Positions 1-64,000 of a stretch of DNA of 64,000 bases are shown here, one piece after another. The position numbers and the translations under genes are program-made. This DNA is from Anaerolineae bacterium (GTDB lineage: Bacteria > Chloroflexota > Anaerolineae > Aggregatilineales > Phototrophicaceae). The notes under the pieces are model-generated. The model had not been told where the DNA came from. It made no database searches and saw nothing but the letters and a program-made list of their open reading frames with translations. The stretch spans positions 37,837 through 101,836 of the forward strand of contig JAEURA010000254.1 in NCBI GenBank assembly GCA_016789005.1, written 5' to 3'. Every line of letters begins with the position of its first letter. Positions within the stretch are counted from its first letter, which is position 1.

Positions 1-1335
1 CTGCGTCAGGAAATCGCGCTCAGACCGAAGCTGTTTCAGCAGGCTTTGCACCGATCTCTCCAGCATATCCAGCGTGACTTCGGTCTGTCGCTCATGCGCC
101 GCGATCATGCGCGCGTGCAGCGCCACCTCACGCACGAATGCCCCCGGCTGATTCACCAGATCGGGCACGACGGCGGCGTGATTATCCTGCCAGTGTTCTC
201 TCATGTAGTGCCTCAGCATCAGGATCGCCTGTTCTTCGTCCTCAATGGTGGGGATGACGAAGATGCGGTCAAGCCGCCCCGGTCGCTTGGAGATACGCTC
301 ATCTATCGCCTCTGGATAGTTAGTCGTCGCCAGCAGCAGCGCCCCCTTGGGGTTGTTCGGTGACTCGATGCCGTCCAGCACGTTCAGGACTCGCGCCTTG
401 TCATCGCCCCGCAGATAGGCGTCGAACTCCTCGACGATCAGCAGCACCGGAAAACGCGCCGCCGCTACTGCCTGAAGCGCGCGCTGAATCTTTTCGAAGG
501 AGGCACCGTCGCGATCTGAACCGGAGACGTAGACAACAACACGACCATGCCGAATAGCCAGGCGTGCCAGCGCCGCGCACAACATCGTCTTGCCAGTGCC
601 GGGTACGCCGGCAAGGAGCAGTTTGCGGAACGGCGGCAGCTTCAATTGGCGATAGATATCGACACCTTCATCGAAGAACGCCTCGATATCCTCCAGGATT
701 TTGGTCTTGAGGGCATCAGGAAGTATGACATCGGTCCATTCGACGGTTGGATCGAAGAAAGCATCGGTGCCACCGATGATGTAGACATCGCGGCGGCGGC
801 GAATGCGTGGGCGGACGGCACGGGCGCAGGCAAGCTCGAACGCCGCCCATGCCTGAAGCCGGTTTTCCGGGACGATTGCTACGGCGCTCAACTCCTGGGC
901 ATCGTCGCTCATATACGCGCTGGCATAGACGACTTCGAAGGGAGAGTCGCCCTCAGTGAAGTGAAAGATATAGGCTCCGGCACTGGCGGTCAGCACCATC
1001 TTCCGACCGCGTGCGCCGTAGTCGCTGATCGGAACTATCAGCGGGCAGTCCAGGTGCTCCATACCGACATAACGCGCCTTCGCCCGCAGCCTGCGCCCGG
1101 CTTTCACCTGTTTCTGCGCGACTCGATTGCTGCATTCCGACGATGCCCAGATTGTCACTGCTTCGACGCCGGGGTGGCGCTTGTCCCAGACTTCGCGCGC
1201 CCAGCCCACCAGCTTCTCGTAAAACATCCTGTCCACCTTTACGCGACGCCGCGCCGGGGCGAAAAGAGTCTCCAGCTCGCGTCGCGAGGTCGCAGAACGC
1301 GGCTTTTCTTGCGCAATTCGCTTCAGGAGACTCAT
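1..1335 (-). CDS. AAA+ family ATPase (3' end runs off window)
   Basis: Not in the ORF track; translated by hand from ATG at 1335, open to position 1. Walker A GVPGTGKT, Walker B-like LLIVEEFD, SRH TTNYPEAIDERISKRPGRLDRIF. Confidence 0.9.
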   Translation of the reverse strand, partial: MSLLKRIAQEKPRSATSRRELETLFAPARRRVKVDRMFYEKLVGWAREVWDKRHPGVEAVTIWASSECSNRVAQKQVKAGRRLRAKARYVGMEHLDCPLIVPISDYGARGRKMVLTASAGAYIFHFTEGDSPFEVVYASAYMSDDAQELSAVAIVPENRLQAWAAFELACARAVRPRIRRRRDVYIIGGTDAFFDPTVEWTDVILPDALKTKILEDIEAFFDEGVDIYRQLKLPPFRKLLLAGVPGTGKTMLCAALARLAIRHGRVVVYVSGSDRDGASFEKIQRALQAVAAARFPVLLIVEEFDAYLRGDDKARVLNVLDGIESPNNPKGALLLATTNYPEAIDERISKRPGRLDRIFVIPTIEDEEQAILMLRHYMREHWQDNHAAVVPDLVNQPGAFVREVALHARMIAAHERQTEVTLDMLERSVQSLLKQLRSERDFLTQ

Positions 1336-1352
1336 CAGCGGTCGTTCGTCCC

Positions 1353-1360
1353 ATTATAAT
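1353..1360. promoter_or_regulatory. Overlapping TATAAT -10 hexamers on both strands between divergent genes
   Basis: ATTATAAT reads TATAAT on + (1355-1360) and on - (1358-1353), inside the 55-bp gap between the AAA ATPase and deacetylase genes. Confidence 0.4.
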
Positions 1361-1390
1361 TGTTTCGATGATTCTCTATTCGAAAGTCAT

Positions 1391-2443
1391 GTGAAGGGTC
1401 AGCGCCTCGTGTCCGTTCTGTTCGTCACTCACCCCCGGTACGTAGAACATGATCTTGCACAACACCCCGAACACGCCGGACGCATTCGCGCCGTCTGGCG
1501 CGCTATGGAAGACACAAGCGCCAGCGACGTGGTGCAGTCGGTCGAGGCTCCGTCTGCCGATTTGCAGACTCTTCGCGCTGTACACACCGACGAATATCTT
1601 GAACTCCTGCGGTCGCTCGAACGCTTCGACCGGACCGTTCGGCTCGACCCGGACACCTATGCTAACCCCATCTCCTACGAAATCGCCAGAGTTTCAGCGG
1701 GCGGCGTCCTGCGCGCCGTCGATGGTGTGCTGAGCGGCATGAGCGCGTCAAGCCTGGCGGTCGTCCGTCCGCCGGGGCACCACGCCCTCCCACAGCGCGC
1801 GATGGGTTTCTGCCTGCTCGGCAACGTCGCCGTCGCCGCGCGTCACGCGCAGCGCATTTACGGGTTAGAGCGAATTCTGATCGTGGATTATGACGTGCAT
1901 CACGGAAATGGCACAGAGGCGGTTTTCTACGACGACCCCGGCGTGCTGTTCATCTCGACCCATCAGGTCAACATCTTTCCGGGCACAGGAGCCGTGCGCG
2001 ACACCGGAAGAGGGAAGGGTGAAGGTTTCACCATCAACATTCCCATGCCGGGTGGGTGTGGCGATAGCAGCTATGCGCGCGTATTCGAGGAAGTCGTCGA
2101 ACCGGCTGCGCGGCGTTTTCAACCGCAGCTCATCCTGGTCTCGGTAGGGCACGACGCCCACTGGGCAGATCCGCTGGCGTCGATGCAGCTCAGCCTGCGG
2201 GGTTACGCCGACCTTGCTTCCAGGCTTCACACGCTGGCGGGTGAACTATGCGGCGGGAAGATCGCCTTCGTCATGGAGGGCGGCTATCACCTTGATGCGT
2301 TGGGGTACGGCATCGCCAATATCGCACTCCTCCTCGCCGGCAAACCAATTCACGACCCGCTCGGTGCGCCACCCCAGGCTTTCCAAGAACCGGACATCAG
2401 CCGCCTGATCGCCGAGGTCCGACGAGTCCATCATCTGACCTGA
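1391..2443 (+). CDS. Histone deacetylase / AcuC family Zn-dependent deacetylase
   Basis: HPEHAGRI, RPPGHHA, GFCLLGN, DYDVHHGNGT, GHDAHWAD and EGGY motifs. Confidence 0.95.
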   Translation: MKGQRLVSVLFVTHPRYVEHDLAQHPEHAGRIRAVWRAMEDTSASDVVQSVEAPSADLQTLRAVHTDEYLELLRSLERFDRTVRLDPDTYANPISYEIARVSAGGVLRAVDGVLSGMSASSLAVVRPPGHHALPQRAMGFCLLGNVAVAARHAQRIYGLERILIVDYDVHHGNGTEAVFYDDPGVLFISTHQVNIFPGTGAVRDTGRGKGEGFTINIPMPGGCGDSSYARVFEEVVEPAARRFQPQLILVSVGHDAHWADPLASMQLSLRGYADLASRLHTLAGELCGGKIAFVMEGGYHLDALGYGIANIALLLAGKPIHDPLGAPPQAFQEPDISRLIAEVRRVHHLT

Positions 2444-2460
2444 CGGCGCGCTGCGAGCAT

Positions 2461-3213
2461 CTATATGTAGCGATACTGACCGCCGGCAAGCTGCCGGTCA
2501 ATCCAGCGGCTGATGTACGGATAGCGGAAATCTCGCCCGCGGAAGCTTTCAACTGCACCGAGGGTGCCGTAAAACACCATGATCAGCGGCAGCAGGATGA
2601 CCACCAGCAGCAGTCCGAGTCCGACCAGCCCCCAAAGCGGCACCAGGATGAAGCCTACCAGCGCCAGCACCGCCAGCAGCGCCACAATCATGCCAACGCC
2701 CCACACAACGCCGCCCACCGCCAGCAGCGCGGCAGCGCCGACGGTCCCGATCAGCTGCAGCACGAAGGCTTGCAGCGCATGAAAGGCGATGTAGTCGGAT
2801 TTCTTGCGGAAGATGAAATAGATCACCAGCGGGATGAAGATGCTGAGCGGCAGCACCGCGCCGACGCTGACGATTCCGCCAAAGAGCGTGATCCACGCGC
2901 TCGCGTGGGCAACTGCCGCCCACAGACGTTCATCGTCAGTGACCCGCATGGTGCTGTAACTGCGCGGCGCACGCGACCAGCTTCCTCCGCCGCGGGCGGC
3001 GTCTGGTCGTGGATTTCGCGGCGCATAGACCTCGTCATCTCGGAGCGATCCCTGTACGGTCAACCGCCTGGAGCGGTCGGTCTCTTCAGCGCTCTGTCTT
3101 TCAACCGCTTCACCACCGCCGGACGACAAACGAGTTACCCGGTCGATGTCGTCATGGGGCAGTATTGGTTCGTCCGTCACGTCGTTCTCTCCTCGGTCAA
3201 GCAGTTTCCTCAT
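2461..3213 (-). CDS. DUF4870-like membrane protein
   Basis: DDERLWAAVAH, a 3-TM core with FHALQAF, and C-terminal FRYPYI. Confidence 0.8.
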   Translation of the reverse strand: MRKLLDRGENDVTDEPILPHDDIDRVTRLSSGGGEAVERQSAEETDRSRRLTVQGSLRDDEVYAPRNPRPDAARGGGSWSRAPRSYSTMRVTDDERLWAAVAHASAWITLFGGIVSVGAVLPLSIFIPLVIYFIFRKKSDYIAFHALQAFVLQLIGTVGAAALLAVGGVVWGVGMIVALLAVLALVGFILVPLWGLVGLGLLLVVILLPLIMVFYGTLGAVESFRGRDFRYPYISRWIDRQLAGGQYRYI

Positions 3214-3306
3214 TGACAGTGTACGCAGCGACGCGCAAGATCGTTGCAGTCAGCGCGATCTGGTTGATCTGCGAGGCGTACTGATTATGAGCAGTGATTA
3301 CGTAAG

Positions 3307-3522
3307 ATGATCTCAAAACGTTTCACATTGAGCAAGCGCCTTCTTGGGGTTCTCATGATGGCCGGGGGCATCGGTGCATTCGCGGCGATCATCGGCATCG
3401 ATATCGTCGACGTTGGGCGTGAAGGCGGCATCGGACCCGCCCAGCAGATAGCGTTGGGTCTTGCGCTGGGGCTGGCAGTCGTCGGTCTGACGCTGATCCC
3501 GCTGGGCGATGCGCCGGCATGA
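3307..3522 (+). CDS. Small two-TM membrane protein
   Basis: 71 aa, two hydrophobic helices around GREGGIGPAQ; co-oriented just upstream of the GT-C gene. Confidence 0.7.
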   Translation: MISKRFTLSKRLLGVLMMAGGIGAFAAIIGIDIVDVGREGGIGPAQQIALGLALGLAVVGLTLIPLGDAPA

Positions 3523-3562
3523 GGCGTTCTAAGCGTCTTTCCTACGCCAGCAGCGCGAACTC

Positions 3563-5179
3563 ATGATCCAGCGAGACAGGCTGCTGCCCACCCTCCACCG
3601 TATGCTGATGGTCGCGGCGCTGGCGACTCTGTTCGCCTATCTGCTGATCTACGTGGTCTACGCCGGCAACCTGATCGCTTTCCCGTTCGACTACGACCAG
3701 GGTGAGGGATTTGAACTGGTCGATACGATCCTGTTCAGCCGAGGCGAGTTCCCCTACAAGGATACAAACCTCTATCCTTTCTATTCCAGCAACTATCCAC
3801 CGCTGTTTCACGTGATCGCTGCGCCTTTCGTCTGGCTGTTCGGACCCGCTTACTGGTATGGCAGGCTGCTCGGCTTTCTCGGCACCCTGATCACTACCGG
3901 AGCTATCGGGCTGGCGGTCTACCGGGAAGGACGCCGCCCCGCAGTTGCGCTGCTGGCAGGGTTGGCATTTCTCGCTTCCAACACCATCTATCACATCGGA
4001 CCGCTGTTCCGCCAGCACATGACGATGGTCATGTTTGAAACTCTGGCGGTTGTGGTGCTGGCGCATGTCAGCGAAATCGAAGACGCCCGCCGCCGCCGCA
4101 GGACGCTGCTGGTCGGGCTGGCGCTGATCCTGGCTGCCGGGTACACCAAACAGTTAGCCTTCGCAACAGCGCTGGCGGTCTTCGTGTTCCTGTTCATTCG
4201 CAATCCGCGCCGATCGATAATCTGGGGCGCGGGTTTTGCGCTGGTCGGAATCGGAATCTTCCTGTGGATGGATTTCGCTACCGGCGGTCAATGGTGGCTG
4301 CAAACCATCAGCGCCAACGTCAACGAATTCATTCCGGCGCAGACGGTGGGGCTATATCGCCTGTGGTTCAGCCTGCACGGCTTTCTGATCGTGCCGGCGC
4401 TCCTCATGGTGGGTTACGAGCTGTATTTCTCACGGCTGTCCATTTACAGCCTGTGGCTCGTCGCCGGCATCGCCGTCGGCGTTCTGAGCGGCAAATGGGG
4501 AGCGGGCGACAGCTACTTCGCTACCTCCATCGCCGGTCTGTGTCTGGTCAGCGGCATCTTCCTGTCGAGGCTCCTGAACGGCGATCTGGCTTTTCCTCCG
4601 ACCAACTTGTACGCCCGGCTGTTCGTCGCCCCGCTGCGGCGGGGCGTGCCGCTCGCGCGCGCCTTCTCCCTCCTGCTGGTCCCGTTGCTATACATCGGCT
4701 ACGGACGCGCCGTCCTGCACCTGCCGACTGAAGGAGTGATCTTTGCGCCCGCTGCCGATCTGCTCGGCGTGTCGGCGAACGCGCTGAACGGCTTTTATGA
4801 CTCGGCGGGACGCATCGCAGGAGGATATGCCGACATCGGTCACCTGACAAAACCATCGGATGTGGACGCCGGATGGCAAATCGTCGAACGTGTTCGAGAG
4901 GCATCAGGACCGGTATTGAGCGAAGAAGCCGCCTTCACGCTGCTGGCAGGCAAGGAAGTCATCACCAATCCGACTCAGCTTCTCAATCTCGCCAACAACG
5001 GGCAGTTCGATTCATCGCAGCTGGTCGAGATGATCCAAAGTCAGGCGTTCGGGTTGGTCGTTCTGCGCGCACAGTTCTACCCGCCGGACGTTCTGATTGC
5101 TATCGCCGAAAACTATCGCCAGGAGGAAGTCATTCACATGAACGGGTTCGATTATCTCCTGCTGCGCCCGATCCCGTGA
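3563..5179 (+). CDS. GT-C fold (ArnT/PMT-like) integral membrane glycosyltransferase
   Basis: First loop with DYDQGEG acidic motif and YPPLF, many TM helices, KQ motif, soluble C-terminal domain. Confidence 0.75.
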   Translation: MIQRDRLLPTLHRMLMVAALATLFAYLLIYVVYAGNLIAFPFDYDQGEGFELVDTILFSRGEFPYKDTNLYPFYSSNYPPLFHVIAAPFVWLFGPAYWYGRLLGFLGTLITTGAIGLAVYREGRRPAVALLAGLAFLASNTIYHIGPLFRQHMTMVMFETLAVVVLAHVSEIEDARRRRRTLLVGLALILAAGYTKQLAFATALAVFVFLFIRNPRRSIIWGAGFALVGIGIFLWMDFATGGQWWLQTISANVNEFIPAQTVGLYRLWFSLHGFLIVPALLMVGYELYFSRLSIYSLWLVAGIAVGVLSGKWGAGDSYFATSIAGLCLVSGIFLSRLLNGDLAFPPTNLYARLFVAPLRRGVPLARAFSLLLVPLLYIGYGRAVLHLPTEGVIFAPAADLLGVSANALNGFYDSAGRIAGGYADIGHLTKPSDVDAGWQIVERVREASGPVLSEEAAFTLLAGKEVITNPTQLLNLANNGQFDSSQLVEMIQSQAFGLVVLRAQFYPPDVLIAIAENYRQEEVIHMNGFDYLLLRPIP

Positions 5180-5221
5180 TGACACGCAGGCAGCGACGTC
5201 AGGTATAAGGATCTGAGCGCC

Positions 5222-6034
5222 TTGGAACAATGGCGGCTGATCGTGGACGTGCCGGCTGCGGGGGCGCGCAATATGGCGGTCGATCATGCCATCCTGGAAG
5301 CCGTGATCGCGGGCACAGCCTCGCCAACCCTCCGCTTCTACCAATGGCATCCCGCCTGCCTGTCGCTGGGCTATGGGCAGCACGCTCACGAAGTCGATCT
5401 TGCCCGCCTGACAGCGCACAGATTCGGGGTTGTGCGCCGCCCAACGGGGGGACAGGCAGTCCTGCACGCCGATGAACTCACCTACAGCATTGCCCTGCCC
5501 GATTCGCACCCGCTGGCGCAGGGCAGTATCGTCGAAAGCTATCGCCGGCTCAGCGACGGATTGATCGCCGGGCTGAAAGCGCTCGGCATCGCGGTCCGCG
5601 CAGAGCCGCGTCAGCAGCGCATCTCTTCCATCTCGCCGGTCGTCTGTTTCGAAAGCACGTCGGACTACGAGATCACCTGCAACGGGCGCAAACTGGTCGG
5701 CAGCGCCCAGATGCGCAAGCGTGGCGGCGTCCTCCAGCATGGCTCGCTGCCCCTGGTCGGCGATGCTGCGCGGATCTGCGAAGTCCTGCGCTACGATACG
5801 GAGACCGCTCGCCAGGATGCCCGAAAGTCCGTACTTGACCGGGCGACAACCCTGGAGGCTGAAACCCACACCGCCCCATTGTTCTATCAGGTTGCGGAGA
5901 CTCTGGCGGAAGCACTGGCGGCTGCCTATGAGGTCCTGTTCGTACGCCGGGTGCTCGACGAAGACGAGCACGCGCGCGCTATCGTGCTGGAAGACCAAAT
6001 CTACGGCAGCGACAGCTGGACTTTCCGCCGCTAA
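5222..6034 (+). CDS. Lipoate-protein ligase / octanoyltransferase (LplA/LipM family)
   Basis: NMAVDHAIL, TLRFYQW, RRPTGGQAVLH, KLVGSAQ, LQHGS. Confidence 0.9.
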   Translation: MEQWRLIVDVPAAGARNMAVDHAILEAVIAGTASPTLRFYQWHPACLSLGYGQHAHEVDLARLTAHRFGVVRRPTGGQAVLHADELTYSIALPDSHPLAQGSIVESYRRLSDGLIAGLKALGIAVRAEPRQQRISSISPVVCFESTSDYEITCNGRKLVGSAQMRKRGGVLQHGSLPLVGDAARICEVLRYDTETARQDARKSVLDRATTLEAETHTAPLFYQVAETLAEALAAAYEVLFVRRVLDEDEHARAIVLEDQIYGSDSWTFRR

Positions 6035-7065
6035 ATCCGCTCATCAAGCGCGACCACCCGGTCGATGGTCATTTCCCAAATCGCCTCGCGGCGGGCGAGC
6101 GCGCCTGCCGCCACCGCACGATCCGCCAGTTGCAGCATTTCGTTGCGCATATGAGCGAAGGCGAACATAGTCCGGCGGCGAAATTCCAGCCGTAGAAAGC
6201 TCACCTCGCTCACCCAGCGCAGCGGGAGGATCATCCCTATCCCCGGCAGCTGAATGCCCCCCCTGTGCCGTGCCGCGCTGCTCGATGAAGCGCCGCCAGC
6301 GTTGTTCATACTGGCGAGGAGTTGCTCCGGCCTCTCAAAGAATCGCGGACTGGCGATATCGACTTCATCCAGCGCGCGGTGTCCCTGCTGATCCAGAACT
6401 TCAGCCCAGAGGCTCTGAAACTCGTCGCGATCGGGGATTCGCCCCTGCTCCAGTGCCTCAGCTGCCGCTGCATCTCCCTGAACGCTCTGGCGCAGCAGCC
6501 TGCGGATCTGCATCTGCATACGAGGCATCGAAAACGTGCTCTGCTGCACCCGATTGGGCGAAAACCCCAGGCGCAGCGCCAGCGCCCCCACCAACGTAAG
6601 GGCAACTTCTAACTCGGTAGACGCGACGGCGAACCTCGTATATGCCGTCTCCATCGCCGCGACCGCCGAGTCAAAGCGCTCGTAGGGCTGGCAGGTATCG
6701 CGTACGATGCCGTGCGCTGCCGCCATCGTCCATCGCGGTGCGCGCAACCGCGCGTGTGCCAATCGCACCGCCAACCACGAGGGGTGCAGCGCCAAGTCAT
6801 CGTCAAGCCTGTCGCCGCCGACCAACCAGGCGACGGGCACACGCCAGCGCCGCGCGAGCGATTCCAGCGCTGTGCCGTTCCATGCCAGGCGTTCCCCCTG
6901 CCGGACGAAGAGCGCCGATTCATACGGCAGACGAGGGTCGAACCGTCGGAATAGCCTGTCATGGATCGGCTCGCCACAGGAAAGGATCAGGCTGCTTGTG
7001 AAGGCTGACGGTTGCGCCGGAAGCGCCAGATTTTCCTTGTCAAATCGAACATTTGTGTGTATCAT
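6031..7065 (-). CDS. Hypothetical protein resembling the central helical domain of rifampin phosphotransferase-like PEP-utilising enzymes (start uncertain)
   Basis: GHRALDEVDIASPRFFERPE and LADRAVAAGALARREAIWEMTIDRV resemble that domain; no ATP-grasp or His-swivel domain. Confidence 0.55.
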   Translation of the reverse strand: MIHTNVRFDKENLALPAQPSAFTSSLILSCGEPIHDRLFRRFDPRLPYESALFVRQGERLAWNGTALESLARRWRVPVAWLVGGDRLDDDLALHPSWLAVRLAHARLRAPRWTMAAAHGIVRDTCQPYERFDSAVAAMETAYTRFAVASTELEVALTLVGALALRLGFSPNRVQQSTFSMPRMQMQIRRLLRQSVQGDAAAAEALEQGRIPDRDEFQSLWAEVLDQQGHRALDEVDIASPRFFERPEQLLASMNNAGGASSSSAARHRGGIQLPGIGMILPLRWVSEVSFLRLEFRRRTMFAFAHMRNEMLQLADRAVAAGALARREAIWEMTIDRVVALDERI

Positions 7066-7071
7066 TAGGGT

Positions 7072-8229
7072 ATGCTGATACGTCCCTCACTTGACCCTGT
7101 AGAGAAAATCGCCCTGATGGGTGATGTCACCAGCGATGAACCGGCTGGTGACACCCCCGCGCAAGAGCGCAAACCACAGCGCTACCAGTCTACCAGCCTC
7201 GAAGAATGTATTTCCAACGTCAGCACGCCCAAGGGCAAGAAACCTGTCCTGAAGACGATGATGACGACAGCGTGCGAGCGCAACTGCTTCTACTGCCCGT
7301 TTCGGGCGGGGCGCGGTAAGACGCAGCGCATCACCATCCGTCCGGAGGAGATGGCGACGGCATTCGACCAGCTTCAGCGGGCGGGCAAGGTCGATGGTCT
7401 GTTCCTGTCATCCGGCATCGTCAGGGGCGGCGTGACAGCACAGGACAAAATCCTCGACACGGTAGACATTATCCGCAGCCGACAGGCTTACCGGGGTTAC
7501 GTGCACCTGAAGTTGATGCCGGGCGCGGAGACAGATCAGATTCGCCGCGCGCTCGAACTCGCCGACCGCGTCTCAATCAACCTTGAAGGTCCGACCAGCG
7601 AACGTCTGCAGGCGCTTGCCCCCAAGAAAGACCTTGACGGCGAGCTGCTGAAGACGCTGCAAACAGCGCATCGACTCCGCCAGGCGATGCCGGGCAAACG
7701 CACGAGTCTGGTAACCCAGTTCGTCGTCGGCGCGGTAGGCGATACCGATCTGGAGCTTTTAAGCCTGAGTACACGCCTGTACCGTCAGATGCACCTGAGC
7801 CGCATCTACTATTCCGGGTTCAACCCTATCCAGGATACGCCGCTGGAAAACACCCAGGCGACCGATCCACTGCGGGAACACCGCCTGTATCAGGCGAGCT
7901 TCTTGCTCCGCGATTACGGATGGGATGTGGAGGACCTGAATTTCGTCGGCGATGGATTCCTCGACCTTGAAGTGGATCCCAAGCGCGCCTGGGCAGAGAC
8001 CCACCTGCGCTTTCAGCCCATCGAAATCAACCGGGCTTCGCGAGAACAGCTGATGCGCGTGCCCGGAATCGGCAGCAAGGGCGCAGAGGCGATTCTGCGG
8101 GCACGTCGGAATGGTCGCCTGGACAGCCTGGACGATCTGCGCAAGATTGGCGTTGTCGGTGCGGAGCGCGCCGCCGAGTTCATCACCCTGTCGGGCAAAC
8201 GTCCGGAACGTCAGATGCGCCTGTTTTAG
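7072..8229 (+). CDS. Putative DNA modification/repair radical SAM protein with HhH motif
   Basis: CERNCFYC (CX3CX2C), GLFLSSG, YVHLKLMPG, REHRLYQASFLLRDYG, VPGIGSKG HhH. Confidence 0.9.
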   Translation: MLIRPSLDPVEKIALMGDVTSDEPAGDTPAQERKPQRYQSTSLEECISNVSTPKGKKPVLKTMMTTACERNCFYCPFRAGRGKTQRITIRPEEMATAFDQLQRAGKVDGLFLSSGIVRGGVTAQDKILDTVDIIRSRQAYRGYVHLKLMPGAETDQIRRALELADRVSINLEGPTSERLQALAPKKDLDGELLKTLQTAHRLRQAMPGKRTSLVTQFVVGAVGDTDLELLSLSTRLYRQMHLSRIYYSGFNPIQDTPLENTQATDPLREHRLYQASFLLRDYGWDVEDLNFVGDGFLDLEVDPKRAWAETHLRFQPIEINRASREQLMRVPGIGSKGAEAILRARRNGRLDSLDDLRKIGVVGAERAAEFITLSGKRPERQMRLF

Positions 8230-8250
8230 CCCGAAGCGCGCCGACCGCCC

Positions 8251-8278
8251 TTGACGCGGCACAGCCTTGCTTTATAAT
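8251..8278 (+). promoter_or_regulatory. Sigma70-type promoter of rpmF
   Basis: TTGACG (8251-8256), 16-nt spacer, TATAAT (8273-8278). Confidence 0.7.
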
Positions 8279-8343
8279 CCCATACTAAATAAGCACGCCG
8301 CCGGTCACCTGGGGACCGGCGTTATCATGTCAGGAGCAATCTT

Positions 8344-8529
8344 GTGGGTCCGCTTCCAAAGCGCAAACATTCCCGCAGCCGCCGTGATCGCCGACGCGCT
8401 CACGATGCGCTGTCGCTCAACCACCTGGTCGCTTGCGAGAACTGCGGTGAGTACCATGTCTCACACCGGGTCTGCCCGAAGTGCGGCACGTATCACGGCA
8501 AGACCGTGGTTGAAGTCAAGTCCGAGTAA
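8344..8529 (+). CDS. rpmF: 50S ribosomal protein L32 (zinc-ribbon type)
   Basis: PLPKRKHSRSRRDRRRAH; CENC and HRVCPKCGTYHG. Confidence 0.97.
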   Translation: MGPLPKRKHSRSRRDRRRAHDALSLNHLVACENCGEYHVSHRVCPKCGTYHGKTVVEVKSE

Positions 8530-8633
8530 TTCTCTATTTCGGCTGCACCTTTGAACGAGCCGCTCTCGCCTTGTCCTGAGCGGCTCGTTCTGTAGTACAC
8601 TAGGTCTGACGTAGATCACGGAGCATTTTCTGC

Positions 8634-9578
8634 ATGGTGGACTGGTCAAAAACCGCATTCCTGTTCCCTGGTCAAGGGTCTCAGGTCGTAGGCATGGGCA
8701 AAGATGCTGCTGAAGCCTACCCGGCGGCTCGGCAGCTGTTCGAGCGCGCGGATGCTTACCTGGGCTTCCCCCTGTCAGCCATGTGCTTCGAAGGTCCCGC
8801 CGAAGTCCTGAACGATACCATCAATACACAGCCGGCACTGTACGTGTGCAGTCTGGCGCTGCTCGCTGCCCTGCGCACTGAACGCCCAGAGGCGACTCCG
8901 CGCGCGGTTGCCGGGCACAGCTTCGGCGAATTCACCGCCCTGGCTGCTGTGGATGCCCTGGACTTCGAAGATGGGCTTCGCCTGGTGAGGGAACGGGGTC
9001 GCCTGATGCAGGAAGCCGGTAAAGCCTCTCCCGGCGCGATGGCGGCGCTCCTGGCGCTCGAAATCGAAGCAGTTCGCGCGCTCTGCGCCCAGGCAGCTGC
9101 TGAGACCAATGGAATCCTGGTGGTCGCTAACGACAACTGTCCCGGTCAAATCGTCATCTCTGGCGAAGACTCAGCGCTGGAACGAGGTCTGGTGCTGGCA
9201 AAGGACGCAGGCGCACGGCGCGCCATCAGGCTGGCAGTGAGCATTGCTGCCCATTCACCGCTGATGGCTCCTGCCGCCGAGTCCTTCGCCGTCGCTATTC
9301 ATGAGACGCGCATCAAGCCGCCCGGCGCACCGGTTTACGCCAACGTCAGCGCCGCGCCGCTGACCGCTGTCGCCGACATCCAGCAGGAGCTGGAAGCGCA
9401 GCTCACACACCCGGTTCGCTGGCGCGAATCGATGAACGCGATGGTCGCCGACGGGTTGGAAGTCTTCGTCGAGATCGGACCAAAAGATGTACTCAGCGGT
9501 CTGATGAAGCGCATCGCCGCCGAGAAAACCACCGTCACGGTGAACAGCATCGACACACTGCGCAGTTTTTTGAACTAA
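8634..9578 (+). CDS. fabD: Malonyl-CoA:ACP transacylase
   Basis: FPGQGSQ, TQPAL, GHSFGE, ANDNCPGQIVISG, AAHSPLM. Confidence 0.96.
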   Translation: MVDWSKTAFLFPGQGSQVVGMGKDAAEAYPAARQLFERADAYLGFPLSAMCFEGPAEVLNDTINTQPALYVCSLALLAALRTERPEATPRAVAGHSFGEFTALAAVDALDFEDGLRLVRERGRLMQEAGKASPGAMAALLALEIEAVRALCAQAAAETNGILVVANDNCPGQIVISGEDSALERGLVLAKDAGARRAIRLAVSIAAHSPLMAPAAESFAVAIHETRIKPPGAPVYANVSAAPLTAVADIQQELEAQLTHPVRWRESMNAMVADGLEVFVEIGPKDVLSGLMKRIAAEKTTVTVNSIDTLRSFLN

Positions 9579-9669
9579 GAATCTTCTTGCGAGCGCGTTC
9601 TTCCCAATTCTTTGGGACTGAACCAGCGATCATTCTTTTCGTTTGCTGCTCGCCTGGAGGAAATAACCC

Positions 9670-10704
9670 ATGAAGTACAGCACAAGAAGCCTGGTTTCCG
9701 TGCTGCTGGTCATCGTGTTGGTGCTGGCGGCATGCCAGCCGGCATCGCCAACGCCGACCGCCACGCCGCTGCCGACTGCGACCGAGCCGGAGCCGACCGT
9801 CGAAGCTACGACTGCCGCTGTCGAGGAAGCGACCGAAGCCGTCGCTGAGGAAACGCCGGTTGAGGCGACCGAGGCGGTTGAAGAAGCGGAGCCAACCGAA
9901 GAAGCTGCTTCCGAGGAAGTGGAGGCAACCGACGAAAGCGCGGCGGGCGCTCTTGCTGCGGAAGCCACCGTTGAAGCAGCCGAAGTGACCGAAGAACCCC
10001 GCGCCGCCGAGGAACCGACTGTCACGTCCGAACCGACCTCGACTGATGTTCCCACCGAGGAGCCGACCGCCACTTCCGAGCCGACTGCCACCGAAGTTCC
10101 CACCGAGGAGCCGACCGCCACTTCCGAGCCGACCGCCACCGAAGTTCCCACCGAGGAACCGACAGCAGTGGCAGAAGTGACAGCCGAAGCAACCGAAGTG
10201 GTGGCTGAAGTGACTGAAGCTGCGGCTGAGGCAACGGAGGAAGCCGCCGAACCAATGACCGTTGCCGAAATCGCAGCGCAGGGTGAGGAATTCACTATCC
10301 TGCTCCAAGCCGTCGAAGCGGCGGGTCTGACCGAAGCCCTCAACGGCAGCGGTCCTCTCACCGTGTTCGCGCCGACGGATGCCGCCTTCGAAGCGCTGCT
10401 GGAGACACTGGACATCAGTGCCGAAGCGCTGCTGGAGCGTGAAGACCTGACCGCTATCCTCCTCTATCATGTGGTGGGTGGCGCAGTGCCTGCTGATACC
10501 CTGCTGGCACTACTGGCGCGTCAGGATGATGGAGCGCTCGATGTTCAGTCGTTGCTGGAAGATCAGGCGCTCGTCTTCACCACCGCTGAAGATGGCAGCA
10601 TCGTCATCAACGGCAGCGCCAAGGTCGTGGTCGCCGATGTGCGCGCCTCCAACGGCGTGGTCCACGTCATCGACACAGTGCTTCTCCCCCCCAGTGCCGA
10701 ATAA
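9670..10704 (+). CDS. Fasciclin (FAS1) domain lipoprotein with long acidic Glu/Thr/Pro/Ala linker
   Basis: Lipobox LAAC; FAS1 motifs TVFAPTDAAF, LLYHVV, NGVVHVIDTVL. Confidence 0.9.
   Translation: MKYSTRSLVSVLLVIVLVLAACQPASPTPTATPLPTATEPEPTVEATTAAVEEATEAVAEETPVEATEAVEEAEPTEEAASEEVEATDESAAGALAAEATVEAAEVTEEPRAAEEPTVTSEPTSTDVPTEEPTATSEPTATEVPTEEPTATSEPTATEVPTEEPTAVAEVTAEATEVVAEVTEAAAEATEEAAEPMTVAEIAAQGEEFTILLQAVEAAGLTEALNGSGPLTVFAPTDAAFEALLETLDISAEALLEREDLTAILLYHVVGGAVPADTLLALLARQDDGALDVQSLLEDQALVFTTAEDGSIVINGSAKVVVADVRASNGVVHVIDTVLLPPSAE
10009..10165 (+). repeat. 48-bp intragenic tandem repeat (EEPTATSEPTATEVPT), about 3.3 copies
   Basis: Units start at 10009 (degenerate), 10057 and 10105 (near-identical), 10153 (partial). 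Confidence 0.9.
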
Positions 10705-10718
10705 GCACCGCACGTCGA

Positions 10719-10752
10719 ACCGGGCAGGCTGAGAGTTATTCAGCCGCCCGGT
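10719..10752. terminator. Imperfect stem-loop between convergent genes
   Basis: ACCGGGC(A)GGCTGA / TCAGCCGCCCGGT with a 7-nt loop. Confidence 0.55.
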
Positions 10753-10769
10753 CTGAATCCTGCGGCAGA

Positions 10770-10808
10770 AAAGATGACGGCGAGCCACTTTGGCTCGCCG
10801 TCATCTTT
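10770..10808. terminator. Perfect 18-bp hairpin, probable bidirectional intrinsic terminator
   Basis: AAAGATGACGGCGAGCCA-CTT-TGGCTCGCCGTCATCTTT, between the convergent FAS1 and BI-1 genes. Confidence 0.8.
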
Positions 10809-10831
10809 CACATCCACCGCACGTCGTCGAG

Positions 10832-11551
10832 CTAGTCGCGACTGCTGCCGAAAAGCCGGAGTAGGAAGATGAACAGGTTCACGAAGTCGAGATAGAGTTC
10901 GAGCGCCATGTAGATGCTCATCTTGGCGACTGCCGAGCCATTCTCCTGAAACTCTGGCGATGCTGCCAGCCGCTTCAGCTTCTGCGTGTCAAAGGCGATC
11001 AGTGCGGTGAAGATCAGGACGCCGACGATGCTGATCAGCCATTCCAGCGCGCCGCTGCCCACGAACATGTTGACCACCATCGCAATCAGCAGTCCGACCA
11101 AGCCGACGAACAGGTAGTTCTGCCAGCGCGTGAGATCGATCTGGGTGGTGAACGCGAATATCGACAGCGCGCCGAACAAGCCCGCGGTCGCCAGGAACGC
11201 TGTCGTGACCGCAGCTTCGGCGTAAACCAGCAGCAGGACCGACAACGTGAAGCCGTTGAGCGCGGCATAGACGATGAACATGACCGCCGCCACACCTGCC
11301 GACAATCGCGGCAGCGCCCACGACAGGGCGATGACCAGGATGAACTCGGCAATGATCGCGCCGAACACGATGCCAGACGAGGCGCGCAGCTGCAGCAGCA
11401 TATCCGTGTTGACCGTCAGGTACGCGACACCCGTGGTGACGACCAGCCCAAGCACCATCCAGATGTACGTCCACTGCATGAGCGGACGCACCTGCTCATA
11501 ACTCACTACCGGGTTATAGTCACGCTTTCGCATGACATCTATAAACGCCAT
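10832..11551 (-). CDS. Bax inhibitor-1/YccA family membrane protein
   Basis: YIWMVLGLVVT, AFDTQKLK, ALELYLDFVNLFIFLLRLFG. Confidence 0.93.
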   Translation of the reverse strand: MAFIDVMRKRDYNPVVSYEQVRPLMQWTYIWMVLGLVVTTGVAYLTVNTDMLLQLRASSGIVFGAIIAEFILVIALSWALPRLSAGVAAVMFIVYAALNGFTLSVLLLVYAEAAVTTAFLATAGLFGALSIFAFTTQIDLTRWQNYLFVGLVGLLIAMVVNMFVGSGALEWLISIVGVLIFTALIAFDTQKLKRLAASPEFQENGSAVAKMSIYMALELYLDFVNLFIFLLRLFGSSRD

Positions 11552-11645
11552 AACGTCATCTCCTCATTACCAGTCTCAACGCATGTCGTAATCCATCATA
11601 CGATGAAACCGGTATGCCGAAGCGACTCCCTTTTTTGAGGGGTTT

Positions 11646-13010
11646 CTATCTGCCCGCCTTCATAGCGTTCAGACCTTCGAACAGGCGCTGCACCGCTCCG
11701 GCGGTCTTCTCCGGCGATTGCGCGTAAGAAAAGCGAATCCAGTTGGCGCCTGGCTCAGAGAAGTACACGCCGGCGACGATGGCGAGACCGTGTTCTCCAG
11801 CGAGATAGGTCAGCACATCCTCGGAATCCTTTTTGCCCGCAGCCTGGATATATGACGTGCAGTCGATGAAGGCGTAGTAGCCATCGCCCATGATGTGACG
11901 GATGCCTGACGCCGCCAGCGCGTCGCGGAGGATTCGGCGGCTGTGGCGGGTCGGCTCGATAATCGTGGCGGCGGCACGTTCAAAACCCATCTCGTAAGCA
12001 GCGATAGCCACCGCCTGCGAATAATAGGCGGGGATAACGCCATGCGATGCCTGCGCAACGATGAAATCGGCGACTGCCCTACCCACCACCAGATGCGCGC
12101 TGCGGACGTTCGACGCACCGAGGCTCTTGGTCAAGCCGTCCAGGAAGATCAACCGCTCGCGCTCTTCCGGGGTGAATGCCTGGAGCATGGCGTTGATGTC
12201 CGAATGCCCACCATCGGTGACCCAGTGATAGATCCAGTCGAAGAGGACGAACGGGAAGCCAGCCTCCAGCGCCGCCTTGCCCAGTTCAATCTGCTCTTCA
12301 ATCGGGATCGTCCGTCCAGTCGGGTTATCCGGCGAGGTGATCACCAACCCGGCGAGCTTGCGCCCCTCGGCGGCGGCGAAAGCGGCAGTCGCTCGAATCG
12401 AGTCCGGCGTAAAGCGCCAGCCTTCTGCCGCGTCGCCGGGCGCGAGCAGGACGTTTGCCCCGACGTTATACGGACCCCAGTTGTAGCTGATCCAGGGCAC
12501 ACGCGAGACGACCACCAGGCTGCCAATCTCCTTTGGACCCAGGGCGATCATCGCGCTGTAGGCTTTTTGCAGTCCGTCACGCCCGCCCTGAACAAAGACG
12601 ATGTTGTTCGGTCCCCAGCCGCTCGCCGCGTCGAACTGCCAGTACAGCTCTGCCGCCGCCTTGCGGAACTGCACGGTCCCGAACGGCTGATCGTATGCCG
12701 AGCCATGCTCGATTTGCAGCGCCAGTGCCCGTTCCAGGATTTCGCGCGGAACGCCGGGCAGACTTGCGCCGCCGTCTCCCTGCGAGGCATCAAATGTCAC
12801 TGCATCCGCACCGTACTTTTCACGATACCCCTTCAGCGCCTCGCGAATCAGAAACATGCGCGACGGGGGCGTCTGTGCCATCTGGGCGGGATAGCCATTC
12901 ACCGGAACGCGCTTCTCCGACGGCACGACATAAAGTGGAGTGTCATTGTTTATTTGCGCCAACAGATTAAGCTCCTTACGATCAGCCTCAATACGGACTC
13001 GCCCAGACAT
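11646..13010 (-). CDS. PLP-dependent aminotransferase class I/II (true start probably TTG at 12962)
   Basis: TSPDNPTG, DWIY, DGLTKSLG (PLP lysine), WIRFSYA; AAGGAG RBS precedes TTG at 12962. Confidence 0.85.
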   Translation of the reverse strand: MSGRVRIEADRKELNLLAQINNDTPLYVVPSEKRVPVNGYPAQMAQTPPSRMFLIREALKGYREKYGADAVTFDASQGDGGASLPGVPREILERALALQIEHGSAYDQPFGTVQFRKAAAELYWQFDAASGWGPNNIVFVQGGRDGLQKAYSAMIALGPKEIGSLVVVSRVPWISYNWGPYNVGANVLLAPGDAAEGWRFTPDSIRATAAFAAAEGRKLAGLVITSPDNPTGRTIPIEEQIELGKAALEAGFPFVLFDWIYHWVTDGGHSDINAMLQAFTPEERERLIFLDGLTKSLGASNVRSAHLVVGRAVADFIVAQASHGVIPAYYSQAVAIAAYEMGFERAAATIIEPTRHSRRILRDALAASGIRHIMGDGYYAFIDCTSYIQAAGKKDSEDVLTYLAGEHGLAIVAGVYFSEPGANWIRFSYAQSPEKTAGAVQRLFEGLNAMKAGR

Positions 13011-13168
13011 CCACCGACCGGGGTCGCGAAGACAGGGACGTTAACGAAAATCCAGGATGATTGTGCCAAATCTCGCCCCGGTTTCCATATGACGATGCGC
13101 CAAGGCGTGTCGTGCAGATCGTACACACCGGCTGGTGCGCCACACATGCCTCTTTGCGTCGCATGTCC

Positions 13169-14122
13169 TCACCGAAGGGATGACATTCCGACCCGCGCCC
13201 GGCATTCATCCAGCACATCCTTCAGGGTTTGCCGCAGATCGATCTCTGGCTGCCAACCCGTCAGGCGCTGCAAACTGCCGGCGTCACCCCAGGTGCGGGG
13301 CTGGCTGTTGGGGCGAAAACGGGCGGGATCCACCTCCTGACTGATACGAACAGTGGACAGCGCCATCAGCGTGTCGAGGATCGCCTGAATCGTGGTCACT
13401 TTTCCGCTGGCGACGTTGTAGACCTGCCCCGGTTCGCCGTGCGCCATGATCAAGACGTAGGCGCGAACCACATCGCGAACATCCAGAAAGTCGCGTTCCG
13501 CCGACAGATTCCCCACCCGCATCACCGGCGGCTGAAGCCCGGCTTCTATTCGGGCAATCTGCGTGGCGAAATCTGGCACCACGAACCCCGTCCGCTGTCC
13601 AGGACCGAAGTGATTGAACGGGCGGGCGCGCAGAAAGGGTATGCCATGACTGCGGAAGTACTGTATCGCCAGCATCTCCTGGGCGATCTTGCTGACTCCG
13701 TAGGGATTGGAAGGAAAAAGGGCCGTCGTTTCCGAGAAGGGCGTCTCGGCGGCGGCTCCGGCATCATAGACCTCTCCAGAGCTGACGACCAGGATGCGGG
13801 GGCTGATCCCGGCATCCAACGCCGCCAGAGTCAGGTTCAGCTGGGGGCGCAGATTGTGTTCGAGGGTGTCCCAGGGTGAATCGAGCGATTGACGGACGTT
13901 TGCCTGTCCGGCGAGGTGGTAAATCTGATCGGGACGGATCTCGCCGATCAGGCGGCGGACTTCTGTTTCATCACGAAGGTCCAGGACGTGCGCTGCTACC
14001 AGGGGATCGTCTATCGGGGCGATATAGACCCCATGCAGATCGGCATTCGGGTGATGGCTTCGAAGTATCTCGACGAGATGCCCGCCGACGAAACCCCCTA
14101 CACCGGTGATAAGAATGCGCAC
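13169..14122 (-). CDS. NAD-dependent epimerase/dehydratase, GDP-mannose 4,6-dehydratase/Rmd-like
   Basis: ITGVGGFVG, YHLAGQA, YGVSK, RPFNHFGPGQ, RDFLDVRDVVRAY. Confidence 0.88.
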   Translation of the reverse strand: MRILITGVGGFVGGHLVEILRSHHPNADLHGVYIAPIDDPLVAAHVLDLRDETEVRRLIGEIRPDQIYHLAGQANVRQSLDSPWDTLEHNLRPQLNLTLAALDAGISPRILVVSSGEVYDAGAAAETPFSETTALFPSNPYGVSKIAQEMLAIQYFRSHGIPFLRARPFNHFGPGQRTGFVVPDFATQIARIEAGLQPPVMRVGNLSAERDFLDVRDVVRAYVLIMAHGEPGQVYNVASGKVTTIQAILDTLMALSTVRISQEVDPARFRPNSQPRTWGDAGSLQRLTGWQPEIDLRQTLKDVLDECRARVGMSSLR

Positions 14123-14187
14123 AGATCACCCCTTGATCGCACTATGCTCGTCGCCTGGGCGATTATAAGGGGCTTCGCCCGCTGCCG

Positions 14188-15396
14188 CTAATCCTTGTCG
14201 GCATAGTAGACTCGACCATGCAGCGCGTCAGGCAAAAGAGAACCATCGTCGTCCTGCTCGGCTTTGCCATAGCCCAGGGATTTCATCAGCGCCGTCGGGG
14301 CGTTGCGCAGCTTCATTGGTATCGGCAGTTCGCCGTGCCGATCCACATCCTCCAGCGCCGCGAAATAGGCGTCGCACGAGGCACGGCTCTTGGGCGCTTT
14401 CGCCAGATAGACTGCTCCATGTGCCAGGTTGATCTGGCATTCGGGATAGCCGATCGTCTCGACAGCGCGAAAGACAGCGTTAGCAACCGTCAGTGCGTTG
14501 GCATCTGCCATGCCGACATCTTCGCTGGCGAAGATGACCATCCGCCGCGCGATGAACTTCGGGTCTTCGCCCGCATGGACCATCCGCGCCAGATAATGCA
14601 GCGCGGCATTCGGGTCGCTGGCACGCATGCTCTTGATGAAGGCGCTGATGGTGTTGTAGTGTTCTTCCGCCTGCTTGTCATAACGCAGAAAGCGCGATTG
14701 CAGTGCGTTCTTGAGGTTCTCGATGCTGACTGCCCCGTCGTAGAGCGTCGCCGTCGTCTCCAGCAGGTTGAGCGCCTGGCGCGCGTCGCCCGACGACATG
14801 CGAATCAGGAATTCTTCGGCGTCAGCGTCGAGGCTTACGTTCAGCACTGCTGCACCGCGCTCGATGATCTGGTGAACTTCGTCCTCGTTCAGCGGACTGA
14901 GGACGAACACGCGCGAACGTGAAAGCAGCGCCGCGATCACTTCGAAAGATGGGTTTTCGGTCGTCGCGCCGATGAGAACGATGGTCCCTGCTTCAACATG
15001 CGGCAGCAGAAAGTCCTGCTGCGCTTTGTTGAAGCGGTGAATCTCATCGAGAAAGAGGATGGGCGCTGTTCGTTCCTGTTTGGGCTGATTCAAGCTGAAC
15101 AGATCGCGAACCGGCTCTTCGCTCGCCAGAGCGATCACTCGGCGCATCTCGTCCTTGCCTGCCGAAACCGCAGAAAGCTCGAAGAATTCGCGACCAGTGC
15201 CATGCGCAATGATGCGCGCCAGTGTGGTCTTGCCGACGCCAGGCGGTCCCCACAAAATCATCGACCCAGGACGATTCGATTCGATCATCTTGCGAATGGG
15301 CTTGTTGGGACCGACCAGGTGCGCCTGCCCGATGAACTCGTCGAGCGTCTGCGGACGAATGCGGTCCGCCAATGGGCTGCGCGCAGCATCAGCCAT
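14188..15396 (-). CDS. rarA: Replication-associated recombination protein A
   Basis: [59 protein letters not shown]. Confidence 0.95.
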
Positions 15397-15413
15397 AAAG
15401 ATGACTCCTGACG

Positions 15414-17573
15414 TTAGGAACCCGACGGTGAGCGTGTGTCCGAAAACACGCGATGGTCGATGACGCCGTCTTCGGCAAAGGCGATGGAGCCTCCGGCGCG
15501 GGCGAATACCGGAATTCGCTCCAGCGGGGCGTCAACCACCACTTCCTGTCCCCCATCATAGACCGCTTCGCTGTAGAAATCGACCCAGACCGATCCGTGC
15601 CCCCCTGCCGGTAGATACACCCGCCGCGAAATCATCCCCGGTTCCAGCACCGGGGCGATCAGCATATCGCCGCCCAGCATGAAATCGAAGGATTCGCCCC
15701 GGCAGCGGGCATCCTCGGCATAGTGATAGACCAGCGGACGCAGAATCGGGTGTCCAGTTTCATGCGCTTCACGCATCAGCGCGGCAAGATGCGGCTTCAG
15801 GCGATAACGTAGCTTGATCGCCTCGCGGATGAGCGGCAGAACGGAGGGGTGCATCCAGGGTTCGTTGACGGTCCCATCAGTATTCCACGAGTGAATGGCG
15901 AATCTGGGGAAGAAGATGCCTGCCTGCACCCAGCGCACAAACAGTTCCGGGTCGGGGGCAGGACCGAAGAACCCGCCAACGTCATGCCCGGTGTTCGGCA
16001 CGCCAGACAGGCTCAAGCCCAGCCCCATCGGCATATTCCAGCGCAGCGTCTCCCAGGATGTGAAGTTATCGCCCGACCAGGTCTGCGCATAGCGCTGAAT
16101 GCCCGGCACGCCGGCGCGGCTCAGCACGAACGGCTTGCGATGCGGATAAAATTCGCGCAGCGCCTCGCAGGATGCGCGTCCCATAAGAAGGGTTTGCAAG
16201 CCGCGTCCCCCCAGTCCAATGCGAAACGGCGCGCCGAAGCCATCGCAGGTAGCGTCGTCGTCATCCATCTCAAACTCGTTGTTGTCGTTCCAGATCGCGT
16301 CCATCCCATAGGAGAGGAGATGCGTCTTGATCTGCGCTTTCCACCACTCGTAGGTCTGCGGATCGGTGAAATCCAGCAGCGCGCCGTCCTCGACTTCGTA
16401 CAGTCCGCCACTCCAGAAAGGATGGCTGGCAGGGTCGCCGCTCTCCGGGTCGCTGATGAACCCGCCCCGTTCAGCGACTTCAGCGTAGCGTGGGTGCGAC
16501 CTCAAGAGGTGGGGCTTGATGTTAGGGGCAACCTGGATTCCGGCATCATGGAATGTTTGTACCATCTTGGCAGGATCGGGTACCCGCTCATGATTCCAGT
16601 TGAAGACGTAGCGTTTCCCGCTGCTTCCGGTGGTATACCCCGACGACATGTGAAATAAGTCGCACGGGATGTCGTGCTCTCGGCAAAGTTGAGCGAACTT
16701 GGCGAGCTGTGCCTGGGCGTCGGGTGCTTCGGTGTAGGTCATGGTCGAACCAAGATAGCCGAGCGCCGACTCGGGCAGGAGCGCCGGGCGTCCGGTCAGC
16801 CAGGTGTACTGCTCGATCACCCGCTCGATACTCGGACCATAGATCAGGTAGTAATCGAGATCGCCATCCTCTGCCTGATAGTAGTGAAATGCCGATCCAA
16901 ACGTACCGTTCAGTTCCCGTCCCATGTCGAACGTTGTGGCAGCAAGGTTGTCGTAGAAGAGACCGTATGCCAGGTGTTGGTCGGGCAGATAGGTGATGTA
17001 AAACGGGATGTGTTTGTAGAGCGGTTCGGTCGTCCGTGCATCGTATACCGCCGCATCGACGTTCGACATACGGATGCGCGACTGACGTTTGTCCAGCGCA
17101 CCGGCAACCTCTCCAAACCCATAGTAGTGTTCATCGGGACGCTGCTTCATGTAGTGATAGATCGAACGCCCCGCGCGATCATACACAAGGGCGCGCTGCG
17201 GCAGGTCAGCGGCGAACTCCGCGCCGCTGCGCCGGTCGATCCAGGTCAGCGCGCCGGTCCGCAGGTCAAGCGCCACGTCAATCTTCTCAGTCCTCAGTCG
17301 GCACACTGCCGACGAAGTCTCGACCTCCGCCGCCAGCGGATCGTAGCCTGCCCGATCCTCTCGCCGCCGCCCTTCGAGCGGCGTATCTGCCTCTCCGGCG
17401 ACAATCGACCAGGTGCGATCCAGGCGGTAGCGCCCTTCCGGCAGATGTTCGACACGAACGAGAGTCGATGTCAGCGCCGAAACTCGCAGATGCTCCCCTC
17501 GCACCCCTCGAAGCGTGAATCCGCTGTCCGTCTGGGACTCGCTGTGAAACGGCGCAGGGTTGGTCAGTCTCAT
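15414..17573 (-). CDS. Glycoside hydrolase family 31 (alpha-glucosidase-like)
   Basis: PLYKHIPF, WNDNNE nucleophile motif, WSGDN, GHDVGGF, RWVQAGIFFPRF; start taken at the second Met. Confidence 0.92.
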   Translation of the reverse strand: MRLTNPAPFHSESQTDSGFTLRGVRGEHLRVSALTSTLVRVEHLPEGRYRLDRTWSIVAGEADTPLEGRRREDRAGYDPLAAEVETSSAVCRLRTEKIDVALDLRTGALTWIDRRSGAEFAADLPQRALVYDRAGRSIYHYMKQRPDEHYYGFGEVAGALDKRQSRIRMSNVDAAVYDARTTEPLYKHIPFYITYLPDQHLAYGLFYDNLAATTFDMGRELNGTFGSAFHYYQAEDGDLDYYLIYGPSIERVIEQYTWLTGRPALLPESALGYLGSTMTYTEAPDAQAQLAKFAQLCREHDIPCDLFHMSSGYTTGSSGKRYVFNWNHERVPDPAKMVQTFHDAGIQVAPNIKPHLLRSHPRYAEVAERGGFISDPESGDPASHPFWSGGLYEVEDGALLDFTDPQTYEWWKAQIKTHLLSYGMDAIWNDNNEFEMDDDDATCDGFGAPFRIGLGGRGLQTLLMGRASCEALREFYPHRKPFVLSRAGVPGIQRYAQTWSGDNFTSWETLRWNMPMGLGLSLSGVPNTGHDVGGFFGPAPDPELFVRWVQAGIFFPRFAIHSWNTDGTVNEPWMHPSVLPLIREAIKLRYRLKPHLAALMREAHETGHPILRPLVYHYAEDARCRGESFDFMLGGDMLIAPVLEPGMISRRVYLPAGGHGSVWVDFYSEAVYDGGQEVVVDAPLERIPVFARAGGSIAFAEDGVIDHRVFSDTRSPSGS

Positions 17574-17690
17574 GCTCGACTCGTCCTTGGTGGGAATACC
17601 AGGCTGCACTTGTCCGCCGAATTATAGCCGGGATCAGCGACGCCCGGAACGTCAAGCAGGTGATCCAGCACAGCGGCGATGATGTGCACC

Positions 17691-18767
17691 CTATCGGTAC
17701 GAGCCGTACTGCCGCGCAGCCTCGTACAGCGCCAGCACATTCTCGACCGGCGTTTCGACCAACACGTAGTCGTGACTGGGCGAAGCGACGTAGCCGCCGC
17801 CCGGTTTCATGATGTCCAGGACCCGGCGCGTCTCTGCGCGAACCGCATCCGGCGTCCCTTCGATGATCAACTGAGTGTCAATGGCTCCGATCATGACGAT
17901 CTTGCCGCCGAATGCCGACTTGAGCGTCGCCGGGTCCATGCCGCGACAGTTGGGCTGCAATGCCTGAAGCCCGTCGATCCCCGCCTCGATCATTGCCGGG
18001 ATCAACGGCGCAAACCCACCGCAGCAGTGCAGCAGCACCTTCAGGTTGAAGTCATGACCGAGATCGATCAGGCGCTTCAGGGGAGGAACCAGAAATCTTC
18101 GGAACAAGGCATCACCAAGCAGGGGACCAGTCTGTGATCCAAAATCGTTGCCGATGAAGAAGATGTCGATCAGGTCCGCCGCTTCCTCGAAGATGCGAGC
18201 GCTCACCGCTTCGTAGTAATCCAGCAGGTGTTCAAACAGCGCGTCAACCAGTTCTGGCGCGTCGAACATCTTGATCATCAGGGTGTCCATGCCGATCAGA
18301 TCGATGGCATCATGCCAGAATGGCGACCATTCGCCGCCCAGAATTGCGTAGTGGTTGCTGTGGGGAAGCGCCTGGGCGCGAAGATCTGTCACGTCGATCC
18401 AACGCGGATCGGGCCAGGCATACCCATGTATCTCGTCCAGCGTCGTCGCCTCTGCCAGGGGATGAGAGACGGGCTGTCCGCCTTCGTAGCCATGCCGCAG
18501 AATGCCGAACGGCGACCGGAACGTAACGCCCGGCGGCAGATTAGCATAAGGCGCGGCGGACTCTGGTCCGGCGAATCGCGCTGTAATGCGGCGAAAGTCA
18601 TCGCCCACCAGCACCGACAGGCTTTCCTCATCCGCCAAGCCAAGCTGTTTGACCGCCTTCTCTCGGAAGCGCGGCGACGCGCCCAACCAGACCGGCACAC
18701 GATCCGGTTCCTGAAAGGCAAAGGTGGTCAGAACCCTTTCTTTCGAATTCATCACACTTGTCTCCAA
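17691..18767 (-). CDS. Uroporphyrinogen decarboxylase / MtaA-CmuA superfamily protein
   Basis: EPDRVP, GNDFGSQTGPL, LHCCG, GIDGLQALQP, GAIDTQ, GGGYVAS. Confidence 0.85.
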   Translation of the reverse strand: METSVMNSKERVLTTFAFQEPDRVPVWLGASPRFREKAVKQLGLADEESLSVLVGDDFRRITARFAGPESAAPYANLPPGVTFRSPFGILRHGYEGGQPVSHPLAEATTLDEIHGYAWPDPRWIDVTDLRAQALPHSNHYAILGGEWSPFWHDAIDLIGMDTLMIKMFDAPELVDALFEHLLDYYEAVSARIFEEAADLIDIFFIGNDFGSQTGPLLGDALFRRFLVPPLKRLIDLGHDFNLKVLLHCCGGFAPLIPAMIEAGIDGLQALQPNCRGMDPATLKSAFGGKIVMIGAIDTQLIIEGTPDAVRAETRRVLDIMKPGGGYVASPSHDYVLVETPVENVLALYEAARQYGSYR

Positions 18768-19032
18768 ATCGTGCGCACTCTATTCGGGGAGAGCATACCG
18801 CAAACGCCGCCGCAGCTCACGTCCTTTTCCGTGTGATCCACACCGTCAGGATCGTCATCATCGATAATATGCGCCTTTTGTCGTTTGCTGCTATCCTCTG
18901 TCTCGTGCATCGGCGCGTCGTGTGGGCGAACCTGTCTACGCCTTTGTGACCAGACGCGACTCTGCACCATTCGACCAAACCGATGTCGTCGCGGATCGGT
19001 TCGACTGCGAGTCAACTGTCACGGAGCGTTTC

Positions 19033-20568
19033 ATGCTGGCAATAGTCCGTGCTTGCGCCATCGTGGGGATTGAAGGACAAATCGTCGATGTCGAAGTGGA
19101 CTTCAACCCTCGTGCGGCGCTGCCCAATTTTACAATCGTCGGTCTGCCGGACAGCGCAGTGCGCGAAAGCAGGGAGCGGGTGCGCGCAGCGATCAAGAAC
19201 AGCGCGCTGAGCTTCCCCAATAAATCCTACGTCGTCAACCTGAGTCCGGCGGACTTGTTGAAGCAGGGACCTGCCTACGATCTGAGCGTTGCCGTCGGCG
19301 TCCTCGCCGCCACCGACCAGGTTCCGCTGGAATCGCTGGACGGCACGCTGTTCGTCGGGGAGCTTTCTCTCGATGGTTCGGTGCGCCACGTCAAAGGGGT
19401 GATGTCGATGACCCTGGCGGCAGCGGCTGCAGAGATCAAGACGATCTTCGTGCCTCTGGAAGATGTTTACGAGGCGGCGCTGGTCGAAGGCATCGACGTG
19501 ATCCCGGTGAGTTCACTGGGGCAGCTGGTCGAGCATCTGTACAAGCTCGCGCCGATTCCACCCTTCACCGTCGATGCCGACCAACTGCTGCGCGCCGACG
19601 GGGCTCTGCCCGCAGGACTGACCGACTTCGCCGACATTCGCGGGCAGGAGATGGCGAAGCGGGCGCTGGAGATCGCCGCGGCGGGCAACCATAACCTGCG
19701 TATGAGTGGTCCGCCGGGGTCGGGCAAGACTCTGCTGGCGCGCGCCCTGCCGGGAATTCTGCCCTATCTTTCACTCGACGAGGCACTGGAGGTCACGCGC
19801 ATCTACTCCGTCGCCGACATGCTGCCGGGCGACCGCTCGCTGATGCGCGTCCGCCCTTTCCGCGCGCCCCATCACACCATCAGCCAGGCGGGCATGGTCG
19901 GCGGCGGGACCATCCCCCGCCCCGGCGAGGTAACGCTGGCGCATCGCGGCGTCCTCTTCCTGGATGAAGTCAACGAGCATGGGCAGCACACGCTTGAGGC
20001 GCTGCGCCAGCCCATCGAGGACAAGATCGTCACCATCAGCCGCGCCAGGGGCGCGCTGACCTTCCCTGCCAATTTCCTGCTCGTGCTGGCACATAACCCC
20101 TGTCCGTGCGGCTTCTTTGGCGACCCGGTCAAGCCGTGCAGCTGCACCCCTGCGATGATCGCCCGTTATCAGGGCAAACTCTCCGGTCCCCTGCTCGACC
20201 GCATCGACATTCACATCGACGTGCCGCGCGTGGAGTATGACAAGCTGCTGGGGAATGAGCGCGCTGAGACATCGGCGCAGGTGCGGAATCGGATCGAGGC
20301 GGCGAGAGCACGCCAGCGGGGGCGCTTCGCCGGGAGCGGATTGGTCGCCAATGCCGACATGGGGGTGAGCGAGATTCAGGCGTTCTGTGCCCTCAAACCG
20401 GACGCCAAGCAGATGCTCGACATCGCCGTGCGCCGCATGAACCTGAGCGCCCGGTCCTACCACCGCGTCGTCAAGCTCAGCCGAACGATTGCCGATCTCG
20501 CCGACTGCGACCTGATTCAGGTCGAGCATGTCGCGGAAGCCATCCAGTATCGCCCGAAGATGCAGTGA
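19033..20568 (+). CDS. comM: YifB/ComM Mg-chelatase-like AAA+ ATPase
   Basis: VGLPDSAVRESRERV, GPPGSGKT, PFRAPHHT, PGEVTLAHRGVLFLDE, SGPLLDRID, LSARSYHR. Confidence 0.93.
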   Translation: MLAIVRACAIVGIEGQIVDVEVDFNPRAALPNFTIVGLPDSAVRESRERVRAAIKNSALSFPNKSYVVNLSPADLLKQGPAYDLSVAVGVLAATDQVPLESLDGTLFVGELSLDGSVRHVKGVMSMTLAAAAAEIKTIFVPLEDVYEAALVEGIDVIPVSSLGQLVEHLYKLAPIPPFTVDADQLLRADGALPAGLTDFADIRGQEMAKRALEIAAAGNHNLRMSGPPGSGKTLLARALPGILPYLSLDEALEVTRIYSVADMLPGDRSLMRVRPFRAPHHTISQAGMVGGGTIPRPGEVTLAHRGVLFLDEVNEHGQHTLEALRQPIEDKIVTISRARGALTFPANFLLVLAHNPCPCGFFGDPVKPCSCTPAMIARYQGKLSGPLLDRIDIHIDVPRVEYDKLLGNERAETSAQVRNRIEAARARQRGRFAGSGLVANADMGVSEIQAFCALKPDAKQMLDIAVRRMNLSARSYHRVVKLSRTIADLADCDLIQVEHVAEAIQYRPKMQ

Positions 20569-20675
20569 TCGCCTGGCGCTATCGTCAGGCTTTGGGGGAC
20601 CAGATGGGGCGTCCTGGGCGACGCCCCTCATCGTAAGAGTTCTGAGACCGGGTTCAGCCCAGTGACGCGGAGGCA

Positions 20676-21776
20676 TCAATCGCCGAGGTTGATCCCCAGG
20701 TTGCGCGCCGTCTCGATCCAGGGATGATCCAGCGGCACGGTCTTGCGCTTGCCGACGACCTCTTCCAGCGGCACTGGCTCGGTCGAATCGCCGCGCGCCG
20801 CAACCATGACGCCAAAAATGCCCTCATTGATGTAGCGAGCGCACGCCGCCCCCAACCGAGTCGCAAGCAGGCGGTCGGCTGGCGACGGAATACCGCCCCG
20901 CTGAACGTGACCCAGGATCGTCACGCGCGACTCCAAACCGGTCAGCCCTTCTAACTGCTGTGTGAGCTTCTGAGTGCTGTTCAGGCGCTCCGCTTCCAGC
21001 GCTTCCAGTTCCGCTTTGACTTCCTTTCCCTTGCCGTTCTTGCTGGCAGCCACGATTCGCTCGTGCAGCTCCTGCGGCACCGCCCCTTCCGAGACGGCGA
21101 CAATGCTGAAGCCCTTGCCATCGCGCACCCGCTGGCGGATCGAGGTCGCCACCTGCTCGGCGCTGTAGGGGATCTCAGGAATCAGGATGACATCAGCCCC
21201 GCCGGCGATTCCCGCGCCCAACGCCAACCAACCGGCGTTGTGTCCCATCACTTCGACCACAATGATGCGGTGATGGCTGTGCGCAGTGCTGTGCAGGCGG
21301 TCGATTGCCTCGGTGGCGATGGTCAGCGCCGTGTCATAGCCGAAGGTGATATCGGTCATCGCCACGTCGTTGTCGATAGTCTTCGGCAGCGTGATGATAT
21401 TCAGGCCCTGTTTCATCAGGTGATATGCGTTCTTCGCCGTGCCGCCGCCGCCCAGGCAGACCAGCGCGTCCAGATGATGGTTGTGATAGGTCTCTACCAT
21501 CACGTCGGTCATGTCCATCATCTTGCTGCCGATGGGCATCTTCTGCGGTTTGTCGCGGCTCGTCCCCAGGATTGTCCCGCCAATGGTGAGGATTCCCGAA
21601 AGCGCAGCGCTGTTCAGGGTCACCGTCCGGTTTTCCATCAAGCCCCGAAAACCGTCACGAAAACCGATGATCTGCATCCCATAGGCATTCAGCCCCGCTT
21701 TGCCCACCCCGCGAATCGCTGCGTTCAAGCCAGGACTATCGCCGCCCGCCGTCAAGATTCCTATGTACTGGGTCAT
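20676..21776 (-). CDS. pfkA: 6-phosphofructokinase (PfkA family)
   Basis: [43 protein letters not shown]. Confidence 0.9.
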
Positions 21777-21880
21777 GATCGTACTCTCTTCGTTATTCGC
21801 CTGCATTGATGATAACACTTTGCCGGCTCCCGCCGACACAAGACGCCAGGCAGGCGCAAATTGAACAGAGCCGGCACACC

Positions 21881-22690
21881 CTACGCCAGCAGGTCCCGCC
21901 TCTGGAAGGCGATGATCGCCAATCCGAGCATCACGAGCGAAATCACGCTCAGCACGGCGAAATCGCCCCAGCGGATACCATCAACCATGATCGGCACCGC
22001 GCGGTGATACGTGAAGATGGACAAATACTTGACCGTGCCCAGCGTATCCGCAGCGACCTGCGCGAGATTGGTCAACATGTACGATCCGATAATGATCACC
22101 CCTGCCAACGCGCCCGCGAGAAAACGCGACCGAAGCGTTGTCGCAAGCAGCAGCGCCAGCGCCGCCATTACGACCAGGATGGGCAGCATGGCGAGAGAAC
22201 CCGCTGCGACACTGCCGAGTGGCACGTCCATCTCCGGGGTGATCAGTACGCCGAAGACACCAAAGACGAAGTTGATCGACAGGAGCAGCCCGGCGATGAC
22301 GATGATGGCGAGGAACTTCTCGACGACAAGCTGCCAGCGTGGGGTGGGTGTGCTCAGCAGCAAATCGATGGTGCTGCGGTCTTCCTCCAATGCGGTCACG
22401 CCCAATCCAAGAAGCACCATGTAGATGGCGATGTACAGCGGAACGAACATGACCACGTAGATGCCGAAGAAACCTGCGGGCGTCATGAAAGCTGCTGCAT
22501 CAGCAGCCTCGCCAAGCAATGCCTTGTAGATCGGCGACTCCAGCAGCTCCCCAAAGCCGCCAAACGCTTTCATCGTGGGAAACAGCAGCACCACGAACAG
22601 CGTGACGGACCCTACGGCAATCCCCCAACCGATGATTCCCCATCGCGCATCGCGAAGGGCGCGTCTGAAAATGACTCCCACGCTCGTCAT
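21881..22690 (-). CDS. ABC-2 type exporter permease
   Basis: About 6 TM helices; [24 protein letters not shown] motif. Confidence 0.85.
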
Positions 22691-23658
22691 GACTTCTTCT
22701 CCCCGTAATATTCCAGGAAGATATCTTCAAGATCGGGTTCGACATACTCCATGTCGATCACGTGATATCCCGCAGCCGTCTTGATGACAGCATCGAGTTC
22801 GCCCGTGACTCGGAAGCGGACGCCGCCGTTTTCGACTTTGACATCCGAAACACCCGGCAGCCGCGCGAATGCCGTCTGCACTGCGAGGTGGTTTTCTACG
22901 TCGGCAAGGTGCAAGGTCATCCAGCGGAAACGAACACTCTTCAGCTCGCTGATGCGCTGAATCGTCTCCAGTTTGCCATCGCGCAGGATGCCCACGCGAT
23001 CACAAATGTGCTCGACCTCCGGAAGGACGTGAGACGACATGAACACCGTCCGTCCTTCATCACGCACTTCCTGCATCATTTTCTGAAACGTCTGCTGTAC
23101 AAGCGGATCCAAGCCGTTCGTCGGCTCGTCGAGGATCAGCACTGCCGGCTTGTGCATCAATGCCTGGAGGAGTCCCAGTTTTCGCTTCATGCCAGAGGAG
23201 TAATCGCCCACCTTGCGGGTCATATCGAGCGCCAGTCGTTCGGCAAGCTCGCCGGCGTAGGCGCGCGGAACATCGCCTCGCAGCCCGCCCAGATACTCCA
23301 CAACATCCCAGCCGGTCAGGCTGCGCCACAAGCCCAGTTCACCAGGAAGGTTGCCGATCTGCCGGTGCACGGCGGCGCTCTGGCGATGAACATCCATGCC
23401 AAGGATTTGTGCGTGTCCGGCGGTCGGGCGTATCAGGTCGAGGAGCAGCCGAATGGTGGTCGTTTTGCCAGCGCCATTGGGTCCAAGATAACCGAAGATC
23501 TCGCCGCGAAAGATGTCAAACCCGAGGTCGTGAACCGCCGGTGTCTTCCCGTAGTACTTGGTCAGTCGTTCCACATGGATAACCACGTTGCCGCTGTTCA
23601 AGATGGGCGCCTTTCTGGGTCTTGCTATGCGGGGCAGCTCCCTAGCTCCACTGGTCAA
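22687..23658 (-). CDS. ABC exporter ATP-binding protein (start probably slightly downstream)
   Basis: GPNGAGKTT, YSSGMKRK, LDEPTNGLD, SSH. Confidence 0.93.
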   Translation of the reverse strand: MTSGARELPRIARPRKAPILNSGNVVIHVERLTKYYGKTPAVHDLGFDIFRGEIFGYLGPNGAGKTTTIRLLLDLIRPTAGHAQILGMDVHRQSAAVHRQIGNLPGELGLWRSLTGWDVVEYLGGLRGDVPRAYAGELAERLALDMTRKVGDYSSGMKRKLGLLQALMHKPAVLILDEPTNGLDPLVQQTFQKMMQEVRDEGRTVFMSSHVLPEVEHICDRVGILRDGKLETIQRISELKSVRFRWMTLHLADVENHLAVQTAFARLPGVSDVKVENGGVRFRVTGELDAVIKTAAGYHVIDMEYVEPDLEDIFLEYYGEKKS

Positions 23659-23916
23659 TTACACTGATTCAACTATAAGCCTGAAGGCGGCTGGAGAAGG
23701 AATTTCCCCTCGGATTTGGGGGATGACGCAAGCGTGCAACGCAAGGGCGAGGACCACCTCGGCGTATCTATTGCCCGAAAACCGAAGATGCATATAATTG
23801 AGATAACGTTAACATGTCGGCGCGCTCTGCATTGTGCGCAGATCAGGAGGTGACGCAGACTTCAACTGGCAGTGATGGTGAAAATTTGCCATTGTGGCAT
23901 CAAGCTGGAGGAAAAC

Positions 23917-25584
23917 GTGAAACGTTCAACGTGTTTGAGCCTCTTAGCCCTTCTCCTCGTCCTGGCGCTCGGTGTTAGCATCGTCGCCGCGCAGGACACC
24001 TTCATGGGTAAAACTGCCGAAGAACTCTTTCCGGGTGCAGCCGACGATCAGGAACGCGCCTCTGCCATGGCTGCCCTTCTCGCTGCCAATCTGCCCGACG
24101 CCACCAGCCGCTTCGCCGGACAAACTCTGACGGTCTCAGTTCAGCAGGCGGGCGCACGCGGCGGCATCTCTGGTCCCTACTACTTCTGGCGTGAAGCCTT
24201 CCAGGCGGCAACCGGCGCAACCCTCGAAATCGTCGAAATTCCGCAAGCCCAATACTATTCAACGACCTCGGCGGACTTCCTGACGAGCCAGAACAGCTAC
24301 GACGTGATGAACATCGGCGCGTGGTTCCTTGCCGACTATGTGGTGAACGGTTGGGTACAGCCTATCGACGCCTTCTTTGAACAAGAAGGTTTCCCGACCT
24401 GGGAGCGCGACGCTGTCTTCCCCTCGCTGGCAAACCTGATGAAATGGGACGGACAGTGGTACGGCGCGCTGAACGACGGCGACGCCCAGATGCTCTACTA
24501 CCGCAAGGATATCCTCACCGACCCAACATGGCAGGAAGCCTTCAAGGCGGAAACCGGCATGGACATGCCTGTTCCGCCAACCACCTGGCAGGAACTCCTG
24601 GCGGTGACCCGCTTCTTCAACGGCAAAGACTGGAACGCCGATGGCGATCCTGATGATGGCATCAGCCTGCACCTACGCACCGGCGGTCAGGGCATGTTCC
24701 ACTTCATGTCCCTATCCGCGCCTTTCGCCATCACGCCCGCTGATGGTGACGACATCGGCAGGATCACCAAGTTCGACAACGTCTATTGGTTCGACCCGGA
24801 CGATCTGACGCCCTTGATCAACCAGCCAGGTCACGTCAAGGCGCTGGAATTCCTGAAGGAATTGGCAGCGACTGGCTCGACGGCGCAGTTCGGTTGGGAA
24901 CTCGCCGAAGCGTGGGCGAACTTCCTGAATGGCAATGCGATCGCCACGTTTTCCTGGGGCGATGTCGGCTCCCTGGCGGAGGACCCCAGCCGGTCGGTGA
25001 TTCAGGGCAAGCTCGGCGGCGCGCGCATCCCCTGCTCTGAAGTGTGGTACGACCGCGAGGCGGGCGCTTTCGTGGAAGACGCCGAAAACCCCAACTGCGT
25101 CGGCAATACGACAGGCGGCTCGTGGTATCCGATCATGTCGGCATTTACCGATACGCCGGAACTTGCCTACTACTTTATGGCGATGCAGGCTTCGCAGCCG
25201 ATCAACTTCTGGAACGTCTACTACGGCTGGACCGGCGTTGACCCCGGCGCGACCTATGACGTGTTCCCGCCCACCGGCACGGCGAGCGTCGAAGATTACG
25301 TCAGTGCAGGATACAACGCCGACGATGCGCTCGAATACATCACCGGTTACGGTGACAATTTCTTCAGCCACCCGATCTATCAGACTTATCTGCGCATCCC
25401 CGGCACGGAGACGATGTGGACGATCCTGGATACTCGTCTGGGGCAAGCCATGATCGATGAACTGCCGCCGCAGGAAGCTCTGGATCTCGTCGCCCAGGAA
25501 TGGGACCAGGTCAACAACGACCTTGGACGGGCTGAACAGCTTAGCGTCTACCAGGCGGGCATCGGCTACACGCCAGGCGGATAA
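23917..25584 (+). CDS. Sugar ABC transporter substrate-binding protein
   Basis: GGAGG RBS with GTG start, signal peptide, LYYRKD motif; followed by two permeases. Confidence 0.88.
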   Translation: MKRSTCLSLLALLLVLALGVSIVAAQDTFMGKTAEELFPGAADDQERASAMAALLAANLPDATSRFAGQTLTVSVQQAGARGGISGPYYFWREAFQAATGATLEIVEIPQAQYYSTTSADFLTSQNSYDVMNIGAWFLADYVVNGWVQPIDAFFEQEGFPTWERDAVFPSLANLMKWDGQWYGALNDGDAQMLYYRKDILTDPTWQEAFKAETGMDMPVPPTTWQELLAVTRFFNGKDWNADGDPDDGISLHLRTGGQGMFHFMSLSAPFAITPADGDDIGRITKFDNVYWFDPDDLTPLINQPGHVKALEFLKELAATGSTAQFGWELAEAWANFLNGNAIATFSWGDVGSLAEDPSRSVIQGKLGGARIPCSEVWYDREAGAFVEDAENPNCVGNTTGGSWYPIMSAFTDTPELAYYFMAMQASQPINFWNVYYGWTGVDPGATYDVFPPTGTASVEDYVSAGYNADDALEYITGYGDNFFSHPIYQTYLRIPGTETMWTILDTRLGQAMIDELPPQEALDLVAQEWDQVNNDLGRAEQLSVYQAGIGYTPGG

Positions 25585-25626
25585 GCGCGGTTTGCCATAT
25601 CTGCTGGCGAAATAGAAATCCTGGAC

Positions 25627-25653
25627 TGGGGAGAGGCGCTTGTCCTCTCCCCA
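25627..25653 (+). terminator. Hairpin after SBP gene (terminator or mRNA-stabilising element)
   Basis: TGGGGAGAGG / CCTCTCCCCA 10-bp stem followed by a T-rich tract. Confidence 0.65.
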
Positions 25654-25689
25654 ATTTCGTTTTGAAAAGTCGTTGATGGGTGAGATGCG

Positions 25690-26562
25690 ATGTACAAGAA
25701 GAATCGTGCCCGCTACTTTTTCCTCTTTCCGGGCGTCATCTGGATTCTGGTCTTCACGATCTTCCCGCTCATTTTTTCGCTGTATCTGAGCTTCACCAAT
25801 GCCAACATGCGAAACTTCACGCGGGCAACCTGGAACTTCGTCGGCTTCGATAACTATGCCTCGATCAGCAGTGATCTGCGCATCGGCGACACAGTCAATG
25901 CCACAATCTTCCTGAGCGCCGGCAGCCTCGTCTCCACTCTGCTACTGGGGACGTTCATGGCTTGGCTGTTCAACCATGACATTCCGGGTCTGCGCATCTT
26001 CCGGTCGATTCTGACGATGCCGTTGTTCGCCGCGCCAATCGCCCTGGGCTTCATGGGGTTAATCCTGTTCAACGAGACCAGTGGTTCCATCAACACCATC
26101 ATCCGAGGTCTGGGAGGCGGGGGCGTGCGCTGGATGACCGATCCCTGGTCGGCGCGGACCGCAGTCCTCATCCTGGATACCTGGCAGTGGACGCCATTCG
26201 TCTTCGTCATCATCCTGGCAGCGATGCAGTCCATCCCGGAGGAGTTATACGAAGCTGCCCGACTCGATACCGGTTCCGGTTGGATCATGTTCCGCCGCAT
26301 CACCTTTCCGCTGATCGCGCCGGCGATGGGAACAGTTGCCCTGCTCCGCCTCGTCGAAACGTTCAAAATTCTGGATATTCCCCTCTCCATGCTCGGCGGG
26401 GGACCAGGGGCGGCGACCCAAACCTACTCATACTACGTGTATCTCACCGGTCTCAGGAGCTTCGACATGGGTTACGCCTCGTCGCTGGCATACATTCTCG
26501 TAATCGTGTCGATTATCATCAGCAGCATTTACTTCTGGCGCGTGCGCGCCCGTTTCGAATAG
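25690..26562 (+). CDS. Carbohydrate ABC permease (MalF-like)
   Basis: WQWTPF and EAA motif IPEELYEAARLD. Confidence 0.92.
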   Translation: MYKKNRARYFFLFPGVIWILVFTIFPLIFSLYLSFTNANMRNFTRATWNFVGFDNYASISSDLRIGDTVNATIFLSAGSLVSTLLLGTFMAWLFNHDIPGLRIFRSILTMPLFAAPIALGFMGLILFNETSGSINTIIRGLGGGGVRWMTDPWSARTAVLILDTWQWTPFVFVIILAAMQSIPEELYEAARLDTGSGWIMFRRITFPLIAPAMGTVALLRLVETFKILDIPLSMLGGGPGAATQTYSYYVYLTGLRSFDMGYASSLAYILVIVSIIISSIYFWRVRARFE

Positions 26563-26581
26563 AGCCGAAGGAGCCGGTTGA

Positions 26582-27472
26582 ATGGCTACTACGAACAAGG
26601 AAGCCGCCTTGCGTCCATCACACGTCACTTCGATCGGACAATCGCGGCTGACGCGCATCTTTATCTGGGCAGCGGTGATTGCAGCGGTGATCTGGGTCCT
26701 CTATCCATTCATCTGGGCGGTCATCACCTCTTTCAAAACCCAGCGAGAGGCGCTGGAACCGACCATCATTCCGTTCCTTCAGTTCCAACCGAGCCTGGAG
26801 AACTGGTCGGCAGAACTCGGCTTGGGCGCGCGTGAGACAACGCTGGCACTCGGCAACAGCATCGCCATCGCTGTTGGTGCAACTATCGTGGCGACGGTCC
26901 TGGGCACACTGACCGGCTACGCGCTGGCACGCTTCCGCTTCGGCATCGGCAACCGCAACATCGTGTCGTGGGTTCTGTCTCAGCGTTTTCTTCCTCCTGT
27001 TGCCACGCTGATCCCCTTCTTCCTGGTCCTTCAGCGGCTTCAGATGATTGACACGGTTCCTGGGTTGATCGTCGTCAATGCCACGTTCACGCTGCCCTTC
27101 GCTATCCTGATCATGCGTGATTTCTTCGCCGACTTCCCGGAGGAAATCGAGGAAGCCGCACTGGTCGATGGCGCAAACCCTCTACAAATCTTCGTGCGGG
27201 TTGCGCTGCCTCTGGCGACCCCTGCCATCACGGCGGCGGCTATCATCTGCTTCGCCTTCGCCTGGAACGAGTATCTTTTCGCCAGTGTCATGGCTCCCAA
27301 GGATGCCAAACCGTACACCTTCCTGGTCGCCAGCACCAGCACCGTCCGAGGCGTGCATTTCGGTTATCTGGCGACGCGCATGTTGATCGCCATTACGCTT
27401 CCGGTCGTCCTGTCCCTTTTCGTGCAGCGCTACATCGTGCGTGGGCTGTCTTTGGGCGCCGTCAAGGGTTGA
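26582..27472 (+). CDS. Carbohydrate ABC permease (MalG-like)
   Basis: EIEEAALVDGA, AWNEYLF, GLSLGAVKG. Confidence 0.92.
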   Translation: MATTNKEAALRPSHVTSIGQSRLTRIFIWAAVIAAVIWVLYPFIWAVITSFKTQREALEPTIIPFLQFQPSLENWSAELGLGARETTLALGNSIAIAVGATIVATVLGTLTGYALARFRFGIGNRNIVSWVLSQRFLPPVATLIPFFLVLQRLQMIDTVPGLIVVNATFTLPFAILIMRDFFADFPEEIEEAALVDGANPLQIFVRVALPLATPAITAAAIICFAFAWNEYLFASVMAPKDAKPYTFLVASTSTVRGVHFGYLATRMLIAITLPVVLSLFVQRYIVRGLSLGAVKG

Positions 27473-27577
27473 AAACCGGACGCCACCGTGTGGGGCATGG
27501 GCGAAAGATTCGATCTTCACCCGAACTGAGGGATAATATGCTCATGCATCAAGACATCCGTTCCCCGGAGAGACTCC

Positions 27578-29224
27578 ATGACTGCGCTCAGTAGTTCGCC
27601 CATCTGGAACCGTTTGCAGGAACATCATCAGGCGATGCGCGCCGTCCACATGCGCGAACTCTTCGCACAGGATCCGCAGCGCTTTGAGCACTTCTCGCTT
27701 CGCTATGGGGATATGCTCTTCGACTATTCCAAAAACCGCATCACCGCCGAAACGCTGACTCTGCTGCTCGAGCTGGCGCGTGAAGCCGGCTTGCCTGCCC
27801 GCATCGAAGCCATGTTCTCAGGGTCAAAGATCAACGTTACCGAGAACCGCGCCGTGCTGCATGTCGCCCTGCGCAACCGAAGCAGCACCCCCATCCTGGT
27901 CGATGGCGTCGATGTCATGCCGGAAGTCAACCGTGTCCTGGGTAAGATGCGCACCTTCAGCGAAGCGGTGCGTTCCGGGTCATGGCGCGGCTACACCGGC
28001 AAGCCGATCACCGACGTGGTGAATATCGGCATCGGCGGTTCTGACCTGGGACCGAAGATGGTCACGCTGGCGCTGGCGCACTATGCCAAGCCCGATCTGC
28101 ACATGCACTTCGTCTCCAACGTCGATGGCACGGACATCGCCGAAGTCCTGAAGCGGGTCAGCCCCGAAACGACGCTCTTCCTCGTCGCCTCCAAGACCTT
28201 CACGACGCAGGAGACGATGACCAACGCCCACAGCGCGCGCCGCTGGTTCCTGGGCGCCGCCCACGACGAGGCGGCAGTCGCCAAACACTTCGCCGCCCTT
28301 TCCACCAATACCGAAAAGGTCAGAGCCTTCGGCATTGATCCGCAGAACATGTTCGAATTCTGGGATTGGGTCGGCGGACGCTATTCCCTCTGGTCGGCAA
28401 TCGGGCTGTCGATTGCGCTGGCGGTCGGCATGGACAACTTCGAAGCGCTGCTCAGCGGCGCGCACCGTGTCGATCAGCATTTTCGGCAGGCTCCCCTCGA
28501 TCAGAACATCCCGGTCATCATGGCGCTGCTGGGCATCTGGTACAACAATTTCTTCGGCGCGGAGACTGTCGCCATCCTCCCCTATGACCAGTATCTCTCA
28601 CGCTTTCCCGCCTATTTCCAGCAGGGCGATATGGAGAGCAACGGGAAAAGCGTCACGCTGACCGGCGAGCGCGTCGACTACAGCACTGGACCGGTGATCT
28701 GGGGCGAATCGGGGACGAATGGGCAGCACGCCTTCTACCAGCTCATCCATCAGGGCACCAAGCTCATCCCGTGTGACTTCCTCGCTCCGGCGCAAACGCT
28801 CAACCCGCTGGGTGACCATCATCCAATCCTGCTGGCGAATTTCTTCGCCCAGACCGAGGCGTTAATGAAGGGCAAGACGCCCGATGAAGCACGCGCCGAG
28901 CTGATCGCCGCCGGCAACCCGAATCCCCCTGAGCGCCTTGTCGCGGCGAAGACTTTCGAGGGCAACAAGCCTTCGAACTCCATCCTGTTCGAACGGCTGA
29001 CCCCACAGACGCTCGGCGCGCTCATCGCTCTTTACGAACACAAAATCTTCACCCAGGGGATGATCTGGCGGATCAATTCCTTCGACCAGTGGGGTGTCGA
29101 ACTCGGCAAACAGCTCGCCAAAGCCATCGAACCGGAACTCAAAGGCGAGATTCCGGTGACCAGCCACGATTCCTCTACCAACGGGCTGATCAACGCTTAC
29201 AAACGGATGCGTGATGTCCGGTAA
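27578..29224 (+). CDS. pgi: Glucose-6-phosphate isomerase
   Basis: [49 protein letters not shown]. Confidence 0.98.
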
Positions 29225-29254
29225 GTGGACAGCGCGCGGAGCTCAGGCATAGTC

Positions 29255-29968
29255 ATGCTTTACGTCAGCATCGCCCTGATCATTTTCGCCGCCATCCTCA
29301 TCCAGAGCATCGCCGGGTTCGGCGTTGCTCTGGTTGCCATGCCCTTCCTGACCAGCCTGATCGCGCCGGTCGAAGCCAGCACCCTGATGGCGATCACCGC
29401 CGTGCCGCTCCAGATCATCATCCTCCGGCGCTACTGGCACGCGCTGGAAGCGCGTTCCCTCTGGCGTCTGATCCTCGGCGCGGTGGCTGGCATCCCGGTC
29501 GGCGTACTGGCAATCGCCCGGATGGACGAACAGGTCATCCTGTTCATCCTGGGCATCGTCCTGATCGTCTATTCGCTTTACAGTCTGGCGCGCTTCCGCC
29601 TGCCCCCCGTCGAGTCGCCTCGCTGGGGATTCGTATTTGGCTTGGCATCAGGGCTGCTGAGCGGGGCGTTCAATACGGGAGGTCCCCCGCTCGTCGTCTA
29701 TGGGACCGCTCGCGAATGGCGTCCCGACGTCTTCCGCGCCAACCTCCAGCTGCTGCTGATGGTCAACAGCCTCGTCGTCATCATCGCCCATCTCGTCGCC
29801 GGTCACATGACCGAGGCGGTGCTCAGCTACTACGTCGTCACGCTGCCAGTCGTATTCATCGGCACGGCGCTGGGTTTTCGCATCAGCAGTCGCGTCAACG
29901 AGGCGGTATTCCGCCGCGTGGTCCTGGTGCTGCTCCTGTTGATCGGCATACGCCTGCTGTTTCCGTGA
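29255..29968 (+). CDS. TauE/SafE family sulfite/sulfonate exporter
   Basis: IAGFGVAL, GLLSGAFNTGGPPLV, about 7-8 TM helices. Confidence 0.85.
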   Translation: MLYVSIALIIFAAILIQSIAGFGVALVAMPFLTSLIAPVEASTLMAITAVPLQIIILRRYWHALEARSLWRLILGAVAGIPVGVLAIARMDEQVILFILGIVLIVYSLYSLARFRLPPVESPRWGFVFGLASGLLSGAFNTGGPPLVVYGTAREWRPDVFRANLQLLLMVNSLVVIIAHLVAGHMTEAVLSYYVVTLPVVFIGTALGFRISSRVNEAVFRRVVLVLLLLIGIRLLFP

Positions 29969-29988
29969 CGGCAGGCACATGCACTTCC

Positions 29989-31395
29989 TCAGGCGAACTG
30001 CGGCAGATACTCGGCGAACTCTGCCAGCAGATCATCCAGCATAGCGCGCGCGACGGCGATGTCGGTCACCATTGGGTCGAGCAGCAGTGCTTGCAGCGCC
30101 AGGGAGCGGTCCCCTTTCACCGCTGCTTCGACGACGATCTCGGTGCGGTGCAGCTCACGGCGGCAGAGTTCGGCAATTGCCGGAGGCAGCGGCGGAAAAC
30201 TCAACCCCTGTATGCCCATTGCCGAGACTACACCAGGCACTTCGATGATGGCATCGTTGGGAAGATTGGGGATCAAGCCGCCGTTGTTGGGGATATTGAG
30301 CTGGTGGCTGTAATAGTCGGTATCCCAGTGAAGCGCCTCGATAATCTCAGGGATCGGCTCCTCAAGGATGGCGAACCGTGACAGATTCGCCAGTTCTTCC
30401 ACCGCCATTTCGCCGTTGACGATGGACCGCGCCAGCGCCCAGCGCTCCGCGCGCCGCTTCCGGTTCCCATCCCAGCTCTGCAATTTCAGGTCATACTTCA
30501 CCCAGGGCTGCGTGACCGGATCATGCGTATAGGCGATGTACTCACACATGTGGCTGTCGCCCGCCGTCGGCATCATGCCGAAGATCTGGAACATGTCGCG
30601 GGTGAGCGGTTCGAACTCGGCGTATTTCTCGCTGAACCAGCGTTCACGCAGCAGCGGATAAAGGTCCTCCCCCGTATGGCGGTCCGTGATGCTGGTGACC
30701 CACGAGAAGTGATTGATGCCGGCAGCCTTAATGTTGAGGTGTTCAAGCCCTGCCAGCGCCACCGGGATGAACCGGGGCATGTTCGAGGCGTCGGTATGCA
30801 CGTGGAAGTGCGCCGGCACTGCCAAACTCCAGCGGTCAGCAAGGACGTATGCCGCCATCGCGTATCCCCACAACAGTTGGTGGCACAACCCCAGCACCTT
30901 GATGCGTGTGTACTTGTGGACGGCATAGCTCAGGCGGATCAGCGGATTGGTGACGTTGAGATACCAGGCATCTGGGCACAGCCTTTCCATGTCACGGGCA
31001 ATATCCAGGATGACCGGCAGGTTGCGCGCTGTGTGCGAGAACGCCCCTGGACCGCCGTTTTCGGCATAAGGCTGCCGCACGCCATGGCGCAGCGGAATCT
31101 GCCAGTCCATCTCCCAGACCGTTTCGCGAGGTCCGACCTGAATGGACACGATCACGAAATTTGCGCCGGGCAGGACTTCTTCCCGGCGGGTGGAACTGGT
31201 GATCGTCATCTGTCCGCCCCACGCCTGGTTCATCTTCTCTGCCAGGCGGGTCATCAACGCCAATCCCTCTTCGTTGATGTCCACCAGTGCCAGTTCCGTG
31301 CCGCGCAAACGCGGATGGCGAATGATCCGCGCCAGCGCTCCCAAACCGAAAATTGCGCTGCCCGCGCCAATGATGACGATCTTTGGTGGCTTCAT
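29989..31395 (-). CDS. Glycoside hydrolase family 4 (NAD+/Mn2+-dependent, alpha-galactosidase-like)
   Basis: IIGAGSA, ENGGPG, LNVTNP, GLCH, AGINHF. Confidence 0.92.
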   Translation of the reverse strand: MKPPKIVIIGAGSAIFGLGALARIIRHPRLRGTELALVDINEEGLALMTRLAEKMNQAWGGQMTITSSTRREEVLPGANFVIVSIQVGPRETVWEMDWQIPLRHGVRQPYAENGGPGAFSHTARNLPVILDIARDMERLCPDAWYLNVTNPLIRLSYAVHKYTRIKVLGLCHQLLWGYAMAAYVLADRWSLAVPAHFHVHTDASNMPRFIPVALAGLEHLNIKAAGINHFSWVTSITDRHTGEDLYPLLRERWFSEKYAEFEPLTRDMFQIFGMMPTAGDSHMCEYIAYTHDPVTQPWVKYDLKLQSWDGNRKRRAERWALARSIVNGEMAVEELANLSRFAILEEPIPEIIEALHWDTDYYSHQLNIPNNGGLIPNLPNDAIIEVPGVVSAMGIQGLSFPPLPPAIAELCRRELHRTEIVVEAAVKGDRSLALQALLLDPMVTDIAVARAMLDDLLAEFAEYLPQFA

Positions 31396-31468
31396 AGTCT
31401 TTCGCGGTTCTCCTCAGCTATCGGGCGGTCACATCGGTATTCCGCCCATCGATTCTCTGCTTCAGGGC

Positions 31469-32509
31469 TTAAGGCTTGATATAGCGGGTCAGCGCATCAA
31501 ACTGAGCGTCGCGATGGGCAGCGGCAGCCGCCGGCGCATCAGCAGCGCTCAGCGAATGGTAGACGATGCCGTGTACTGCGTGGGCGACAGCAGCCGGGTC
31601 TTCCCTGCCGGGATAAGTGACGTTGCGCCCAACCATCACACCGCGCACATTCGAACGTGCCTTCACGCCGGACGCGAAGGAGGCGTACATCATGCTGGGA
31701 TCTTCCTCGGAAGGTCCCCCCAGAAGGATGATCGGCAGCGTCGTCGCCTGGGCTACACGGTCAAACCCCTCACAATACGGCAGCTTGAGCCAGGTGTACC
31801 GTGAAGAATCGCCAAAGGAAGCGCACACGCCAACCAGCTTGATCAGTTCCTCCATCGTGTTTTTCAGGACGTACCTGCCATCGGCTTTTTCGGTGCGAAG
31901 CGGCTCGACGAAGGACGGCAGATGATGCCGATTGAGATCGGTCACGGCGCGCGCGCAGTAATCCACCGTGTCAAGCGTCCGCTCATCGCTCGGATCAAAG
32001 CGCAGCAGCATCTTGCCGCCGTCCAACCGCTGTTCAGCAATGGCTTCCGCGCTGTATGCGCCAAAACGATCATCGATCTCGCCGACGACGCCTGCGACAC
32101 CGCCCCGCTGCATACACCCGATGAGGACCCGACCATCCAGAAACGAGGGTCCCCCACCCTGCTGCACCAGATAATCGACGATCAGGAGTTCGTCGATCAT
32201 GTCGGGCGTGCTCATGAAGCCGTCAAATTCGGTTGCCAGCAGCACGCGCAGAATTCGCCCAAGGTACTGCTGGCGGTCGCCCATCGCGAACGGCTGTCCG
32301 CCGATGTTGGTCACCCCTCGCCCTGGATGATCGGCGGCGAGAATCGTCAGCTTGCCGCGCGGCGCAAGTTGCGGGCGCTGTTTGCGCGACTGCGCCTGTC
32401 GGGTGATGATCGCCGGATCGTCCACCCGCACCCCGGTGATTCGGTCAAAGATGTAATCGGGGAAGAATGCCTTCAGGTCGAAGTGATACGGTTTTGCACC
32501 TTTTTTCAT
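31469..32509 (-). CDS. Class I aldolase-like TIM barrel (Cgl0159/DeoC-LacD superfamily)
   Basis: LAADHPGRG, GCMQRGG, DGGKMLLR, WLKLPY, LLGGP, VGRN; AGGAG RBS before ATG 32509. Confidence 0.75.
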   Translation of the reverse strand: MKKGAKPYHFDLKAFFPDYIFDRITGVRVDDPAIITRQAQSRKQRPQLAPRGKLTILAADHPGRGVTNIGGQPFAMGDRQQYLGRILRVLLATEFDGFMSTPDMIDELLIVDYLVQQGGGPSFLDGRVLIGCMQRGGVAGVVGEIDDRFGAYSAEAIAEQRLDGGKMLLRFDPSDERTLDTVDYCARAVTDLNRHHLPSFVEPLRTEKADGRYVLKNTMEELIKLVGVCASFGDSSRYTWLKLPYCEGFDRVAQATTLPIILLGGPSEEDPSMMYASFASGVKARSNVRGVMVGRNVTYPGREDPAAVAHAVHGIVYHSLSAADAPAAAAAHRDAQFDALTRYIKP

Positions 32510-32588
32510 GAACGTCTCTCCTGTTGAGCCGCCGGATCGGGCAGCCCTCGTTGTGGTGCAGTCGGAAACGCCAAATGACACACAGTCA

Positions 32589-33797
32589 TCAGAACAGCTT
32601 CTTAGGAATCGAACGAGGCGGCAAACGGACCAGAGGCGGCGGCGTCTCGCCGATGAGCGGCGCGGCATAGCTGATGAATTCGGACGTCACCATCGTGCCA
32701 GCCTCGTTCATGTAGGCGCGCGGCAGCCGTTTCTCCCGGTTGAAGACCTGCTCCAGCGGGATCGTGCCCGTGCGCACCAGGTATGGCGCGCTGGAAAGGC
32801 GCTCCAGCGTCACCATGAAATCCGTGCGGTCCTGCGCCAGATGCCGAACCGCCTCGACACCAACCTGCCAGGCTTCGCTCACGTCGCTCTCGCTCAGGCA
32901 GGCGCTCAAGGCGCGTCCGATCAAACCGGGGCGCAGCGTTCGTGCCTGCAGGCTGAGGCGTTCGCGCACCCGCCGGGCAAGGTACGCCGAGACGCCAGCG
33001 CCCAGCGTGAAGATCGGGCGTCCCATGCTGTCCACGGCGACGTTCGCCTCCTGTCCGATGGGCACACCTACCGCGTCGCGCAATCCCTCGGCGATGACGA
33101 CGAAGACGCGCCCCAGACACGAGTAGACCGCGCTCACCGCCTCTAGAAAGCGATCTTCCTCAAACGGGATTTCCGGCACGTAGACCAGATGCGGGGCATC
33201 CTCCGGTTCATGCCTTAACAGCGCCGACGAGGCAGCAAGCCATCCGGCGTCGCGTCCCATGGCTTCAAGGATGCTCACGGAGTCGAAGGTCGCCATTGCC
33301 TCAAGATCGCGCCCGGTGTCGCGCGCTGCCAGCGCCAGAAAACGCGCGGCGCTGCCATAGCCGGGCGAATGATCGGTGCCGGCGATGTCGTTGTCGATGG
33401 TTTTGGGCGCGCCGGCGACCAGCAGGGGATAGCTGAGCGCCTCGGCAGCCTGGGCAATGCGGTGGCAGACGAACATCGACCCGTTGCCGCCGATCTGCAG
33501 GACGAAACGAACGTTGTGCGCCCGGAGCGCCGCGAACAGGCGCTCATAATCCTCATCACGCAGTTTGTGGCGGCTTGCGCCCAGGGCAGCAGCCGGCGTC
33601 CGCGCCAGCGCATTCAGGTCGATTTCACGAGACAGATCGATGAGCGTCTCGCTCAGCACGCCTTCGACGCCATGCCGCGCACCGTAGACGGCGTGGAAAC
33701 AATTGTGGCGCTGAGCTTCGGCAAGCGCGCCGGCAAGGGTCGCATTGATGACCGGCGACGAACCGCCGGACTGCATGATCAGCAGGACGCCGCGCAA
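32589..33797 (-). CDS. Atypical phosphofructokinase-family kinase (Pfp-like scaffold)
   Basis: QSGGSSPVINATL, GGNGSM, PKTIDNDI, EAMGRDAGWL. Confidence 0.88.
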   Translation of the reverse strand: MRGVLLIMQSGGSSPVINATLAGALAEAQRHNCFHAVYGARHGVEGVLSETLIDLSREIDLNALARTPAAALGASRHKLRDEDYERLFAALRAHNVRFVLQIGGNGSMFVCHRIAQAAEALSYPLLVAGAPKTIDNDIAGTDHSPGYGSAARFLALAARDTGRDLEAMATFDSVSILEAMGRDAGWLAASSALLRHEPEDAPHLVYVPEIPFEEDRFLEAVSAVYSCLGRVFVVIAEGLRDAVGVPIGQEANVAVDSMGRPIFTLGAGVSAYLARRVRERLSLQARTLRPGLIGRALSACLSESDVSEAWQVGVEAVRHLAQDRTDFMVTLERLSSAPYLVRTGTIPLEQVFNREKRLPRAYMNEAGTMVTSEFISYAAPLIGETPPPLVRLPPRSIPKKLF

Positions 33798-33855
33798 CCT
33801 GGATACCTCACCCGGAACACATTGAGAGACGATACAGCATTCACCACCTCGCAGA

Positions 33856-34908
33856 TCATTTCATGCCGGTTGTGGCGATACCGCTCGTGATGTAGCGCTG
33901 CAAGAAGGCGAAAATGAAGGTGATCGGCAGCAGCGTCAGGACGGTCATCGCCAGGAGCAGGTCCCACTGGACTTGCAATTCGCCGCCAAACGACGCCAAT
34001 CCCACTTGAAGCGTGAACAGCTCGCTCTTGGAAAGCACAATCTTCGGCCACAAAAAGTCATTCCAGCGCCACATGACCGAAAAGATCGTCAGCACTGCCA
34101 GCGCTGGTCGCGCCAGCGGCAGGATGATTTGCAGGTAGATTCGCCACTCGCTCGCCCCGTCGATACGCGCCGATTCCAGCAGTTCATCCGGGATGGTGAG
34201 CATGTACTGACGCAGCAGGAAGACTCCCGTCGGTGTCGCCGCCGCCGGGATGATGACGCCAGACAGATTGTTGAGCATCCCCATACCCTGAAGGACGAGG
34301 AAGACCGGGATCAGGATGACGGACAGCGGAACGAGCAGCGTGCCGATGGTGGTGACCAACACAGCATCCCGACCAGGAAACTGGTACTTGCTGAGGGCAA
34401 ACGCCGCCATGCTGTTGATCAGCAGCGTGAGCGCAGTCGCCGCGACGGTGACGACGACGCTGTTGCCCAGATACACCCAGAAGTTGAACCGTTCAGTCCC
34501 CAACGTATAGTTTTCGAGTGAAAAATAGATCGTCTCGACGGGCGTGCGCTGATTGATGTTCACACGGATGATCTCCTCTGGCGCGGCAGGATCGACCATC
34601 TGCGCTTCGATGCCGACCCGCCGAACCTGGGCGAGATGCCGTATCGTGCCGTCTTCCAGGGTCACATCGTACAGTGCCAGCGGTTCATCATAGCCGGCAA
34701 CCGTCGCGACCTCCTGCCGATAGGGCATCAGGCGCGGTGGAAAACGAATGAGCTCCGCCTGAGTCTTGAACGACGACATCACCAGCCATATGACGGGACC
34801 AAACATCAGGAACGTCCCAAGCAGCAGGTAGCCGTAGGTCAGCCAGTCGCTCAAAGAGAGGCGCTTCTTACCGCGTGTGTTCGTCAGAAAGGTCAGCACT
34901 GTTCGCAT
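33856..34908 (-). CDS. Carbohydrate ABC permease (MalG-like) with extracytoplasmic insertion
   Basis: ELLESARIDGA, WRWNDFLWP, SGIATTGMK. Confidence 0.92.
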   Translation of the reverse strand: MRTVLTFLTNTRGKKRLSLSDWLTYGYLLLGTFLMFGPVIWLVMSSFKTQAELIRFPPRLMPYRQEVATVAGYDEPLALYDVTLEDGTIRHLAQVRRVGIEAQMVDPAAPEEIIRVNINQRTPVETIYFSLENYTLGTERFNFWVYLGNSVVVTVAATALTLLINSMAAFALSKYQFPGRDAVLVTTIGTLLVPLSVILIPVFLVLQGMGMLNNLSGVIIPAAATPTGVFLLRQYMLTIPDELLESARIDGASEWRIYLQIILPLARPALAVLTIFSVMWRWNDFLWPKIVLSKSELFTLQVGLASFGGELQVQWDLLLAMTVLTLLPITFIFAFLQRYITSGIATTGMK

Positions 34909-34924
34909 GTCGTCGCCTCGCCTC

Positions 34925-35956
34925 CTAGGAGATCTCGCCTCTGCGACCAAGCCGAAGCTGAATCACGGTGAGGATCAGCAGGAAGGCTGCCATCACCAGC
35001 GATGCGGCAGCCGCCAAGCCATATTCTTTCGTCTGGTTGGCAAAACCGGTCGTATAGACGTACTGCACCATATAGGTTGTCGCCGTCCCCGGTCCACCGC
35101 CGGTGAAGTTGAAGACCTGATCGAAGACCTGCACGGCGCGGATGAGCGAGAGCACCAGCACCACGAACAGATTCGGCATCAGCAGCGGCAGAGTGACATT
35201 CCAGAACGACTGCCAGGCAGTCGCCCCATCAATGCCCGCTGCTTCATAGAACTCCGTCGGTATCGCCTGCAAGCCCGCCAGCAGGATCAAGGTGAAGAAG
35301 CCCATCTGCGCCCAGACGCTGATGATGATGACCCAGAACTGCGCCCATTGGGCGTTGAGCAGAAAAGAGATTCGCTCGCCTCCCAGGCTCACCAGAATGG
35401 CGTTCAGTACGCCATCCTGAAGCAGAATCCAGCGCCAGATCAGCGCGACCACGACCGGTGACAGCAGTACCGGGTAGAAGAAGACGCTTCGAAAGAATCC
35501 CCGTCCGCGTATGTTGCGATTCAGCGACAGCGCCGTGATCAACGCCATGAAGACCAGCAGCGCCACCTGCGAAATGACGTAGCCGCCGGTATTGAGCACC
35601 GCTCGCCAGAAGAGGTCTTCCCTGCAAGAGTTCGGACTGAGGAAATCCTCGCAGGTGAACAGCTGATTGAGATTATCCATGCCTACGAAGGGGCGGTTCT
35701 CTGGAAACAACTCGGTGCCGCCGGTGAAGGCATAGTAGAAGTTCAGCAGCATCGGAAAAAGGATGAAGATGCCGAAGACGAGGAGATTAGGCAGAATGAA
35801 GACATACGCCATGCCCCGCACGCCCAGGATATTTTGCAGCGGGCGCATGAGGAGATCGACCAGATCAATGATCAGATGGTAGACCGTCGAAAGCAGCCAG
35901 TTGAAGGGGGACAAAATTCGCTTGATCGCCACCGGATCCTCCAGAAAGGCTGCCAT
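34925..35956 (-). CDS. Carbohydrate ABC permease (MalF-like)
   Basis: WAQMGF, EFYEAAGIDGA, QVFDQV, GGGPG. Confidence 0.92.
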   Translation of the reverse strand: MAAFLEDPVAIKRILSPFNWLLSTVYHLIIDLVDLLMRPLQNILGVRGMAYVFILPNLLVFGIFILFPMLLNFYYAFTGGTELFPENRPFVGMDNLNQLFTCEDFLSPNSCREDLFWRAVLNTGGYVISQVALLVFMALITALSLNRNIRGRGFFRSVFFYPVLLSPVVVALIWRWILLQDGVLNAILVSLGGERISFLLNAQWAQFWVIIISVWAQMGFFTLILLAGLQAIPTEFYEAAGIDGATAWQSFWNVTLPLLMPNLFVVLVLSLIRAVQVFDQVFNFTGGGPGTATTYMVQYVYTTGFANQTKEYGLAAAASLVMAAFLLILTVIQLRLGRRGEIS

Positions 35957-36031
35957 CACGGATAGGTGTACAGCGGACCATCAAGACGGCAAGCTGCGCC
36001 GCAGGGTGTGGAACTCTGTTTCGAAAACAGG

Positions 36032-36062
36032 CAGGGGCATGACGGCATGCGCCATGCCCCTG
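36032..36062 (-). terminator. Hairpin after SBP gene
   Basis: CAGGGGCATG / CATGCCCCTG 10-bp stem. Confidence 0.6.
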
Positions 36063-36073
36063 GGCTGGAATTC

Positions 36074-37363
36074 TTAGCTGGAAGCTGCCGCCGCCAGCGC
36101 ATCATCGACATCCTGCTGGATGCGCGCGACAGCGTCATCCATCGTCAGTTCGCCGGTGATCACCTGCGTCAGACGATCCCGAATGGGATTGTTGATGGCA
36201 AACGCCTGACCGCCGAACTGAAGCTGGTACGCCTGCTCGCTCAGCTTCGGCACTTCGTTGGCGAAAGTGACCAGCGCCGCCTGAGCAGCCGCCGAATCGG
36301 TCTGGAAGTTCAGTTCACCCAGTCCGAGGTGCGCCGGAATGAACAGCGTGCGCTCGGTGAATTCCTTCAATGTATCCACCTGAACCAGGTAGTCCATGAC
36401 GCGCGCCACTTCAGCCGGGTGTTCGGTTTCGGCGAAGGCGACCATCATCGTACCGCCGGGCATGCCAGTGCTGCCGCCAGGACCGGTCGGGTTTGGAACC
36501 GCCTGCCAGTCGAAGGCATCGCCAACATCGCGCACCAGCGCGCCGATCTGCCAGCTGCCCGACATGTACATGACCAGCTGACCGTTCACGAAGAACGGCA
36601 GGCCGGGGCTGTAGGTCCCACCCGCGCCAACCCAGACGTCTGCGGGAGTCAGGCTTTCCTGATGCCAGCGCACCAGCAGGTCCGCCATCGAGCGGAAGCC
36701 TGGTGTATCAATCGTGATACTGCCGTCGTCATTGAACAGCATCGCGCCCTGGCTGAATGCCGGACCGGCAAAGCGGTGACCGCTGCGATCCATCGCGATG
36801 GCATACTGGGTCTCGGTCGCCTCGGCGACAGCCTGAGCAGCCGCGGTCCACTCTTCCCAGGTCACCGCGTCCATGGTGTCGCTCGGCACTTCCACGCCCG
36901 CCTGCTCGAACAGCGTGCGGTTGATGTAGGGACCGGTCACCGTGAACTGATTCGGGAAGCCGAACAGCGCGTCAGCGGGATCATCCGCCGTGCGCAGTGC
37001 CGCCAGGACGGAAGGAGCGAAGCTGGCATCCCAGTAGGCGGCGTCGGCAACGTGGGGGCGCAGATCGAGATAGAATCCCTTATAGGCGTCGAAGTTGGTC
37101 ACGCGCGCCATATCGGGACCTTCGCCGGCTTCCACCTGCAGGGGCAGCTGTTCAAGGATCGACTGATACGCCACCGTGTCGACAATTACCTTGATATCCG
37201 GGTTTTCCGCCTCGAAGCGGTCGAGCAGATCGCGCAGCACCGCGCCTTCGCTGCCGTCGTCATACCAGGTGATGCGTAGTTCGACCGGGGCATCCTGCGC
37301 CGCGACCGAGGTCGCCAGCACGATCAGCGCCAGCAGTGTTACCAGTGTCAGCAGTTTCTTCAC
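36074..37363 (-). CDS. Sugar ABC transporter substrate-binding protein
   Basis: Signal peptide, GEGPDMARV, YINRTLF; directly upstream of two permeases. Confidence 0.9.
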   Translation of the reverse strand: MKKLLTLVTLLALIVLATSVAAQDAPVELRITWYDDGSEGAVLRDLLDRFEAENPDIKVIVDTVAYQSILEQLPLQVEAGEGPDMARVTNFDAYKGFYLDLRPHVADAAYWDASFAPSVLAALRTADDPADALFGFPNQFTVTGPYINRTLFEQAGVEVPSDTMDAVTWEEWTAAAQAVAEATETQYAIAMDRSGHRFAGPAFSQGAMLFNDDGSITIDTPGFRSMADLLVRWHQESLTPADVWVGAGGTYSPGLPFFVNGQLVMYMSGSWQIGALVRDVGDAFDWQAVPNPTGPGGSTGMPGGTMMVAFAETEHPAEVARVMDYLVQVDTLKEFTERTLFIPAHLGLGELNFQTDSAAAQAALVTFANEVPKLSEQAYQLQFGGQAFAINNPIRDRLTQVITGELTMDDAVARIQQDVDDALAAAASS

Positions 37364-37453
37364 GAGTTTCTCCTTGAAGTTTGAATGCCTAAGTATCCTG
37401 AGAGATCGCAGAGGATCGCGTCCTCCCCTTTCAATAAGCAGCCGATATGCCTC

Positions 37454-38782
37454 CTATAACTCTAACACAGGGAGTTCGAGCATCTGCGCCAGCGCCAGCA
37501 GCGCGGGCAGGTGATCGCCATAGGTCAGGGCAATGTGATGTTCTAAGCCCTCAGCAAGAATTGTCCCCAGAACTTCTTGCGCCGGACGCGCGAAACGGAT
37601 CAAGCCAGTTGTCCCGGAAAACGGCTTCTCGCCGCGAATGATTTCGCCGCGACCGAGGACCAACCGCATCTCCCCACCTGCCTCGCTCAGACGCGCCACC
37701 GTGACGGTTCCCGGCTTGAGCATAAAATCCATGAGCAGAGGCAGCCTCCGATTGCTGTGGAGGGTCGCCTTTGGCTGTTCCGCCTTATCCGCCATCGACA
37801 GCGGAGCCAGCCCACAGTGCCATAGCACCAGCGCGTCGCGTGCAGAATCCAGCGACACGATGTCGCTGCCAAACGCCGCTTCACCGCTGGCTTGCGCCAG
37901 GATGACCTGGGTGATCGTCCCATTGACATCCGCCTCGCATGACGCGGGGATGCCGCTGTCTGTCAGCATCGACATGGCGCCACACGCTGCACAGCCCAAC
38001 TCTGTGAAGAATTCGGGCCAGCAGCGCACCGCGCAGCCGTTCAGGGCTTCTTCCCCAGCGATCTTCTCCAGTGCGGCGTAGGTCGCCAGCGTGCCGCGTG
38101 TCGGCGCATCGTCGGTTATCCCCTGCAGACGCCCCTGCATCTCGGTCATCAGCGCATCGACCGCGCCGGCATCGACCGCGCGGGCGTCGGCAAAAACCCG
38201 CTCACGCAGCGGCACCGGCACAACTTCTACACCAAGACGTGCCCGAAGCTCGGCGGCATCGTAACGGCAGGTGTCGAAGCCTGTGGGATGTTCGCCGATC
38301 ACCCCAATCCGGGCAGACGACAGCGCACGACGAATGCGATTCGCCCGCACCAGCGCATCGAGTTGGGCGATCACGGCTGGATCGGATGGATCGGCATAGG
38401 CGGTGTGATAGCGCAGCCCGGCGCGGCGCAGAGCGTGCGCGCCCAGGTTGATTCCACAGAGGGAATTCAAACGAAGTCGCCCGCCGGTGTGTGGTTCAGG
38501 CAGCGCCCACAGCAACAGAGGCACATCGATCTGTTCGGCAATGGCGCGCACCATCGTGCTGTCGGCAAACGTCGCTTGCAGGACGACAACAGCATCGATC
38601 TCCAGCTCAGCAAGCTGATGCCCGCAGCGAATCGCCGCGTCGGCATCCGTCACCGGATCAGCGCCGCCGACCAACCGAAAACCGTGCGACTCCAGGCTGG
38701 TGCGCGCCGCAGCGATCATCTGCTCTGCATAGGGAACATCAAATGTTGTGCGCAGCAGTGCAGCAAATCCAACTGAAAACAT
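37454..38782 (-). CDS. L-fucose/L-arabinose isomerase family protein
   Basis: LNSLCG, RCWPEFF, CEADV, WHCG, HHIALTYG. Confidence 0.85.
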   Translation of the reverse strand: MFSVGFAALLRTTFDVPYAEQMIAAARTSLESHGFRLVGGADPVTDADAAIRCGHQLAELEIDAVVVLQATFADSTMVRAIAEQIDVPLLLWALPEPHTGGRLRLNSLCGINLGAHALRRAGLRYHTAYADPSDPAVIAQLDALVRANRIRRALSSARIGVIGEHPTGFDTCRYDAAELRARLGVEVVPVPLRERVFADARAVDAGAVDALMTEMQGRLQGITDDAPTRGTLATYAALEKIAGEEALNGCAVRCWPEFFTELGCAACGAMSMLTDSGIPASCEADVNGTITQVILAQASGEAAFGSDIVSLDSARDALVLWHCGLAPLSMADKAEQPKATLHSNRRLPLLMDFMLKPGTVTVARLSEAGGEMRLVLGRGEIIRGEKPFSGTTGLIRFARPAQEVLGTILAEGLEHHIALTYGDHLPALLALAQMLELPVLEL

Positions 38783-38873
38783 AAGTCATCCACAAAATCA
38801 ATCGGACACTCATTATGCCGTACCAAGCGGCACTTCGCAAAATCCTTAAAGGTGATAAAGCCGACGAAAGCGG

Positions 38874-40442
38874 TCACCCTTCGAGGGAGTTGAAGTATTC
38901 CTGCCGGATCGGACGAATAAGTTCCATCTGCTCATCGGTCAGGAGCATCCAGAACTGATCGGCGTCGACGATTCGGTTGGCGCCAACCTCGCTATATCGC
39001 CGCACCCAGTCAAAAAAGATCTCGGTCCCCAGAGCTTCACGGAGTTCATGCAGCATCAGCGCGCCGCGCAGGTAGACGGCATTGATATACTCGCGCACGG
39101 TCGCAAACTCGTAGACGGTGCTGTCTACTCGTTTCCCGACATAGCCGGAAGGGACGAACGAAGCCACACGGTAATTCCACCACCATTCCTTCAGATCGGG
39201 GTGGAATTCCTCGTAAAACACATATTCGCTGTAGGTTGCCAGCGCTTCGTCAAGCCAGGGCGTCAGCGCTTGATCATTCCCGACACGCGCGTACCACCAC
39301 TGATGGGCCGCCTCATGCACGGTGATGATCGTCAGATAGGACTCCGCTGTTCCAGGGTTGGTGCGGAACCATTGATCGCTGACGAACACCAGTTGAGTGA
39401 ACTCCATGCCATCGGGAAAATCACCCTGTACGATCACGAAGCGATTGCGACTCATCTCGCCATAGAGATCGGCATACATCGTCAGGCTTTGGATGGCTGC
39501 CTCGAGCGCCTGCTGCGCGCCATCGACCGGACCTGCGGGGGTATTGACCACCGCGTTGTCGAACGTGAAAATCTCAACTTCGACGCCCTGTTCAGTAAAC
39601 GTCGCAGTCCTACGGAAGAAGGGGCTGAAGCTGACGACGAAGTCCCGGCTGGCTTCGAGCATGACGCGCCAGCGCCCATCCGCTTCCTGGGTGACTGTAC
39701 CCGGACCCGCCATCACCAGATTGTCCGGCGCATCACTGACCGTCAGTGTTACATCCCAGTCGGCGATGTCGCTCACAAGCTGCTCGCCGATCACCGTGAC
39801 ATCATGTGTGACCCATCCGCCGCCGCGGTATACCGCGGGCGTCGCCAGCCAGTGTCCCAGATTGAGCTGGCGATTGCTGTAGCCGAAGTAACCGATCAGT
39901 CCGCTGATCCCGGACGAGATCTGCGGCGGCGTTAAGCCGTAAGACAGAATGACCTCGATGGCGCATCCCGGCAGCAGCGGCTCGACCAGGTCGAGTGTCA
40001 TGCGGCGACCGACGATTTCCACCACCTCGAGCGGCTGGCTGGCGTTTGCCGAAACCAGTGTGAAGGCTCCGGGAAGGCGATTCGGCTCGATATTCAGCAA
40101 TATCTCCTCGAACGCATCGTTAGTGCGGTTGACTATGCGTATGGCATGCTGAACATCCACCGTCCGCCGGGCATAGTTCACCTGTGCCTCGACGATATGG
40201 GCAGCAGACGGTGCTCCGGCACTGAGGGTGCAGTCGGCATCAGCCAACGTCGGAGTCGGCTCAGGGATGCGGCTTGGGGCTGCCTGGAAGTCACGAGTGG
40301 GGGCGGCAGCGAGACTCGCCTGTGCCAGGCGGAGACCGGTGGAAGTCGGCGGGACAGCCTCATCCAGGCGTCCCAGGCTGCACGCCGCCAGTACGAAGAC
40401 AATAAGAAGGAACCATCGGGCATTTCGCAGCGTACTAAACAT
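38874..40442 (-). CDS. M1 family (gluzincin) metallopeptidase, lipoprotein
   Basis: Lipobox LAAC, GMEF, HEAAHQWW, WLDEALATYSE, Y.RG. Confidence 0.9.
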   Translation of the reverse strand: MFSTLRNARWFLLIVFVLAACSLGRLDEAVPPTSTGLRLAQASLAAAPTRDFQAAPSRIPEPTPTLADADCTLSAGAPSAAHIVEAQVNYARRTVDVQHAIRIVNRTNDAFEEILLNIEPNRLPGAFTLVSANASQPLEVVEIVGRRMTLDLVEPLLPGCAIEVILSYGLTPPQISSGISGLIGYFGYSNRQLNLGHWLATPAVYRGGGWVTHDVTVIGEQLVSDIADWDVTLTVSDAPDNLVMAGPGTVTQEADGRWRVMLEASRDFVVSFSPFFRRTATFTEQGVEVEIFTFDNAVVNTPAGPVDGAQQALEAAIQSLTMYADLYGEMSRNRFVIVQGDFPDGMEFTQLVFVSDQWFRTNPGTAESYLTIITVHEAAHQWWYARVGNDQALTPWLDEALATYSEYVFYEEFHPDLKEWWWNYRVASFVPSGYVGKRVDSTVYEFATVREYINAVYLRGALMLHELREALGTEIFFDWVRRYSEVGANRIVDADQFWMLLTDEQMELIRPIRQEYFNSLEG

Positions 40443-40597
40443 CACAGGTAAAGCAGACCTCAAGCATTTCAACGGAACGCCAGCAGCGCGTCGAAATATT
40501 GCACCACAGAAACCACCGTAACACAAGCAATCGAGTTATGCTATTCTTGTTTGAAGCTCATCTCGTTCTCATTTAGTGGTCAGCATGGAGGATTCCA

Positions 40598-41518
40598 TTG
40601 CAGCAGCGAGGCTATTCCGACTCATTCTTCGGTCTCATTCAGCTCACGCGATGGAAGGAGTATATTCCTTTTGTAGTTCCCCTGACGCTTCTCGGCGCAC
40701 TGCTCGCCGCTCGTCCACACGGTATTCATCTTGACCTGCGGCTGGCAGCCGTCACTATCGCCAATATCCTGGCAGTCGCCTATGCCTTCATGATCAACGA
40801 CATCGAGGATGCGCCCGACGATGCGCTTGACCCGGCGCGTGCTGCCCGCAACCCCATCACCAGTGGTCGCATCAGCGCGCGTGTCGGTTATGCGGCATGC
40901 CGGCTCGTCGCGGCGATCACGCTGATCCTCTACGCGCTGGGCGGTGTCTGGGTGCTGCTCATCGGCGTCCTCACCATCCTGCTTTCGCACCTTTACTCCT
41001 GGCGTCCCGTGCGCCTTAAAGCCTGGCCCGTCACCGATATCCTGTCCCACTCGCTGATGCTCAGCGGACTGCTGCTGCTCGCCGGCTATTTCCTCTATGA
41101 CAGCAGCCCCGGCATTGTCTGGTTCGTCGCGCTGGCGGCTACGCTTGTCTCGGTCTACGGACAGCTTTACAACCAGCTTCGCGACTACGATATGGATCGC
41201 GCTGCCGGACTCTTCAACACGGCGATTGTCCTGGGTGAGGCGAATACCAAGCGCGCGATGTACCTCGCCATTGGTTTGGCGCTCACCTGCCTGATCGCCG
41301 CCGCAGTTCAGGGGGTATTCCCGCTCTGGCTCGGCTTGGTTGTTCTGGTGAGCATTCCGATCAGCATGTTTTTCCGCACCAAGACCGATATGCGCGGCGG
41401 CGGTGGTGTCGTCGTTGATGCCAGCGGTGCGATGCAGCTGCAATCTCTTGTCATGCTGAACATCATCATCGCCGCATGGATGATCGAGTCCTTGTATATC
41501 CAGACGTTCCTGGGGTAA
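40598..41518 (+). CDS. UbiA family prenyltransferase
   Basis: NDIEDAPDD, NPITSGRI, NQLRDYDMD; multiple TM helices. Confidence 0.88.
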   Translation: MQQRGYSDSFFGLIQLTRWKEYIPFVVPLTLLGALLAARPHGIHLDLRLAAVTIANILAVAYAFMINDIEDAPDDALDPARAARNPITSGRISARVGYAACRLVAAITLILYALGGVWVLLIGVLTILLSHLYSWRPVRLKAWPVTDILSHSLMLSGLLLLAGYFLYDSSPGIVWFVALAATLVSVYGQLYNQLRDYDMDRAAGLFNTAIVLGEANTKRAMYLAIGLALTCLIAAAVQGVFPLWLGLVVLVSIPISMFFRTKTDMRGGGGVVVDASGAMQLQSLVMLNIIIAAWMIESLYIQTFLG

Positions 41519-41531
41519 GACTGCAAAAACT

Positions 41532-41921
41532 GTGAACGACATTCACGGCATCCTGTTCAACGCGCACATCCTGTTCTCGATCATTATGGGCGTGTGGTCA
41601 GCGTTGATGGCAGCGCGCAACCACACCATTTCGGGCAACTTCTGGGGCGCCGTTGCGACACTTACGATAATGGCGGCGCTGGTGATGGTCGTTGGCGTCG
41701 TCATGACGATTCAGGGTCTGCGCCCGGAACGTCTTCTGACCTACTATCTCTACATGGCATGGCTCGTCGTCATCATGCCCGGATTATTCACCCTGCTGCG
41801 CGGTCGCGATGATCGCAGTGCTGCCATCGCCTTTTCACTGCTGAGCTTCTTCAACGCTACAACCTCGATCAGCATGTGGCAGCGCAATATCATCGGACCC
41901 TGGCTGCCCGGCAATGCGTAG
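41532..41921 (+). CDS. Hypothetical 4-TM membrane protein
   Basis: 129 aa, hydrophobic, GGAG RBS, in operon context. Confidence 0.7.
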   Translation: MNDIHGILFNAHILFSIIMGVWSALMAARNHTISGNFWGAVATLTIMAALVMVVGVVMTIQGLRPERLLTYYLYMAWLVVIMPGLFTLLRGRDDRSAAIAFSLLSFFNATTSISMWQRNIIGPWLPGNA

Positions 41922-42666
41922 CACGCTGGGTATTGCGGCGCTGCTGCTGGCTCTGGCGGGATGCGAGTCAGCAGCAACGCCGCTCCCGGCGGCGCTGCTG
42001 CCCACTGCGTCCCCACCGTCGGCGACAGTCATCCCCAGCCTGCGTTATGCTTTTTCACCGGAGGCGTTTGCCTACTGGAGATCAGAACTGCCAGCCGGTG
42101 CAGTTCAGTTTCAGCCCGGCGTCGACGATCTGGCGCAGGTGGATATCGCGGTGGCGTTCGGAAGCCTGCCAGAGATGTCGCCGGCGTCGATGGCGCTGGT
42201 CGTCGGGCTGCACTTGAACACGGAATCCCCGCCGCTGGACGAACCACAGATCGCTAACTTAGTGGTTCAGACGTTCCAACCGCACATCATCGCCACTGCG
42301 CTGGCGAACCTGGGCGCAGTGCCTGCAACCTCAGCTGCACCGGGCGAAGTGGTATCGCCCGGGTCACTGCGAACGGCGCTTGCCAACGCGGGCTACCCCG
42401 ATGGACTGCCGCTGACGCTGACAGCGCGTCTGCCCGGCGCGGAGAGACTGCCGCAGATCGTGCAGCCTTACGGCATTGACCTACGCCTTGTCGAACCATC
42501 CGCGGTTTCATCGTTGAGTCTGGTTCACGGCGAAATCACTGCGGGGACAGCACAGCGAGTCGGAGACGACTGGATCACCCTGGTGCAGATCCCGATCAGC
42601 ATACGGGTGCGTGACGGGCTGAATGTTCGCTTTGACGACTCCGGCTTGCCCAGAATCGGGGAATAG
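41914..42666 (+). CDS. Substrate-binding (PBP superfamily, PstS-like) lipoprotein
   Basis: Lipobox LAGC, VNPAN, ITNWS.FGG, VYGPSA; no cognate permease nearby. Confidence 0.7.
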   Translation: MRSTLGIAALLLALAGCESAATPLPAALLPTASPPSATVIPSLRYAFSPEAFAYWRSELPAGAVQFQPGVDDLAQVDIAVAFGSLPEMSPASMALVVGLHLNTESPPLDEPQIANLVVQTFQPHIIATALANLGAVPATSAAPGEVVSPGSLRTALANAGYPDGLPLTLTARLPGAERLPQIVQPYGIDLRLVEPSAVSSLSLVHGEITAGTAQRVGDDWITLVQIPISIRVRDGLNVRFDDSGLPRIGE

Positions 42667-42679
42667 CGTGAAGACCGAA

Positions 42680-45283
42680 ATGCATGTCGTCCTGTGCCAC
42701 GAGAATGCTGACTTCGATGCGATTGCTGCTATGCTCGCGGTCACGCTGCTCAAGCCGGATGCGCTGGCGATCCTGCCGGAACGGCTGAATCGGAATGTGC
42801 ATACCTTCCTGACTCTGTACGGTAACGGTCTGCCTTTCATCACGCGCGAAGAGATCAAGCGCCGCCGTGTCCGCCATGTGACGCTGGTTGACACTCAGAA
42901 ACTGCCAACGCTCAAAGGACTGCGCGAGACTACGCCGGTGCACATCGTCGATCACCACGCAGCGGCGCGCAGTTTTGCCGATCATGAATCCGTTCAGATC
43001 GAGCCGGTCGGCGCAACCACCACGCTGCTCGTCGAAGCGCTCCAGGAAGCGGGGCTTCCTCTCGAAAGCCTTCAGGCGACCCTGTTGGCGCTCGGAATCT
43101 ACGAAGATACCGGTTCGCTCGTCTACGGTCAGACCACGCCTCGCGACATTCGCTCTGCGGCATGGCTGGTCGAAAACGGCGCGGTGCTGGACAACGTGCG
43201 CCGCTTCCTCGAGCCGCCGCTCACTGAAGATCAGCAGGCGCTCCTGGAAGTGCTCATGCAGCGGGCAGAAACCCGCGTGGTGCAGGGCTATTCAATCCTG
43301 GTGGGCACAGCGTCGCTCGGCGTGGTCATGCCAGAGATCAACGCCGTAGCGCACCGCCTGCGCGACGCGCTTGACCCGGCGGCGGTGTTCTTGCTGGTGG
43401 AAATGCCCGGCATGATCCAGCTGGTCTGCCGCTCCACCGAGGATGCTATCGACGCCGGCGCGGTCGCCAGGGCATTTGGCGGCGGGGGGCACATTCGCGC
43501 CGCCGCCGCGCTGGTTAAGGACCACAGCCTCGGCGATGCCCTCGATGCGCTGTGGCGGCTGATTCTGACCAGCACTCAGCCATCGGTGCGCGTCTCCGAT
43601 CTGATGTCACGGGGCGTACATACTGTACATCCCGACGCCGAACTCAGCACGATGGTCAGTAAGCTGCGACGGATCGGACACGAAGGCTACCCGGTCGTCG
43701 AGACGGGACGGGTGATTGGGCTGCTGACCCGGCGCGACATGGACCGCGCCGTCGAGCATGGGCTGGGCGAGCTGCAAGTGCGCGATGTGATGAATGCCGG
43801 CGAGGTAATCCTGCATCCGGAAGAGCCGGTCGCCCTGCTTGAACAGAAGATGGTCGAGAGCGGTTGGGGGCAAATCCCCGTAGTCAGCAAAAACGGCGAT
43901 CTGATCGGCATTGTCACCCGCACAGACCTGATCAAGCACTGGGCGAAAAGCCATCCCAACCAGACGCCGACTCCGCCGCAGCAGGTCCCGCTCAGTCTGA
44001 TCGAAGGCGTGCTTGGACAGCGCGCCGCACGATTAATCGCCCTCGTCAGCGACGCCGCGCGCGCCAGAGGATCGAACGTCTATCTGGTCGGCGGTGTCGT
44101 GCGCGATCTGCTGTTGGGACGAACCAATCTGGACATCGATTTCGTCGTCGAGGGCGACGCCATCGCCTTCGCCCAGGTGCTCAAGGCGGAATTCGGCGGT
44201 GGTTTGACGCCCTTTCGCCCGTTCGCCACGGCGAAGTGGCTGCTGCGGGATCTGAAACTACCCCTGGGGGGACTGAGCGGAGACCTGCCCGATCATATCG
44301 ACTTCGCCACCTCGCGAAACGAATTCTATGAACGTCCCACCGCCCTGCCCAACGTCTACAGCGGTTCGATCAAGCTGGATCTGGCGCGGCGCGATTTCAC
44401 CATCAACACGCTGGCGGTGCAGATCAGCCCGACGCTGGGCAGCCTCCTGGATTACTTCGGCGGTTCAGCCGATCTTGATGCGCGACTGATCCGCGTCCTG
44501 CACAATCTCAGTTTCGTCGATGATCCGACACGTATTCTGCGTGCCGTGCGCTTCGAGCGGCGGTTGGGCTTCACGCTGGAGCGGCGCACCGCCGAACTGA
44601 TGCACACCGCCCTGCCGATGCTGCGACGGGTCAGCGGGGAGCGAGTCCGCAATGAACTGACCCTGATCCTGCAAGAAGCCGAACCGGTGGAGGCGTTCGT
44701 CCTGATGCAGGAACGCGGCATCCTGAAGGCGATTCATCCCGATTTTGTGCCGGACGAGACGTTGCCTGCGAAGCTGCACCTGCTGGAGATGCCGCTGCCC
44801 GCCGAACTCGCATCGGTCCGGCGCGACGATCTGCGCTGGATGCTCTTTCTCGCCGCGCTGCCGCCCGGCACTGCTGCCGGCATCTGCGACCGGATGATGT
44901 TCGGCAAGACATTCACCGAATCGGCGCTGGCGCTGAATGCCCTGCGCGATCCACAGGATGTCCTCCACCAGCGCGAAGCGAGACCCAGCGCACTCGACCG
45001 CCGGTTGTCGGGGATCAGTGATGAAGCGCTGGGCGCTGCTTGGCTCTTGTTCGGCGATACCCCCGGAAGAACCCACATCGAGCAGCACGTCGTCCGCTGG
45101 CGGAACATTCGTCCGGCAGTCGATGGCAACACCTTGCAGGCGCGCGGGCTGCGTCCTGGACCCTGCTTCCGCATCCTGCTGGATCGCCTCCGATCGGCGT
45201 GGCTGGATGGCGAAGTCCAGGATGCCGCAGGTGAAAACGCCCTGCTGGAGTCGCTCATCGCCACAGGAATCTGTGACGAATAA
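42680..45283 (+). CDS. DHH-DHHA1-CBS-tRNA nucleotidyltransferase (CCA/A-adding type)
   Basis: HENADFDA, IDHH, GGGHIRAAAA, CBS pair, VGGIVRD..DLDFV, RRDFTIN, DDPTRILRA. Confidence 0.9.
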   Translation: MHVVLCHENADFDAIAAMLAVTLLKPDALAILPERLNRNVHTFLTLYGNGLPFITREEIKRRRVRHVTLVDTQKLPTLKGLRETTPVHIVDHHAAARSFADHESVQIEPVGATTTLLVEALQEAGLPLESLQATLLALGIYEDTGSLVYGQTTPRDIRSAAWLVENGAVLDNVRRFLEPPLTEDQQALLEVLMQRAETRVVQGYSILVGTASLGVVMPEINAVAHRLRDALDPAAVFLLVEMPGMIQLVCRSTEDAIDAGAVARAFGGGGHIRAAAALVKDHSLGDALDALWRLILTSTQPSVRVSDLMSRGVHTVHPDAELSTMVSKLRRIGHEGYPVVETGRVIGLLTRRDMDRAVEHGLGELQVRDVMNAGEVILHPEEPVALLEQKMVESGWGQIPVVSKNGDLIGIVTRTDLIKHWAKSHPNQTPTPPQQVPLSLIEGVLGQRAARLIALVSDAARARGSNVYLVGGVVRDLLLGRTNLDIDFVVEGDAIAFAQVLKAEFGGGLTPFRPFATAKWLLRDLKLPLGGLSGDLPDHIDFATSRNEFYERPTALPNVYSGSIKLDLARRDFTINTLAVQISPTLGSLLDYFGGSADLDARLIRVLHNLSFVDDPTRILRAVRFERRLGFTLERRTAELMHTALPMLRRVSGERVRNELTLILQEAEPVEAFVLMQERGILKAIHPDFVPDETLPAKLHLLEMPLPAELASVRRDDLRWMLFLAALPPGTAAGICDRMMFGKTFTESALALNALRDPQDVLHQREARPSALDRRLSGISDEALGAAWLLFGDTPGRTHIEQHVVRWRNIRPAVDGNTLQARGLRPGPCFRILLDRLRSAWLDGEVQDAAGENALLESLIATGICDE

Positions 45284-45416
45284 CTTAGAGGGTCTGTGAC
45301 AATCGGCGCTGGCGAAGCGACCTTCTCTCGTGCGATGATGAAATGGTCTTGGCAGAGACTCGCCGCTGCGCTACAATGCCTATTGCTGTGCCACAAAATT
45401 ACGAGGTCGTAATCCT

Positions 45417-45746
45417 ATGGCAATTCAACAAGACACTGTGCGGGTCGTTCGATGGACGGGAGGGCAGCACCCTACCCTTTCGAACATCACCCGCCAGATG
45501 CAGCATGAAGGGCTTCGTCCTTATGCCTGGGACAACCGCCCGAATTACCGCTATGCCGTTCGCAGCCACGGTTTCTCCAAAATCATGTACGTCGTCGATG
45601 GGATGCTGGAAATCACCCTCCCCGACAGCAACCAAAGAGTCAAACTGCGCGCCGGAGACCGCATCGAAATCCCCGCCGGCATTCGTCACGGCGCGATCAT
45701 CGGCAGCAGCGGCGCGAAATGCGTCGAAGCCGCAGCGCAGCGCTAA
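45417..45746 (+). CDS. Cupin domain protein
   Basis: HSH and LRPGDRIDIPRG.RHG cupin motifs. Confidence 0.8.
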   Translation: MAIQQDTVRVVRWTGGQHPTLSNITRQMQHEGLRPYAWDNRPNYRYAVRSHGFSKIMYVVDGMLEITLPDSNQRVKLRAGDRIEIPAGIRHGAIIGSSGAKCVEAAAQR

Positions 45747-45860
45747 GCGCGGCATGGTGGTCCCTCTCTGCCGGTTCGCTGCCGGGTTTCGTCCGGCGGT
45801 GCACACATCCCCTCAGTTCTTCGCGCTCAAGCCCATCTTAGAACCGCGCATCCACTGAAG

Positions 45861-46649
45861 ATGGCGATCCGCCAGCGCATTGGTGCGCCGACCATCGTAC
45901 AGACGCAGTTCTGGTCCTTCTCCATCATCGGGATGGTACAGCACGTCGCCATCTGGTCGCATGCCGAGATCACAACGCTCCCCCGGCAGTCGGTCACGGC
46001 GCTGGTGGCGTGCAGCGCAGAGTCTCATCCCACTCAGGAAGTCAGAGTTTCGGTCTGGCGAGGTGTCCCTCTGAGCACGCTTCTCTCTTCAGTGCAGATC
46101 GCCCCGGCGGCACATTTCGCCCGCCTGCACTGTGCCGACGGTTTCACGAGCCTCCTTCCGCGCGAGATGCTTGATCGGGCTGTGCTGGCGCTCGAACCGA
46201 TTGACGTGCCTCCTTCCCCGGATGATGGATGTCCCGCGCGCCTTGTGGTTCCGGGGTGCTGTGGCTACAAGCAGGCAAAATGGCTCGAACGGATCGAGAT
46301 GATCGCTGCGCCAGTCGGTGGCATGTGGGAAGAACGTGGGGCGTCACTCGACGGGCGGCTTCAGGCGACAAGCTCTTTTCGTTCTGCGCCGGAGGGGGAC
46401 CGTCTGCGTTTGAGTGGAACGGCGTTCGCCCTGGGCGGATTCAGCGAGATTCAGATGAGTATCGGTGACGGCGGATGGATGCCGCTTAGCATCGCCCCAG
46501 TGCTGACGGACGATGGCGGCGTGTCGGCGGTAGACTGGAATGTCGTCTGGACGCCGCCCCACACAGGGAACCATACCGTTCGCCTGCGTCTCTGTCCGGC
46601 GCAGGGTGGCGCACCTCGTTCGATAGTCAGGAACGTTACCGTCCCATGA
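45861..46649 (+). CDS. Sulfite oxidase-family molybdopterin-binding oxidoreductase, divergent
   Basis: W.F.I.G, ACS (Mo-ligand Cys position), WRGVPL..LL, ADG, PARLVVPG..GYKQAKWLERIE, C-terminal dimerisation-like domain. Confidence 0.75.
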   Translation: MAIRQRIGAPTIVQTQFWSFSIIGMVQHVAIWSHAEITTLPRQSVTALVACSAESHPTQEVRVSVWRGVPLSTLLSSVQIAPAAHFARLHCADGFTSLLPREMLDRAVLALEPIDVPPSPDDGCPARLVVPGCCGYKQAKWLERIEMIAAPVGGMWEERGASLDGRLQATSSFRSAPEGDRLRLSGTAFALGGFSEIQMSIGDGGWMPLSIAPVLTDDGGVSAVDWNVVWTPPHTGNHTVRLRLCPAQGGAPRSIVRNVTVP

Positions 46650-47527
46650 CCCTCTCGCGTCGCGACTTTCTAAGGATTTTCGGCGGCTCTGCGGCAGCTG
46701 CCGTCGGTGGATTCGCCCTGGCATTTTCGCCGACGGGTCCGACGGCAAGCGATGCAGACCTGAAGAGCTTTCAGGCGCGCGCGCTGCACACCGCCCCGGT
46801 TCGAGAAATGCCTTCCCCTGAGTCACCGGTCGTAAAGTACCTGTGGGAAGACGAGATCTTCGACGTTCAGGCGGCAGTCGGGCGGTGGATGCAGTCGTCC
46901 GAAGGATTCATTGCCGCGCATGATGCTCAACCGATGCTGGTGACTGCGTTGCTGGAGATGCACGATACTCCCCACTGGGCGGCGGTGGTCGGTGCAGCAG
47001 CGGCAGTGCGCGCCTGGGCGTGCGACTCTGCGCCACTCATCGAAAAGATCGGTCATGGCGGCGTGATGCGAGTCCTCGACCGCCTCGCACCGAGGGCGGC
47101 GTGCGATGCCTGGGTCGCCATCGCCGACGAACACGACAGAGTGATTGGTTGGTCGCGGAATACGCTGTGGTCCGCGATTGGCTGGCGCACGACTGCCGAC
47201 GCGGATCTGATCGTCGATGCTGCTCTGCGCCGCGCCGAATTGTGGGAAGCCGGAGCTGCACGCCTGTGCGCCGACGTGGCGCTGGGACGAGCGCTGGTTC
47301 CCGGCGAATATCCGGTCACGCTGTACCAGCCAGGGACAACCATTGAGGCAGCCGGACACACCCGACTCGGAGTCCCCTATGTTCAGCGCGCAGGTAATGA
47401 ACTGAGCCTCGGCGGCGTCTATTGGCATAATCAATTCGGCGCTGCACTGGACGGGCTGGATATTCAACTTCCTGTACAGATCGCGCGGGCGTGGTTCGGA
47501 CGCCTTCGTCGCGTCATCGTTCGTTAA
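46646..47527 (+). CDS. Tat-exported protein with SH3-like repeats and degenerate YkuD (L,D-transpeptidase) domain
   Basis: SRRDFL Tat motif; GVPY...GGVYWHNQFGAALDGLDIQL lacks the HG..SHGC catalytic residues. Confidence 0.65.
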   Translation: MTLSRRDFLRIFGGSAAAAVGGFALAFSPTGPTASDADLKSFQARALHTAPVREMPSPESPVVKYLWEDEIFDVQAAVGRWMQSSEGFIAAHDAQPMLVTALLEMHDTPHWAAVVGAAAAVRAWACDSAPLIEKIGHGGVMRVLDRLAPRAACDAWVAIADEHDRVIGWSRNTLWSAIGWRTTADADLIVDAALRRAELWEAGAARLCADVALGRALVPGEYPVTLYQPGTTIEAAGHTRLGVPYVQRAGNELSLGGVYWHNQFGAALDGLDIQLPVQIARAWFGRLRRVIVR

Positions 47528-47582
47528 TCAATTGCCGCTACACTCGATATACGATCAGGCGTAGCAAGAGCAGCAGGTCATT

Positions 47583-49196
47583 ATGGAAGTCACATTAGCA
47601 CTGGCATTCATCGCGGGTCTGGCGTCGTTCCTGTCGCCCTGCGTACTCCCTCTCGTCCCGGCATATATCGGCTACATGGGTGGTCGGGTAGCGTACACCG
47701 TCGCGGCTCAGACCACGTCTGGCGGAACAGCCGTGCTGAAACCTTCGCTTGGCGCACGTTTCAGCACGCTCCTGCACAGCCTCGCTTTCGTCGCCGGTTT
47801 TTCGCTGGTGTTCGTCAGCATCGGGCTGCTCAGCACTGCCTTCGTATCGGTCATCGGCAGGCAGAACGTCAGCGCCGTCACCGGCATCATCAGCCGTGCC
47901 GGTGGGGTGCTGATCATCTTCTTCGGGCTGCACTTCATGGGCGTCATTAATCGCCTGTTCACGGTAATTCTAAAACGCCCGAAATCGCTGAATACTCCCA
48001 TCATCGGTATCGCGATCATTGCCGTGCTCAGCTTTCTGACCCTCTGGATCTTCGAAGACTGGCTGCCAGCACTGCCCGTCGCGGCGCTGTTGACGGTGTG
48101 GCTGGTGCTCTCCGGCGCATTCACTGAGCCTGGGACGTTTTGGACCGCCGCCATTGGGAAGGTTCAGGCTTGGCTGTATACCGACACGCGCCGGCAGATG
48201 GTGGCGCAGGGTCAGCAAAGCTACCTGAGTTCGTTGGTGATGGGTGTCGTCTTCTCCGCCGGGTGGACGCCCTGCATCGGACCGATCTACGGGACTATTC
48301 TGACGATGGCTGCCGCCGGCGGCGATGTGGGTCAGGCTGGCAGTCAGCTCGCCGCTTACTCGCTCGGTCTCGGCATCCCCTTCATACTCGCGGCGCTCAT
48401 GCTTGACAGCGCCCAGGGCATACTGCGCCGATTGCAGCGCTATCTGCACGCCATTGAGCTGGCGGCAGGCACTTTCCTGGTTGTGATCGGCATCCTGGTG
48501 GCAAGCGGGCAGCTGCAATCGCTGAGTCAGAATTTCGCCAATCAGTTCGCCGATTTCTCCTATCGTCTGGAGGAGTGCGCAGTTGATCTCTACGAAGGAC
48601 GCTTGAACTTCGGGGGGTTCGTGAGCTGCGCAAGCGCCGCGCAAGCGGCTGAAACCGATCCGGTTGACGGTACCAGCAGCGACACCGCCGCGCCGCTGGA
48701 AGTCGTCAGTATCACCGACCTGGCGGGCAGTATCCCATCTGCCGATCCCTCAGCGGCGCTTCCGCAGCAAACTGGCACCGCCATCGGCAGTCTTGCGCCG
48801 CTGTTCAGCGCTCTCGACGATTCAGGACAGCCCTTTACCTTGGAAGATGTGCGCGGTCAGACGGTGCTCCTCAACTTCTGGGCGACCTGGTGCGGACCCT
48901 GCCGCATCGAAATGCCGGAGCTGCAACGGACCTACGAGATGTATTCGGAACGCCAGGTGCTCGTGGTCGGGGTCAACAATCGCGAGACGCTTGAAGACGT
49001 CGCTGGTTTCCGGCTGGAACGAAGCCTGACCTTCCCGCTGCTGATGGACGAGGCAGGCAGCATTCAGGATGCCTACGGCATTCAGGCGTATCCGAGTACA
49101 TTTGTGATCGACCGCACGGGCGTCATTCGGGGAATCCATTATGGTCCGCTGACCAGAGGGCAGATTCAGGCGCTCCTTGACGAAGCGCTCTCGTAA
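47583..49196 (+). CDS. CcdA (DsbD TM domain)-thioredoxin fusion, DipZ-like
   Basis: SPCVLPLVP and WTPCIGP cysteines; C-terminal NFWATWCGPCRIEMP. Confidence 0.88.
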   Translation: MEVTLALAFIAGLASFLSPCVLPLVPAYIGYMGGRVAYTVAAQTTSGGTAVLKPSLGARFSTLLHSLAFVAGFSLVFVSIGLLSTAFVSVIGRQNVSAVTGIISRAGGVLIIFFGLHFMGVINRLFTVILKRPKSLNTPIIGIAIIAVLSFLTLWIFEDWLPALPVAALLTVWLVLSGAFTEPGTFWTAAIGKVQAWLYTDTRRQMVAQGQQSYLSSLVMGVVFSAGWTPCIGPIYGTILTMAAAGGDVGQAGSQLAAYSLGLGIPFILAALMLDSAQGILRRLQRYLHAIELAAGTFLVVIGILVASGQLQSLSQNFANQFADFSYRLEECAVDLYEGRLNFGGFVSCASAAQAAETDPVDGTSSDTAAPLEVVSITDLAGSIPSADPSAALPQQTGTAIGSLAPLFSALDDSGQPFTLEDVRGQTVLLNFWATWCGPCRIEMPELQRTYEMYSERQVLVVGVNNRETLEDVAGFRLERSLTFPLLMDEAGSIQDAYGIQAYPSTFVIDRTGVIRGIHYGPLTRGQIQALLDEALS

Positions 49197-49206
49197 CGAC
49201 ACGCCT

Positions 49207-49749
49207 ATGCGCAAGCCGCTGCTGCTGCTGGGATCCCTCGTAAGCTGGCTCATCGCGCTGCTGGTGATCGTCAGCTCAGGACTGCCAGAGCGGGCGTTTT
49301 ACACCGGAGTCTCTCGGAGCGGCGGTCTGCTCGTAGCGCCGGAAATCGGCTCCCTGGCTCCTCCTTTTCAGGCGGCGACGCTAGACGGCAGCATCGACTC
49401 GGCACGACTGCTGGGGCAACCCGTCCTGCTGAACTTCTGGGCGACCTGGTGCGCGCCGTGCGTCCTCGAAATGGTGGAGCTTCAGCGTATCCACGAGACC
49501 CACCCGTCCGTCGTCGTGGTCGGCGTCAACCTCGGAGAGTCCGCATCGGCGGTCAGCGCCTGGGCGAAGGCGCACCGCCTGACTTTCGACCTGGTGCTCG
49601 ATCCTGCCGGCAGCGTCGCCCGTCTTTACGCCCTGCGGGGTCAGCCGTCAACCTATGTGATCGCGCCTGATGGTACAATTCGACAGATATTCTTCGGCGC
49701 GGCGGATGCGGCGGCGTTCACAGGAGCGCTGCTTCCGCTGATCCGCTGA
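49207..49749 (+). CDS. TlpA/ResA-like membrane-anchored thioredoxin
   Basis: N-terminal TM helix, NFWATWCAPCVLEM, PSTYVI. Confidence 0.9.
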   Translation: MRKPLLLLGSLVSWLIALLVIVSSGLPERAFYTGVSRSGGLLVAPEIGSLAPPFQAATLDGSIDSARLLGQPVLLNFWATWCAPCVLEMVELQRIHETHPSVVVVGVNLGESASAVSAWAKAHRLTFDLVLDPAGSVARLYALRGQPSTYVIAPDGTIRQIFFGAADAAAFTGALLPLIR

Positions 49750-49798
49750 AGAGGCTGACGGACATGCCGGACGACGCGACAAAGGATACGCCGCTCGT

Positions 49799-50599
49799 AT
49801 GACGACGCCAACATCTGAACGCCGCAGCGCCGCGCTGCGCCTGAACCTCTGGCTGCTCTGGCTGTCGCGGCATTGGCTGCGCGTCGCCCTGATCGTCCTC
49901 GGCATCTACGCCGCCCTGCCCTGGGTTGCGCCGACTTTGATGCACTTCGGGCTGGCAGGTCCGGCGCGGGTGCTGTACTTCGTCTACGGTCCCTTCTGCC
50001 ATCAGTTTGCCTTCCGGTCCGTCTTCCTGTTTGGCGATCAAGCCGCCTATCCCCGTGAGATTGCCGGGACCGATCTGACGCCCTACGAGGTGTATGTCGC
50101 AGACTCGCCGGAGTTCGACGACGCGCTAAAGAACTGGATCGCGCGTCCGCAGAGCCGATACGACAGCATCGGGGCGTTCGATCCCAGGGAGTGGACGTTC
50201 GATCTTCAGTTTGCCTCCAAGGATTTCTTCGGCAGCCCGCAAATGGGTTACAAGACCACGCTCTGCCAGCGCGACCTGGCGCTGTACGCCGCGATGTTCG
50301 CCGGCGGGTTGATCTACAGCCGTCCGTTCATCCGGCGTCGCCTGCGTCCGATTCCTCTGCTGCTCTACATCTTCGCCGGCGGGCTGCCCATCGCCATCGA
50401 TGGCTTCAGTCAGCTCCTAGGCTATCCCCCGATTTCGCTGTGGGAACCGCGCGAGACTACACCGGCATTCCGCATCATCACCGGAGCAGTTTTCGGGTTG
50501 ATGACCGCCTGGCTGGCTTTCCCCTATCTGGAAGAGTCCTTCAGGGAGACGCGCCGGGAATTGGAGGCGAAACTGCGGCGGGCTGGCATCGACGTGTAG
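49799..50599 (+). CDS. DUF2085 family membrane protein
   Basis: FCHQ and LCQRD motifs, PIAIDGFSQL, RIITGA.FG. Confidence 0.8.
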   Translation: MTTPTSERRSAALRLNLWLLWLSRHWLRVALIVLGIYAALPWVAPTLMHFGLAGPARVLYFVYGPFCHQFAFRSVFLFGDQAAYPREIAGTDLTPYEVYVADSPEFDDALKNWIARPQSRYDSIGAFDPREWTFDLQFASKDFFGSPQMGYKTTLCQRDLALYAAMFAGGLIYSRPFIRRRLRPIPLLLYIFAGGLPIAIDGFSQLLGYPPISLWEPRETTPAFRIITGAVFGLMTAWLAFPYLEESFRETRRELEAKLRRAGIDV

Positions 50600-50613
50600 T
50601 CCTGCCGCTGTGC

Positions 50614-53106
50614 TCAACGCCATCCCCGCCAGGCGGTCGTCATCTGAGCGATTCGTGCAGCAGCGGCATCGCGCTGTGTCTCTACAATCCGCGACGCCGT
50701 CAGCAGCAGCACGCCGCCAGCCAGAGGGATCAGCCAGGGGTTGAGGCGCGCCGTCAGGAACAGAATACCGAAGAGCAGCACGATGGTGCCCGACAGGAAA
50801 GTGCGCCGGCGGTGGAAGATCGTCCCATGCAGCGCCAAACCAACCGCAGCCGCTCCGCCAGTGAGCCAGATCAACGCGCGGTCGGCAGATGGTGCGTCCG
50901 CCGGGGTCACAGCGGATTGAGCAGCGGTCACGTACGCCAGTAGCCCAATCGCCAGTGTCTCAAGTGAAGCCCTTCCCGCCTGATCGAAATGGGCGATCAG
51001 CAAGAGCGTCAGCGCAACCGGGATGTTTTGCAGCGCCACGCCATCCAGCTTCACCCCATAGAGCGTCAGCCACCAGGCACACCAGATGACGACAACTGCG
51101 CCCAACCGCCAGAGCGGTTCGCGGAGGAAAACGATCAGGACCAGACTCGCCAGAAAAAGTACTTTGGCGATCTGATTCACATAGGCAAATCCACCGCTGG
51201 GACCGAAGAGGTGCACAGCTGCGACAGCGATCAGCGTCCCAGCGATGACAACGGGCCGGGGTGACCCTTTCTGCTGACGCGCCAGCGCCAGGGCGACGAT
51301 ACCGATGGAGAGCAGTCCGAGCAGTGTGGCGGGCGGCAGGCTGAGCAGTCGGCTAGCTTGCAGCACCACAAACGCGGTCTGCATCAGAGCGACCGGCAGC
51401 CAGTAGCCGCGTCCGGTGCGGAAAAGCTGTTCGGCGCTGATCCCCAGCCCGAATATGGCGGCGATCACCGCTTCGCTCGGCGCGAAGAATACTTGCAGCA
51501 GCCCAATCCCCCAGAGTAACCAGCCCGCCGAGTGTACCGTCCACCCGGCGACATCCGGGATGCGATCCAGCAACCACCCTACCATGAACCAGGCGCTCGA
51601 GATCAGGACAAGACCCAGCCCCTGACGCTGGGCGGGCAGTCCCAGCGCGCCGAGGATGATCTGAAACCAGATGGCGGCGAGCCACGCCCCAAGGAGCAGG
51701 AAGGCGCTGCGAATCACGCGGTGCGCATAAGGTCGCCGTGCCGGCGGCGCAATCCAGGCGGCGAAGCCGTCCCAGAGCGGATGTTTCCCAAGCAGGACGA
51801 GCGCCGCGCTGATCAGGCTTGCCAGCACGGCGATCCCTAGATGGAGCGGCATCGTCCGCTCATCGGCGAGCGCCAGCCCGGCACCGATCAGCGCGTATCC
51901 CACGACGAAAAACGGAGCGCGCACCCCCGTGCGGAGTCGCGTCATAGCGTGACCGATGACCAGCAGCAAGACGCCGACCGCCTGCCAGACAAGACCAAGT
52001 ATCGGCAGAGATGTGAAAATGAGGTTACTGCTAATCAGCCCCATGCTCAGCGGGAATGGTGCGACGTAGAGCGCCAGGTGGGCGAAGATCGGCAGACGAT
52101 AGACGATGCCCTGCGCCAGCCACAGCGCCGTCAGCGCCAGCAGTGTCAGCGTCAGGGCGGCGTGATCCATCGTCGCCAGATTGGCAGCGGTGGCGAGCAG
52201 GCTGACGATGCTCAGACCGACGGAAACATCGGCTGTCGTCCAGCGAAACATTGCCCCCAGCATGCCCTGGACTTTTTTGCCCTTCCCTCCGCCGGAGCGG
52301 GTTACCTGACCTATCAGCACCGCCAGCGCCGCCGGCAGGATGATCCAAAGGGCAAACGTTTCTGGGCTGCCGACCCAGGTGCGGTGCGCAAATGTCCACA
52401 CACCGGCGAAGCCCCAGGCGGAGAGATGCGCCAGTACTCTCAAGCGGGTCACAACCCCCAGAATAGCGATCAGCGCTGATGCGGCAAGCCAGGTCAGGAT
52501 CGCCGCCGCCGGGAAATCCGTCGCCAGAAGCAGCATTTGTGCCGAAACCGCCATCAGAAGCAGAAAAGCGCCTGTACGATAGACCCGACGCCAGAATGGC
52601 GTGGCATGGGGAAACAGCAGCCACACGGCAGCGGCGCATGGGATGCCAAGCGCCGTCAGGTAAGGCTGTGCCAGCGCCGGAAATGTGCTGATGGCGGCGG
52701 CAGCGAAGTTCAACTGAAGGAGCAGGATCATCGGCGCGATCAGGAGATTTCGCGTGCGCCCTCCAACGATTGTCACCGCTACAGCAGCGATCAGCGAGGC
52801 GAACAACCAGAAGGCGTTCGACCAGCCGTCAGAAAGCGCCGAGCGGAGGTCGAGAAGCTGAACCAGCGCCACGCCCACCAGCCAGGCGGCAGCCGTCGAA
52901 AGCGCGCCGGTCACCAGGGGCGCATTGCCTGCCCGGCGCGAAAGCACGCTTAACCCCAACAGCGTCGCGGGCATACTGATGGCGGCGGTGACGCGAACCA
53001 GAAAGGAATCCGTCTGCAGATCCTTCCCCAGAAACAGCAGAGAGATCACCAGCAGGGCGCTGCCGGCGTAGGTCGTCAGCGCCAGAGTCCACCGTGAGCG
53101 TTCCAT
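50614..53106 (-). CDS. Large polytopic membrane protein (about 830 aa), SCO7613 C-terminal-like
   Basis: Almost continuously hydrophobic; C-terminus WLIPLAGGVLLL...E.QR...W; GGAGG RBS before ATG 53106. Confidence 0.7.
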   Translation of the reverse strand: MERSRWTLALTTYAGSALLVISLLFLGKDLQTDSFLVRVTAAISMPATLLGLSVLSRRAGNAPLVTGALSTAAAWLVGVALVQLLDLRSALSDGWSNAFWLFASLIAAVAVTIVGGRTRNLLIAPMILLLQLNFAAAAISTFPALAQPYLTALGIPCAAAVWLLFPHATPFWRRVYRTGAFLLLMAVSAQMLLLATDFPAAAILTWLAASALIAILGVVTRLRVLAHLSAWGFAGVWTFAHRTWVGSPETFALWIILPAALAVLIGQVTRSGGGKGKKVQGMLGAMFRWTTADVSVGLSIVSLLATAANLATMDHAALTLTLLALTALWLAQGIVYRLPIFAHLALYVAPFPLSMGLISSNLIFTSLPILGLVWQAVGVLLLVIGHAMTRLRTGVRAPFFVVGYALIGAGLALADERTMPLHLGIAVLASLISAALVLLGKHPLWDGFAAWIAPPARRPYAHRVIRSAFLLLGAWLAAIWFQIILGALGLPAQRQGLGLVLISSAWFMVGWLLDRIPDVAGWTVHSAGWLLWGIGLLQVFFAPSEAVIAAIFGLGISAEQLFRTGRGYWLPVALMQTAFVVLQASRLLSLPPATLLGLLSIGIVALALARQQKGSPRPVVIAGTLIAVAAVHLFGPSGGFAYVNQIAKVLFLASLVLIVFLREPLWRLGAVVVIWCAWWLTLYGVKLDGVALQNIPVALTLLLIAHFDQAGRASLETLAIGLLAYVTAAQSAVTPADAPSADRALIWLTGGAAAVGLALHGTIFHRRRTFLSGTIVLLFGILFLTARLNPWLIPLAGGVLLLTASRIVETQRDAAAARIAQMTTAWRGWR

Positions 53107-53216
53107 GAAAGCGCCTCCTATACGCGCATCCTCTGCCTTCAGCATAGAAGGAACGCCGGACGGATGGAGTAGGCGCTGCGTACGTCGCCTCCATGACAAA
53201 TGTCCAGAGGTGAGAC

Positions 53217-54467
53217 TCAGGATGTGCGGTTCACCGGAAGGTCGAGCGTGAAGGTTGAGCCAATACCAGGCTGACTGCTCAGATGGATGTCACCGCCGTG
53301 CAGACGAGCGATCTCCAGGGCGATCGCCAGTCCCAATCCTGCGCCGGGGGAATCGGTCGACAACCGAACGAATGGCAGGAACACCAGATGCGCCTGGGAT
53401 TCGGCGATGCCTGTGCCGGTGTCCTGCACTTCGATGCGCGCGTGATCTTCGCGCAGCACGGTGCGAATCGTGATCTGCCCCTGCCGCGTATACTTGGCAG
53501 CATTGGTCGCCAGGTTGCTGATCGCCTGTCGCAGTCGCAGCGGATCGCCGTCGATCTCGATCAGGGCGGGATCGAACTCCGTCTCCAGCCGTACTCCGGC
53601 GTGGAGCATCTGCCGCGCCTCATCCGCCGCCTGTGCGCACAGGGCGTTGATCGAACAACGCGCATAGTTCAACGACAGGCTTCCTGAACTCAGGCGCGCG
53701 CTGTCCAGCAGATCGCCCACCAGCCGGTCGAGATGCTCTCCCTCGCCGATGATCTGTTCCAGATAGGCGCGCTGAGGTTCTGCCGATGCGCTGCGGCGCA
53801 GCAGTTTGGCAAAACCCAGCACCGAATTCAGCGGCGTCCGCAGTTCGTGGCTGACGCGCGCCAGGAAGCGATGGCTCTGCTGACGCACTTCTTCTGCGAC
53901 GTGCGCTGTGCTGATGTCGATGGACAGATGACTGAGAAAGCGGAGCGTCTGGAAGGTGTAGGCGGCGAGCAGGATGTCGTAACTCACCAGGATGGAGCGG
54001 CTGGGTTCCAGCCGGGGCGCGCCGGGCAGCACCTCGAACACGAGGTTGACCCAGAAGGCAGCGATGCACAGGACCTGCACAAAACCGCGCTGCCGTCCCG
54101 AATACAGCATGCCGCTGATCGTGTAGGGGATGAGCGTGGTCAGCGCCGTCACCGGTCCCAGCCCCAAGATGACCATCCCCTGCAAGCCAAAAACGGCGAC
54201 GAGAGAGATCATCCAGAACAGTGATGCGCCGCCAAACCACCCCACCCCATAGATGAACGCCACAGCGCCTGCCAGAATGCCATATGCCCAGGGATGCGGC
54301 ACGTCCTGAAAGACCGCCGCCGCCCACAGGACGACCTCGCCCAGCACGAGCTGCCAGCCGCGCGTGCGCCAGTAGCGGTCGATCTGCGCCTGCGCCGTCG
54401 CCTGGACCGGTGGTGGGAGGAGGTTATCTTTGTCCGGAAGCAGCCCGCTGAAGAGTTCGCGCCACAT
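53217..54467 (-). CDS. Membrane sensor histidine kinase (HisKA-HATPase)
   Basis: SHELRTPL, NLATNAAKY, DTGTGI, F.PF, GAGLGL, GSTF; N-terminal TM bundle. Confidence 0.95.
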   Translation of the reverse strand: MWRELFSGLLPDKDNLLPPPVQATAQAQIDRYWRTRGWQLVLGEVVLWAAAVFQDVPHPWAYGILAGAVAFIYGVGWFGGASLFWMISLVAVFGLQGMVILGLGPVTALTTLIPYTISGMLYSGRQRGFVQVLCIAAFWVNLVFEVLPGAPRLEPSRSILVSYDILLAAYTFQTLRFLSHLSIDISTAHVAEEVRQQSHRFLARVSHELRTPLNSVLGFAKLLRRSASAEPQRAYLEQIIGEGEHLDRLVGDLLDSARLSSGSLSLNYARCSINALCAQAADEARQMLHAGVRLETEFDPALIEIDGDPLRLRQAISNLATNAAKYTRQGQITIRTVLREDHARIEVQDTGTGIAESQAHLVFLPFVRLSTDSPGAGLGLAIALEIARLHGGDIHLSSQPGIGSTFTLDLPVNRTS

Positions 54468-54783
54468 CGTCGGGGTCCAGGGGCTTTCTCAGATAGATGA
54501 ATTCGAAACCCGTCTGTCGCAGCGCGCAGGTTTGGTCGAAAGCGGAGGTGATGATCGTCGGAGCCTCGTGCAGGGCGCGAAGATCCTTCGCCAGACTGTA
54601 GCCGTCGCCATCCGGCAGGTCGAGGTCTATGATGTAGACATCCGGTGGATCGCTCGCTGCGCGCTGGCGCGCTTCGGCGCATGATGCGGCAGTCACCAGC
54701 CGGTGCGGAGTCAGATCGCGAATGATCGCCTCCATCAGGAAGCGCGCCGGGGGATGATCCTCGACGTAGAGGATCAGGCTCAT
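54424..54783 (-). CDS. Single-domain response regulator (REC only)
   Basis: YVEDH, IIDLDLPDGDG, ITSAF, RKP; 119 aa. Confidence 0.92.
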   Translation of the reverse strand: MSLILYVEDHPPARFLMEAIIRDLTPHRLVTAASCAEARQRAASDPPDVYIIDLDLPDGDGYSLAKDLRALHEAPTIITSAFDQTCALRQTGFEFIYLRKPLDPDDVARTLQRAASGQR

Positions 54784-55592
54784 CGTGTGACCTCATCGAT
54801 CAGGCGGTCCACACGCTCCGCCTCGGCGATAATCTGCTCGATCAGCTCCTCGGCGTCCGCCTGTTCCAGCCTGCCCTGCCGTTCCAGCCGTCCCGCCAGC
54901 AGACGCGCCAGCCCCATGAGCGTATGCAGCGGCGTGCGCAGTTCGTGGCGCACATGGGCATCAGCGCGCGGAAGTTCGCGCAGCGCTTCGGCGGCGCGCA
55001 GTGCACCTTCGCGATGATCAACATTGAGCTTGGCGTAGATGTTCGACCAGTGATTGCGCACCGTGCCGTGAGAAATGCCCAGCGCTGCTGCCGTCGCCTG
55101 GTTATCGTGACCGCTCGCCGCCAGCCGCAGAATAGCGCGTTCGCGATCGGTCAGGCGGCGCTGGCGGCGCGCCTGCGTCATGCCCAGGATCGCCGTCTGC
55201 GACAGGAATGGGCGTCCCTGGGCGACGGCACGCACGGCATCGACCATATGCAGCGAGAAGTCGTCGCTTTTCACAACGTAGCCGTGCGCTCCGGCGTCGA
55301 GCAGATCGTCGATCCAGACCGGATCGTCATAGGCGGTGAAGATCAGGATCTTCATCTGAGGTGAGCGGGCGAGCGTCTCGCGGACGAAGCTTGCCGGGTC
55401 GAACGCTGCGCCGGCAAACGCCAGATCGAGGACCAGCACATCCGGCGGAAACTGCTGAACCAGCCGGGGCAGCGTCGCAGGCTCCCCGGTTTCCCATAGG
55501 ATAGTCACATCCAGCGCCCGCGTCAGTTCCTGCCGCAGCACCTTCAGGATGAGGGGGTGATCATCTGCCAAACCGATTTGGATCGCCGCCAT
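54780..55592 (-). CDS. NarL/LuxR response regulator with C-terminal HisKA (DHp) domain
   Basis: ADDH, VLDL, FTAY and VVKS receiver motifs; LTDRERAIL...TVRNHWSNIYAKL HTH; then HELRTPL...EAERVDRLIDE. Confidence 0.9.
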   Translation of the reverse strand: MAAIQIGLADDHPLILKVLRQELTRALDVTILWETGEPATLPRLVQQFPPDVLVLDLAFAGAAFDPASFVRETLARSPQMKILIFTAYDDPVWIDDLLDAGAHGYVVKSDDFSLHMVDAVRAVAQGRPFLSQTAILGMTQARRQRRLTDRERAILRLAASGHDNQATAAALGISHGTVRNHWSNIYAKLNVDHREGALRAAEALRELPRADAHVRHELRTPLHTLMGLARLLAGRLERQGRLEQADAEELIEQIIAEAERVDRLIDEVTR

Positions 55593-55644
55593 GCCCGCAT
55601 CATTTCGTATCATCTGTCCGCGATTGTACCCCGTAAAAACAACA

Positions 55645-55676
55645 GAGGGGGGAGTCGTTCTGGCGACTCCCCCCTC
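55645..55676 (-). terminator. Rho-independent terminator of the tad cassette
   Basis: Perfect 13-bp stem GAGGGGGGAGTCG/CGACTCCCCCCTC followed on the - strand by TGTTGTTTTT. Confidence 0.85.
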
Positions 55677-55733
55677 CGCTTGATGGTGACTCAACCTCAC
55701 CCCTGGAGCACAGGAGTGAGGCTGTTCCTCTGG

Positions 55734-58718
55734 CTAGCCGCCCGCGCCGCTGTCCGTCGGAAGCGGCGGCAGCGTGTTCGTCGGCGTCCGTGTCGGCGAT
55801 GGCGTCGGCGTGTTGGTCCGCGACGGTGTCGGCGACGGCGTATTCGACGGCGTATGCGTGGTCGTCGGCGTGTTCGACGGCGTGAAGGTCTGCGTCGGCG
55901 TTCGCGACGGCGTCCGCGACGGCGTGTTCGTCGGCGTGTTGGTGATCGTCGGCGTCCGCGACGCCGTGTTCGACGGGGTGAACGTCGGCGTATTGGTGAT
56001 CGTCGGCGTCCGCGATGGCGTATTCGTCGGCGTCCGCGATGGCGTATTGGTGATCGTCGGCGTGTTGGTCCGCGTCGGCGTATTCGACGGCGTATTGGTG
56101 ATCGTCGGCGTCCGCGATGGCGTGTTCGACGGTGTATTCGTCGGCGTATTGGTGATCGTCGGCGTGTTGGTCCGTGACGGCGTCGCCGTGATCGTCGGCG
56201 TGTTGGTCCGTGTCGGCGTCCGCGACGGCGTCCGGGTGATCGTTGGCGTGCGCGACGGCGTGATCGTCGGCGTGTTCGACGGCGTCCTCGTGATTGTTGG
56301 CGTCCGCGATGGCGTGCGCGACGGCGTCAAGGTGGTCGTCGGCGTCTGCGACGGCGTGTACGTCTGGGTCGGCGTGCGCGATGGCGTGCGCGACGGCGTC
56401 AGCGTGGTCGTCGGCGTGTTGGTCGTCGTGCTGGTCGCCGTATTCGTCGGCGTCGGCTGGACGGTCGAAACGTCGGTCACAATCGGAGTCGGGCAGGACG
56501 GCGCGTCAATGTAGAAGACACTGCCGTCGAAATCCTGCGGAAGCGATCCGAAATCGACCGCCACCGTATTGCCCGCGCCGCCACTGAAGATGAAGAAGAG
56601 CGATTCCGTCGCGCCCGGCGGGATGGTGATCACGCTGAGCCACGTCCCCTCAATCGGCGACACGCCCGATGTGGCGCTGCCGCTGGTTGTATCGGCGGCG
56701 GTATCCGGTCCCGCCCACATCTGCACGCTGCTGGAGTCGCCCGGTGCAGCGCCAAGCCCCCAGACCTGCGCCAGCGTCATCGCCGGAGCGCGTGTATCAG
56801 CAGCGGACCACTCCAGTCCGAAGCCGAGCACGGTCGCCGGGCTGAGCACACGGTTGTTGGTGATGTCGAAGCGAACGATGTCGAGATTCTGGAAGATGAC
56901 CGACGACACGCTGACCAGATCCGGTTCGCAGGCGGGCGTGCTCGTCGCCGTTGGTGTCGGTCCCGGCGTGTTGGTTGGAACCGTCACGTTGAAGACGGTC
57001 GCGCAGTCGGTCGTGCCGTTCAGGTCGTCGTAATAGAACGTCGTGCCATTGAAACCAACCTGCGGCATCACGCTCGGATTCAGCACCAGCGGAGCGTTGG
57101 CAAACTGCACCAGGAAGGCGTTCGCGCCCGGCTGGATGAGCAGGTTCGCACCCACCGCGAAGTCATACTCAGGCGTCCCGGATATCGGCGTCGGCGTCCC
57201 GGAACCAACCGTGACGATGTAGCCGACATCGGTCGGCGATGGGTTATCGGACCCAGTCCAGACGACCGAACCCGGCGTCCCCAGCCGGAACAGCTGAGTC
57301 GACAGGTCAGGGTAGCCCGCAATCGAGGGCCAGACCAGCTGAACGCGGCGAAGCTCGACGGAGTACGGCAGGCTGTTGGTCAGCGTGAAAGTGACCGTTC
57401 GGTTCACATAGTTGATGGTGCTGCCAACCGTCACGTTGCTGCACTGGAACACCGGCGTCTGCGATGGCGTCCGCGATGGCGTCACCGAAGCAGTTGTGGT
57501 CGGCGACGGGGTGTCTGTTGGAGTCGGCGAATGATTCGGCGTATCCGTATAGGTCGCCGTGTCCGTTGGGGTCGCCGTGTTGACGCCCGGAGCCGTCGGT
57601 GTTTCGTAGGAAGCATCAATCGGCTGGGGAGCGCGGAAGGCTTCATTGACAGCGATGCGCCGCGCCTGAAGCGGGACAAACGGCGCCAAGCCCAGCGGGG
57701 TCACCAGCGGATGGTTGAAGGTCACGACCACCGCGATGGTATCTCCCGCGCCACCGGCATCCCAGAAGGACACGCCTTCGTCAATCGAACCGCTGCCCTT
57801 GTAGGCGTTATCAGTCCATCCGTCCGCTTCCAGATCGCCCCCAGCGGTGGGGTATTCGCGCAGGAGGCAGACAGGTGCACGGGGATCGGTATTCGCGCCA
57901 AAACCGCCCTGGTTCAGGATAGGCGGGAAGCGGAAGCGCTGCGCATAATTGTTCGCCGACGGCTCGTTCGCCTGGCGAAGCTTTGGTCGGCTGCTGCAAA
58001 CCATCACGTCGAACCAGCCCGGTTCATCAGAGAAGCGCTGCCGATAGTATTGGGGCGGCGTCAGCGCGTCGCTGTCGTGGTCGCCCGGAAGCGGGCGATA
58101 CCAGGGATAGAACCAGGGGAGGTTCGCGAAGTCGGGATAGCTGGCGTCGAGAGTCCCAGGAACACCCACAGGCGGCAGGGGCAGCTGCTGCGGTCCAAGC
58201 GCCAAGCCGGCTGCGCCGAGACGCGCCTCATCGTAGATGGAAAGGATGCGTGCCAGGTCTTTGCGGCGATTCTGATCTTCGGTGTCGCCGGGGTCGCAGT
58301 CGTCGCCGCCATAATAGGAGGCGTACAGGCTTTCAACGCCCCCCACGAAGACTTCGATGGCGCGCGCTCCGGTATAGGGAGTCATCGTCGTCGCTGTGCC
58401 GCGCTGCGCCAGATCGACCACGATATCGCCCGTATTCTTGGCGCAGGGCACGATAGAATTCAGGTCGCCTGTGTAGACCGGATCGGTCTGATCGTACAGG
58501 CGAAGATCCAGCTGATATTTCACTTCATCGTACTGACCGGTCGCCGCCAGGCGCGCCGCCGCTCGCGCCGAGTTCTGGAGCGTCACCCAGGCTTGAAAGA
58601 TGCGTCCGAACTCGATCACGCCGAACAGCAAGATCAGCAGTATCGGCAGAGTGAGCGCAAACTCCACCAGAGTCTGCCCTCTTCGACGTGTACGTACCTC
58701 AATGACTTGTTCTGCCAT
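55734..58718 (-). CDS. tadE: Giant TadE-family pseudopilin with two repeated extracellular modules and Pro/Thr tail
   Basis: [27 protein letters not shown] prepilin motif; TadE C-terminal strands [12 protein letters not shown]; PT-rich segments. Confidence 0.85.
55737..56492 (-). repeat. Low-complexity Pro/Thr repeat region ([10 protein letters not shown])
   Basis: About 250 aa dominated by TP, TPT, NTP and SRTP units. Confidence 0.9.
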
Positions 58719-58772
58719 AGCTCCCCCGGCGCTAGACTAGACCCACTGACGCAGCCATAATGCAGCGCGGCG

Positions 58773-61616
58773 TCATCCTGACAGCCTCGTAAACATCCTC
58801 GAAGCGATTTCATGGAACACTTCGGCAAGCTCAGCGCCGCCTGAAGCGTTGAAGTAATTGCCGCAGTCCTGCTGCGGCGCGACCGGCTGGAACGTGCCAC
58901 CCGGATTCGCCGGGCTTACCGGCGTCGTCTCTTCGCAGGCGCCACGCGCGCCCCAGTCGGGCGGCGCATTGCCGATTCTGCCGCTGATCTGCGCCTGCCA
59001 GTAATCAGCATCGATCTGGAAGTTGTCGCCGACATCGGCGATGTAGCGCAGCAGCTCTTCGCCCAGATAATCCTGGCGCAGAATCTCCTGATGTGTCTTA
59101 TTCGTCCGCGGGGTCGTACCACGCATACAGGCAGCGTCACCGCCGCAGGAGACGGCGGTCCCGGCATCGTAGTTCAGCCCGAAGCCGATGGTGAAGATCG
59201 TCGGCAGAAGCTGATCCGAAAGGCGCGACGTCCCCGCATCATCGACGACCGCGCCGGGGAGATCGGACAGCCCGATCCAGTCCGCCCAGTCGCGGGCGTA
59301 GTCGTCCACGTCGTAAAACTGATAGCAGTTCAGCGGATAGTCATCCATGCGCAGCAGCGCCGGATTCACCGCCGTCGTGCCGCACTGCGTGCGGGTAGAT
59401 GGCTCCAGGTCCATGCAGTAAGGCGGAACGGTGTCGATCAGCAGTTCGCCATTGACGGCATCAGAGCCATAAGGACACACGCCATAAACGCCGTATGCTT
59501 CGTTCGGCAGCGGATAATCGGCAGGCGTATTCAGCGGGCTGTTGTTGCCCAAGGCGTTGAGCGGGTTGTTGTAGAAATTGCCGCTCACTTCGACCAGATT
59601 GTAGGGCTGCGGTTCAGACAATCCGGCATAGTCTCCGGTGCGGGTGACCGGGTCGCTCGCGCCTGCCGCACCGTCGCTCAGCAGCACCATGACCCAGACT
59701 GCGCCTTCACGGCGGGCGGTGGCATAAAGCGCATCCGCGCCGGCGCGCAGCGCTCCGCCAATATTCGTCCCTCGGCAGGAGCCGCGAAACTCATAGCTGA
59801 CGGAAGGCTTGCTGGTGGAACCAGTGTACCAGTGCGGAACTGAGTGAATGTCCGTCAGGAGCATCTGATCGTAGGGACGCGCCGAACCATCGGGCAGTGT
59901 ATCGTGCAGCGTCCAGAAGTTCCAAAGATTTGCCGAGTCGAATGGACAGGCGCCGCGCACCGGATTGTCTTTCAGATTGCCGATGAGCGTACCGTCGAGT
60001 CCATCATAGGTCTTGGGTGTGCCGTAATCGAGCAGGCTGTCCCACTGTCCGTCGTTGTCGGCGTCGTAGTAGGTGGAGTCTTCGGCGCGTACGCCAACCA
60101 TCGCGTTGAGCACGTTGTTCGCCCCGCGGCGCAGCAGCGTCGTGCCATCCGTATCGAACAGGTCGAATTCCGTCTCGATCATCGCCGACTGCAACCCATT
60201 GCCGTCCGGGTCGATGATGGTGGCAAAGCGGTCGAAGGTGACGAACGCCACACGGTCGCCGCGCAGGAAATCGAGGCGCGCCAGAAATTCCTCGGCGGCA
60301 TCGCGCGCTTCGCGGAAGGGCTGGCAGACCAGATCATCGAAGTTGAAATCGCCGTCGGGGTCGTTACAGCAGCCAAAATAATCGTACTGCGGCACGAAGC
60401 CGCTGAAGTTCTTGCTGAGCGACGGGTCATCGGCGTCTGCTGATGTTCCGCCGAACTGCTCGGCGTAGCTGGTGCCGAAATAGCCGTACAGCTCGGTGCG
60501 GAAATCCGCCTGCGCCGGTGAGCGCCCGCCGATGACGGAGTTCGGATACGCCCGGACGCGGCAGAATTCGCGCGGCTCCTCACGCCCGACCGGAGAACTC
60601 CCCGCGCCGGTGTACGCCTGCCACGTCCCCGCCGTCGCCCCCGGCTCGAACTTGACGACCGGATCGTAGATCGCCCAGCCAACGTCGTCGTCGCCATCGA
60701 CCAGGGTCCGGTCACAGTTAGCAGGATCGGCGGGAGCCGAAAGTGCCGAATAGATTGAAGAGTTCAAACCATCCACGCCACCCTGCGTGCTCAGAAGGAT
60801 CATCTCCCAGGGGTTGCACCGGCCCGGGGTGAGCGCATTGCCATCGGGATCGCTTTCGCCGCCAAAATCGTAGGCTTTGACGTAGGGCGGCATATAGCGC
60901 ACGCCCAGTCTGTCTCGACCGGCGTCACCCGTGTATTCCGGGATCATGTCCCAGTCATCGTAGGTCGTTTCATTGAGCATGGACTCCGAAACGTCGAAGA
61001 CCAGGACGACATCAATGACGGCGGTCTGCGACAGCGCCGACTCAGTCAGGGTGATCGTGTCGTAGCCCAGCAGCCGCATGAAGATGGTCGGCGCTTCGAT
61101 CTGCGCCGTCACACGCACGACTTTCAATTCATCTTCGGTGCACAATTCGCGATAGCGCCGCACATCGTCCTGGTTCGCGGCGAGGTTGGGCGTCCCGTCA
61201 GAATTGAACAGCGCCGTCCCGTCCCGGTCCAATGGCGCCTCGGTCACCGCATCGCGCGGGACCTGCTGGAAGCGGCAGGTCTCGACCAGCACGTCGGTCG
61301 GGCTTAAGCCGTACAGCTCGATGAACTCGCGCGCGGCAAGGCTGAGCTGGGCGACGCTTTGCGCTTCATCCTGGGCGATTCCATCGGTGGGAGTCTCATC
61401 GATGACGCGCCGCATCTGCCCCGCAGCCGCAACCGACGCCGCGTCGACCGCGCGCCGCATCGTGCTGTAGCGGATGAACAGCAGCGATACGTCGGTGACG
61501 ATGCCGACAAAACCAAGCAGCCCGATAAACCCAATCGCCAGCACAACGAGCGCCTGACCGGTCTGCCCTCTTCGGACAAAGTGCCTGGTTATCGCTGACA
61601 GAAAACGCTTCATCAT
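58773..61616 (-). CDS. tadG: TadG-like pseudopilin with vWA domain
   Basis: GQALVVLAIGFIGLLGFVGIVTDV prepilin motif, MIDAS DVSES, TNIGGAL, VLLSDG, FTIGFG. Confidence 0.85.
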   Translation of the reverse strand: MMKRFLSAITRHFVRRGQTGQALVVLAIGFIGLLGFVGIVTDVSLLFIRYSTMRRAVDAASVAAAGQMRRVIDETPTDGIAQDEAQSVAQLSLAAREFIELYGLSPTDVLVETCRFQQVPRDAVTEAPLDRDGTALFNSDGTPNLAANQDDVRRYRELCTEDELKVVRVTAQIEAPTIFMRLLGYDTITLTESALSQTAVIDVVLVFDVSESMLNETTYDDWDMIPEYTGDAGRDRLGVRYMPPYVKAYDFGGESDPDGNALTPGRCNPWEMILLSTQGGVDGLNSSIYSALSAPADPANCDRTLVDGDDDVGWAIYDPVVKFEPGATAGTWQAYTGAGSSPVGREEPREFCRVRAYPNSVIGGRSPAQADFRTELYGYFGTSYAEQFGGTSADADDPSLSKNFSGFVPQYDYFGCCNDPDGDFNFDDLVCQPFREARDAAEEFLARLDFLRGDRVAFVTFDRFATIIDPDGNGLQSAMIETEFDLFDTDGTTLLRRGANNVLNAMVGVRAEDSTYYDADNDGQWDSLLDYGTPKTYDGLDGTLIGNLKDNPVRGACPFDSANLWNFWTLHDTLPDGSARPYDQMLLTDIHSVPHWYTGSTSKPSVSYEFRGSCRGTNIGGALRAGADALYATARREGAVWVMVLLSDGAAGASDPVTRTGDYAGLSEPQPYNLVEVSGNFYNNPLNALGNNSPLNTPADYPLPNEAYGVYGVCPYGSDAVNGELLIDTVPPYCMDLEPSTRTQCGTTAVNPALLRMDDYPLNCYQFYDVDDYARDWADWIGLSDLPGAVVDDAGTSRLSDQLLPTIFTIGFGLNYDAGTAVSCGGDAACMRGTTPRTNKTHQEILRQDYLGEELLRYIADVGDNFQIDADYWQAQISGRIGNAPPDWGARGACEETTPVSPANPGGTFQPVAPQQDCGNYFNASGGAELAEVFHEIASRMFTRLSG

Positions 61617-61642
61617 ATCGATGCCCACTCAACTCGACTGGA

Positions 61643-62818
61643 TTACGGGTCAGGGAAAACGATGAACGGCTCGACCGCGGGAAGCGGGAACGCCGCCCAT
61701 ACGTAGATGATCATCTTGCCGTCTTCGTTGCCCACCGCAGTGAAGACGGGCGACAGCACCGGAATCTTCAGCAGCATCTCGTGTTCCCAATACATTTCGA
61801 CCAGCGAAATGCCCTGCCCCGGAATCATCGTGCGTGCGTCGTTATCGAGAATTTCGTAATTCGGAAGGTTGACCAGGTCCTCGATCCGGCGCATCGTCCA
61901 TTCCGAACCGACGCAGGCGGTTCCGGGAATCCTGTGGTTTCCGAACAGCGAAAAACCGACCTGCTTCTCGGCAGCGGCGACGCTTCCGGCAGGAACGTCG
62001 AAATCGCCTAGATCGCCGTGTTCGGTGAAGTCGTTGGAGCTGTCCAGGACCAGCGTCGCTTCGCGTTGGTCCCACTGATTGTTGTCATTGAGATCAAAGG
62101 GATCGCGCGGTTCGCGCGGCACAACGGCATAAACGCCGGGGGAAGTTTCGGCGACATCGCATTCATTAGTCTCTGCCGGGTAGCGTCCCACGACGACCAG
62201 CTGAGGGATATCACCGGCGACCGGGCGATCCACAGGGAGCCAACCGGAGAACGTGCGCGGATCGACGTTTTCCACCGCGTAGCCGGTCACAATAATGTCG
62301 TCAATATCGTTAGCCTCGTTGAGCGACAGCGGTTCCAGGGAGATCAGCATGGTGCAGATCACTTCATTGAAGAAGAGACGGTCCACCGAAGTGGTGTCGC
62401 ACGCGCCAGTACCAGCTGCCGCATCGACGGCATTCCAGCGATACCGCTCGCGGTAGGTGTCTTTTGATTTGGGTGGTATTTCCAGCGCCAGCGCATCTTC
62501 AGCGGCGGTGTACGCCATCTGGTAAGGCAGGTCCAGCTTGCTCCAGGGGACGAAGCTGAATTCACGGAACCAGGCATCGGCGATTGGCGACTGCTGGTCG
62601 ACCAGCGCGGTACCGCGGCGCGCCCCAGCGCGGGTCACATCCAGGATGGACAGGTAATTGTTGGCGAACCAGCCGATTTCAACCAGCCCGGCGAGCAGAA
62701 TGATCAACAGCGGCGTGACGAGCGCCAGCTCCACCATGCTCTGCCCCGCCTGCCGACGACCATACTCGGCGGGTGTGCCATCGAGGACCTGCAGGATTTT
62801 CTTCAGGATCGTGCGCAT
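61643..62818 (-). CDS. tadE: TadE-family pseudopilin, enlarged
   Basis: AGQSMVELALVTPLLIILLAGLVEIG, DATRVGARYG, C-terminal GMVLVELFWEHELL. Confidence 0.85.
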   Translation of the reverse strand: MRTILKKILQVLDGTPAEYGRRQAGQSMVELALVTPLLIILLAGLVEIGWFANNYLSILDVTRAGARRGTALVDQQSPIADAWFREFSFVPWSKLDLPYQMAYTAAEDALALEIPPKSKDTYRERYRWNAVDAAAGTGACDTTSVDRLFFNEVICTMLISLEPLSLNEANDIDDIIVTGYAVENVDPRTFSGWLPVDRPVAGDIPQLVVVGRYPAETNECDVAETSPGVYAVVPREPRDPFDLNDNNQWDQREATLVLDSSNDFTEHGDLGDFDVPAGSVAAAEKQVGFSLFGNHRIPGTACVGSEWTMRRIEDLVNLPNYEILDNDARTMIPGQGISLVEMYWEHEMLLKIPVLSPVFTAVGNEDGKMIIYVWAAFPLPAVEPFIVFPDP

Positions 62819-62877
62819 CACCAGTTCGCTCGTCTTGTGGAGATAAGCCGGGGAATCCTAGGGCTTCCCGCAGTTTC

Positions 62878-62888
62878 ATCATACCACA
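62878..62888 (-). promoter_or_regulatory. Possible extended -10 promoter of the tad cassette
   Basis: TGTGGTATGAT on the - strand (TGn-TATGAT) about 60 nt upstream of the first tadE; no clear -35. Confidence 0.4.
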
Positions 62889-62952
62889 GGCATCTCTGGC
62901 TTTGCGTCGTGCTTCTGTGCAGAAGTTGATAGAGAATTGTGTATAACGGAGG

Positions 62953-63654
62953 TCAGGCTTCGTCGTCCACCAGCACGCGCGCCTTGACCACATAGCCCCT
63001 ACCATGACGTGACTGAATGACCGCTGGACGTTCCGGGTCGTCCTCGATCTTGCGGCGGAGGTTGTGAATGTGATTGCGCACCAGCGCCGCATCGCCGACG
63101 CCTTTAGGATACTGCCACACGCCGGCAAGCAGGTCTTCCGTCGAATGCAGTTTGTGCGGGGCGCTGCACATATACTTCAGAAGGTCGAACTCGACACGGG
63201 TCAGGGTAAGTTCTCGGCTCTCCATGAATGCCCGAAACTGCGTAGGAACGATACGCAGGATCGGAACACTTTCTTCACCGTAGAGTGCCGACCGGCGGAT
63301 GTGCGCGCGGACCCGGGCGATCAGTTCGCGGGGCACGAATGGCTTGCGGATGAAATCGTCACCGCCAGAATTGAGTGCATCCACCACGTTATTGGAGGAT
63401 GTATTCCCTGTCAGGAAGATGATCGGCGTATTGGATGTCTGCGGGTGCGCCCGCAGTTTCCGGCACAGCGTGATGCCATCCATCTCTGGCATCATGGCGT
63501 CGATCACGAAAAGATCAGGCGTCTGGTCAGCAGTCTGCTCAAGCGCATCAAACCCCGAAGAGGCACGTTTTACCGTGAACCCTTCGCGGCGCAGCACAAG
63601 CTCCACCATATCCAACATCTGAATATCATCATCGACAATCATGATTTCGTACAT
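62953..63654 (-). CDS. OmpR/PhoB family response regulator
   Basis: IVDDD, IDAMMPEMDG, FLTG, KPF, LTRVEFDLL, VRNHIHNLRRKIE, GRGY. Confidence 0.95.
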   Translation of the reverse strand: MYEIMIVDDDIQMLDMVELVLRREGFTVKRASSGFDALEQTADQTPDLFVIDAMMPEMDGITLCRKLRAHPQTSNTPIIFLTGNTSSNNVVDALNSGGDDFIRKPFVPRELIARVRAHIRRSALYGEESVPILRIVPTQFRAFMESRELTLTRVEFDLLKYMCSAPHKLHSTEDLLAGVWQYPKGVGDAALVRNHIHNLRRKIEDDPERPAVIQSRHGRGYVVKARVLVDDEA

Positions 63655-63789
63655 TGTGCTACCCGACTTCGTAGTTCGAACTTGTATGAAGTATAGCTGG
63701 TCCAATGCAATTGCAGCATGGCGCTACCGTGAATAATTCATGAAATGCGCGGCGCTGAAAGGCTTCACCAGGAGGCAGTCGAAGCGCTT

Positions 63790-64000
63790 TCAGGTCGAAA
63801 TCATATAGCCGACCCCGTGAATTGTGCGGATGTAGCGACGCTGCGCGCTGCGCTCCAGCTTCGCCCGCAGGTTGCGCACGTGTGCGCGAACCAAATCGGG
63901 GTCGCCCGTGTTCGGCGGATACTCCCAGACTGCCTGGAGCAGGTGTGAAGGCGATAAAGCCTGGTTCGGATGTTCCATCAGATAGCGCAGCAGACGGTGC
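63790..64000 (-). CDS. OmpR/PhoB family response regulator, C-terminal winged helix (5' part outside window)
   Basis: HRLLRYLMEHP...VW.Y...DLVRAHVRNLRAKLE...IRTIHGVGY. Confidence 0.88.
   Translation of the reverse strand, partial: HRLLRYLMEHPNQALSPSHLLQAVWEYPPNTGDPDLVRAHVRNLRAKLERSAQRRYIRTIHGVGYMIST

Follow-up and report, generated by a model that had tools for sequence, protein, structure and literature searches.

Which sugar is imported and degraded by a seven-gene operon from a relative of Candidatus Flexifilum in the Anaerolineae is the question raised by this locus. The operon occupies positions 29989-38782 of the window (the whole stretch of 64,000 nucleotides analysed), where all seven genes lie co-oriented on the minus strand in the order given by a first-pass annotation, with intergenic gaps of 58-114 bp or overlapping ends and an M1 peptidase gene as the upstream neighbour. 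That annotation had proposed a pathway variant with EMP-type logic for a sulfosugar or other 6-substituted sugar glycoside. Judging from sequence comparisons, the operon probably encodes a sulfo-EMP-type route for glycosides of sulfoquinovose (SQ), a reading to which a probability of about 0.74 is assigned. If this is true, a Chloroflexota bacterium imports and splits the abundant plant sulfosugar SQ by means of a kinase, together with aldolase and glycosidase families, for none of which a link to an SQ pathway was found in the literature searched. The gene content directly observed, together with the neighbouring elements, is listed below.

38812..38840, minus strand: promoter-like site 5' of the isomerase gene (consensus scan, 9/12 matches; weak alone)
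37454..38782, minus strand: candidate SqvD/SftI-type sulfoquinovose isomerase of the L-fucose isomerase superfamily, first operon gene (PF02952; 442 aa)
36074..37363, minus strand: solute-binding protein (SBP) of a CUT1-type ABC importer, with signal peptide (PF01547 and PF13416; 429 aa)
36032..36062, minus strand: stem-loop just 3' of the SBP gene (terminator-like scan; 13 pairs, 9 of them G-C; strong)
34925..35959, minus strand: ABC permease 1 (PF00528)
33856..34950, likely start 34908, minus strand: ABC permease 2 (PF00528)
32589..33797, minus strand: PFK-family kinase, predicted sulfofructose 1-kinase (PF00365, 160 bits; PRK14072; 402 aa)
31469..32509, minus strand: Cgl0159-like class I aldolase, predicted sulfofructose-1-phosphate aldolase (PF22649, 244 bits; 346 aa)
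29989..31395, minus strand: GH4 NAD+/Mn2+-type glycosidase, candidate sulfoquinovosidase, last operon gene (PF02056 and PF11975; 468 aa)
29225..29968, real start possibly 29255, plus strand: TauE/SafE-family anion exporter gene (PF01925, 124 bits)

In the proposed pathway, SQ or sulfoquinovosyl glycerol would be imported by the binding-protein-dependent ABC system, and SQ would be released by the GH4 NAD+/Mn2+ glycosidase, whose role is the least certain step of all. SQ would then be converted into sulfofructose by the SqvD/SftI-type isomerase, sulfofructose would be phosphorylated at C1 by the PFK-family kinase with ATP or PPi as the donor, and the PF22649 class I aldolase, with Lys242 forming the Schiff base, would split sulfofructose-1-phosphate into DHAP and sulfolactaldehyde. 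For sulfolactaldehyde, reduction or oxidation by an enzyme whose gene lies elsewhere may follow, with export of the C3-sulfonate through the adjacent TauE protein. As had been remarked earlier, neither a regulator nor an aldehyde dehydrogenase is found among the operon genes, and no sulfolactaldehyde dehydrogenase, sulfolactaldehyde reductase or regulator was detected within the window, which counts against the proposed pathway. The best YihU relative of the genome (C317) scores higher as a tartronate-semialdehyde reductase than as a sulfolactaldehyde reductase, which likewise counts against it.

The TauE gene, which is missing from the first-pass annotation, converges on the GH4 gene with the two stop codons 20 bp apart, and its product is the probable route out for the C3-sulfonate end product. 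Fourteen related loci have a TauE gene no more than 10 kb from that of the isomerase, in varied arrangements, and the characterised sulfo-TAL cluster includes exporters of the TauE type (PMC7491151). Its position behind pgi, on the strand opposite to the operon, counts against an export role in the pathway. TauE is also a broad family of anion exporters, which counts against a sulfonate-specific reading. The stem-loop behind the SBP gene is possibly an internal attenuator or mRNA stabiliser.

The best NCBIfam match of the isomerase is NF048012, the sulfoquinovose isomerase SftI, over nearly the full length (E 1.7e-91); the score of 307 bits lies far below the 700-bit equivalog cut-off, which counts against a firm SftI assignment. 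Relatives with 36-40% identity occur in other phyla, on a Chlorohelix plasmid and in a hybrid sulfo-EMP-like cluster of the Zymomonas plasmid pZZM402 (39.5%). The Zymomonas gene is accompanied by a PfkB kinase, a class II aldolase, a mutarotase, an SSADH and a gene annotated as D-cysteine desulfhydrase, of the same family as the cysteate sulfo-lyase CuyA, while the Chlorohelix gene adjoins a PRK14072-type PFK, an SSADH and a sulfite reductase. For the SBP, neither a close solved structure nor similarity to SmoF was found; its predicted ligand is SQ or sulfoquinovosyl glycerol.

Comparative genomics places this operon in a widespread family. A backbone of isomerase, binding protein, permeases and GH4, with orthologues 59-80% identical, recurs in the Anaerolineae, in 80 or more species-level genomes, and sulfo-TAL clusters have been reported in Chloroflexi (PMC9594981, PMC7491151, PMC10665668). 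The orthology to sulfo-transaldolase loci is directly observed: the window proteins share with those of locus L001 59% identity for the isomerase, 68% for the SBP, 74% and 80% for permeases 1 and 2, 76% for GH4 and 54% for TauE, and the SBP is 68-96% identical to its counterparts across related loci of both types. The middle slot of the backbone is variable, being occupied by a transaldolase in most loci, and by a PFK-family kinase plus a PF22649 aldolase in about ten species and in the window operon. With the solved sulfofructose transaldolase of B. megaterium (8bc3), the L001 transaldolase shares 55% identity (E 3.7e-76, 259 bits), against 161 bits for the best-scoring ordinary transaldolase. 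Fifty-two species-level loci extend for 9 kb or more beyond the isomerase on its downstream side: 37 contain the transaldolase, nine the kinase and aldolase, six neither and none both, so that the two modules are mutually exclusive. Transaldolase and kinase/aldolase loci intermingle on the isomerase tree; parsimony gives six switches between them, at least two of which are forced by well-supported branches. A cassette of kinase and aldolase with a single origin appears to have taken the place of the sulfofructose transaldolase in the common Anaerolineae sulfo-TAL operon.

Sulfonate-linked neighbours in related loci include a SuyB-like split dehydratase (13 loci, among them the kinase/aldolase loci L018 and L019), aldehyde dehydrogenase (11), aldehyde:ferredoxin oxidoreductase (AOR; 10), a PF03601 exporter (6) and an SsuD-like monooxygenase (4). 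In L088, which has no FucI-type isomerase, the kinase and aldolase genes stand with AOR, PF03601 and SuyAB-like genes, namely a SuyB-like gene and a SAF-domain protein of SuyA's fold. The presence of a sulfofructose-transaldolase orthologue and sulfolactate-linked genes with the backbone elsewhere, the exchange within one slot and the altered residues of the kinase therefore narrow the options of the first-pass annotation to the sulfosugar, a proposal with good support, drawn wholly from comparative genomics.

With 413 bits the kinase exceeds the cut-off of the PPi-PFK subfamily PRK14072, and among solved structures the PPi-PFKs 3k2q and 3hno match it best (E 1.6e-63). In E. coli PfkA numbering, the catalytic residues R72, T125, D127, R171 and E222 are intact, as are R243 and R252, and the donor motif is GGNGS with K124. 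The 6-phosphate site is altered: Ser stands in the place of R162 and Leu in that of H249, so that two of the four ligands of the 6-phosphate of fructose-6-phosphate are lost. All 12 cluster-linked kinases compared (11 from Anaerolineae plus that of Chlorohelix L006) carry D, S or H at position 162 and L, N or T at position 249, and the 11 Anaerolineae proteins form one clade with 99% SH-aLRT support. Asp at the R162 position is no obvious sulfonate ligand, which counts against the sulfofructose reading. The predicted substrate is sulfofructose, which would be phosphorylated at C1.

The aldolase probably starts at Met54 of a longer ORF (31469-32668), because its homologues measure 345-348 aa. 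It matches the uncharacterised protein of PDB 3fok (E 3e-51), and Foldseek on its AlphaFold model (pLDDT 80.8) returned 3fok first, followed by class Ia FBP aldolase, ADH synthase, LacD, LsrF and 8tnf, a sulfohexulose-1-phosphate aldolase. D60, K166, E202 and K242 are invariant, K242 being located on the predicted strand beta-6, and the gene adjoins the kinase gene in at least ten species. Cgl0159 of Corynebacterium glutamicum (3fok), the founding member of PF22649, shares the family, 33% identity and a TM-score of 0.76/0.88; it was deposited as uncharacterised, whereas cleavage of sulfofructose-1-phosphate is predicted here. No function of PF22649 was reported in the literature searched, and the profile match of YihT to the window aldolase reaches a probability of 1.5% only.

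Two other readings concern the substrate. That the pair is an ordinary phosphofructokinase and fructose-bisphosphate aldolase feeding a common hexose into glycolysis from a sugar-uptake operon is very improbable, even though the kinase clears the PPi-PFK cut-off and same-family pairs, 49-50% identical, stand alone among housekeeping genes of another Chloroflexota genus, which is devoid of class II FBP aldolase. Against this reading, stand-alone pairs (genus g77) retain R162, and the genome's own pfkA retains both R162 and H249. As noted earlier, pfkA (20676-21839; PRK03202, 394 bits against a cut-off of 253) and pgi (27578-29224) are present in the window apart from the operon, and an FbaB-type class I FBP aldolase is encoded on C134 (646 bits against 327). 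Moreover, the pair swaps one-for-one with a sulfofructose transaldolase, and the ABC importer supplies unphosphorylated sugar while the operon encodes no hexokinase step. Another 6-substituted or rare sugar, such as sulfofucose, another sulfohexose or a 6-deoxy or 6-carboxy hexose, would leave the enzyme logic unchanged, although the end product would not necessarily be SQ-derived sulfolactaldehyde. This is considered rather unlikely: the sub-threshold isomerase score, the absence of an SQ-specific sulfoquinovosidase signature, the likeness of GH4 to alpha-galactosidases and the known sulfofucose route with a sulfohexulose-1-phosphate aldolase (PDB 8tnf; bioRxiv 10.1101/2023.08.01.551581) speak for it, but the interchangeable partner is a close orthologue of a sulfofructose-specific transaldolase, the SuyAB-like, AOR, ALDH and TauE neighbours indicate a C3-sulfonate product, and SQ far exceeds the other candidate substrates in abundance (PMC12890257).

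A doubtful but more plausible alternative retains the pathway and the substrate class and denies only that GH4 is the sulfoquinovosidase. GH4 would then act on glycosides accompanying sulfolipid head groups, for example alpha-galactosyl glycerols of thylakoid galactolipids, alpha-glucosides or uronides, and SQ would enter free or be freed by another enzyme. Among NCBIfam models, an alpha-galactosidase subfamily comes nearest (289 bits, below its cut-off), the best full-length match among solved structures is the alpha-galacturonidase LplD, which shares the C-H motif after the Mn-binding Cys (C-N in one solved 6-phospho-beta-glucosidase aligned), and nine transaldolase loci have no glycosidase whatsoever. 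Neither a GH4 sulfoquinovosidase nor any link between GH4 and SQ was found in the literature searched. The GAGS NAD motif, N150, C171-H172 and N228-H229 are all invariant, and in favour of GH4 as the sulfoquinovosidase, it is the best-conserved backbone protein (76-97% identical among related loci), present in 8/9 kinase/aldolase and 20/37 transaldolase loci and the sole glycosidase in eight and 12 of them, respectively. It is negatively associated with YicI-like GH31 (both in one locus, one only in 27 and 7; Fisher p 0.004 without phylogenetic correction). Sulfo-cluster genes directly adjoin orthologues with 64% identity or more (12 of 17 with ald, tal, SuyB-like, AOR or iso genes in 1.5 kb flanks), but not the paralogue group at 50-57%. 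GH4 enzymes already take C6-anionic sugars, e.g. 6-phosphoglucosides and uronides, a tolerance that likewise favours this role. Against the SQ reading as a whole, no classical sulfoquinovosidase was found; the GH31 of the window and those of related loci lack W304 and Y508 of YihQ. Three same-genus genomes lack GH4, and G031, the only one also searched for the aldolase, lacks it too; the trait is therefore accessory.

The GH4 mechanism, as in GH188, is C3 oxidation followed by elimination. The NAD-dependent sulfoquinovosidases invoked by the first-pass annotation do exist, although those known belong to GH188 rather than GH4 (PMC10755693). SqgA of GH188 resembles GH4 in its Rossmann-type NAD+-binding N-terminal domain, and both occur in SQ clusters without a classical GH31 sulfoquinovosidase; GH4 is nevertheless a separate CAZy family, and its Cys/His Mn2+ site contrasts with the metal independence of GH188.

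Among complete pathways, the sulfo-EMP1 route of E. coli (YihS, YihV, YihT, YihU, YihQ) shares the reaction logic of the window operon, and its aldolase is likewise a class I (Schiff-base) TIM barrel of the DhnA/LacD fold group, but all families differ (PF07221, PF00294 and PF01791 against PF02952, PF00365 and PF22649). The sulfo-EMP2 route of Bacillus (Alkalicoccus) urumqiensis comprises SqvB, SqvD, SqiK, SqiA and YihQ (PMC9594981, PMC10665668) and employs PF02952 and PF00365 (PMC9594981, PMC7491151, PMC10665668); the statement of the first-pass annotation that its kinase is of the PfkA family agrees with the literature (PMC9594981, PMC10755693). The predicted intermediates are equal, namely SQ, sulfofructose, sulfofructose-1-phosphate and DHAP plus sulfolactaldehyde, and the isomerase (PF02952) and kinase (PF00365) families coincide, the latter compared with SqiK at Pfam-family level. 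SqiA, in contrast, is a class II aldolase (PF01116) instead of the class I PF22649, SqvB (DUF4867) finds no DUF4867 counterpart here, GH4 stands in place of a YihQ-type GH31, uptake proceeds via an ABC importer, and the phylum is Chloroflexota rather than Firmicutes. The sulfo-TAL (sulfo-SFT) pathway consists of SftI/SqvD and the sulfofructose transaldolase SftT/SqvA (PDB 8bc2-8bc4), with Chloroflexi variants noted (PMC7491151, PMC9594981). The isomerase, SBP, permeases, GH4 and TauE of the window are orthologous to those of Anaerolineae loci with the 55%-identical transaldolase, the difference being a kinase and aldolase in its place. C1-C3, which sulfo-TAL transfers to glyceraldehyde-3-phosphate, would therefore leave here as DHAP, with one phosphoryl donor spent.

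Seven closely packed genes, identified from their open reading frames and from Pfam and NCBIfam matches, run on the minus strand from 38782 down to 29989, in agreement with the first-pass annotation, which had described seven co-oriented genes; its statement that the canonical pfkA and pgi lie separately from them holds as well. An M1 peptidase gene is located upstream of the operon. The features concerned are the following.

37454-38782, minus strand, first gene of the operon: isomerase of the L-fucose-isomerase superfamily (PF02952)
Within the operon, minus strand: CUT1-type solute-binding protein and two permeases
Within the operon, minus strand: PFK-family kinase (PF00365, 160 bits; PRK14072 subfamily, 413 bits)
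Within the operon, minus strand: Cgl0159-like aldolase (PF22649, 244 bits)
Within the operon, minus strand: GH4 glycosidase (PF02056, 159 bits; PF11975, 143 bits)
29225-29968, plus strand: TauE-family exporter gene, convergent with the GH4 gene
27578-29224, plus strand: pgi
20676-21839: pfkA

The aldolase reading frame as listed is too long; because its homologues have 345-348 aa, the start is placed at Met54 (32509), and the apparent overlap with the kinase gene therefore disappears. On the plus strand, a 570-aa binding protein, two permeases, pgi and TauE (23872-29968) form a single co-oriented string converging on the operon, and the pgi-TauE adjacency is kept only in the two closest relatives, loci L007 and L008. 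No sulfolactaldehyde reductase or dehydrogenase linked to the operon was found. The whole genome harbors six PF00365 genes including pfkA, together with pgi and a class I FBP aldolase of the FbaB type, which is encoded on contig C134 and scores 646 bits where the cut-off is 327, and on gene content the operon would stand outside central glycolysis.

The first-pass annotation had proposed EMP-type logic for a sulfosugar or another 6-substituted or rare sugar glycoside; its sulfosugar option has turned out to be the best-supported reading, which is carried by an exchange with a transaldolase, by an orthologous backbone and by C3-sulfonate neighbours. Judged from sequence, the operon probably encodes a sulfo-EMP route of the sulfoquinovose (SQ) type, with a probability of about three in four.

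The sole NCBIfam match of the isomerase is NF048012, the sulfoquinovose isomerase SftI (E 1.7e-91, 307 bits, nearly full length), under the equivalog cut-off of 700 bits; the protein fits the sulfo-EMP2 requirement for an SQ isomerase of PF02952 (SqvD/SftI), though that cut-off is missed, and a comparison with the PDB gave no match. Its relatives amount to thousands, nearly all of them from Chloroflexota. A scan of one genome per species yielded 557 isomerase relatives, and the best 80 of these 557 loci were kept and compared by protein-by-protein tblastn and de novo ORF clustering. All of these best 80 belong to Anaerolineae or unclassified Chloroflexota, the closest isomerases among them being those of an Anaerolineae MAG (94% identity) and Candidatus Flexifilum affinis (76%). 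In the common layout, a ROK-type regulator (48 loci) is followed by the isomerase, the binding protein, two permeases, a variable slot, sometimes a DLH/AXE1-type esterase, and GH4. Identities to the transaldolase-type locus L001 reach 59% for the isomerase, 68% for the binding protein, 74% and 80% for the permeases, 76% for GH4 and 54% for TauE, and the window proteins are orthologues of the backbone seen in Anaerolineae loci of the transaldolase route (sulfo-TAL). Among solved structures, the binding protein displayed no similarity to the SQ-glycerol binding protein SmoF, and its best match was Lmo0181 (1e-17). A second ABC system in the same genome (C287:10112-16093) has a binding protein 52% and permeases 53% and 63% identical to the cluster types; next to it stands a Gfo/Idh/MocA gene with 55% identity to a counterpart that nine related loci carry upstream of, and divergent from, the isomerase gene.

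In most related loci, a 221-aa gene of the TAL/FSA family occupies the variable slot. The transaldolase of L001 is 55% identical to the solved sulfofructose transaldolase of B. megaterium, 8bc3 (E 3.7e-76, 259 bits), the best ordinary transaldolase scoring 161 bits; the transaldolase loci are therefore the sulfo-TAL clusters mentioned for Chloroflexi in the literature (PMC7491151, PMC9594981). When the count was limited to loci whose sequence extends 9 kb or more beyond the isomerase on the downstream side, 52 in all, the slot contained the transaldolase in 37, a kinase plus PF22649 aldolase in 9, neither in 6 and both in none; public assemblies added further examples, L090 and L004. The maximum-likelihood tree of the isomerases intersperses kinase/aldolase loci among transaldolase loci, with six switches by parsimony, at least two of which are forced by well-supported branches, and the eleven Anaerolineae cluster kinases form one clade (99% SH-aLRT support). 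Because the locus types are scattered while the kinases form a single clade, the simplest reading of these trees would be that a two-gene cassette of single origin has taken the place of the transaldolase several times within one orthologous operon. If the two are so exchanged, both solutions would have to act on the same ketose, sulfofructose, and to cut it between C3 and C4.

The only solved relative of the aldolase by sequence is 3fok (E 3e-51), deposited as uncharacterised protein Cgl0159, of which a literature search found no mention. An AlphaFold model calculated from a 14-sequence alignment (pLDDT 80.8, pTM 0.85) adopts a TIM barrel, for which Foldseek ranked, after 3fok, an archaeal class Ia FBP aldolase, ADH synthase, LacD, LsrF and the sulfohexulose-1-phosphate aldolase 8tnf. 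D60, K166, E202 and K242 are invariant in the 14 sequences and are placed by the model on the predicted strands beta-1, beta-4, beta-5 and beta-6, a predicted arrangement that corresponds to the Schiff-base DHAP aldolases and to the class I DHAP aldolase fold group. Membership of the YihT type (PF01791/LacD) was rejected: no PF01791 match was obtained, no YihT appeared in a phmmer search of the PDB, and hhalign against E. coli YihT gave 1.5% probability, the likeness to LacD and 8tnf being at fold level only (Foldseek E about 1e-8 to 1e-9). As a PF22649 member, the protein is likewise not of the class II SqiA family PF01116 of sulfo-EMP2, and a PF01116 profile search of the whole genome, in which positive controls gave matches, found no gene.

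Twelve cluster-linked kinases (eleven from Anaerolineae and one from Candidatus Chlorohelix) were aligned with E. coli PfkA, whose numbering is used here, with the window pfkA and with the solved PPi-PFK 3k2q. The cluster-linked kinases retain R72, T125, D127, R171 and E222, which serve catalysis and sugar binding, and two of the four ligands of the 6-phosphate of fructose-6-phosphate (R243 and R252). The other two are lost: R162 is replaced by D, S or H, in the window by Ser, and H249 by L, N or T, in the window by Leu. The donor motif is GGNGS (N103, G104), accompanied by K124. Kinases of the ATP type carry GGDGS and G124, and those of the PPi type GGGDS and K124, so that the motif matches neither type, and the donor may be ATP or PPi. 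The window kinase passes the PRK14072 model of PPi-dependent phosphofructokinases (413 bits against a cut-off of 273); in a residue test for PPi-PFK, which asks for Asp104, Lys124 and the 6-phosphate ligands at 162 and 249, it has Lys124 only, together with Gly104, Ser162 and Leu249, and the solved 3k2q has GGGDS, K162 and Y249.

Stand-alone kinase-aldolase pairs of the same two families, at 49-50% identity, were found among housekeeping genes of another Chloroflexota genus, g77 (L092-L095, e.g. L093 9478-11816), which lacks a class II FBP aldolase; their kinases keep R162 and carry the motif GGNDS. These PF22649 aldolases and PRK14072-type PFKs may be glycolytic enzymes, an unrecognised PPi-PFK/FBP aldolase pair, which may give a first functional hint for PF22649, and the sulfo-cassette was possibly recruited from such pairs.

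The assignment of the glycosidase is the weakest step of the model. The GH4 protein has the two Pfam domains of its family, a GxGS motif for NAD+ at the N-terminus and Cys and His as Mn2+ ligands; the NAD+ motif G10-A11-x-S13, the Mn2+ ligands C171 and H229 and further core residues do not vary among 57 sequences, so that the enzyme seems to be active. Of all backbone proteins it is the most conserved. It is present in 8 of the 9 kinase/aldolase loci and 20 of the 37 transaldolase loci, and is the sole glycosidase in 20 of these; together with the YicI-like GH31 that other transaldolase loci carry it occurs in one locus only (Fisher p 0.004, with no correction for shared ancestry). Among 400 sampled genomes of the class, 12 of the 17 GH4 orthologues with at least 64% identity have an aldolase, transaldolase, SuyB-like, AOR (aldehyde:ferredoxin oxidoreductase) or isomerase gene within 1.5 kb flanks, and none of a paralogue group of 50-57% identity has such genes there. 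It is plausible from these patterns that the clade comprises sulfoquinovosidases, with the clade-specific residues W176, Y234, W253 and R312 as candidates for sulfonate binding; that GH4 is the sulfoquinovosidase of this very operon is put at roughly even odds.

Known sulfoquinovosidases belong to GH31 and GH188 only (PMC10755693, PMC12780224, PMC13436972). The GH31 genes were aligned with E. coli YihQ and inspected for the sulfonate-binding residues R301, W304 and Y508 of the YihQ type (GH31_13), and were rejected as classical sulfoquinovosidases: the Arg is kept, and W304 and Y508 are both Phe in the GH31 of the window (15414-17609, minus strand) and in those of L001, L033 and L046. YihQ ranked only about 45th among the solved relatives in the GH31 search. 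The window GH31 gene, at a distance of 12 kb from the operon, has a URO-D-like gene on one side and an MgsA gene on the other, and is 61% identical to the GH31 co-transcribed with TauE in the transaldolase-type loci L001 and L003; a relationship of this YicI-like type with the SqgH clade, placed by CAZy in subfamily 3 (PMC12780224), is possible. The Gfo/Idh/MocA genes of related loci found no support as GH188, since their match to SqgA (8qc2), at E 8.5e-7, ranks well behind those to many other oxidoreductases, and the window GH4 is of a different family from the NAD+-dependent sulfoquinovosidases of GH188.

Neighbouring genes of the related loci provide independent links to C3-sulfonates.

13 related loci, including the kinase/aldolase loci L018 and L019: SuyB-like split altronate-dehydratase-type gene with the architecture of the sulfolactate sulfo-lyase SuyB
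11 related loci: aldehyde dehydrogenases
10 related loci: aldehyde:ferredoxin oxidoreductases
14 related loci, in several arrangements: TauE
6 related loci: PF03601 exporters
7 related loci: LarA-like racemases
4 related loci: SsuD-like monooxygenases

In L088 (GCA_034717495.1, JAYELL010000091.1, 6913-21044), a Chloroflexota locus of another organisation, the kinase and aldolase are 53% and 64% identical to those of the window and are accompanied by an AOR, a PF03601 exporter, a SuyB-like gene and a SAF-domain protein, the SAF domain being the fold of SuyA. The order is DeoR regulator, NagB-like, PFK-family kinase, PF22649 aldolase, Gfo/Idh/MocA, ABC system, second NagB-like, AOR, ThiS-like, PF03601, SAF-domain protein and SuyB-like gene; because this locus is without a FucI-type isomerase, its NagB-like proteins might be an alternative sulfosugar isomerase. 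Examples of the AOR genes in the ten loci, of sulfo-TAL type, are L054 14384-16132, L046 19949-21334 and L088 17349-19070, and no description of a tungsten/molybdenum AOR as sulfolactaldehyde oxidase was found in the literature searched. The LarA-like genes, of the nickel-pincer racemase family (L025 18988-20268, L030 487-1761, and once in the own genome, C145:3556-4899), could encode sulfolactate racemases feeding a stereospecific SuyAB. A conserved protein of about 900 aa, p912 (L001 7129-9867, L035 6153-8846, own genome C15:17033-19819), is encoded in 13 related loci, where its gene immediately precedes the isomerase gene or follows GH4; it gave no Pfam or PDB match, and a sulfolipid-processing enzyme is one possibility.

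Two distant isomerase relatives point the same way. One, 39.5% identical, is encoded on a Zymomonas plasmid, in a cluster that also encodes a PfkB kinase, a class II aldolase, a mutarotase and an SSADH-type dehydrogenase and in which a further gene is annotated D-cysteine desulfhydrase, the family of the cysteate sulfo-lyase CuyA; the other (36.5%) lies on a Candidatus Chlorohelix plasmid beside a PRK14072-type PFK, SSADH and sulfite reductase. The latter region (L006, NZ_CP128401.1, 3425-19274), from the phototrophic Chloroflexota member Ca. Chlorohelix allophototropha, combines this PFK and SqvD-like isomerase with SSADH, nitrite/sulfite reductase, siroheme synthesis genes, a PGDH-like and a threonine-synthase-like gene, and may be a complete SQ mineralisation island.

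In the genome as a whole, no small FSA/TalC-type transaldolase of the cluster kind was found, TalAB-type genes being present instead, and a 959-aa open frame (C328:10302-12248) has a transaldolase and a PGI-like region, in which it is similar to the bifunctional transaldolase/phosphoglucose isomerase family. The YihU relative encoded on C317 obtains a better score as tartronate-semialdehyde reductase than as sulfolactaldehyde reductase, and homologues of the accessory genes (esterase, 900-aa protein, LarA-like, Gfo/Idh/MocA) are scattered over other contigs of the fragmented assembly. Genome searches for DUF4867 (SqvB, PF16161), for which control genomes gave no match either, and for PF00274, run without a working positive control, returned nothing. 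The trait is accessory, because GH4 is absent from three genomes of the same genus, one of which, searched for both, lacks the aldolase too.

Anaerolineae are common in activated sludge, sediments and microbial mats, and only a few enzyme families serve as markers for mapping SQ turnover in metagenomes. If the sulfo-EMP reading is true, surveys by BLAST with YihT, SqiA, YihQ and SqgA miss the EMP-type route in Anaerolineae, PF22649 as a structural-genomics orphan family receives its first function, and GH4 becomes a candidate third sulfoquinovosidase family. The locus also represents a natural experiment, in which transaldolase and kinase plus aldolase were repeatedly swapped within one orthologous operon, and bears on how sulfoglycolytic pathways are assembled from glycolytic parts, a question raised in PMC10665668.

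Published surveys name only PF01791 and PF01116 as families of sulfofructose-1-phosphate (SFP) aldolases and place sulfo-EMP routes in Proteobacteria, Actinobacteria and Firmicutes (PMC10665668); literature searches on Cgl0159, GH4 with sulfoquinovose, Anaerolineae with sulfoquinovose, and sulfofructose PFK in Chloroflexota found nothing on the present variant. The pathway chemistry is already known, and what is new is the host phylum and the enzymes: an aldolase family not reported before, a distinct clade of kinases and a candidate for a new family of sulfoquinovosidases. We propose tentatively, at somewhat less than even odds, a third enzyme set for EMP-type sulfoglycolysis, in which PF22649 would be the third independently recruited SFP aldolase family, the distinct PPi-PFK-like clade would be sulfofructose kinases, and the GH4 clade would be a third, Mn2+- and NAD+-dependent sulfoquinovosidase family, the set being widespread in Anaerolineae and freely exchangeable as a cassette with the sulfofructose transaldolase. 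The sulfo-EMP2 set, in the portions of PMC9594981 and PMC10665668 that relate Liu et al. 2021, consists of SqvD/SftI (PF02952), SqiK (PF00365), the class II metal-dependent SqiA (PF01116) and the putative mutarotase SqvB (DUF4867/PF16161); the window kinase, with its PF00365 match, is a candidate counterpart of SqiK, and the window aldolase belongs to PF22649 rather than to the PF01116 of SqiA.

Follow-up and report, generated by a model that had tools for sequence, protein, structure and literature searches.

The stretch at 45861-50599 of the window (that is, of the whole 64,000 nucleotides of DNA analysed) is made up of three layers with different distributions, rather than being the one dedicated repair operon proposed in a preliminary description. 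A relay of CcdA-Trx, TlpA and DUF2085 proteins is found across the Anaerolineae; a Tat-signal protein, judged from its residues to be a catalytically dead L,D-transpeptidase (pseudo-Ldt), belongs to a family locked to ccdA in one Chloroflexota order; and a leaderless molybdenum (Mo) protein of the SUOX fold is an optional neighbour of that family. The Tat-exported pseudo-Ldt family, with 359 representative clusters, was previously unrecognised, and the pseudo-enzyme and its putative Mo partner constitute the new part of the locus. Our preferred reading, held tentatively and at a little short of an even chance, is that the Mo protein of this composite locus is co-exported on the pseudo-Ldt.

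Organization of the locus

The five co-oriented, tightly spaced + strand ORFs of the preliminary description were confirmed, and a sixth gene, encoding a small cupin protein, lies upstream of them (Table 1). Gene order, the conservation of which had been named as a check on the earlier reading, is kept far beyond chance: all 7 loci fetched from the same family have Mo-Tat-CcdA, with identities of 25-35%. The cupin gene is upstream in most same-family loci and has a dN/dS of 0.05, and its product shows identities of 98%, 91% and 64-66% in relatives; the Cupin_2 match of the protein (E 3.6e-6, 27.0 bits) falls slightly below the Pfam cut-off of 27.2. In one genome (G502) the Mo and pseudo-Ldt genes are absent and the order is CCA-cupin-CcdA-Trx-TlpA-DUF2085, with the cupin gene directly before ccdA. 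The promoter-like site ahead of the cupin gene is a possible, weak, consensus-based candidate for the start of the operon, and no + strand terminator-like sites were found within the gene run. Because it matches no family and shares sequence with the cupin gene in a different frame, a 171-aa ORF at 45343-45858 was taken as spurious. The source organism is an uncultured filamentous Chloroflexota bacterium.

Table 1 Features of the locus and of the region immediately upstream
Feature	Coordinates	Strand	Length (aa)	Characteristics
Promoter-like site	45349..45377	+		TTGGCA-17-TACAAT; 10/12 matches, consensus match only; ahead of cupin gene
Small cupin protein	45417..45746	+	109	No signal peptide; first gene of conserved run
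Mo protein	45861..46649	+	262	PF00174 E 1.2e-25; leaderless, SUOX-fold; Mo-ligand Cys51 present
Tat-signal pseudo-Ldt	46646..47527	+	293	SRRDFL signal; SH3-like domains; YkuD fold
CcdA-Trx fusion	47583..49196	+	537	DsbD_TM 31.6 bits (cut-off 27.1); AhpC-TSA E 1.3e-29
Membrane-anchored TlpA/ResA-like thioredoxin	49177..49749	+	190	WCAPC; AhpC-TSA E 3.1e-23
DUF2085 polytopic membrane protein	49799..50599	+	266	PF09858 E 6.9e-11

A ccdA-linked family of predicted pseudo-L,D-transpeptidases

In the Tat protein, Gly stands in place of the catalytic His of L,D-transpeptidases and Asp in place of the catalytic Cys, and the enzyme is accordingly predicted to be dead. Its relationship to active Anaerolineae Tat-Ldts was recovered by hhalign (probability 99.7%, E 5.6e-27, 275 columns), and an AF2 model built from 85 sequences (pLDDT 91, pTM 0.88) had LdtMt1, LdtMt2 and Ldtfm as its top Foldseek matches (probability 1.00), with a TM-score of 0.69 on the catalytic domain of Ldtfm. 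A model from 6 sequences had a pLDDT of 49 and was unusable. None of the 85 aligned pseudo-Ldts has Cys in the nucleophile column, where A, T, S, D, G or Q stands instead; the catalytic His is retained in 14/85, and YWHN and GHGG motifs are invariant. The family, which has no Pfam model match, forms one clade with 100/100 support and consists of proteins of ~290 aa. A single-protein search returned 4 relatives, versus the 359 clusters from a profile search. Class-wide profile E-values do not separate pseudo-Ldts from active Ldts; with a threshold of 1e-40 applied within the order, a pseudo-Ldt was found in 47/151 genomes. The dN/dS of the gene is 0.24, and most likely these proteins now bind peptidoglycan instead of cross-linking it.

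The pseudo-Ldt gene is followed by ccdA in 25 of the 30 loci fetched; two of the others end first and three have no ccdA. Of 16 Anaerolineae loci sampled, 4 have an active Tat-Ldt gene upstream of their ccdA. The topology of a tree of pseudo-Ldts and active Ldts left the ancestral active Ldt unresolved, so the descent of pseudo-Ldts from a ccdA-linked Ldt is proposed from gene position only. Of the 30 loci, 8 have the Mo gene directly upstream of the pseudo-Ldt gene, and a further 6 have it upstream within 1.5 kb (14/30). At least half of these loci have a pseudo-Ldt gene and no Mo gene at all, and carriage of a Mo protein would therefore not be the main role of the pseudo-Ldt.

Where the two genes are adjacent, they appear to be translationally coupled. 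The preliminary description noted, correctly, that they overlap by 4 bp in the window (ATGA, Mo stop and pseudo-Ldt start); the same overlap is present in 8/15 loci and the gap is <=20 bp in 15/15. The two proteins show matched identities across relatives (82/81, 49/53 and ~30/30%) and similar dN values of 0.10-0.11, compared with 0.03 for CcdA-Trx and DUF2085 and 0.074 for TlpA (TlpA dN/dS 0.29). A search turned up no Mo-pseudo-Ldt fusion, which is weak evidence against a complex.

A SUOX-fold protein with a missing or decayed export signal

The Mo protein was previously described as a member of the sulfite oxidase family lacking a signal peptide, and both points hold: the match to PF00174 (Moco-binding) spans profile positions 6-169 of 169, and an in-frame TAA at 45744 is followed by no ATG, GTG or TTG before 45861. 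The proposal that it is an MsrP-type enzyme is not supported. The MsrP model NF003767 scores 24.4 bits against a cut-off of 207, over residues 120-159 only, and the protein is predicted to have a Moco domain and a trimmed Ig-like domain of the Mo-co dimerisation type, which is the architecture of SorA, SoxC and sulfite oxidase. Pfam does not detect PF03404 in the protein itself; the corresponding region aligns with an orthologue (L044, 24.8 bits, cut-off 22.7) and a paralogue (L041, E 8e-10) that bear this domain. The best NCBIfam match is SoxC, at 57 bits versus a cut-off of 420, with SorA at 34.5 versus 600 and SorT at 22.5 versus 570. The protein is neither a canonical MsrP nor a canonical sulfite dehydrogenase.

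C51, R127 and W141 are invariant among close orthologues. The loop after the ligand Cys reads CSAESHP and lacks the sulfite-binding Arg (CAGNRR / CSGNGR), and the extra Cys in PGCCGYK highlighted earlier is not conserved, as relatives read PGCYGY and PARSGY. In two Mo-protein lineages the ligand Cys has become Ser, and the loop around the active site varies greatly; what is conserved in the Mo protein may therefore be something other than catalysis. An apparent loss of the ligand in a further sequence (L086) is probably a misalignment, given an NCSS motif at a distance of 5-6 residues, and was not counted. The protein is fast-evolving and trimmed at both ends, with a gene dN/dS of 0.23. MoeA and TatC are present in the genome. 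No haem or cytochrome subunit gene adjoins the Mo gene; the sole match in the genome to Ferric_reduct, the domain family of MsrQ, is on another contig (C54) and adjoins no SUOX gene.

The remaining exported SUOX paralogues have Tat signals or N-terminal membrane anchors, and relatives of the Mo protein have kept the RR motif and lost the hydrophobic core of such a signal. For the most hydrophobic 12-residue segment after RR, hydropathy is <=0.93 in 9 of 10 RR-bearing Mo relatives, against a median of 1.59 among 76 pseudo-Ldts and values of 1.2-1.8 for exported paralogues. An S/T-RR-x-F-L motif nevertheless persists in three families whose overall identity is 25-30%, a pattern difficult to account for unless Tat is involved. 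These decayed signals fit with hitch-hiking, and export of the Mo protein by this route is plausible, if somewhat less than probable.

A class-wide thiol relay

The CcdA-Trx fusion ends in a TlpA/ResA-type thioredoxin (WCGPC; AhpC-TSA/Redoxin domain) that matches the ResA subfamily at E 6.4e-33, below the cut-off of that model. Eight hydrophobic helices were counted by eye, two of them inserted between two three-helix repeats, which is why the DsbD_TM model covers only the second half of the protein; each half has one transport Cys, in SPC and TPC motifs. The fused thioredoxin probably faces outwards, judging from the translation read by eye and the positive-inside rule. The TlpA-like gene, which may alternatively start at the ATG at 49207, is retained after ccdA in relatives. 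Its product matches ResA, StoA and DsbE below their cut-offs, and because the ResA, DsbE and TlpA equivalogs are all below cut-off, no specific thioredoxin subfamily was assigned. The two Cys motifs previously noticed in the DUF2085 protein proved to be invariant in 16 orthologues, as C67-H68-Q and C156-x-R158-D159 (CHQ, LCxRD). DUF2085 is present in 186/201 Anaerolineae genomes, adjoins CcdA and/or TlpA in 15/16 sampled loci, and is fused to a Grx-like domain in one genome (G006) and in 26% of a 941-member cluster. As a constant CcdA/TlpA partner that is sometimes fused to a glutaredoxin-like domain, this uncharacterized family gains a lead to its function.

Together, CcdA-Trx, TlpA and DUF2085 are an Anaerolineae-wide core that acts as a housekeeping relay, and the core also exists where there is no Mo gene, as in one genome of the same family. 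The present genome has no DsbD_TM match besides the fusion and encodes a complete Ccm cytochrome c cluster with its own CcmG elsewhere; we infer that, as the sole CcdA-type gene, the fusion must also serve the Ccm system. These properties count against the earlier suggestion that CcdA and Trx feed the Mo enzyme. Electron supply from CcdA to the Mo protein is unsupported, and adjacency to the gene for what is a housekeeping hub should not be equated with it.

Proposed explanation and alternatives

In the model we favour, the relay, as the only CcdA-type route of the cell, would pass cytoplasmic reducing equivalents to outward-facing thioredoxins, serving Ccm and probably other thiol clients. 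A slot before ccdA would form the second layer. Elsewhere in the Anaerolineae it is filled by a Tat-exported, Cys-dependent L,D-transpeptidase, which would be a natural client of a thiol relay; in this order, the slot would have been taken by dead transpeptidases of a single origin that kept the Tat signal, SH3-like domains and YkuD fold and lost the nucleophile. As a third layer, a Mo protein that had lost its Tat hydrophobic core, or its whole leader, would have become coupled to the pseudo-Ldt in some members of the order, the present genome among them. Moco would be inserted in the cytoplasm, the Mo protein would then bind the folded pseudo-Ldt, both would cross the membrane together on the Tat signal of the latter, and the SH3/YkuD module would hold the Mo protein at the cell wall. 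What the genes are, how the three layers are distributed, which catalytic residues are missing and how far the signals have decayed are observations; the complex, its export and wall docking, and any catalytic role of the Mo protein are put forward from gene content and protein sequence.

The alternative that the Mo protein stays in the cytoplasm, acting for example on sulfite or on a rhodanese/SufE-type protein persulfide, with the pseudo-Ldt exported alone and adjacency reflecting co-regulation in a compact operon, is a serious competitor that we rate somewhat below the favoured model; a cytoplasmic Mo enzyme was also among the refuting cases named in the preliminary description. It accounts directly for the lack of both a signal peptide and an alternative start and for RR motifs without a hydrophobic core. 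Cytoplasmic SUOX-fold proteins are common in Anaerolineae, and the same genome encodes another that is leaderless. SoxC, the top NCBIfam match albeit far below cut-off, acts on a protein-bound persulfide, and in one family (f138) the order is rhodanese - SufE-like - Mo - MobB, with none of these neighbours having a signal peptide, which suggests a cytoplasmic setting; there MobB or CMD plus a thioredoxin gene stand between the Mo and pseudo-Ldt genes. However, the SufE-like gene of the present genome is on another contig, and the Arg for binding sulfite is missing. In a tree with a poorly resolved backbone, the Mo protein does not join the clade of short cytoplasmic forms but groups among two-domain forms, the other members of which are exported or membrane-anchored. 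Persistence of the S/T-RR-x-F-L motif, the 4-bp overlap and the matched fast rates likewise argue for involvement of Tat and for a partnership with the pseudo-Ldt.

In three families, and in differing arrangements, the Mo gene recurs next to CcdA and thioredoxin-fold genes, one arrangement including a probable selenocysteine thioredoxin; this speaks for the full earlier model. In that model, an MsrP-like reductase of methionine sulfoxide (or another substrate) is exported by its Tat partner and receives CcdA electrons by way of the fused Trx and TlpA instead of MsrQ, which would also suit the lack of an adjacent haem or cytochrome subunit and the location of the Ferric_reduct gene on another contig. 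We nonetheless consider it improbable, as the MsrP score is low, the protein has two domains rather than the one of MsrP, the relay is class-wide, independent of the Mo gene and the sole CcdA route for Ccm, and the constant neighbour of ccdA is the pseudo-Ldt, not the Mo protein. We know of no SUOX-fold enzyme that draws electrons from a thiol relay. A related possibility, that the dead Ldt carries a peptidoglycan-docked SUOX-fold enzyme that exchanges electrons with the CcdA-TlpA relay, in some relatives through a selenocysteine thioredoxin, is a similarly long shot. That both genes are decaying relics without present function is very unlikely: they evolve faster than every neighbour except TlpA, the Mo termini are trimmed and catalytic residues have been lost from the pseudo-Ldt and, in two lineages, from the Mo protein, but dN/dS values of 0.23-0.24 are well under 1, reading frames are intact across families, and the pseudo-Ldt family is large with invariant motifs.

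Should the Mo protein ride on the pseudo-Ldt, a dead enzyme would have been reused as a carrier, giving cells that may have no outer membrane a new route by which to export and anchor a cofactor enzyme. Were the thiol-exchange reading true, it would provide the first example both of a thiol-driven SUOX-type enzyme and of a pseudo-transpeptidase serving as export carrier and wall anchor. Searches of the literature for DUF2085, for YkuD proteins with CcdA or MsrP, and for hitch-hiking sulfite oxidases turned up nothing on such a system.

Comparison with known systems

The closest parallel to the relay and its slot is in Escherichia coli, where DsbD-DsbG/DsbC reportedly protects the single-Cys L,D-transpeptidases YbiS, ErfK and YnhG (Depuydt et al. 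2009). YbiS relies on a single Cys (PMC9144841). Both cases associate a reductant transporter and outward thioredoxin-fold proteins with YkuD-fold envelope proteins, and the active Tat-exported Ldt genes before ccdA in other Anaerolineae extend the likeness. Here, however, the YkuD protein has no Cys to protect, the relay consists of CcdA, TlpA/ResA-type proteins and DUF2085, and the genes are clustered, whereas those of E. coli are not. The relay also resembles CcdA-ResA/CcmG and the CcdA-Etrx-MsrAB2 system of Streptococcus pneumoniae in its two-Cys CcdA and membrane-tethered, TlpA/ResA-like CxxC thioredoxins; it differs in that Trx is fused to a CcdA with two extra helices, ResBC, Ccm and MsrA/B are not adjacent, and DUF2085 is a constant extra partner.

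The Mo protein shares with SorAB, SoxCD and plant and animal sulfite oxidase a predicted Cys-ligand Moco domain followed by an Ig-like dimerisation domain and, with SorAB and SoxCD, a next gene that encodes its partner, a partnership that is putative here. Unlike these enzymes, it has a haem-free partner, no signal peptide, no Arg after the ligand Cys, a trimmed dimerisation domain and scores far under the family cut-offs. Like the Mo subunit of MsrPQ (YedYZ), it is a SUOX-fold Moco protein that may be in the envelope, although none of the hallmarks of MsrP, namely a single domain, a Tat signal of its own and the haem-b partner MsrQ, applies here. Known Tat hitch-hiker complexes include HybO-HybC hydrogenase and DmsAB (Rodrigue et al. 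1999, cited in PMC6085387). As in those complexes, a signal-less cofactor subunit is encoded beside a partner with a Tat signal, known here from the genes; the signal-bearing partner is a redox subunit in the established cases, whereas in this locus it would be a dead cell-wall enzyme.

A catalytically dead transpeptidase beside the Mo gene

All five ORFs that the preliminary description placed at 45861-50599 are present as it stated. The window comes from the MAG of an uncultured Anaerolineae bacterium related to Ca. Flexifilum. The actual gene upstream of the Mo ORF encodes a 109-aa cupin and has a promoter-like site ahead of it. The Mo ORF cannot start earlier because an in-frame TAA at 45744 is followed by no start codon before 45861. 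A polytopic membrane protein of 861 aa, encoded convergently to the operon, has no family match and is 84% and 58% identical to proteins in the two nearest relatives.

Coordinates of the operon, its neighbours and selected genes of related loci (L, fetched loci; f138, a family of the same order)
Feature	Position	Strand	Assignment
Cupin, 109 aa	window 45417-45746	+	
Mo protein	window 45861-46649	+	SUOX-fold Moco domain (Pfam, NCBIfam)
Tat protein	window 46646-47527	+	Weak TAT_signal match only (Pfam/NCBIfam)
CcdA-Trx	window 47583-49196	+	DsbD_TM and ResA-like thioredoxin (Pfam, NCBIfam)
Second thioredoxin	window 49177-49749	+	ResA/TlpA-like (Pfam, NCBIfam)
DUF2085 protein	window 49799-50599	+	Pfam, NCBIfam
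861-aa membrane protein	window 50614-53199	-	
Ser-variant SUOX genes	L048:8087-8998; L087		
Ser-variant SUOX genes	L105:190-1170; L107:207-1181	-	
214-aa SUOX protein	G000:C337:17245-17685 (L099:1426-2070)	-	Leaderless, motif CVTKWS
Regulator	L046:7413-8138	-	CRP/FNR-like, read from sequence
Thioredoxin-like lipoproteins, f138	L079:2437-3030; L073:2400-3035	-	
CcdA, 381 aa, same genus (G031)	L009:353-1498		
Active-Ldt cluster (G006)	L064:5664-8605		
Truncated pseudo-Ldt frame	L044:8989-9087		

A word-based search with the Tat protein returned just four relatives. A weak N-terminal match pointed to a 367-aa protein from another family (genome G006), which combines a Tat signal with an SH3 domain and a genuine YkuD domain; its gene lies directly upstream of ccdA. 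Active Anaerolineae L,D-transpeptidases (Ldts) of this type carry the motif HGTYWHNDFGxPxSHGC(V/I)N, at which the window protein reads GGVYWHNQFGAALDGLDIQ. Profile-profile comparison aligned the two groups over 275 columns (99.7% probability, E 5.6e-27). Searching 1.84 billion representatives with a profile gave 359 relatives, 127 of them with E <1e-30; among the 150 matches listed, most are ~290 aa long and nearly all have SRRxFL. An AF2 model built on an alignment of 85 relatives (pLDDT 91) retrieved L,D-transpeptidase structures in Foldseek. None of these 85 family members has Cys in the nucleophile column, 14 keep the catalytic His, and the family forms a single clade (100/100 support). 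Taken together, the profile match, modelled fold, missing catalytic residues and single clade indicate that the Tat protein is a pseudo-L,D-transpeptidase (pseudo-Ldt). One relative's frame ends after 32 codons while the tblastn match runs on, a frameshift or assembly error.

A redox core with layered partners

Of 201 Anaerolineae genomes sampled, 186 encode DUF2085, whose CHQ and LCxRD motifs are invariant; in 15 of 16 fetched loci its gene adjoins a CcdA and/or TlpA-like gene. In a genome of the same family (G502), the order is CCA-cupin-CcdA-Trx-TlpA-DUF2085, and both the Mo gene and the pseudo-Ldt gene are absent. Fusions of DUF2085 to a glutaredoxin-like domain, as in G006, are common. 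An active-Ldt version of the cluster occurs in 4 of 16 sampled Anaerolineae loci; that of G006 runs from a Tat-exported L,D-transpeptidase through CcdA to the glutaredoxin-like (CHLC)-DUF2085 fusion.

The window genome has one DsbD_TM gene only and no ResB, and its Ccm cluster (CcmE, F, H, G, C) lies on another contig, from which we infer that this CcdA must be a general hub. Read by eye, it carries two additional helices, inserted between the pair of three-helix repeats; the CcdA of G031 lacks the C-terminal thioredoxin fusion and is followed by a separate TlpA.

The pseudo-Ldt is confined to the order: 47 of 151 genomes there encode it, in five families, and two families have none. It is followed by ccdA in 25 of 30 fetched loci; two loci end first and three show no ccdA. 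The Mo gene lies directly upstream in all seven same-family loci fetched and in some members of family f140; f138 loci have it no more than 1.5 kb away, with MobB or CMD plus a thioredoxin gene in between. Loci of family f139 have no Mo gene, its place being taken by multihaem cytochromes and thioredoxin lipoproteins; in L082, L085 and L089, pseudo-Ldt/ccdA are preceded by genes for multihaem c-type cytochromes and for one or two such lipoproteins.

In several f138 loci (L102-L107), the genes just before the Mo gene encode a two-domain rhodanese (CRIGERS) and a SufE-like protein, neither of which has a signal peptide; a MobB or CMD-family gene follows the Mo gene. In two others, the gene just before the pseudo-Ldt encodes a thioredoxin-like lipoprotein in which an in-frame TGA falls exactly on the first Cys position of WCxxC (FQARW-U-STC, W-U-SAC). 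The f139 homologues have WCGPC or WCQPC here, and the lipoprotein is probably a selenocysteine thioredoxin.

Type and location of the Mo protein

Orthologues of the Mo protein contain a Mo-co dimerisation domain and therefore point to the SorA/SoxC/sulfite oxidase type, not the MsrP type proposed in the preliminary description. Every named NCBIfam equivalog scored far under its cut-off. The loop past the Mo-ligand Cys has no sulfite-binding Arg and varies widely. Compared with the nearest relative, the Mo protein and the pseudo-Ldt have dN/dS values of 0.23 and 0.24, respectively; purifying selection acts on both, and their dN is three to four times as high as in CcdA-Trx or DUF2085. In two separate SUOX lineages with intact frames, Ser replaces the Mo-ligand Cys (IASMGNPVGG, LVSALNPPGG); these proteins would be either Ser-ligated or non-catalytic. 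The regulator gene at L046, divergently transcribed, lies just upstream of a Mo gene whose product is leaderless.

Ten relatives of the Mo protein keep an S/T-RR-x-F-L motif, but the highest 12-residue hydropathy following RR reaches no more than 0.93 in nine of the ten, against a median of 1.59 for the signals of pseudo-Ldts, which argues that the Mo clade no longer has autonomous Tat targeting. Hitch-hiking on the pseudo-Ldt for export is our leading, if tentative, reading. It would fit the retained RR motif, the matching evolutionary rates, the gene overlap (4 bp between Mo stop and pseudo-Ldt start in 8 of 15 loci) and the position of the Mo protein in a tree; the window genome encodes TatC and MoeA. 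On the tree, the Mo protein groups with exported two-domain and membrane-anchored paralogues, outside the clade of short cytoplasmic forms, which is well supported, and leaderless SUOX forms require two to three changes. The 214-aa CVTKWS protein belongs to that short-form clade, which is spread class-wide. The SH3/YkuD module of a co-exported pseudo-Ldt would supply the tether, which in other SUOX paralogues is apparently a membrane anchor or possible lipobox (the latter read by eye).

Against co-export, the pseudo-Ldt frequently occurs without any Mo gene, the Mo-ligand Cys became Ser in two lineages, and a search for a fused Mo-pseudo-Ldt protein found none. The cytoplasmic rhodanese and SufE-like genes preceding the Mo gene in f138 also count against it. 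A Mo protein that stays in the cytoplasm is a strong competing reading, somewhat less probable than hitch-hiking. A thiol-fed MsrP-like enzyme, exported on the Tat partner and supplied by CcdA/Trx, as first proposed, is improbable.

Relation to known systems

Among the papers searched, we found no description of a Cys-less Ldt replacement or of its SUOX pairing, and no function for DUF2085. In E. coli, single-Cys transpeptidases are protected by DsbD-DsbG, the nearest precedent for the core together with a YkuD protein. What appears new here is a Cys-less family in the place of the Ldt, and its repeated association with a SUOX protein that has a decayed signal.

Follow-up and report, generated by a model that had tools for sequence, protein, structure and literature searches.

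The window, by which the whole analysed stretch of 64,000 nucleotides from an uncultured Chloroflexota bacterium is meant, carries on its minus strand three overlapping signalling genes, g1, g2 and g3, closely followed by a fourth, g4. The original prediction that the three encode a REC-HTH-DHp protein, a REC-only protein and a TM-HisKA-HATPase protein was confirmed by the open reading frames and by Pfam, and so were the gene ends that it described as overlapping by 4 and up to 44 bp. Its further claim, that His, Asp, His and Asp are supplied by three polypeptides, also holds, given that all four codons were located and all four sites are invariant. The features, all on the minus strand, are as follows.

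50614-53199, minus strand: g4, an 861-aa polytopic membrane protein, starting 17 nt past g3
53217-54467, minus strand: g3, a 416-aa membrane histidine kinase with HisKA and HATPase_c
53847-53849, minus strand: codon of H207 in g3, a phospho-site checked in the sequence
54424-54783, minus strand: g2, a 119-aa stand-alone receiver (REC2)
54625-54627, minus strand: codon of D53 in g2, a phospho-site checked in the sequence
54780-55592, minus strand: g1, 270 aa, ATG at 55592, with REC, LuxR/GerE HTH and HisKA (DHp only)
54783-54968, minus strand: DHp1, the C-terminal DHp hairpin of g1, residues 209-270
54945-54947, minus strand: codon of H216 in g1, a phospho-site checked in the sequence
54996-55154, minus strand: LuxR/GerE-type helix-turn-helix of g1, residues ~147-199, a GerE match
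55215-55592, minus strand: REC1, the receiver domain of g1, residues 1-126, of NarL type
55425-55427, minus strand: codon of D56 in g1, a phospho-site checked in the sequence
55641-55680, minus strand: hairpin resembling an intrinsic terminator, with 17 pairs (11 GC) and a T-run, lying between the stop of a TadE-like gene (55734) and the start of g1

The ATGA at 54780-54783 serves as both the stop of g1 and the start of g2, a 4-bp overlap, and g2 and g3 share 44 nt (54424-54467). The start of g3 is borne out by its N-terminus, MW[RQK][EQ]L..., which is conserved across 25 orthologues, and by the g2/g3 overlap, which recurs among the triads. A longer open reading frame with a GTG start at 55700 was rejected for g1 because that start falls within the terminator hairpin, and homologues begin where the ATG at 55592 stands.

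Domain make-up and surroundings of the genes

In Pfam, g1 matches Response_reg (E 4.7e-11), GerE (E 2.3e-15) and HisKA (E 3.6e-10; a score of 40 bits, the cutoff being 26.9), and no HATPase_c was found in it, the chain stopping where DHp helix 2 ends, 54 residues beyond H216. Its receiver has the acidic pair, phospho-Asp, Thr/Ser and Lys of NarL/FixJ receivers, but the protein departs from the norm of that family, ~200-220 aa in length, in that the HTH is not the last domain and is followed by the 62-residue DHp. The latter is a two-helix hairpin whose helix 1 bears the H-E-x-x-T/N-P H-box, as expected of HisKA (PF00512), and aligns in sequence with the DHp of HK853, ZraS and PhoR; the HATPase_c that follows the DHp in the same chain of a transmitter is absent from g1 and present in g3. 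In the AF2 model (pLDDT 86), helices 212-239 and 244-269 form the hairpin behind the HTH, with an 8-residue linker joining it to the HTH dimerisation helix. The solved structures that match the g1 fold (LiaR, RcsB, VraR, EvgA, NarL) all end by ~residue 205, and a fold search of g1 found none with a DHp behind the HTH.

Across 54 homologues, D10, D11, D56, K108, H216, E217, T220, P221 and L222 are invariant and T86 nearly so; the H-box RHELRTPLH, also invariant, is among the best-conserved stretches of g1. A purely structural DHp would have no need to retain the His. The architecture of REC, GerE and HisKA with no HATPase_c recurs in more than 116 protein clusters, and among the matches listed it is found in 120 of 120, at 46-78% identity and a length of ~267 aa. 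Since architecture and length are kept in more than 100 clusters, g1 is neither an artefact nor a truncation, and a frameshifted or truncated kinase was rejected as its explanation. According to the homologue search, DHp1-like hairpins are confined to this architecture. The nearest relatives lacking the DHp (loci L015-L043) are ordinary NarL-type regulators, ~40% identical, with neither g2 nor g3 nearby and no intermediate forms among them.

The second protein, g2, is matched by Response_reg (E 2.6e-14) and by nothing else in Pfam, and carries E8, D9, D53, S80 and K100. The alpha1 docking face of REC2 (H10, A13, L16, M17, A19, I20) is invariant in 46 homologues. Among solved structures, KdpE and other OmpR-type receivers come closest to it, with Spo0F also among the PDB matches, and its best NCBIfam match is the receiver of the TorS hybrid kinase. 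The family is stand-alone in 85 of 85 clusters, none being fused, and each of the 25 triads encodes g2 by a gene of its own upstream of g3, unlike the receiver of a hybrid kinase. That REC2 is a duplicate of REC1 was rejected, as each is monophyletic in the tree, yet they are not sisters. The kinase itself, g3, has a cytoplasmic N-terminus and a hydrophobic block up to ~residue 190 with no large outside domain, followed by HisKA (E 1.7e-19) and a HATPase_c (E 1.1e-26) that retains the N, G1, F and G2 boxes; its best NCBIfam matches are TorS-type transmitters. HPt (PF01627) had no match in g1, g2 or g3.

Behind the kinase, g4 has ~20 transmembrane segments by hydropathy and ~36 helices in the predicted model. 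Pfam gave nothing above the curated cut-off, with two matches at chance level across 22 members, and neither NCBIfam nor the PDB fold search gave any match. Of the 23 triads that could be evaluated, 10 have a homologue of g4 after g3, and the 17-nt gap between g3 and g4 holds no terminator-like site. On the other side, the module lies immediately downstream of the Tad cassette, as the original prediction noted; this position stands, and the functional tie that it might imply does not, given that a terminator with a 17-bp stem intervenes and the flanks differ in relatives. Because the hairpin at 55641-55680 lies between them, the triad is probably apart from the Tad transcript. The Tad neighbourhood is shared only by the closest relatives, namely L004 (78% identical) and L008 (96% identical), the latter judged by the downstream genes that it shares; other triads adjoin glycosyltransferases, LexA, peptide transporters, deformylase, shikimate genes and others. 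A tie to Tad was thus rejected.

Co-inheritance of the triad and origin of the hairpin

The search for the triad in other genomes, suggested as a check with the original prediction, recovered 25 distinct complete triads, which were gathered from contigs encoding the proteins and from genome searches; single-protein and alignment scans of genome and metagenome contigs returned mostly generic NarL patterns and ~7 useful loci. The gap between g1 and g2 ranges from -4 to +25 nt, with the exception of L160 (687 nt, with an insertion), and g2 and g3 overlap by 35-131 nt in 24 of the 25. Within the order, g1 is present in 23 of 251 genomes, 22 of which also have the g3 orthologue, while the remaining 228 have neither; in the sole discordant genome g1 sits at a contig edge, which accounts for the missing kinase. 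As a single conserved unit, g1, g2 and g3 are inherited together, and their arrangement is beyond chance, both architecture and triad being kept in many genomes. The His-Asp-His-Asp series of H207 (g3), D53 (g2), H216 and D56 (both g1) thus resides on co-inherited partners. In two genomes with an unlinked g1, g2 and g3 lie together and overlap elsewhere, and one contig has a g1-g2 pair with no adjacent kinase. The linkage of g2 to both g1 and g3 therefore fits a middle carrier.

Judged by the sequence tree, DHp1 is an ancient duplicate of the DHp of the partner kinase (DHp3). All 29 DHp1 sequences form one clade (support 0.98) and all 25 DHp3 sequences another (0.85), the two being sisters with a joint support of 0.94 in a tree that also included 34 further HisKA domains from the same genome. 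Such clean, separate clades point to an old duplication that has been kept ever since. The two cores are identical (HELRTPL), the two H-boxes in the window agree at 22 of 23 nt, and the receiver-docking positions are near-identical, RHELRTPLHTLLGLARLL in DHp1 versus SHELRTPLNSVLGFAKLL in DHp3, and so the two hairpins should bind the same kind of receiver. They differ in the residue before the His, which is Arg in DHp1 and Ser in the kinase, and in helix 1, which in 29 of 29 DHp1 sequences is longer by 5 residues before the hairpin turn.

A putative relay and competing explanations

These features point to a very compact form of bacterial phosphorelay that is so far undescribed; a literature search found no description of REC-LuxR-HisKA proteins. 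The reading ranked first, which we favour tentatively and as quite possible, is a His-Asp-His-Asp relay running from g3 via g2 and DHp1 to the receiver of g1 itself. The genes g1 to g4 would then be one operon and a self-contained four-site phosphotransfer system. In the first step, g3 would autophosphorylate at H207, as its intact H, N, G1, F and G2 boxes suggest, and would next pass the phosphoryl group to D53 of its translationally coupled partner g2. Phosphorylated g2 would dock on the ATPase-less DHp1 and transfer the group to H216, from which it would reach D56 of the NarL-type receiver in the same chain or the same dimer, thereby freeing or activating the LuxR-type HTH. The hairpin may also act as a constitutive four-helix-bundle dimeriser that sets two HTH domains side by side. 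As each step can also run backwards, this path could empty the regulator fast once the kinase turns phosphatase. The loop-less g3 may have in g4 a membrane partner or target.

A bare DHp is presumably competent in chemical terms, since the isolated DHp of EnvZ accepts phosphate, passes it to OmpR and dephosphorylates OmpR~P; no precedent was found for a characterised HisKA hairpin lacking the CA domain as the H2 carrier of a relay. The proposed order is in line with the finding that g2 and g3 stay paired and overlapping where g1 lies elsewhere, and with the resemblance of g2 to OmpR-type and hybrid-kinase receivers, REC1 being NarL-type. The g1-g2 pair with no adjacent kinase and the near-identical docking residues of the two DHps fit it as well, and so does the mirror-tree signal for DHp1-REC2, the strongest of the four DHp-REC pairs (partial r 0.32, permutation p ~5e-4). 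Against it stands the rest of the mirror-tree analysis, a method that is weak with 25 related triads, in which residual co-variation is present for DHp3-REC1 (0.29, p ~1e-3) and not significant for DHp3-REC2 (0.11; 25 triads). Column-level mutual information between the DHp and REC interfaces is dominated by clade effects, the interface residues being almost invariant. Taken at face value, the mirror-tree result favours direct transfer from the kinase to the regulator.

Such a direct two-component path is the first alternative, in our view unlikely. Here g3 would phosphorylate REC1, and DHp1 would move the phosphoryl group from D56 to H216 and on to g2 as a sink or as a second input/output branch, so that the lifetime of the signal would be shortened, as by the CheY sink of Sinorhizobium acting through CheA. 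Besides the mirror-tree pattern, this explanation needs all four sites, which are indeed invariant, and since the docking residues of DHp1 and DHp3 are almost the same, the kinase may bind whatever DHp1 binds and dock where the fused DHp docks. Triads of two receivers and one kinase are, moreover, common (PMC3018481). What weighs against it, apart from the weakness of the mirror-tree support, is that where the genes are split up g2 remains with the kinase and overlaps it, the usual mark of a cognate kinase-receiver pair, and that REC1 is of a class seldom paired with HisKA: NarL-type receivers usually pair with HisKA_3 or HPt donors.

It is also rather unlikely that DHp1 is no phospho-carrier and serves instead as a dimerisation module and a dedicated phosphatase or docking site for REC1 and/or g2, both receivers being phosphorylated by the kinase. 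The full E/DxxT phosphatase motif kept in DHp1, with E217 and T220 (ExxT beside the His) invariant, fits a phosphatase equally well, and a hairpin placed right behind the HTH dimerisation helix on an 8-residue linker would be ideal for holding two HTHs. HisKA phosphatase activity does not strictly require the His, yet this His is invariant in all sequences seen, and strict three-way co-occurrence and the coupling of g1 to g2 are less well explained. For archaeal proteins described as 'HisKA, no HATPase', phosphatase activity has been suggested by Galperin and co-workers (PMC5847659).

A split kinase, with H216 as the direct target of the g3 ATPase domain, whether within a DHp1/DHp3 heterodimer or by docking on a DHp1 homodimer, and with g2 as a mere modulator, is improbable. 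The two hairpins, as sister paralogues, have identical cores, and the ATPase domain of EnvZ can phosphorylate its DHp given as a separate polypeptide; against this, a mixed bundle would lose its register owing to the longer helix 1 of DHp1, only ~4 helical residues precede the DHp1 His in the AF2 model, so that the upper bundle of full kinases is missing, Arg takes the place of the kinase Ser before the His, and an obligatory g2 is left without explanation. Finally, that the DHp tail is a functionless remnant, namely a decaying partial kinase duplicate, or a gene-calling or assembly error, can hardly be entertained: its derivation from the kinase DHp and the near-match of the H-boxes would suit it, but it is refuted by the conservation data, with the same architecture, length and invariant H-box in more than 100 clusters, down to 56% identity, from many independent assemblies and with separate DHp1 and DHp3 clades that mark an old, maintained duplication.

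Returning to the relay, a fuller hypothesis, possible though on balance doubtful, is that the bare HisKA hairpin on a LuxR-type regulator represents a new class of H2 carrier, which arose by duplication of the partner-kinase DHp, is fed by a Spo0F-like receiver and delivers in cis to its own receiver. Tethering, and not interface divergence, would insulate the last step, and the hairpin would double as a dimerisation domain. Together with the lineage-restricted g4, of no known fold, the triad would constitute a four-gene membrane-signal relay peculiar to one Chloroflexota order. To our knowledge, phosphorelays are thought to need an HPt or a pseudo-kinase of Spo0B/ChpT type as the second His carrier. 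If the hypothesis is true, a DHp hairpin of ~60 residues fused to the terminal regulator would widen the repertoire of relay parts and show a simple way in which a two-component pair could evolve into a relay, by duplication of the kinase hairpin onto the regulator and addition of a receiver; it would also lend itself, as a minimal and genetically compact module, to synthetic signalling circuits. The triad is, in addition, a concrete and easily purified test case for an annotation problem of long standing, the role of the many genomic 'incomplete kinases' (HisKA with no HATPase), and its partners are already known owing to the strict three-way co-occurrence, which is rare for orphan signalling parts.

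Comparison with known systems

The KinA-E/Spo0F/Spo0B/Spo0A relay of Bacillus subtilis resembles the proposed one in its His-Asp-His-Asp scheme: a stand-alone receiver of ~120 aa carries the first Asp (Spo0F, the proposed counterpart of g2), a kinase-derived helical-hairpin dimer the second His (Spo0B, that of DHp1), and the phosphoryl group ends on a DNA-binding regulator (Spo0A, that of g1). The triad differs in having one dedicated kinase. Spo0B is a separate protein that keeps a C-terminal pseudo-ATPase domain, whereas DHp1 is bare, has a full HisKA H-box and sits on the C-terminus of the terminal regulator; no sequence relationship between the two was detected. Thus, the likeness to Spo0B and ChpT drawn in the original prediction survives as to the proposed mechanism, the hairpin being kinase-derived with an invariant His as candidate phospho-site, and fails as to class membership: g1 lacks the C-terminal alpha/beta pseudo-ATPase domain, which places it outside the class, and its DHp is fused where theirs is a stand-alone protein.

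ChpT and PhyT are kinase-derived phosphotransferases of DHp type and not of HPt type, and MrrA, which belongs with PhyT and PhyK/LovK to the stress response of alphaproteobacteria, shuttles phosphate as a single-domain receiver (PMC3433190, PMC5898713, PMC5964349, PMC9981736). Unlike DHp1, ChpT and PhyT keep a CA-like domain and stand alone. [quoted passage not shown] The RcsC-RcsD-RcsB, BarA-UvrY, EvgS-EvgA and BvgS-BvgA relays share with the proposed one a NarL/FixJ-type REC-HTH terminal regulator fed by a second His carrier. In those relays the carrier is an HPt domain, a monomeric four-helix bundle that forms part of the kinase or of RcsD, whereas the triad has no HPt and its candidate H2 module is the HisKA hairpin on the regulator. 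Isolated domain A (DHp) of EnvZ is likewise a bare HisKA hairpin, a dimer that can carry phospho-His in vitro, pass it to a receiver and act as a phosphatase, but it is an engineered fragment and not a natural protein. Natural counterparts are the archaeal 'HisKA, no HATPase' and REC-(PAS)n-HisKA proteins, which have a conserved His and no ATPase domain and for which a phosphoacceptor, phosphotransfer or phosphatase role has been proposed, none having been characterised (Galperin et al. 2018, PMC5847659). These proteins belong to other lineages and have neither a DNA-binding domain nor a defined three-gene module, whereas the g1 family is bacterial (Chloroflexota) and fixed in its REC-LuxR-DHp order.

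The gene unit and its inheritance

A regulator combining a receiver, a LuxR/GerE-type HTH and a HisKA hairpin (g1), a stand-alone receiver (g2) and a membrane kinase (g3) are encoded head-to-tail on the minus strand, together with a polytopic membrane protein (g4) and a terminator-like hairpin:

55680-55641, minus strand: very strong terminator-like hairpin of 17 pairs, 11 of them GC, then a GTTTTT T-run; between the TadE-like gene and g1
54780-55592, minus strand: g1, 270 aa, ATG at 55592; Pfam Response_reg, GerE and HisKA
54424-54783, minus strand: g2, 119 aa; Pfam Response_reg alone
53217-54467, minus strand: g3, 416 aa; hydrophobic N-terminal half, then Pfam HisKA and HATPase_c
50614-53199, minus strand: g4, 861 aa, about 20 TM segments by hydropathy; 17 nt downstream of g3

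Open reading frames, Pfam and direct codon reading confirmed the coordinates and domain calls of the original prediction for the three genes, the candidate phospho-site codons being H207 of g3, D53 of g2, and H216 and D56 of g1; HATPase_c gave no Pfam match in g1. An ATGA is common to the g1 stop and the g2 start, and g2 and g3 overlap out of frame by 44 nt (54424-54467). A longer GTG reading frame starting at 55700 was rejected as g1, since it begins within the terminator hairpin and homologues start at ATG 55592.

The triad is inherited as a unit. Of 30 distinct g1 loci collected from encoding contigs, related loci and genome regions, 25 have the full set, ordered g1-g2-g3 and joined at g1/g2 by a 4- or 1-nt overlap or a few-nt gap. 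The sole triad with g1 and g2 separated, L160 (G414:C204), has a 687-bp insertion encoding a small membrane protein that has a zinc ribbon (CPDC...CDDC) and two hydrophobic stretches. The g2/g3 overlap spans 35-131 nt in 24/25 triads (35, 38, 44, 56, 89, 92 or 131 nt), and the kinase N-terminus within it is conserved as MW(R/Q/K)(E/Q)L, which bears out the window's own 44-nt overlap; the receiver tail there is not conserved. In three loci (L166, L170 and L178), g2 has a C-terminal extension (133-149 aa vs the usual ~117), so that 89-131 nt are shared with the kinase gene. In a sample of 251 genomes of the order, 23 have g1 and, of these same genomes, 22 also have a full-length g3 orthologue, both being absent from the other 228; in the one discordant genome, g1 lies right at a contig end. 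Two genomes (G520 and G424) carry g1 alone, with g2 and g3 together and overlapping elsewhere, and on one metagenomic contig g1 adjoins g2 without a kinase. In none of the 85 g2-family clusters is the receiver fused to anything else; each is a separate protein of 109-125 aa.

Outside the window's order no instance of the module was seen, and in a 400-genome sample of the class full-length g1 was found in the window's genome only. Its occurrence is patchy, reaching 9% within the order and 5/25 species in the window's own GTDB genus, where the kinases are either 94% or just 54-55% identical to that of the window, a split that suggests lateral movement or old, divergent allelic lineages (the same-genus genomes concerned are G654, G668, G669 and G672).

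The regulator and the origin of its hairpin

The REC-GerE-HisKA architecture of g1 is genuine and has been conserved. Of 316 matches obtained among 5.8 billion proteins, all of the 120 listed have the three domains, with 46-78% identity and, in most, a length of ~267 aa; their source assemblies are numerous and independent, with the labels Chloroflexi, Anaerolineae, Aggregatilineales or Phototrophicaceae. When 54 of these homologues are aligned, D10, D11, D56 and K108 of the receiver and H216, E217, T220, P221 and L222 of the hairpin are invariant. An AlphaFold2 model built with this alignment (pLDDT 86) places receiver and HTH before a pair of long helices (212-239 and 244-269) that close the chain. 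Among PDB folds, all significant matches are NarL/FixJ-type regulators of ~200 residues (LiaR, RcsB, VraR, EvgA and NarL), each of which ends before the hairpin. In sequence, the hairpin can be aligned with the DHps of HK853, ZraS and PhoR. Searched with residues 196-270, this hairpin type was found solely in REC-GerE-HisKA proteins.

In a tree of DHp domains, from a short alignment with an outgroup from one genome only, regulator hairpins (DHp1; 29/29, support 0.98) are sister to partner-kinase hairpins (DHp3; 25/25, 0.85), with joint support of 0.94 against 34 further HisKA domains from that genome, which makes the regulator hairpin an ancient copy of the DHp of its own kinase. The docking stretch after the His is near-identical (HELRTPL-HT-LLG-L-AR-LL in DHp1 vs HELRTPL-NS-VLG-F-AK-LL in DHp3), with fixed differences at H-1 (Arg vs Ser) and H+7 (His vs Asn). 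The H-box DNA of g1 (54927-54949) and g3 (53829-53851) is identical at 22/23 nt, and at 43/60 nt over a wider stretch; constraint on the codons for HELRTPL, or sporadic gene conversion between the DHp copies, may account for this likeness.

The receivers of g1 and g2 (REC1 and REC2) are not sisters in the receiver tree. REC1 has a NarL-type alpha1 (DDHPLILKIVRQEL), and REC2 carries EDHPPA(R/Q)LLMxAII, its alpha1 face being invariant among 46 homologues. Among solved structures, KdpE and further OmpR-type receivers are closest to REC2. In NCBIfam, REC2 best matches the TorS hybrid-kinase receiver, and g3 best matches TorS-type transmitters.

Neighbouring genes

A link of the triad to the Tad cassette was not borne out: the terminator-like hairpin lies between them, and the flanks are quite different in relatives except the closest (L004 and, over the extent of its locus, L008), so that the adjacency is positional. 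The TadE-like gene before the hairpin is giant and PT-rich. L004, a 78%-identical relative, shares the order of an OmpR-type response regulator (window 62953-63705, minus strand; L004 9-710) upstream of the TadE/TadG-like cassette, and no kinase gene adjoining this regulator was seen within the window.

Downstream, the 17-nt gap between g3 and g4 has no terminator-like site, and a g4 homologue lies 3' of g3 in 10/23 evaluable triads, spread over deep family branches. For g4, Pfam gave nothing credible (22 members yielded two sub-threshold matches) and NCBIfam gave no match at all. Just 48 of 1.84 billion representative proteins are related to it, and these fall into two size classes, ~820 and ~1160 aa. 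Its AlphaFold2 model is all-helical and confident (pLDDT 83), with no fold match in the PDB. Given that g3 is without a sizeable extracytoplasmic domain, it may be speculated that g4 partners it in the membrane or is the output of the operon.

Proposed phosphotransfer and known relays

Three features are in keeping with a His-Asp-His-Asp system: an invariant His on an ATPase-less hairpin, an obligatory small receiver, and inheritance alongside a single kinase. In such a system the g1 hairpin would both carry the second His and dimerise the regulator. A linear relay, as originally predicted, with transfer from g3 to g2, then to the g1 hairpin and finally to g1's own receiver, is the most plausible, if still tentative, of the readings considered. 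Both DHps, being similar, would dock g2, and the NarL-type REC1 could be served through tethering. In support of this order, g2 is linked to both g1 and g3 and stays overlapping the kinase when the genes split, as cognate pairs usually do. According to Williams and Whitworth, what expands a two-component pair to a relay is a genetic unit of the receiver-plus-phosphotransfer type (PMC3018481).

Mirror-tree analysis of the 25 triads, a weak method, applied here with HTH, ATPase and membrane domains controlled for, gave residual co-variation for DHp1-REC2 (0.32), DHp3-REC1 (0.29) and DHp1-REC1 (0.24), and none for DHp3-REC2 (0.11, not significant). The module, its sites and the kinase origin of the hairpin hold as predicted, whereas the order of transfer does not gain the same support. 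The DHp3-REC1 signal and the missing DHp3-REC2 signal leave room, within the limits of the method, for a direct path in which the kinase charges the regulator, with hairpin and g2 as a drain or side branch, a possible but doubtful arrangement. The hairpin retains an ExxT motif, which would also allow a phosphatase role; that it is a phosphatase or dimeriser only is likewise possible but doubtful. A heterodimer or split kinase is quite improbable, since helix 1 is longer by 5 residues in the regulator hairpin than in the kinase hairpin and helix is nearly absent above its His. RHELRTPLH is among the best-conserved stretches of g1 in the 54-homologue alignment, and that the hairpin is a remnant is hardly credible.

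The system is not one of the hybrid-kinase relays, and g1 is without an HPt domain. In working, the system would resemble the Rcs, Bar and Evg relays, with their NarL-type terminal regulator. No description of REC-LuxR-HisKA proteins was found in a full-text literature search; the closest described class is the 'HisKA, no HATPase' proteins, listed as uncharacterised by Galperin et al. (PMC5847659). Neither is g1 a member of Spo0B/ChpT, as it lacks a pseudo-ATPase domain and is not stand-alone. By analogy, Spo0F-Spo0B-Spo0A and CckA-ChpT-CtrA would nevertheless be the closest in working, both using a kinase-derived DHp as H2, the role proposed for the hairpin of g1.

Follow-up and report, generated by a model that had tools for sequence, protein, structure and literature searches.

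The window analysed here, a stretch of 64,000 nucleotides from an Anaerolineae bacterium, encodes a LuxR-type response regulator that carries a histidine-containing DHp hairpin behind its helix-turn-helix (HTH). We call it RRD (REC-GerE-DHp protein; the label is coined here). Its gene stands first in a conserved and, by its overlaps, translationally coupled cassette, followed by a lone receiver and an intramembrane-type HisKA kinase. We propose, with a probability of about 0.45, that the three proteins form an undescribed, compact four-step phosphorelay. The topology may also be new, as we tentatively suggest: the final transcription factor would bear its own DHp-type phosphotransferase and be fed by a membrane kinase via a free Spo0F-like receiver. 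Two-component signalling draws on few kinds of module, and their fusion sets the wiring, that is, insulation, the direction of flow and checkpoints.

Domain architecture of RRD

The RRD gene (54780..55592, minus strand) encodes 270 amino acids plus a stop, as delimited by its open reading frame and Pfam matches. REC, a LuxR/GerE HTH and a 60-residue HisKA/DHp hairpin follow one another, and the stop comes right after the hairpin. Pfam detected Response_reg (PF00072; E = 4.7e-11), GerE (PF00196; E = 2.3e-15, over the cut-off) and HisKA (PF00512; E = 3.6e-10, 40.2 bits versus a cut-off of 26.9, profile positions 7-57 of 66), while all NCBIfam matches were far under their cut-offs. No HATPase was matched by Pfam across the full open reading frame and the chain stops 54 residues past His216, so RRD is not a kinase. 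Its homologues end 46-55 residues past the H-box His (120 homologues). These matches and the homologues bear out the intact REC-HTH-DHp order lacking a HATPase that a preliminary description had read from the DNA, and the span which it gave for the appended domain, 54780-54965, is exact: the tail codons occupy 54965..54783 and the stop 54782..54780.

ATG 55592 is the true start. An alternative GTG at 55700 was rejected, as homologues open with MxxIRVAL and the upstream extension would contain a terminator-like hairpin (55641..55680, minus strand; a stem of 17 bp and then GTTTTT) by which the TadE-like gene upstream is terminated. A -10-like hexamer, TACAAT (55623..55628, minus strand), lies 30 nt upstream of the ATG. 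Most related loci have similar TAnAAT/TATAGT hexamers 25-45 nt upstream of the RRD gene, and transcription of the cassette therefore probably starts from a promoter of its own. K-mer counting in 20 loci revealed no common operator motif upstream of the RRD gene, only these hexamers.

The receiver domain (55218..55583, minus strand; approximately residues 4-125) has an intact active site with D10, D11, D56 (codon 55427..55425), T86 and K108, and both D56 and K108 were invariant in 34 aligned members. The HTH (54996..55154, minus strand; approximately residues 147-199, the GerE match) is joined through its last helix to the DHp hairpin by a Pro-containing linker, LRELP(K/R)xxA (54957..54983, minus strand; residues 204-212), which is the most conserved segment of RRD at 83% mean pairwise identity. 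Residues 1-205 make up an ordinary member of the NarL/FixJ/DevR regulators, REC plus GerE HTH. The closest solved structures are DevR (3c3w), ChrA (4yn8), VraR, LiaR, DesR and NarL, and all sequence and fold matches in the PDB span approximately residues 2-217. However, the HTH ends the protein in DevR, ChrA, VraR, LiaR and NarL, and no solved or named member of the family carries a DHp after the HTH as RRD does. Among relatives without a tail, the nearest are Chloroflexota regulators of 217 aa whose receivers show the same peculiarities (P0123).

The tail itself (54783..54965, minus strand; residues 210-270) is an ATPase-less, minimal DHp/HisKA hairpin with the H-box HELRTPL, whose His216 (codon CAC, 54947..54945) sits in the second turn of helix 1. 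In a single-chain AlphaFold2 model it forms a helical hairpin with helices 210-239 and 244-269 (mean pLDDT 86.7). Its alignment with the DHp of HK853 begins shortly ahead of the His and runs through to the end of helix 2; the approximately 20 residues of helix 1 located before the His in the cassette kinase are absent. In the published HK853-RR468 structures, the matching part is the receiver-docking half of the DHp.

RRD is a conserved family found in only one order

At least 120 homologues, counted as protein clusters from NCBI, JGI, ENA and Logan assemblies, share this architecture. They are 55-78% identical, about 267 aa long (265-270) and have the same end point. The architecture occurs in 38 species-level genomes, in some of them on 0.5-2 Mb contigs. 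At 50% identity the family forms one cluster, which was found only in the order Aggregatilineales (Anaerolineae), where its distribution is patchy; hosts include Candidatus Flexifilum, by taxonomy an Aggregatilineales genus and known as a filamentous wastewater bacterium.

Identity across the family was 73% in DHp helix 1, 75% in the HTH and 67% in REC. The dN/dS of the tail was 0.05-0.30, versus 0.05-0.17 in the rest of RRD, and the tail is under purifying selection, as is the remainder of the protein. D56, K108, H216, E217, T220 and P221 are invariant in the family alignment, and H-E-x-x-T-P is present in 120 out of 120 homologues. The phospho-His, earlier noted as kept, is thus retained throughout, which excludes the concern that it might not be conserved. 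With this His and no ATPase domain, the tail shows, at the sequence level, a hallmark of DHp-type phosphotransferases.

The chance is negligible that RRD is an artefact, whether a chimera created during assembly or a truncated kinase gene joined on by a frameshift. What speaks for it is that the genome is a fragmented metagenome bin of 352 contigs. Nevertheless, the recurrence of a 265-270-aa protein with a fixed end point in at least 120 clusters from independent assemblies excludes a chimera, and its occurrence in 38 species-level genomes, including contigs of 0.5-2 Mb, together with purifying selection on the tail, likewise argues for a genuine fusion.

When 1.84 billion representatives at 50% identity were searched with a profile, no distant relatives with the REC-GerE-HisKA order were found, although this search ranks by total score and an unrelated family of that order elsewhere would therefore not surface. 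The one full-length representative recovered was P0006, alongside fragments and a frameshifted copy (P0121); the hits that followed were plain NarL-type proteins ending near profile position 200. Our literature search found no publication on the REC-GerE-HisKA architecture or on Chloroflexota/Anaerolineae relays. The statement in the preliminary description that this order was not known as a described architecture agrees with this; of its caveat that the order might already be common and characterised, the first half holds within one Chloroflexota order and the second does not.

RRD is encoded with a lone receiver and a membrane kinase

The second gene of the cassette (54424..54783, minus strand) encodes a stand-alone receiver of 119 aa with E8, D9, D53, S80 and K100, and its start overlaps the RRD stop (ATGA). 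The third (53217..54467, minus strand) overlaps the receiver gene by 44 nt and encodes a 416-aa membrane HisKA/HATPase kinase with His207 (codon 53849..53847). The N-terminal 185 residues of the kinase are hydrophobic with no large loop, and its N, G1, F and G2 boxes are at residues 318, 349, 363 and 375. The four sites required for a His-Asp-His-Asp relay are therefore encoded together and are all intact: His207 of the kinase (H1), Asp53 of the lone receiver (D1), His216 of the tail (H2) and Asp56 of RRD (D2).

This arrangement is conserved. Among the species-level loci with enough downstream sequence, RRD was followed by a lone receiver of 113-122 aa and a membrane HisKA kinase of 411-434 aa in 35 out of 36. 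The three genes were adjacent in 17 of the 19 loci with wide flanks, where the outer genes vary. Two genomes have a solitary RRD, and in both the receiver and kinase genes lie elsewhere, still as a pair. Kinase orthologues scored E values of 1e-119 to 1e-139 where RRD was present, and none was detected in 20 RRD-less genomes of the same genus or family. The next gene in the window (50614..53199, minus strand) encodes an 861-aa polytopic membrane protein that has approximately 20 hydrophobic segments and matches no family in Pfam or NCBIfam. A minority of related loci have it after the kinase gene, and it is possibly an accessory or a target of the cassette.

The cassette as a putative four-step phosphorelay

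Because RRD travels with a lone receiver and a membrane kinase, the cassette probably operates as a four-step phosphorelay. In this scheme, the kinase would autophosphorylate on His207, and the phosphoryl group would pass to Asp53 of the lone receiver, which would act like Spo0F. From there it would be transferred to His216 of the dimeric DHp tail, in the manner of Spo0B or ChpT, and finally, inside the same dimer, to Asp56 of RRD's own receiver. Phosphorylated Asp56 would free or orient the LuxR HTH for DNA binding, and the tail may also keep the two HTH domains together as a dimer. We infer dimerisation, each transfer step with its direction, and the output from the observed architecture, conservation, catalytic residues, linkage and co-occurrence.

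Several observations favour this scheme. The parts list is exactly H1, D1, H2 and D2, with sites that are invariant in the family; the genes are linked and overlapping, and co-occur even when RRD is solitary. The tail is under purifying selection, and the predicted hairpin corresponds to the receiver-docking half of a DHp. Of the functions first suggested for the appended domain, namely phosphotransfer, dimerisation or a kinase-inhibiting heterodimer, phosphotransfer is accordingly the best-supported. In addition, the tail and the kinase are alike in helix 1 from His+7 to His+15 (HTLMGLARL in the window's tail, HTLLGLARL in most of the family and NSVLGFAKL in the kinase), in keeping with two DHp domains adapted to a common receiver, although this likeness may be mere common descent. 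In NCBIfam, the lone receiver and the kinase core scored highest against the internal receiver and core of the relay kinase TorS; these matches were far below the cut-offs and hint only weakly at a relay.

Other observations weigh against it. The degenerate ATPase-like domain of Spo0B and ChpT is wholly missing from the RRD tail. PDB sequence matches of the lone receiver were ordinary response regulators, with no relay receivers among them. Covariation between the tail and its own receiver (mutual information with APC) gave only noisy high-entropy pairs without an interface signal, with 125 sequences amounting to approximately 65 effective ones, which is too few. Moreover, the kinase might phosphorylate Asp56 directly, and a relay would then be unnecessary.

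Direct phosphorylation of Asp56 is the starting point of an alternative that we consider unlikely, in which the tail is a built-in phosphatase or sink that shortens the signal. It would act either as a kinase-independent phosphatase or as a reverse conduit from Asp56 via His216 to Asp53 of the lone receiver. The H-box is complete, including the Thr at His+4 needed for HisKA phosphatase activity, and the H-E-x-x-T motif is invariant, which suits a phosphatase as well as a relay. The isolated DHp domain of EnvZ is known as a phosphatase, an activity reportedly found by Zhu, Qin, Yoshida and Inouye in 2000. A sink design would also fit the strict co-occurrence with the lone receiver. Phosphatase activity has been suggested for ATPase-less HisKA proteins (Galperin et al. 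2018, PMC5847659). However, a cassette kinase with HELRTPL would normally be a phosphatase itself, making a second one redundant, and the kinase-like receiver-contact residues of the tail would be left unexplained.

It is very unlikely that the hairpin serves only to join two LuxR HTH domains, with the H-box as a leftover devoid of phospho-chemistry. A DHp is by definition a dimerisation domain, and immediately before the tail lies the last HTH helix, through which NarL/GerE proteins make dimer contacts. Dimerisation has been proposed for archaeal REC-(PAS)n-HisKA proteins (Galperin et al. 2018, PMC5847659). Nevertheless, the H-box His, Glu, Thr and Pro persist in all 120 sequences at 55-78% identity, whereas non-catalytic DHp domains such as that of DivL are without the His, and the obligatory extra receiver would remain unexplained.

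Relationship between the tail and the kinase DHp

The close resemblance of the tail to the neighbouring kinase, pointed out earlier, was confirmed (41% identity over 69 aa, E = 2e-9). When the whole genome was searched with a tail profile, the cassette kinase was the best non-self match at 43 bits, with the next at 31. The preliminary description had also noted a 22/23-nt match between the two genes and proposed a local domain duplication. The match is real but is confined to the HELRTPL codons (20/21 nt); outside the motif, the DNA agreed at 20/39 nt just after it, 36/60 in alpha2 and 14/36 before the His. An exact copy of the 23-mer is present on contig C231 within an unrelated kinase gene, and six further sites have it with at most two mismatches. 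The match is therefore explained by the motif and is no sign of duplication.

In a DHp tree, all 20 tails formed one clade (support 96/92) and the 18 cassette-kinase DHp domains another (94/87), whose internal groupings matched those of the tails. Given monophyletic tails, the recurring 23-mer and flanking DNA that is only 51-60% identical, we rejected a recent local duplication or gene conversion in this genome. If the tail was copied from the kinase, the copying would predate the radiation of the family.

The same data bear on a further reading, in which the tail and the kinase DHp dock as a mixed four-helix bundle. As a result, His216 would be phosphorylated in trans by the kinase ATPase domain, or else the tail would keep the factor at the membrane, or inhibit the kinase, pending release by a signal. 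The kinase DHp is the nearest to the tail among the HisKA domains of the genome, the two trees have matching internal groupings, and a separate ATPase domain can phosphorylate an isolated DHp in trans, as is known from work on EnvZ domains. On the other hand, docking gives no role to the strictly conserved lone receiver, and a mixed bundle would be only half formed, as the tail is without the pre-His part of helix 1. Tails and kinase DHp domains have also been separate clades through the whole history of the family, and paralogous kinases generally evolve away from heterodimer formation. We regard both the mixed bundle and these outcomes as quite unlikely.

Comparison with known systems

The Spo0F-Spo0B-Spo0A system of Bacillus and the CckA-ChpT-CtrA system of Caulobacter have the same parts list and the same His-Asp-His-Asp order as that proposed for the cassette: a kinase, a single-domain receiver, a His on a non-autokinase DHp-like hairpin and a final DNA-binding regulator. 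Spo0B and ChpT are separate proteins, whereas in RRD the putative H2 hairpin makes up the C-terminal end of the final regulator. Furthermore, the RRD tail is a genuine HisKA domain with a complete H-box, and is called as such by Pfam rather than as the Spo0B helical domain (PF14689), with nothing after helix 2 in place of the degenerate ATPase-like domain. It may thus work like Spo0B, but is not a member of the Spo0B family. If the phosphorelay operates as proposed, a DNA-binding regulator with its own DHp would be added to a standard catalogue in which H2 is free or kinase-fused, and a bare HisKA hairpin of approximately 55 residues, cut at the His, would suffice for receiver docking and phosphotransfer. 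Such a minimal receiver-docking DHp would be useful for specificity studies and synthetic relay design. The cassette is small (three genes, approximately 800 residues) and soluble save for the membrane part of the kinase, and reconstitution should be easy.

ArcB, BvgS, EvgS and TorS with NarL-type partners provide four-site relays that end on a LuxR/NarL regulator, as proposed here. There, H1, D1 and H2 all belong to one fused kinase, with a four-helix HPt domain serving as H2, whereas in the cassette H1 and D1 are on separate proteins and a DHp-type H2 is fused to D2. The fusion topology is the inverse, and the cassette would mirror kinases of the ArcB/BvgS type, with its last His-to-Asp step taking place inside one regulator dimer.

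The proteins listed as 'incomplete histidine kinases' (P2CS) or under 'HisKA, no HATPase' resemble RRD in having a conserved His without a HATPase, and all are uncharacterised; the cassette could offer a first functional handle on many of them. For ATPase-less HisKA proteins, some of which have a receiver, roles in phosphotransfer, as phosphatases and in dimerisation have been suggested (Galperin et al. 2018, PMC5847659). Archaeal REC-(PAS)n-HisKA and ATPase-less HisKA proteins have no DNA-binding output, and HisKA is their sole 'output' domain (PMC5847659). In contrast, the HisKA of RRD comes after a complete REC-HTH factor, and its gene belongs to a cassette of three genes in fixed arrangement. 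The cassette can also be likened to the RedCDEF 'four-component' system of Myxococcus xanthus, which has an extra receiver and kinase-like parts, including a kinase-like protein that acts as a phosphoacceptor or phosphatase and not as an autokinase (PMC2755868). However, RedE is a separate protein with full kinase architecture, and the output of RedCDEF is not a DHp-bearing transcription factor (PMC2755868).

Domain architecture of RRD

RRD (270 aa; 55592..54780, − strand) matched Response_reg (E 4.7e-11), GerE (E 2.3e-15) and HisKA (E 3.6e-10), the last at 40.2 bits (gathering score 26.9) and over profile positions 7-57 of 66. No HATPase was found in a Pfam search of the protein. The receiver-HTH-DHp order noted in the preliminary description at 54780-54965, which is exactly residues 210-270 plus the stop, thus holds. 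The receiver residues D10, D11, D56, T86 and K108 are present, and His216 (CAC, 54947..54945) lies within HELRTPL, with 54 residues from His to the C-terminus.

The last HTH helix leads into a very conserved linker, LRELP(K/R)PGA (83% mean identity). In the helix beyond it, just three or four residues precede the His of the tail, the C-terminal HisKA/DHp hairpin. AlphaFold2 with the family alignment (mean pLDDT 86.7, pTM 0.77) placed helices at 210-239 and 244-269. The tail aligned with the HK853 DHp from just before His260 through the end of helix 2; the ~20 helix 1 residues N-terminal to His in the neighboring kinase are absent from it. At His+7 to His+15 of helix 1, the sequence is HTLMGLARL in this window's tail, HTLLGLARL in the majority of family members and NSVLGFAKL in the kinases. 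In published kinase-regulator complexes, the DHp half matched by the tail is the one that contacts the receiver, and the absent half is the part coupling to the sensor and ATPase domains. Neither sequence nor fold comparison turned up a PDB entry reaching past the RRD HTH. The REC-HTH part is similar to 217-aa regulators of Chloroflexota that lack the tail (P0123) and have the same unusual beta3-alpha3 loop.

We set the RRD start at ATG 55592 because the MxxIRVAL with which all homologues begin starts there and because the extension to GTG 55700, rejected as a coding start, contains a terminator-like hairpin (55680..55641, − strand; 17-bp stem with 11 GC pairs, followed by GTTTTT) between the upstream TadE-like gene and RRD. 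An equivalent hairpin occupies the matching place in L001, the locus of Candidatus Flexifilum affinis. A −10-like hexamer, TACAAT, lies at 55628..55623 (− strand), and comparable hexamers precede the RRD gene in most related loci.

Conservation and distribution

Searching 5.8 billion proteins with RRD through a word index returned 391 clusters. The best 120 of these all carried PF00072, PF00196 and PF00512, were 55-78% identical, mostly 265-270 aa long, and bore no annotation beyond 'response regulator' or 'LuxR C-terminal-related'. All 120 kept H-E-x-x-T-P, with 46-55 residues C-terminal to His, which excludes the non-conservation of His among homologues that the preliminary description had allowed for. 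Across an alignment of 34 members, D56, K108, H216, E217, T220 and P221 were invariant and the end point was common to all. Helix 1 of the tail was 73% identical across the family, and the tail is under purifying selection comparable to the remainder of the protein (dN/dS 0.05-0.30 vs 0.05-0.17 in five close pairs). The best 120 clusters were drawn from NCBI, JGI, ENA and Logan assemblies, which disposes of the assembly chimera that the preliminary description had allowed for; RRD is a conserved, narrow protein family, and an artefact is extremely improbable. Among metagenome homologues, P0047 has an internally duplicated HTH segment, and P0121 is frameshifted immediately ahead of the codon for His; each is probably a pseudogene or an artefact of assembly or gene calling.

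When a profile was run against 1.84 billion 50%-identity representatives, the search yielded a single full-length RRD representative, fragments and one frameshifted copy, below which came ordinary NarL-type regulators ending near profile position 200. Copies, near-full-length or contig-truncated, occurred in 38 of 185,579 species-level genomes, all Chloroflexota MAGs named Anaerolineae, Aggregatilineales, Phototrophicaceae or Candidatus Flexifilum (taxonomy Anaerolineae; Aggregatilineales). RRD was present in 21 of 201 sampled genomes of the order (13/88 genera) and, within the genus of the window, in only 2 of ~9 genomes. With only six candidates scored per genome, it was found in none of 400 further genomes sampled at class level and none of 400 at phylum level. 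The architecture is therefore restricted to one order of Chloroflexota in these searches, which rank by overall similarity. The window's genome, a bin of 352 contigs, has one RRD copy; the tail is absent from its other NarL-type genes.

RRD belongs to a three-gene cassette

Four − strand genes run head to tail: a TadE-like gene (994 aa, long Pro/Thr repeats; 58718..55734), RRD, a lone receiver (119 aa, Response_reg alone; 54783..54424) and a kinase (416 aa, HisKA and HATPase_c after a hydrophobic N-terminal 185 residues; 54467..53217). The order RRD, 113-122-aa receiver, 411-434-aa kinase recurred in 17/19 wide-flank loci, among which the outer neighbors were wholly different (Tad genes, LexA, glycosyltransferases), and in 35 of the 36 species-level loci having enough downstream sequence. 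The lone receiver keeps E/D-D, D53, S80 and K100 throughout. In three species-level loci (L045 = L054, L063, L064), a 0.6-1.7-kb insertion separates the RRD and receiver genes; in L045 the insert carries a gene (3316-3837) for a 173-aa protein whose N-terminus is zinc-ribbon-like (CxxC...CxxC) and whose C-terminal part includes a hydrophobic segment.

Where RRD is solitary (two genomes), the receiver and kinase genes are elsewhere, still paired. Kinase orthologues scored E 1e-119 to 1e-139 in RRD-positive genomes, whereas none of 20 same-genus or same-family genomes without RRD had one at E 1e-50 or better. From this linkage and co-occurrence, we conclude that the three genes act as one unit, gained and lost together. 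Patchiness within the window's genus, with the kinase always lost alongside the regulator, suggests repeated loss or transfer within Aggregatilineales.

Origin of the tail

The reported parallel with the neighboring kinase was confirmed: over 69 residues, the tail shares 41% identity with the kinase DHp (E 2e-9). The 22/23-nt DNA match is also real, but it was rejected as evidence of duplication, being limited to the HELRTPL codons (20/21 nt). Flanking identity was lower: 20/39 nt downstream of the motif, 36/60 nt across helix 2 and 14/36 nt ahead of His. A perfect copy of the 23-mer lies in an unrelated kinase gene of a different contig, and six further genome sites differ from it at ≤2 positions.

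In a maximum-likelihood tree of DHp segments, 20 tails formed one clade (96/92) and 18 cassette-kinase DHp domains another (94/87), with matching loci clustering together inside each; on 58 columns, the tree does not resolve whether the two clades are sisters. The local duplication first proposed, taken as a recent event, does not fit this pattern. When a tail profile was run against six-frame ORFs of the whole genome, the cassette kinase was the best match (43 bits), ahead of ~20 other HisKA domains at 31 bits or less. Because of this ranking and the agreeing locus groupings, the tail may be derived from the DHp of the cassette kinase, in an event that would then be older than the family radiation, with both co-inherited since.

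A candidate phosphorelay

The cassette encodes exactly one each of H1, D1, H2 and D2 sites (kinase His207, receiver Asp53, tail His216 and RRD Asp56), all intact. We favor, at a probability of roughly 0.45, a relay in which the kinase would autophosphorylate at His207 and the phosphoryl group would pass to Asp53, then to His216 and finally to Asp56 of RRD's own receiver, whereupon the LuxR HTH would act on DNA; the tail would also dimerize RRD. This reading was chosen as the simplest model giving each conserved part a job. In NCBIfam, the kinase core and lone receiver scored best against TorS segments, which points weakly toward a relay. A covariation scan between the tail and RRD's own receiver, with about 65 effective sequences, was uninformative.

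The invariant phosphatase Thr at His+4 would equally suit a built-in phosphatase or reverse-transfer sink, which we consider unlikely. It is improbable that the tail instead forms a pair with the kinase DHp, whether for trans-phosphorylation or for sequestration. ATPase-less HisKA proteins have been catalogued as 'incomplete kinases', with phosphoacceptor or phosphotransfer and phosphatase roles suggested generally, and dimerization suggested for the archaeal REC-(PAS)n-HisKA proteins, which were listed and called unstudied (PMC5847659). Dimerization as the sole function of the RRD tail seems quite improbable.

The proposed relay would work like Spo0F-Spo0B-Spo0A and CckA-ChpT-CtrA, except that its H2 is fused to D2. 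ArcB/BvgS/TorS-type kinases show the reverse, with H2 fused to H1-D1. The preliminary description's alternative of an already characterised architecture found no backing: we found no paper on the REC-GerE/LuxR-HisKA order or on a relay in these bacteria, in a search with most subscription journals outside its scope, so that absence is unproven, and a 2026 preprint about HisKA-like profiles leaves the REC-GerE-HisKA case aside. The module set is known; for its fusion and proposed wiring we found no published description.

Flanking genes

Immediately 3' of the kinase is an 861-aa polytopic membrane protein (53199..50614, − strand), which has ~20 hydrophobic segments and matches no family in Pfam or NCBIfam. 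As a homologue (33-58% identical, patches only in some loci) trails the kinase in 5/19 wide-flank loci, the protein may serve the system as an accessory or be its target. On the 5' side, 55734-62821 (− strand) holds three enlarged Tad-type pseudopilin-like genes (TadE, 392 aa; Tad/TadG-like, 951 aa; and the 994-aa TadE with its very long Pro/Thr repeats), and an OmpR-type regulator lies at 62953-63705. The TadE block also precedes the cassette in L001, but not in more distant loci. A redox gene run at 45861-50599 (+ strand), comprising a molybdopterin oxidoreductase-domain protein, a DsbD_TM-thioredoxin fusion, an AhpC/TSA-type redoxin and DUF2085, is likewise syntenic with L001.
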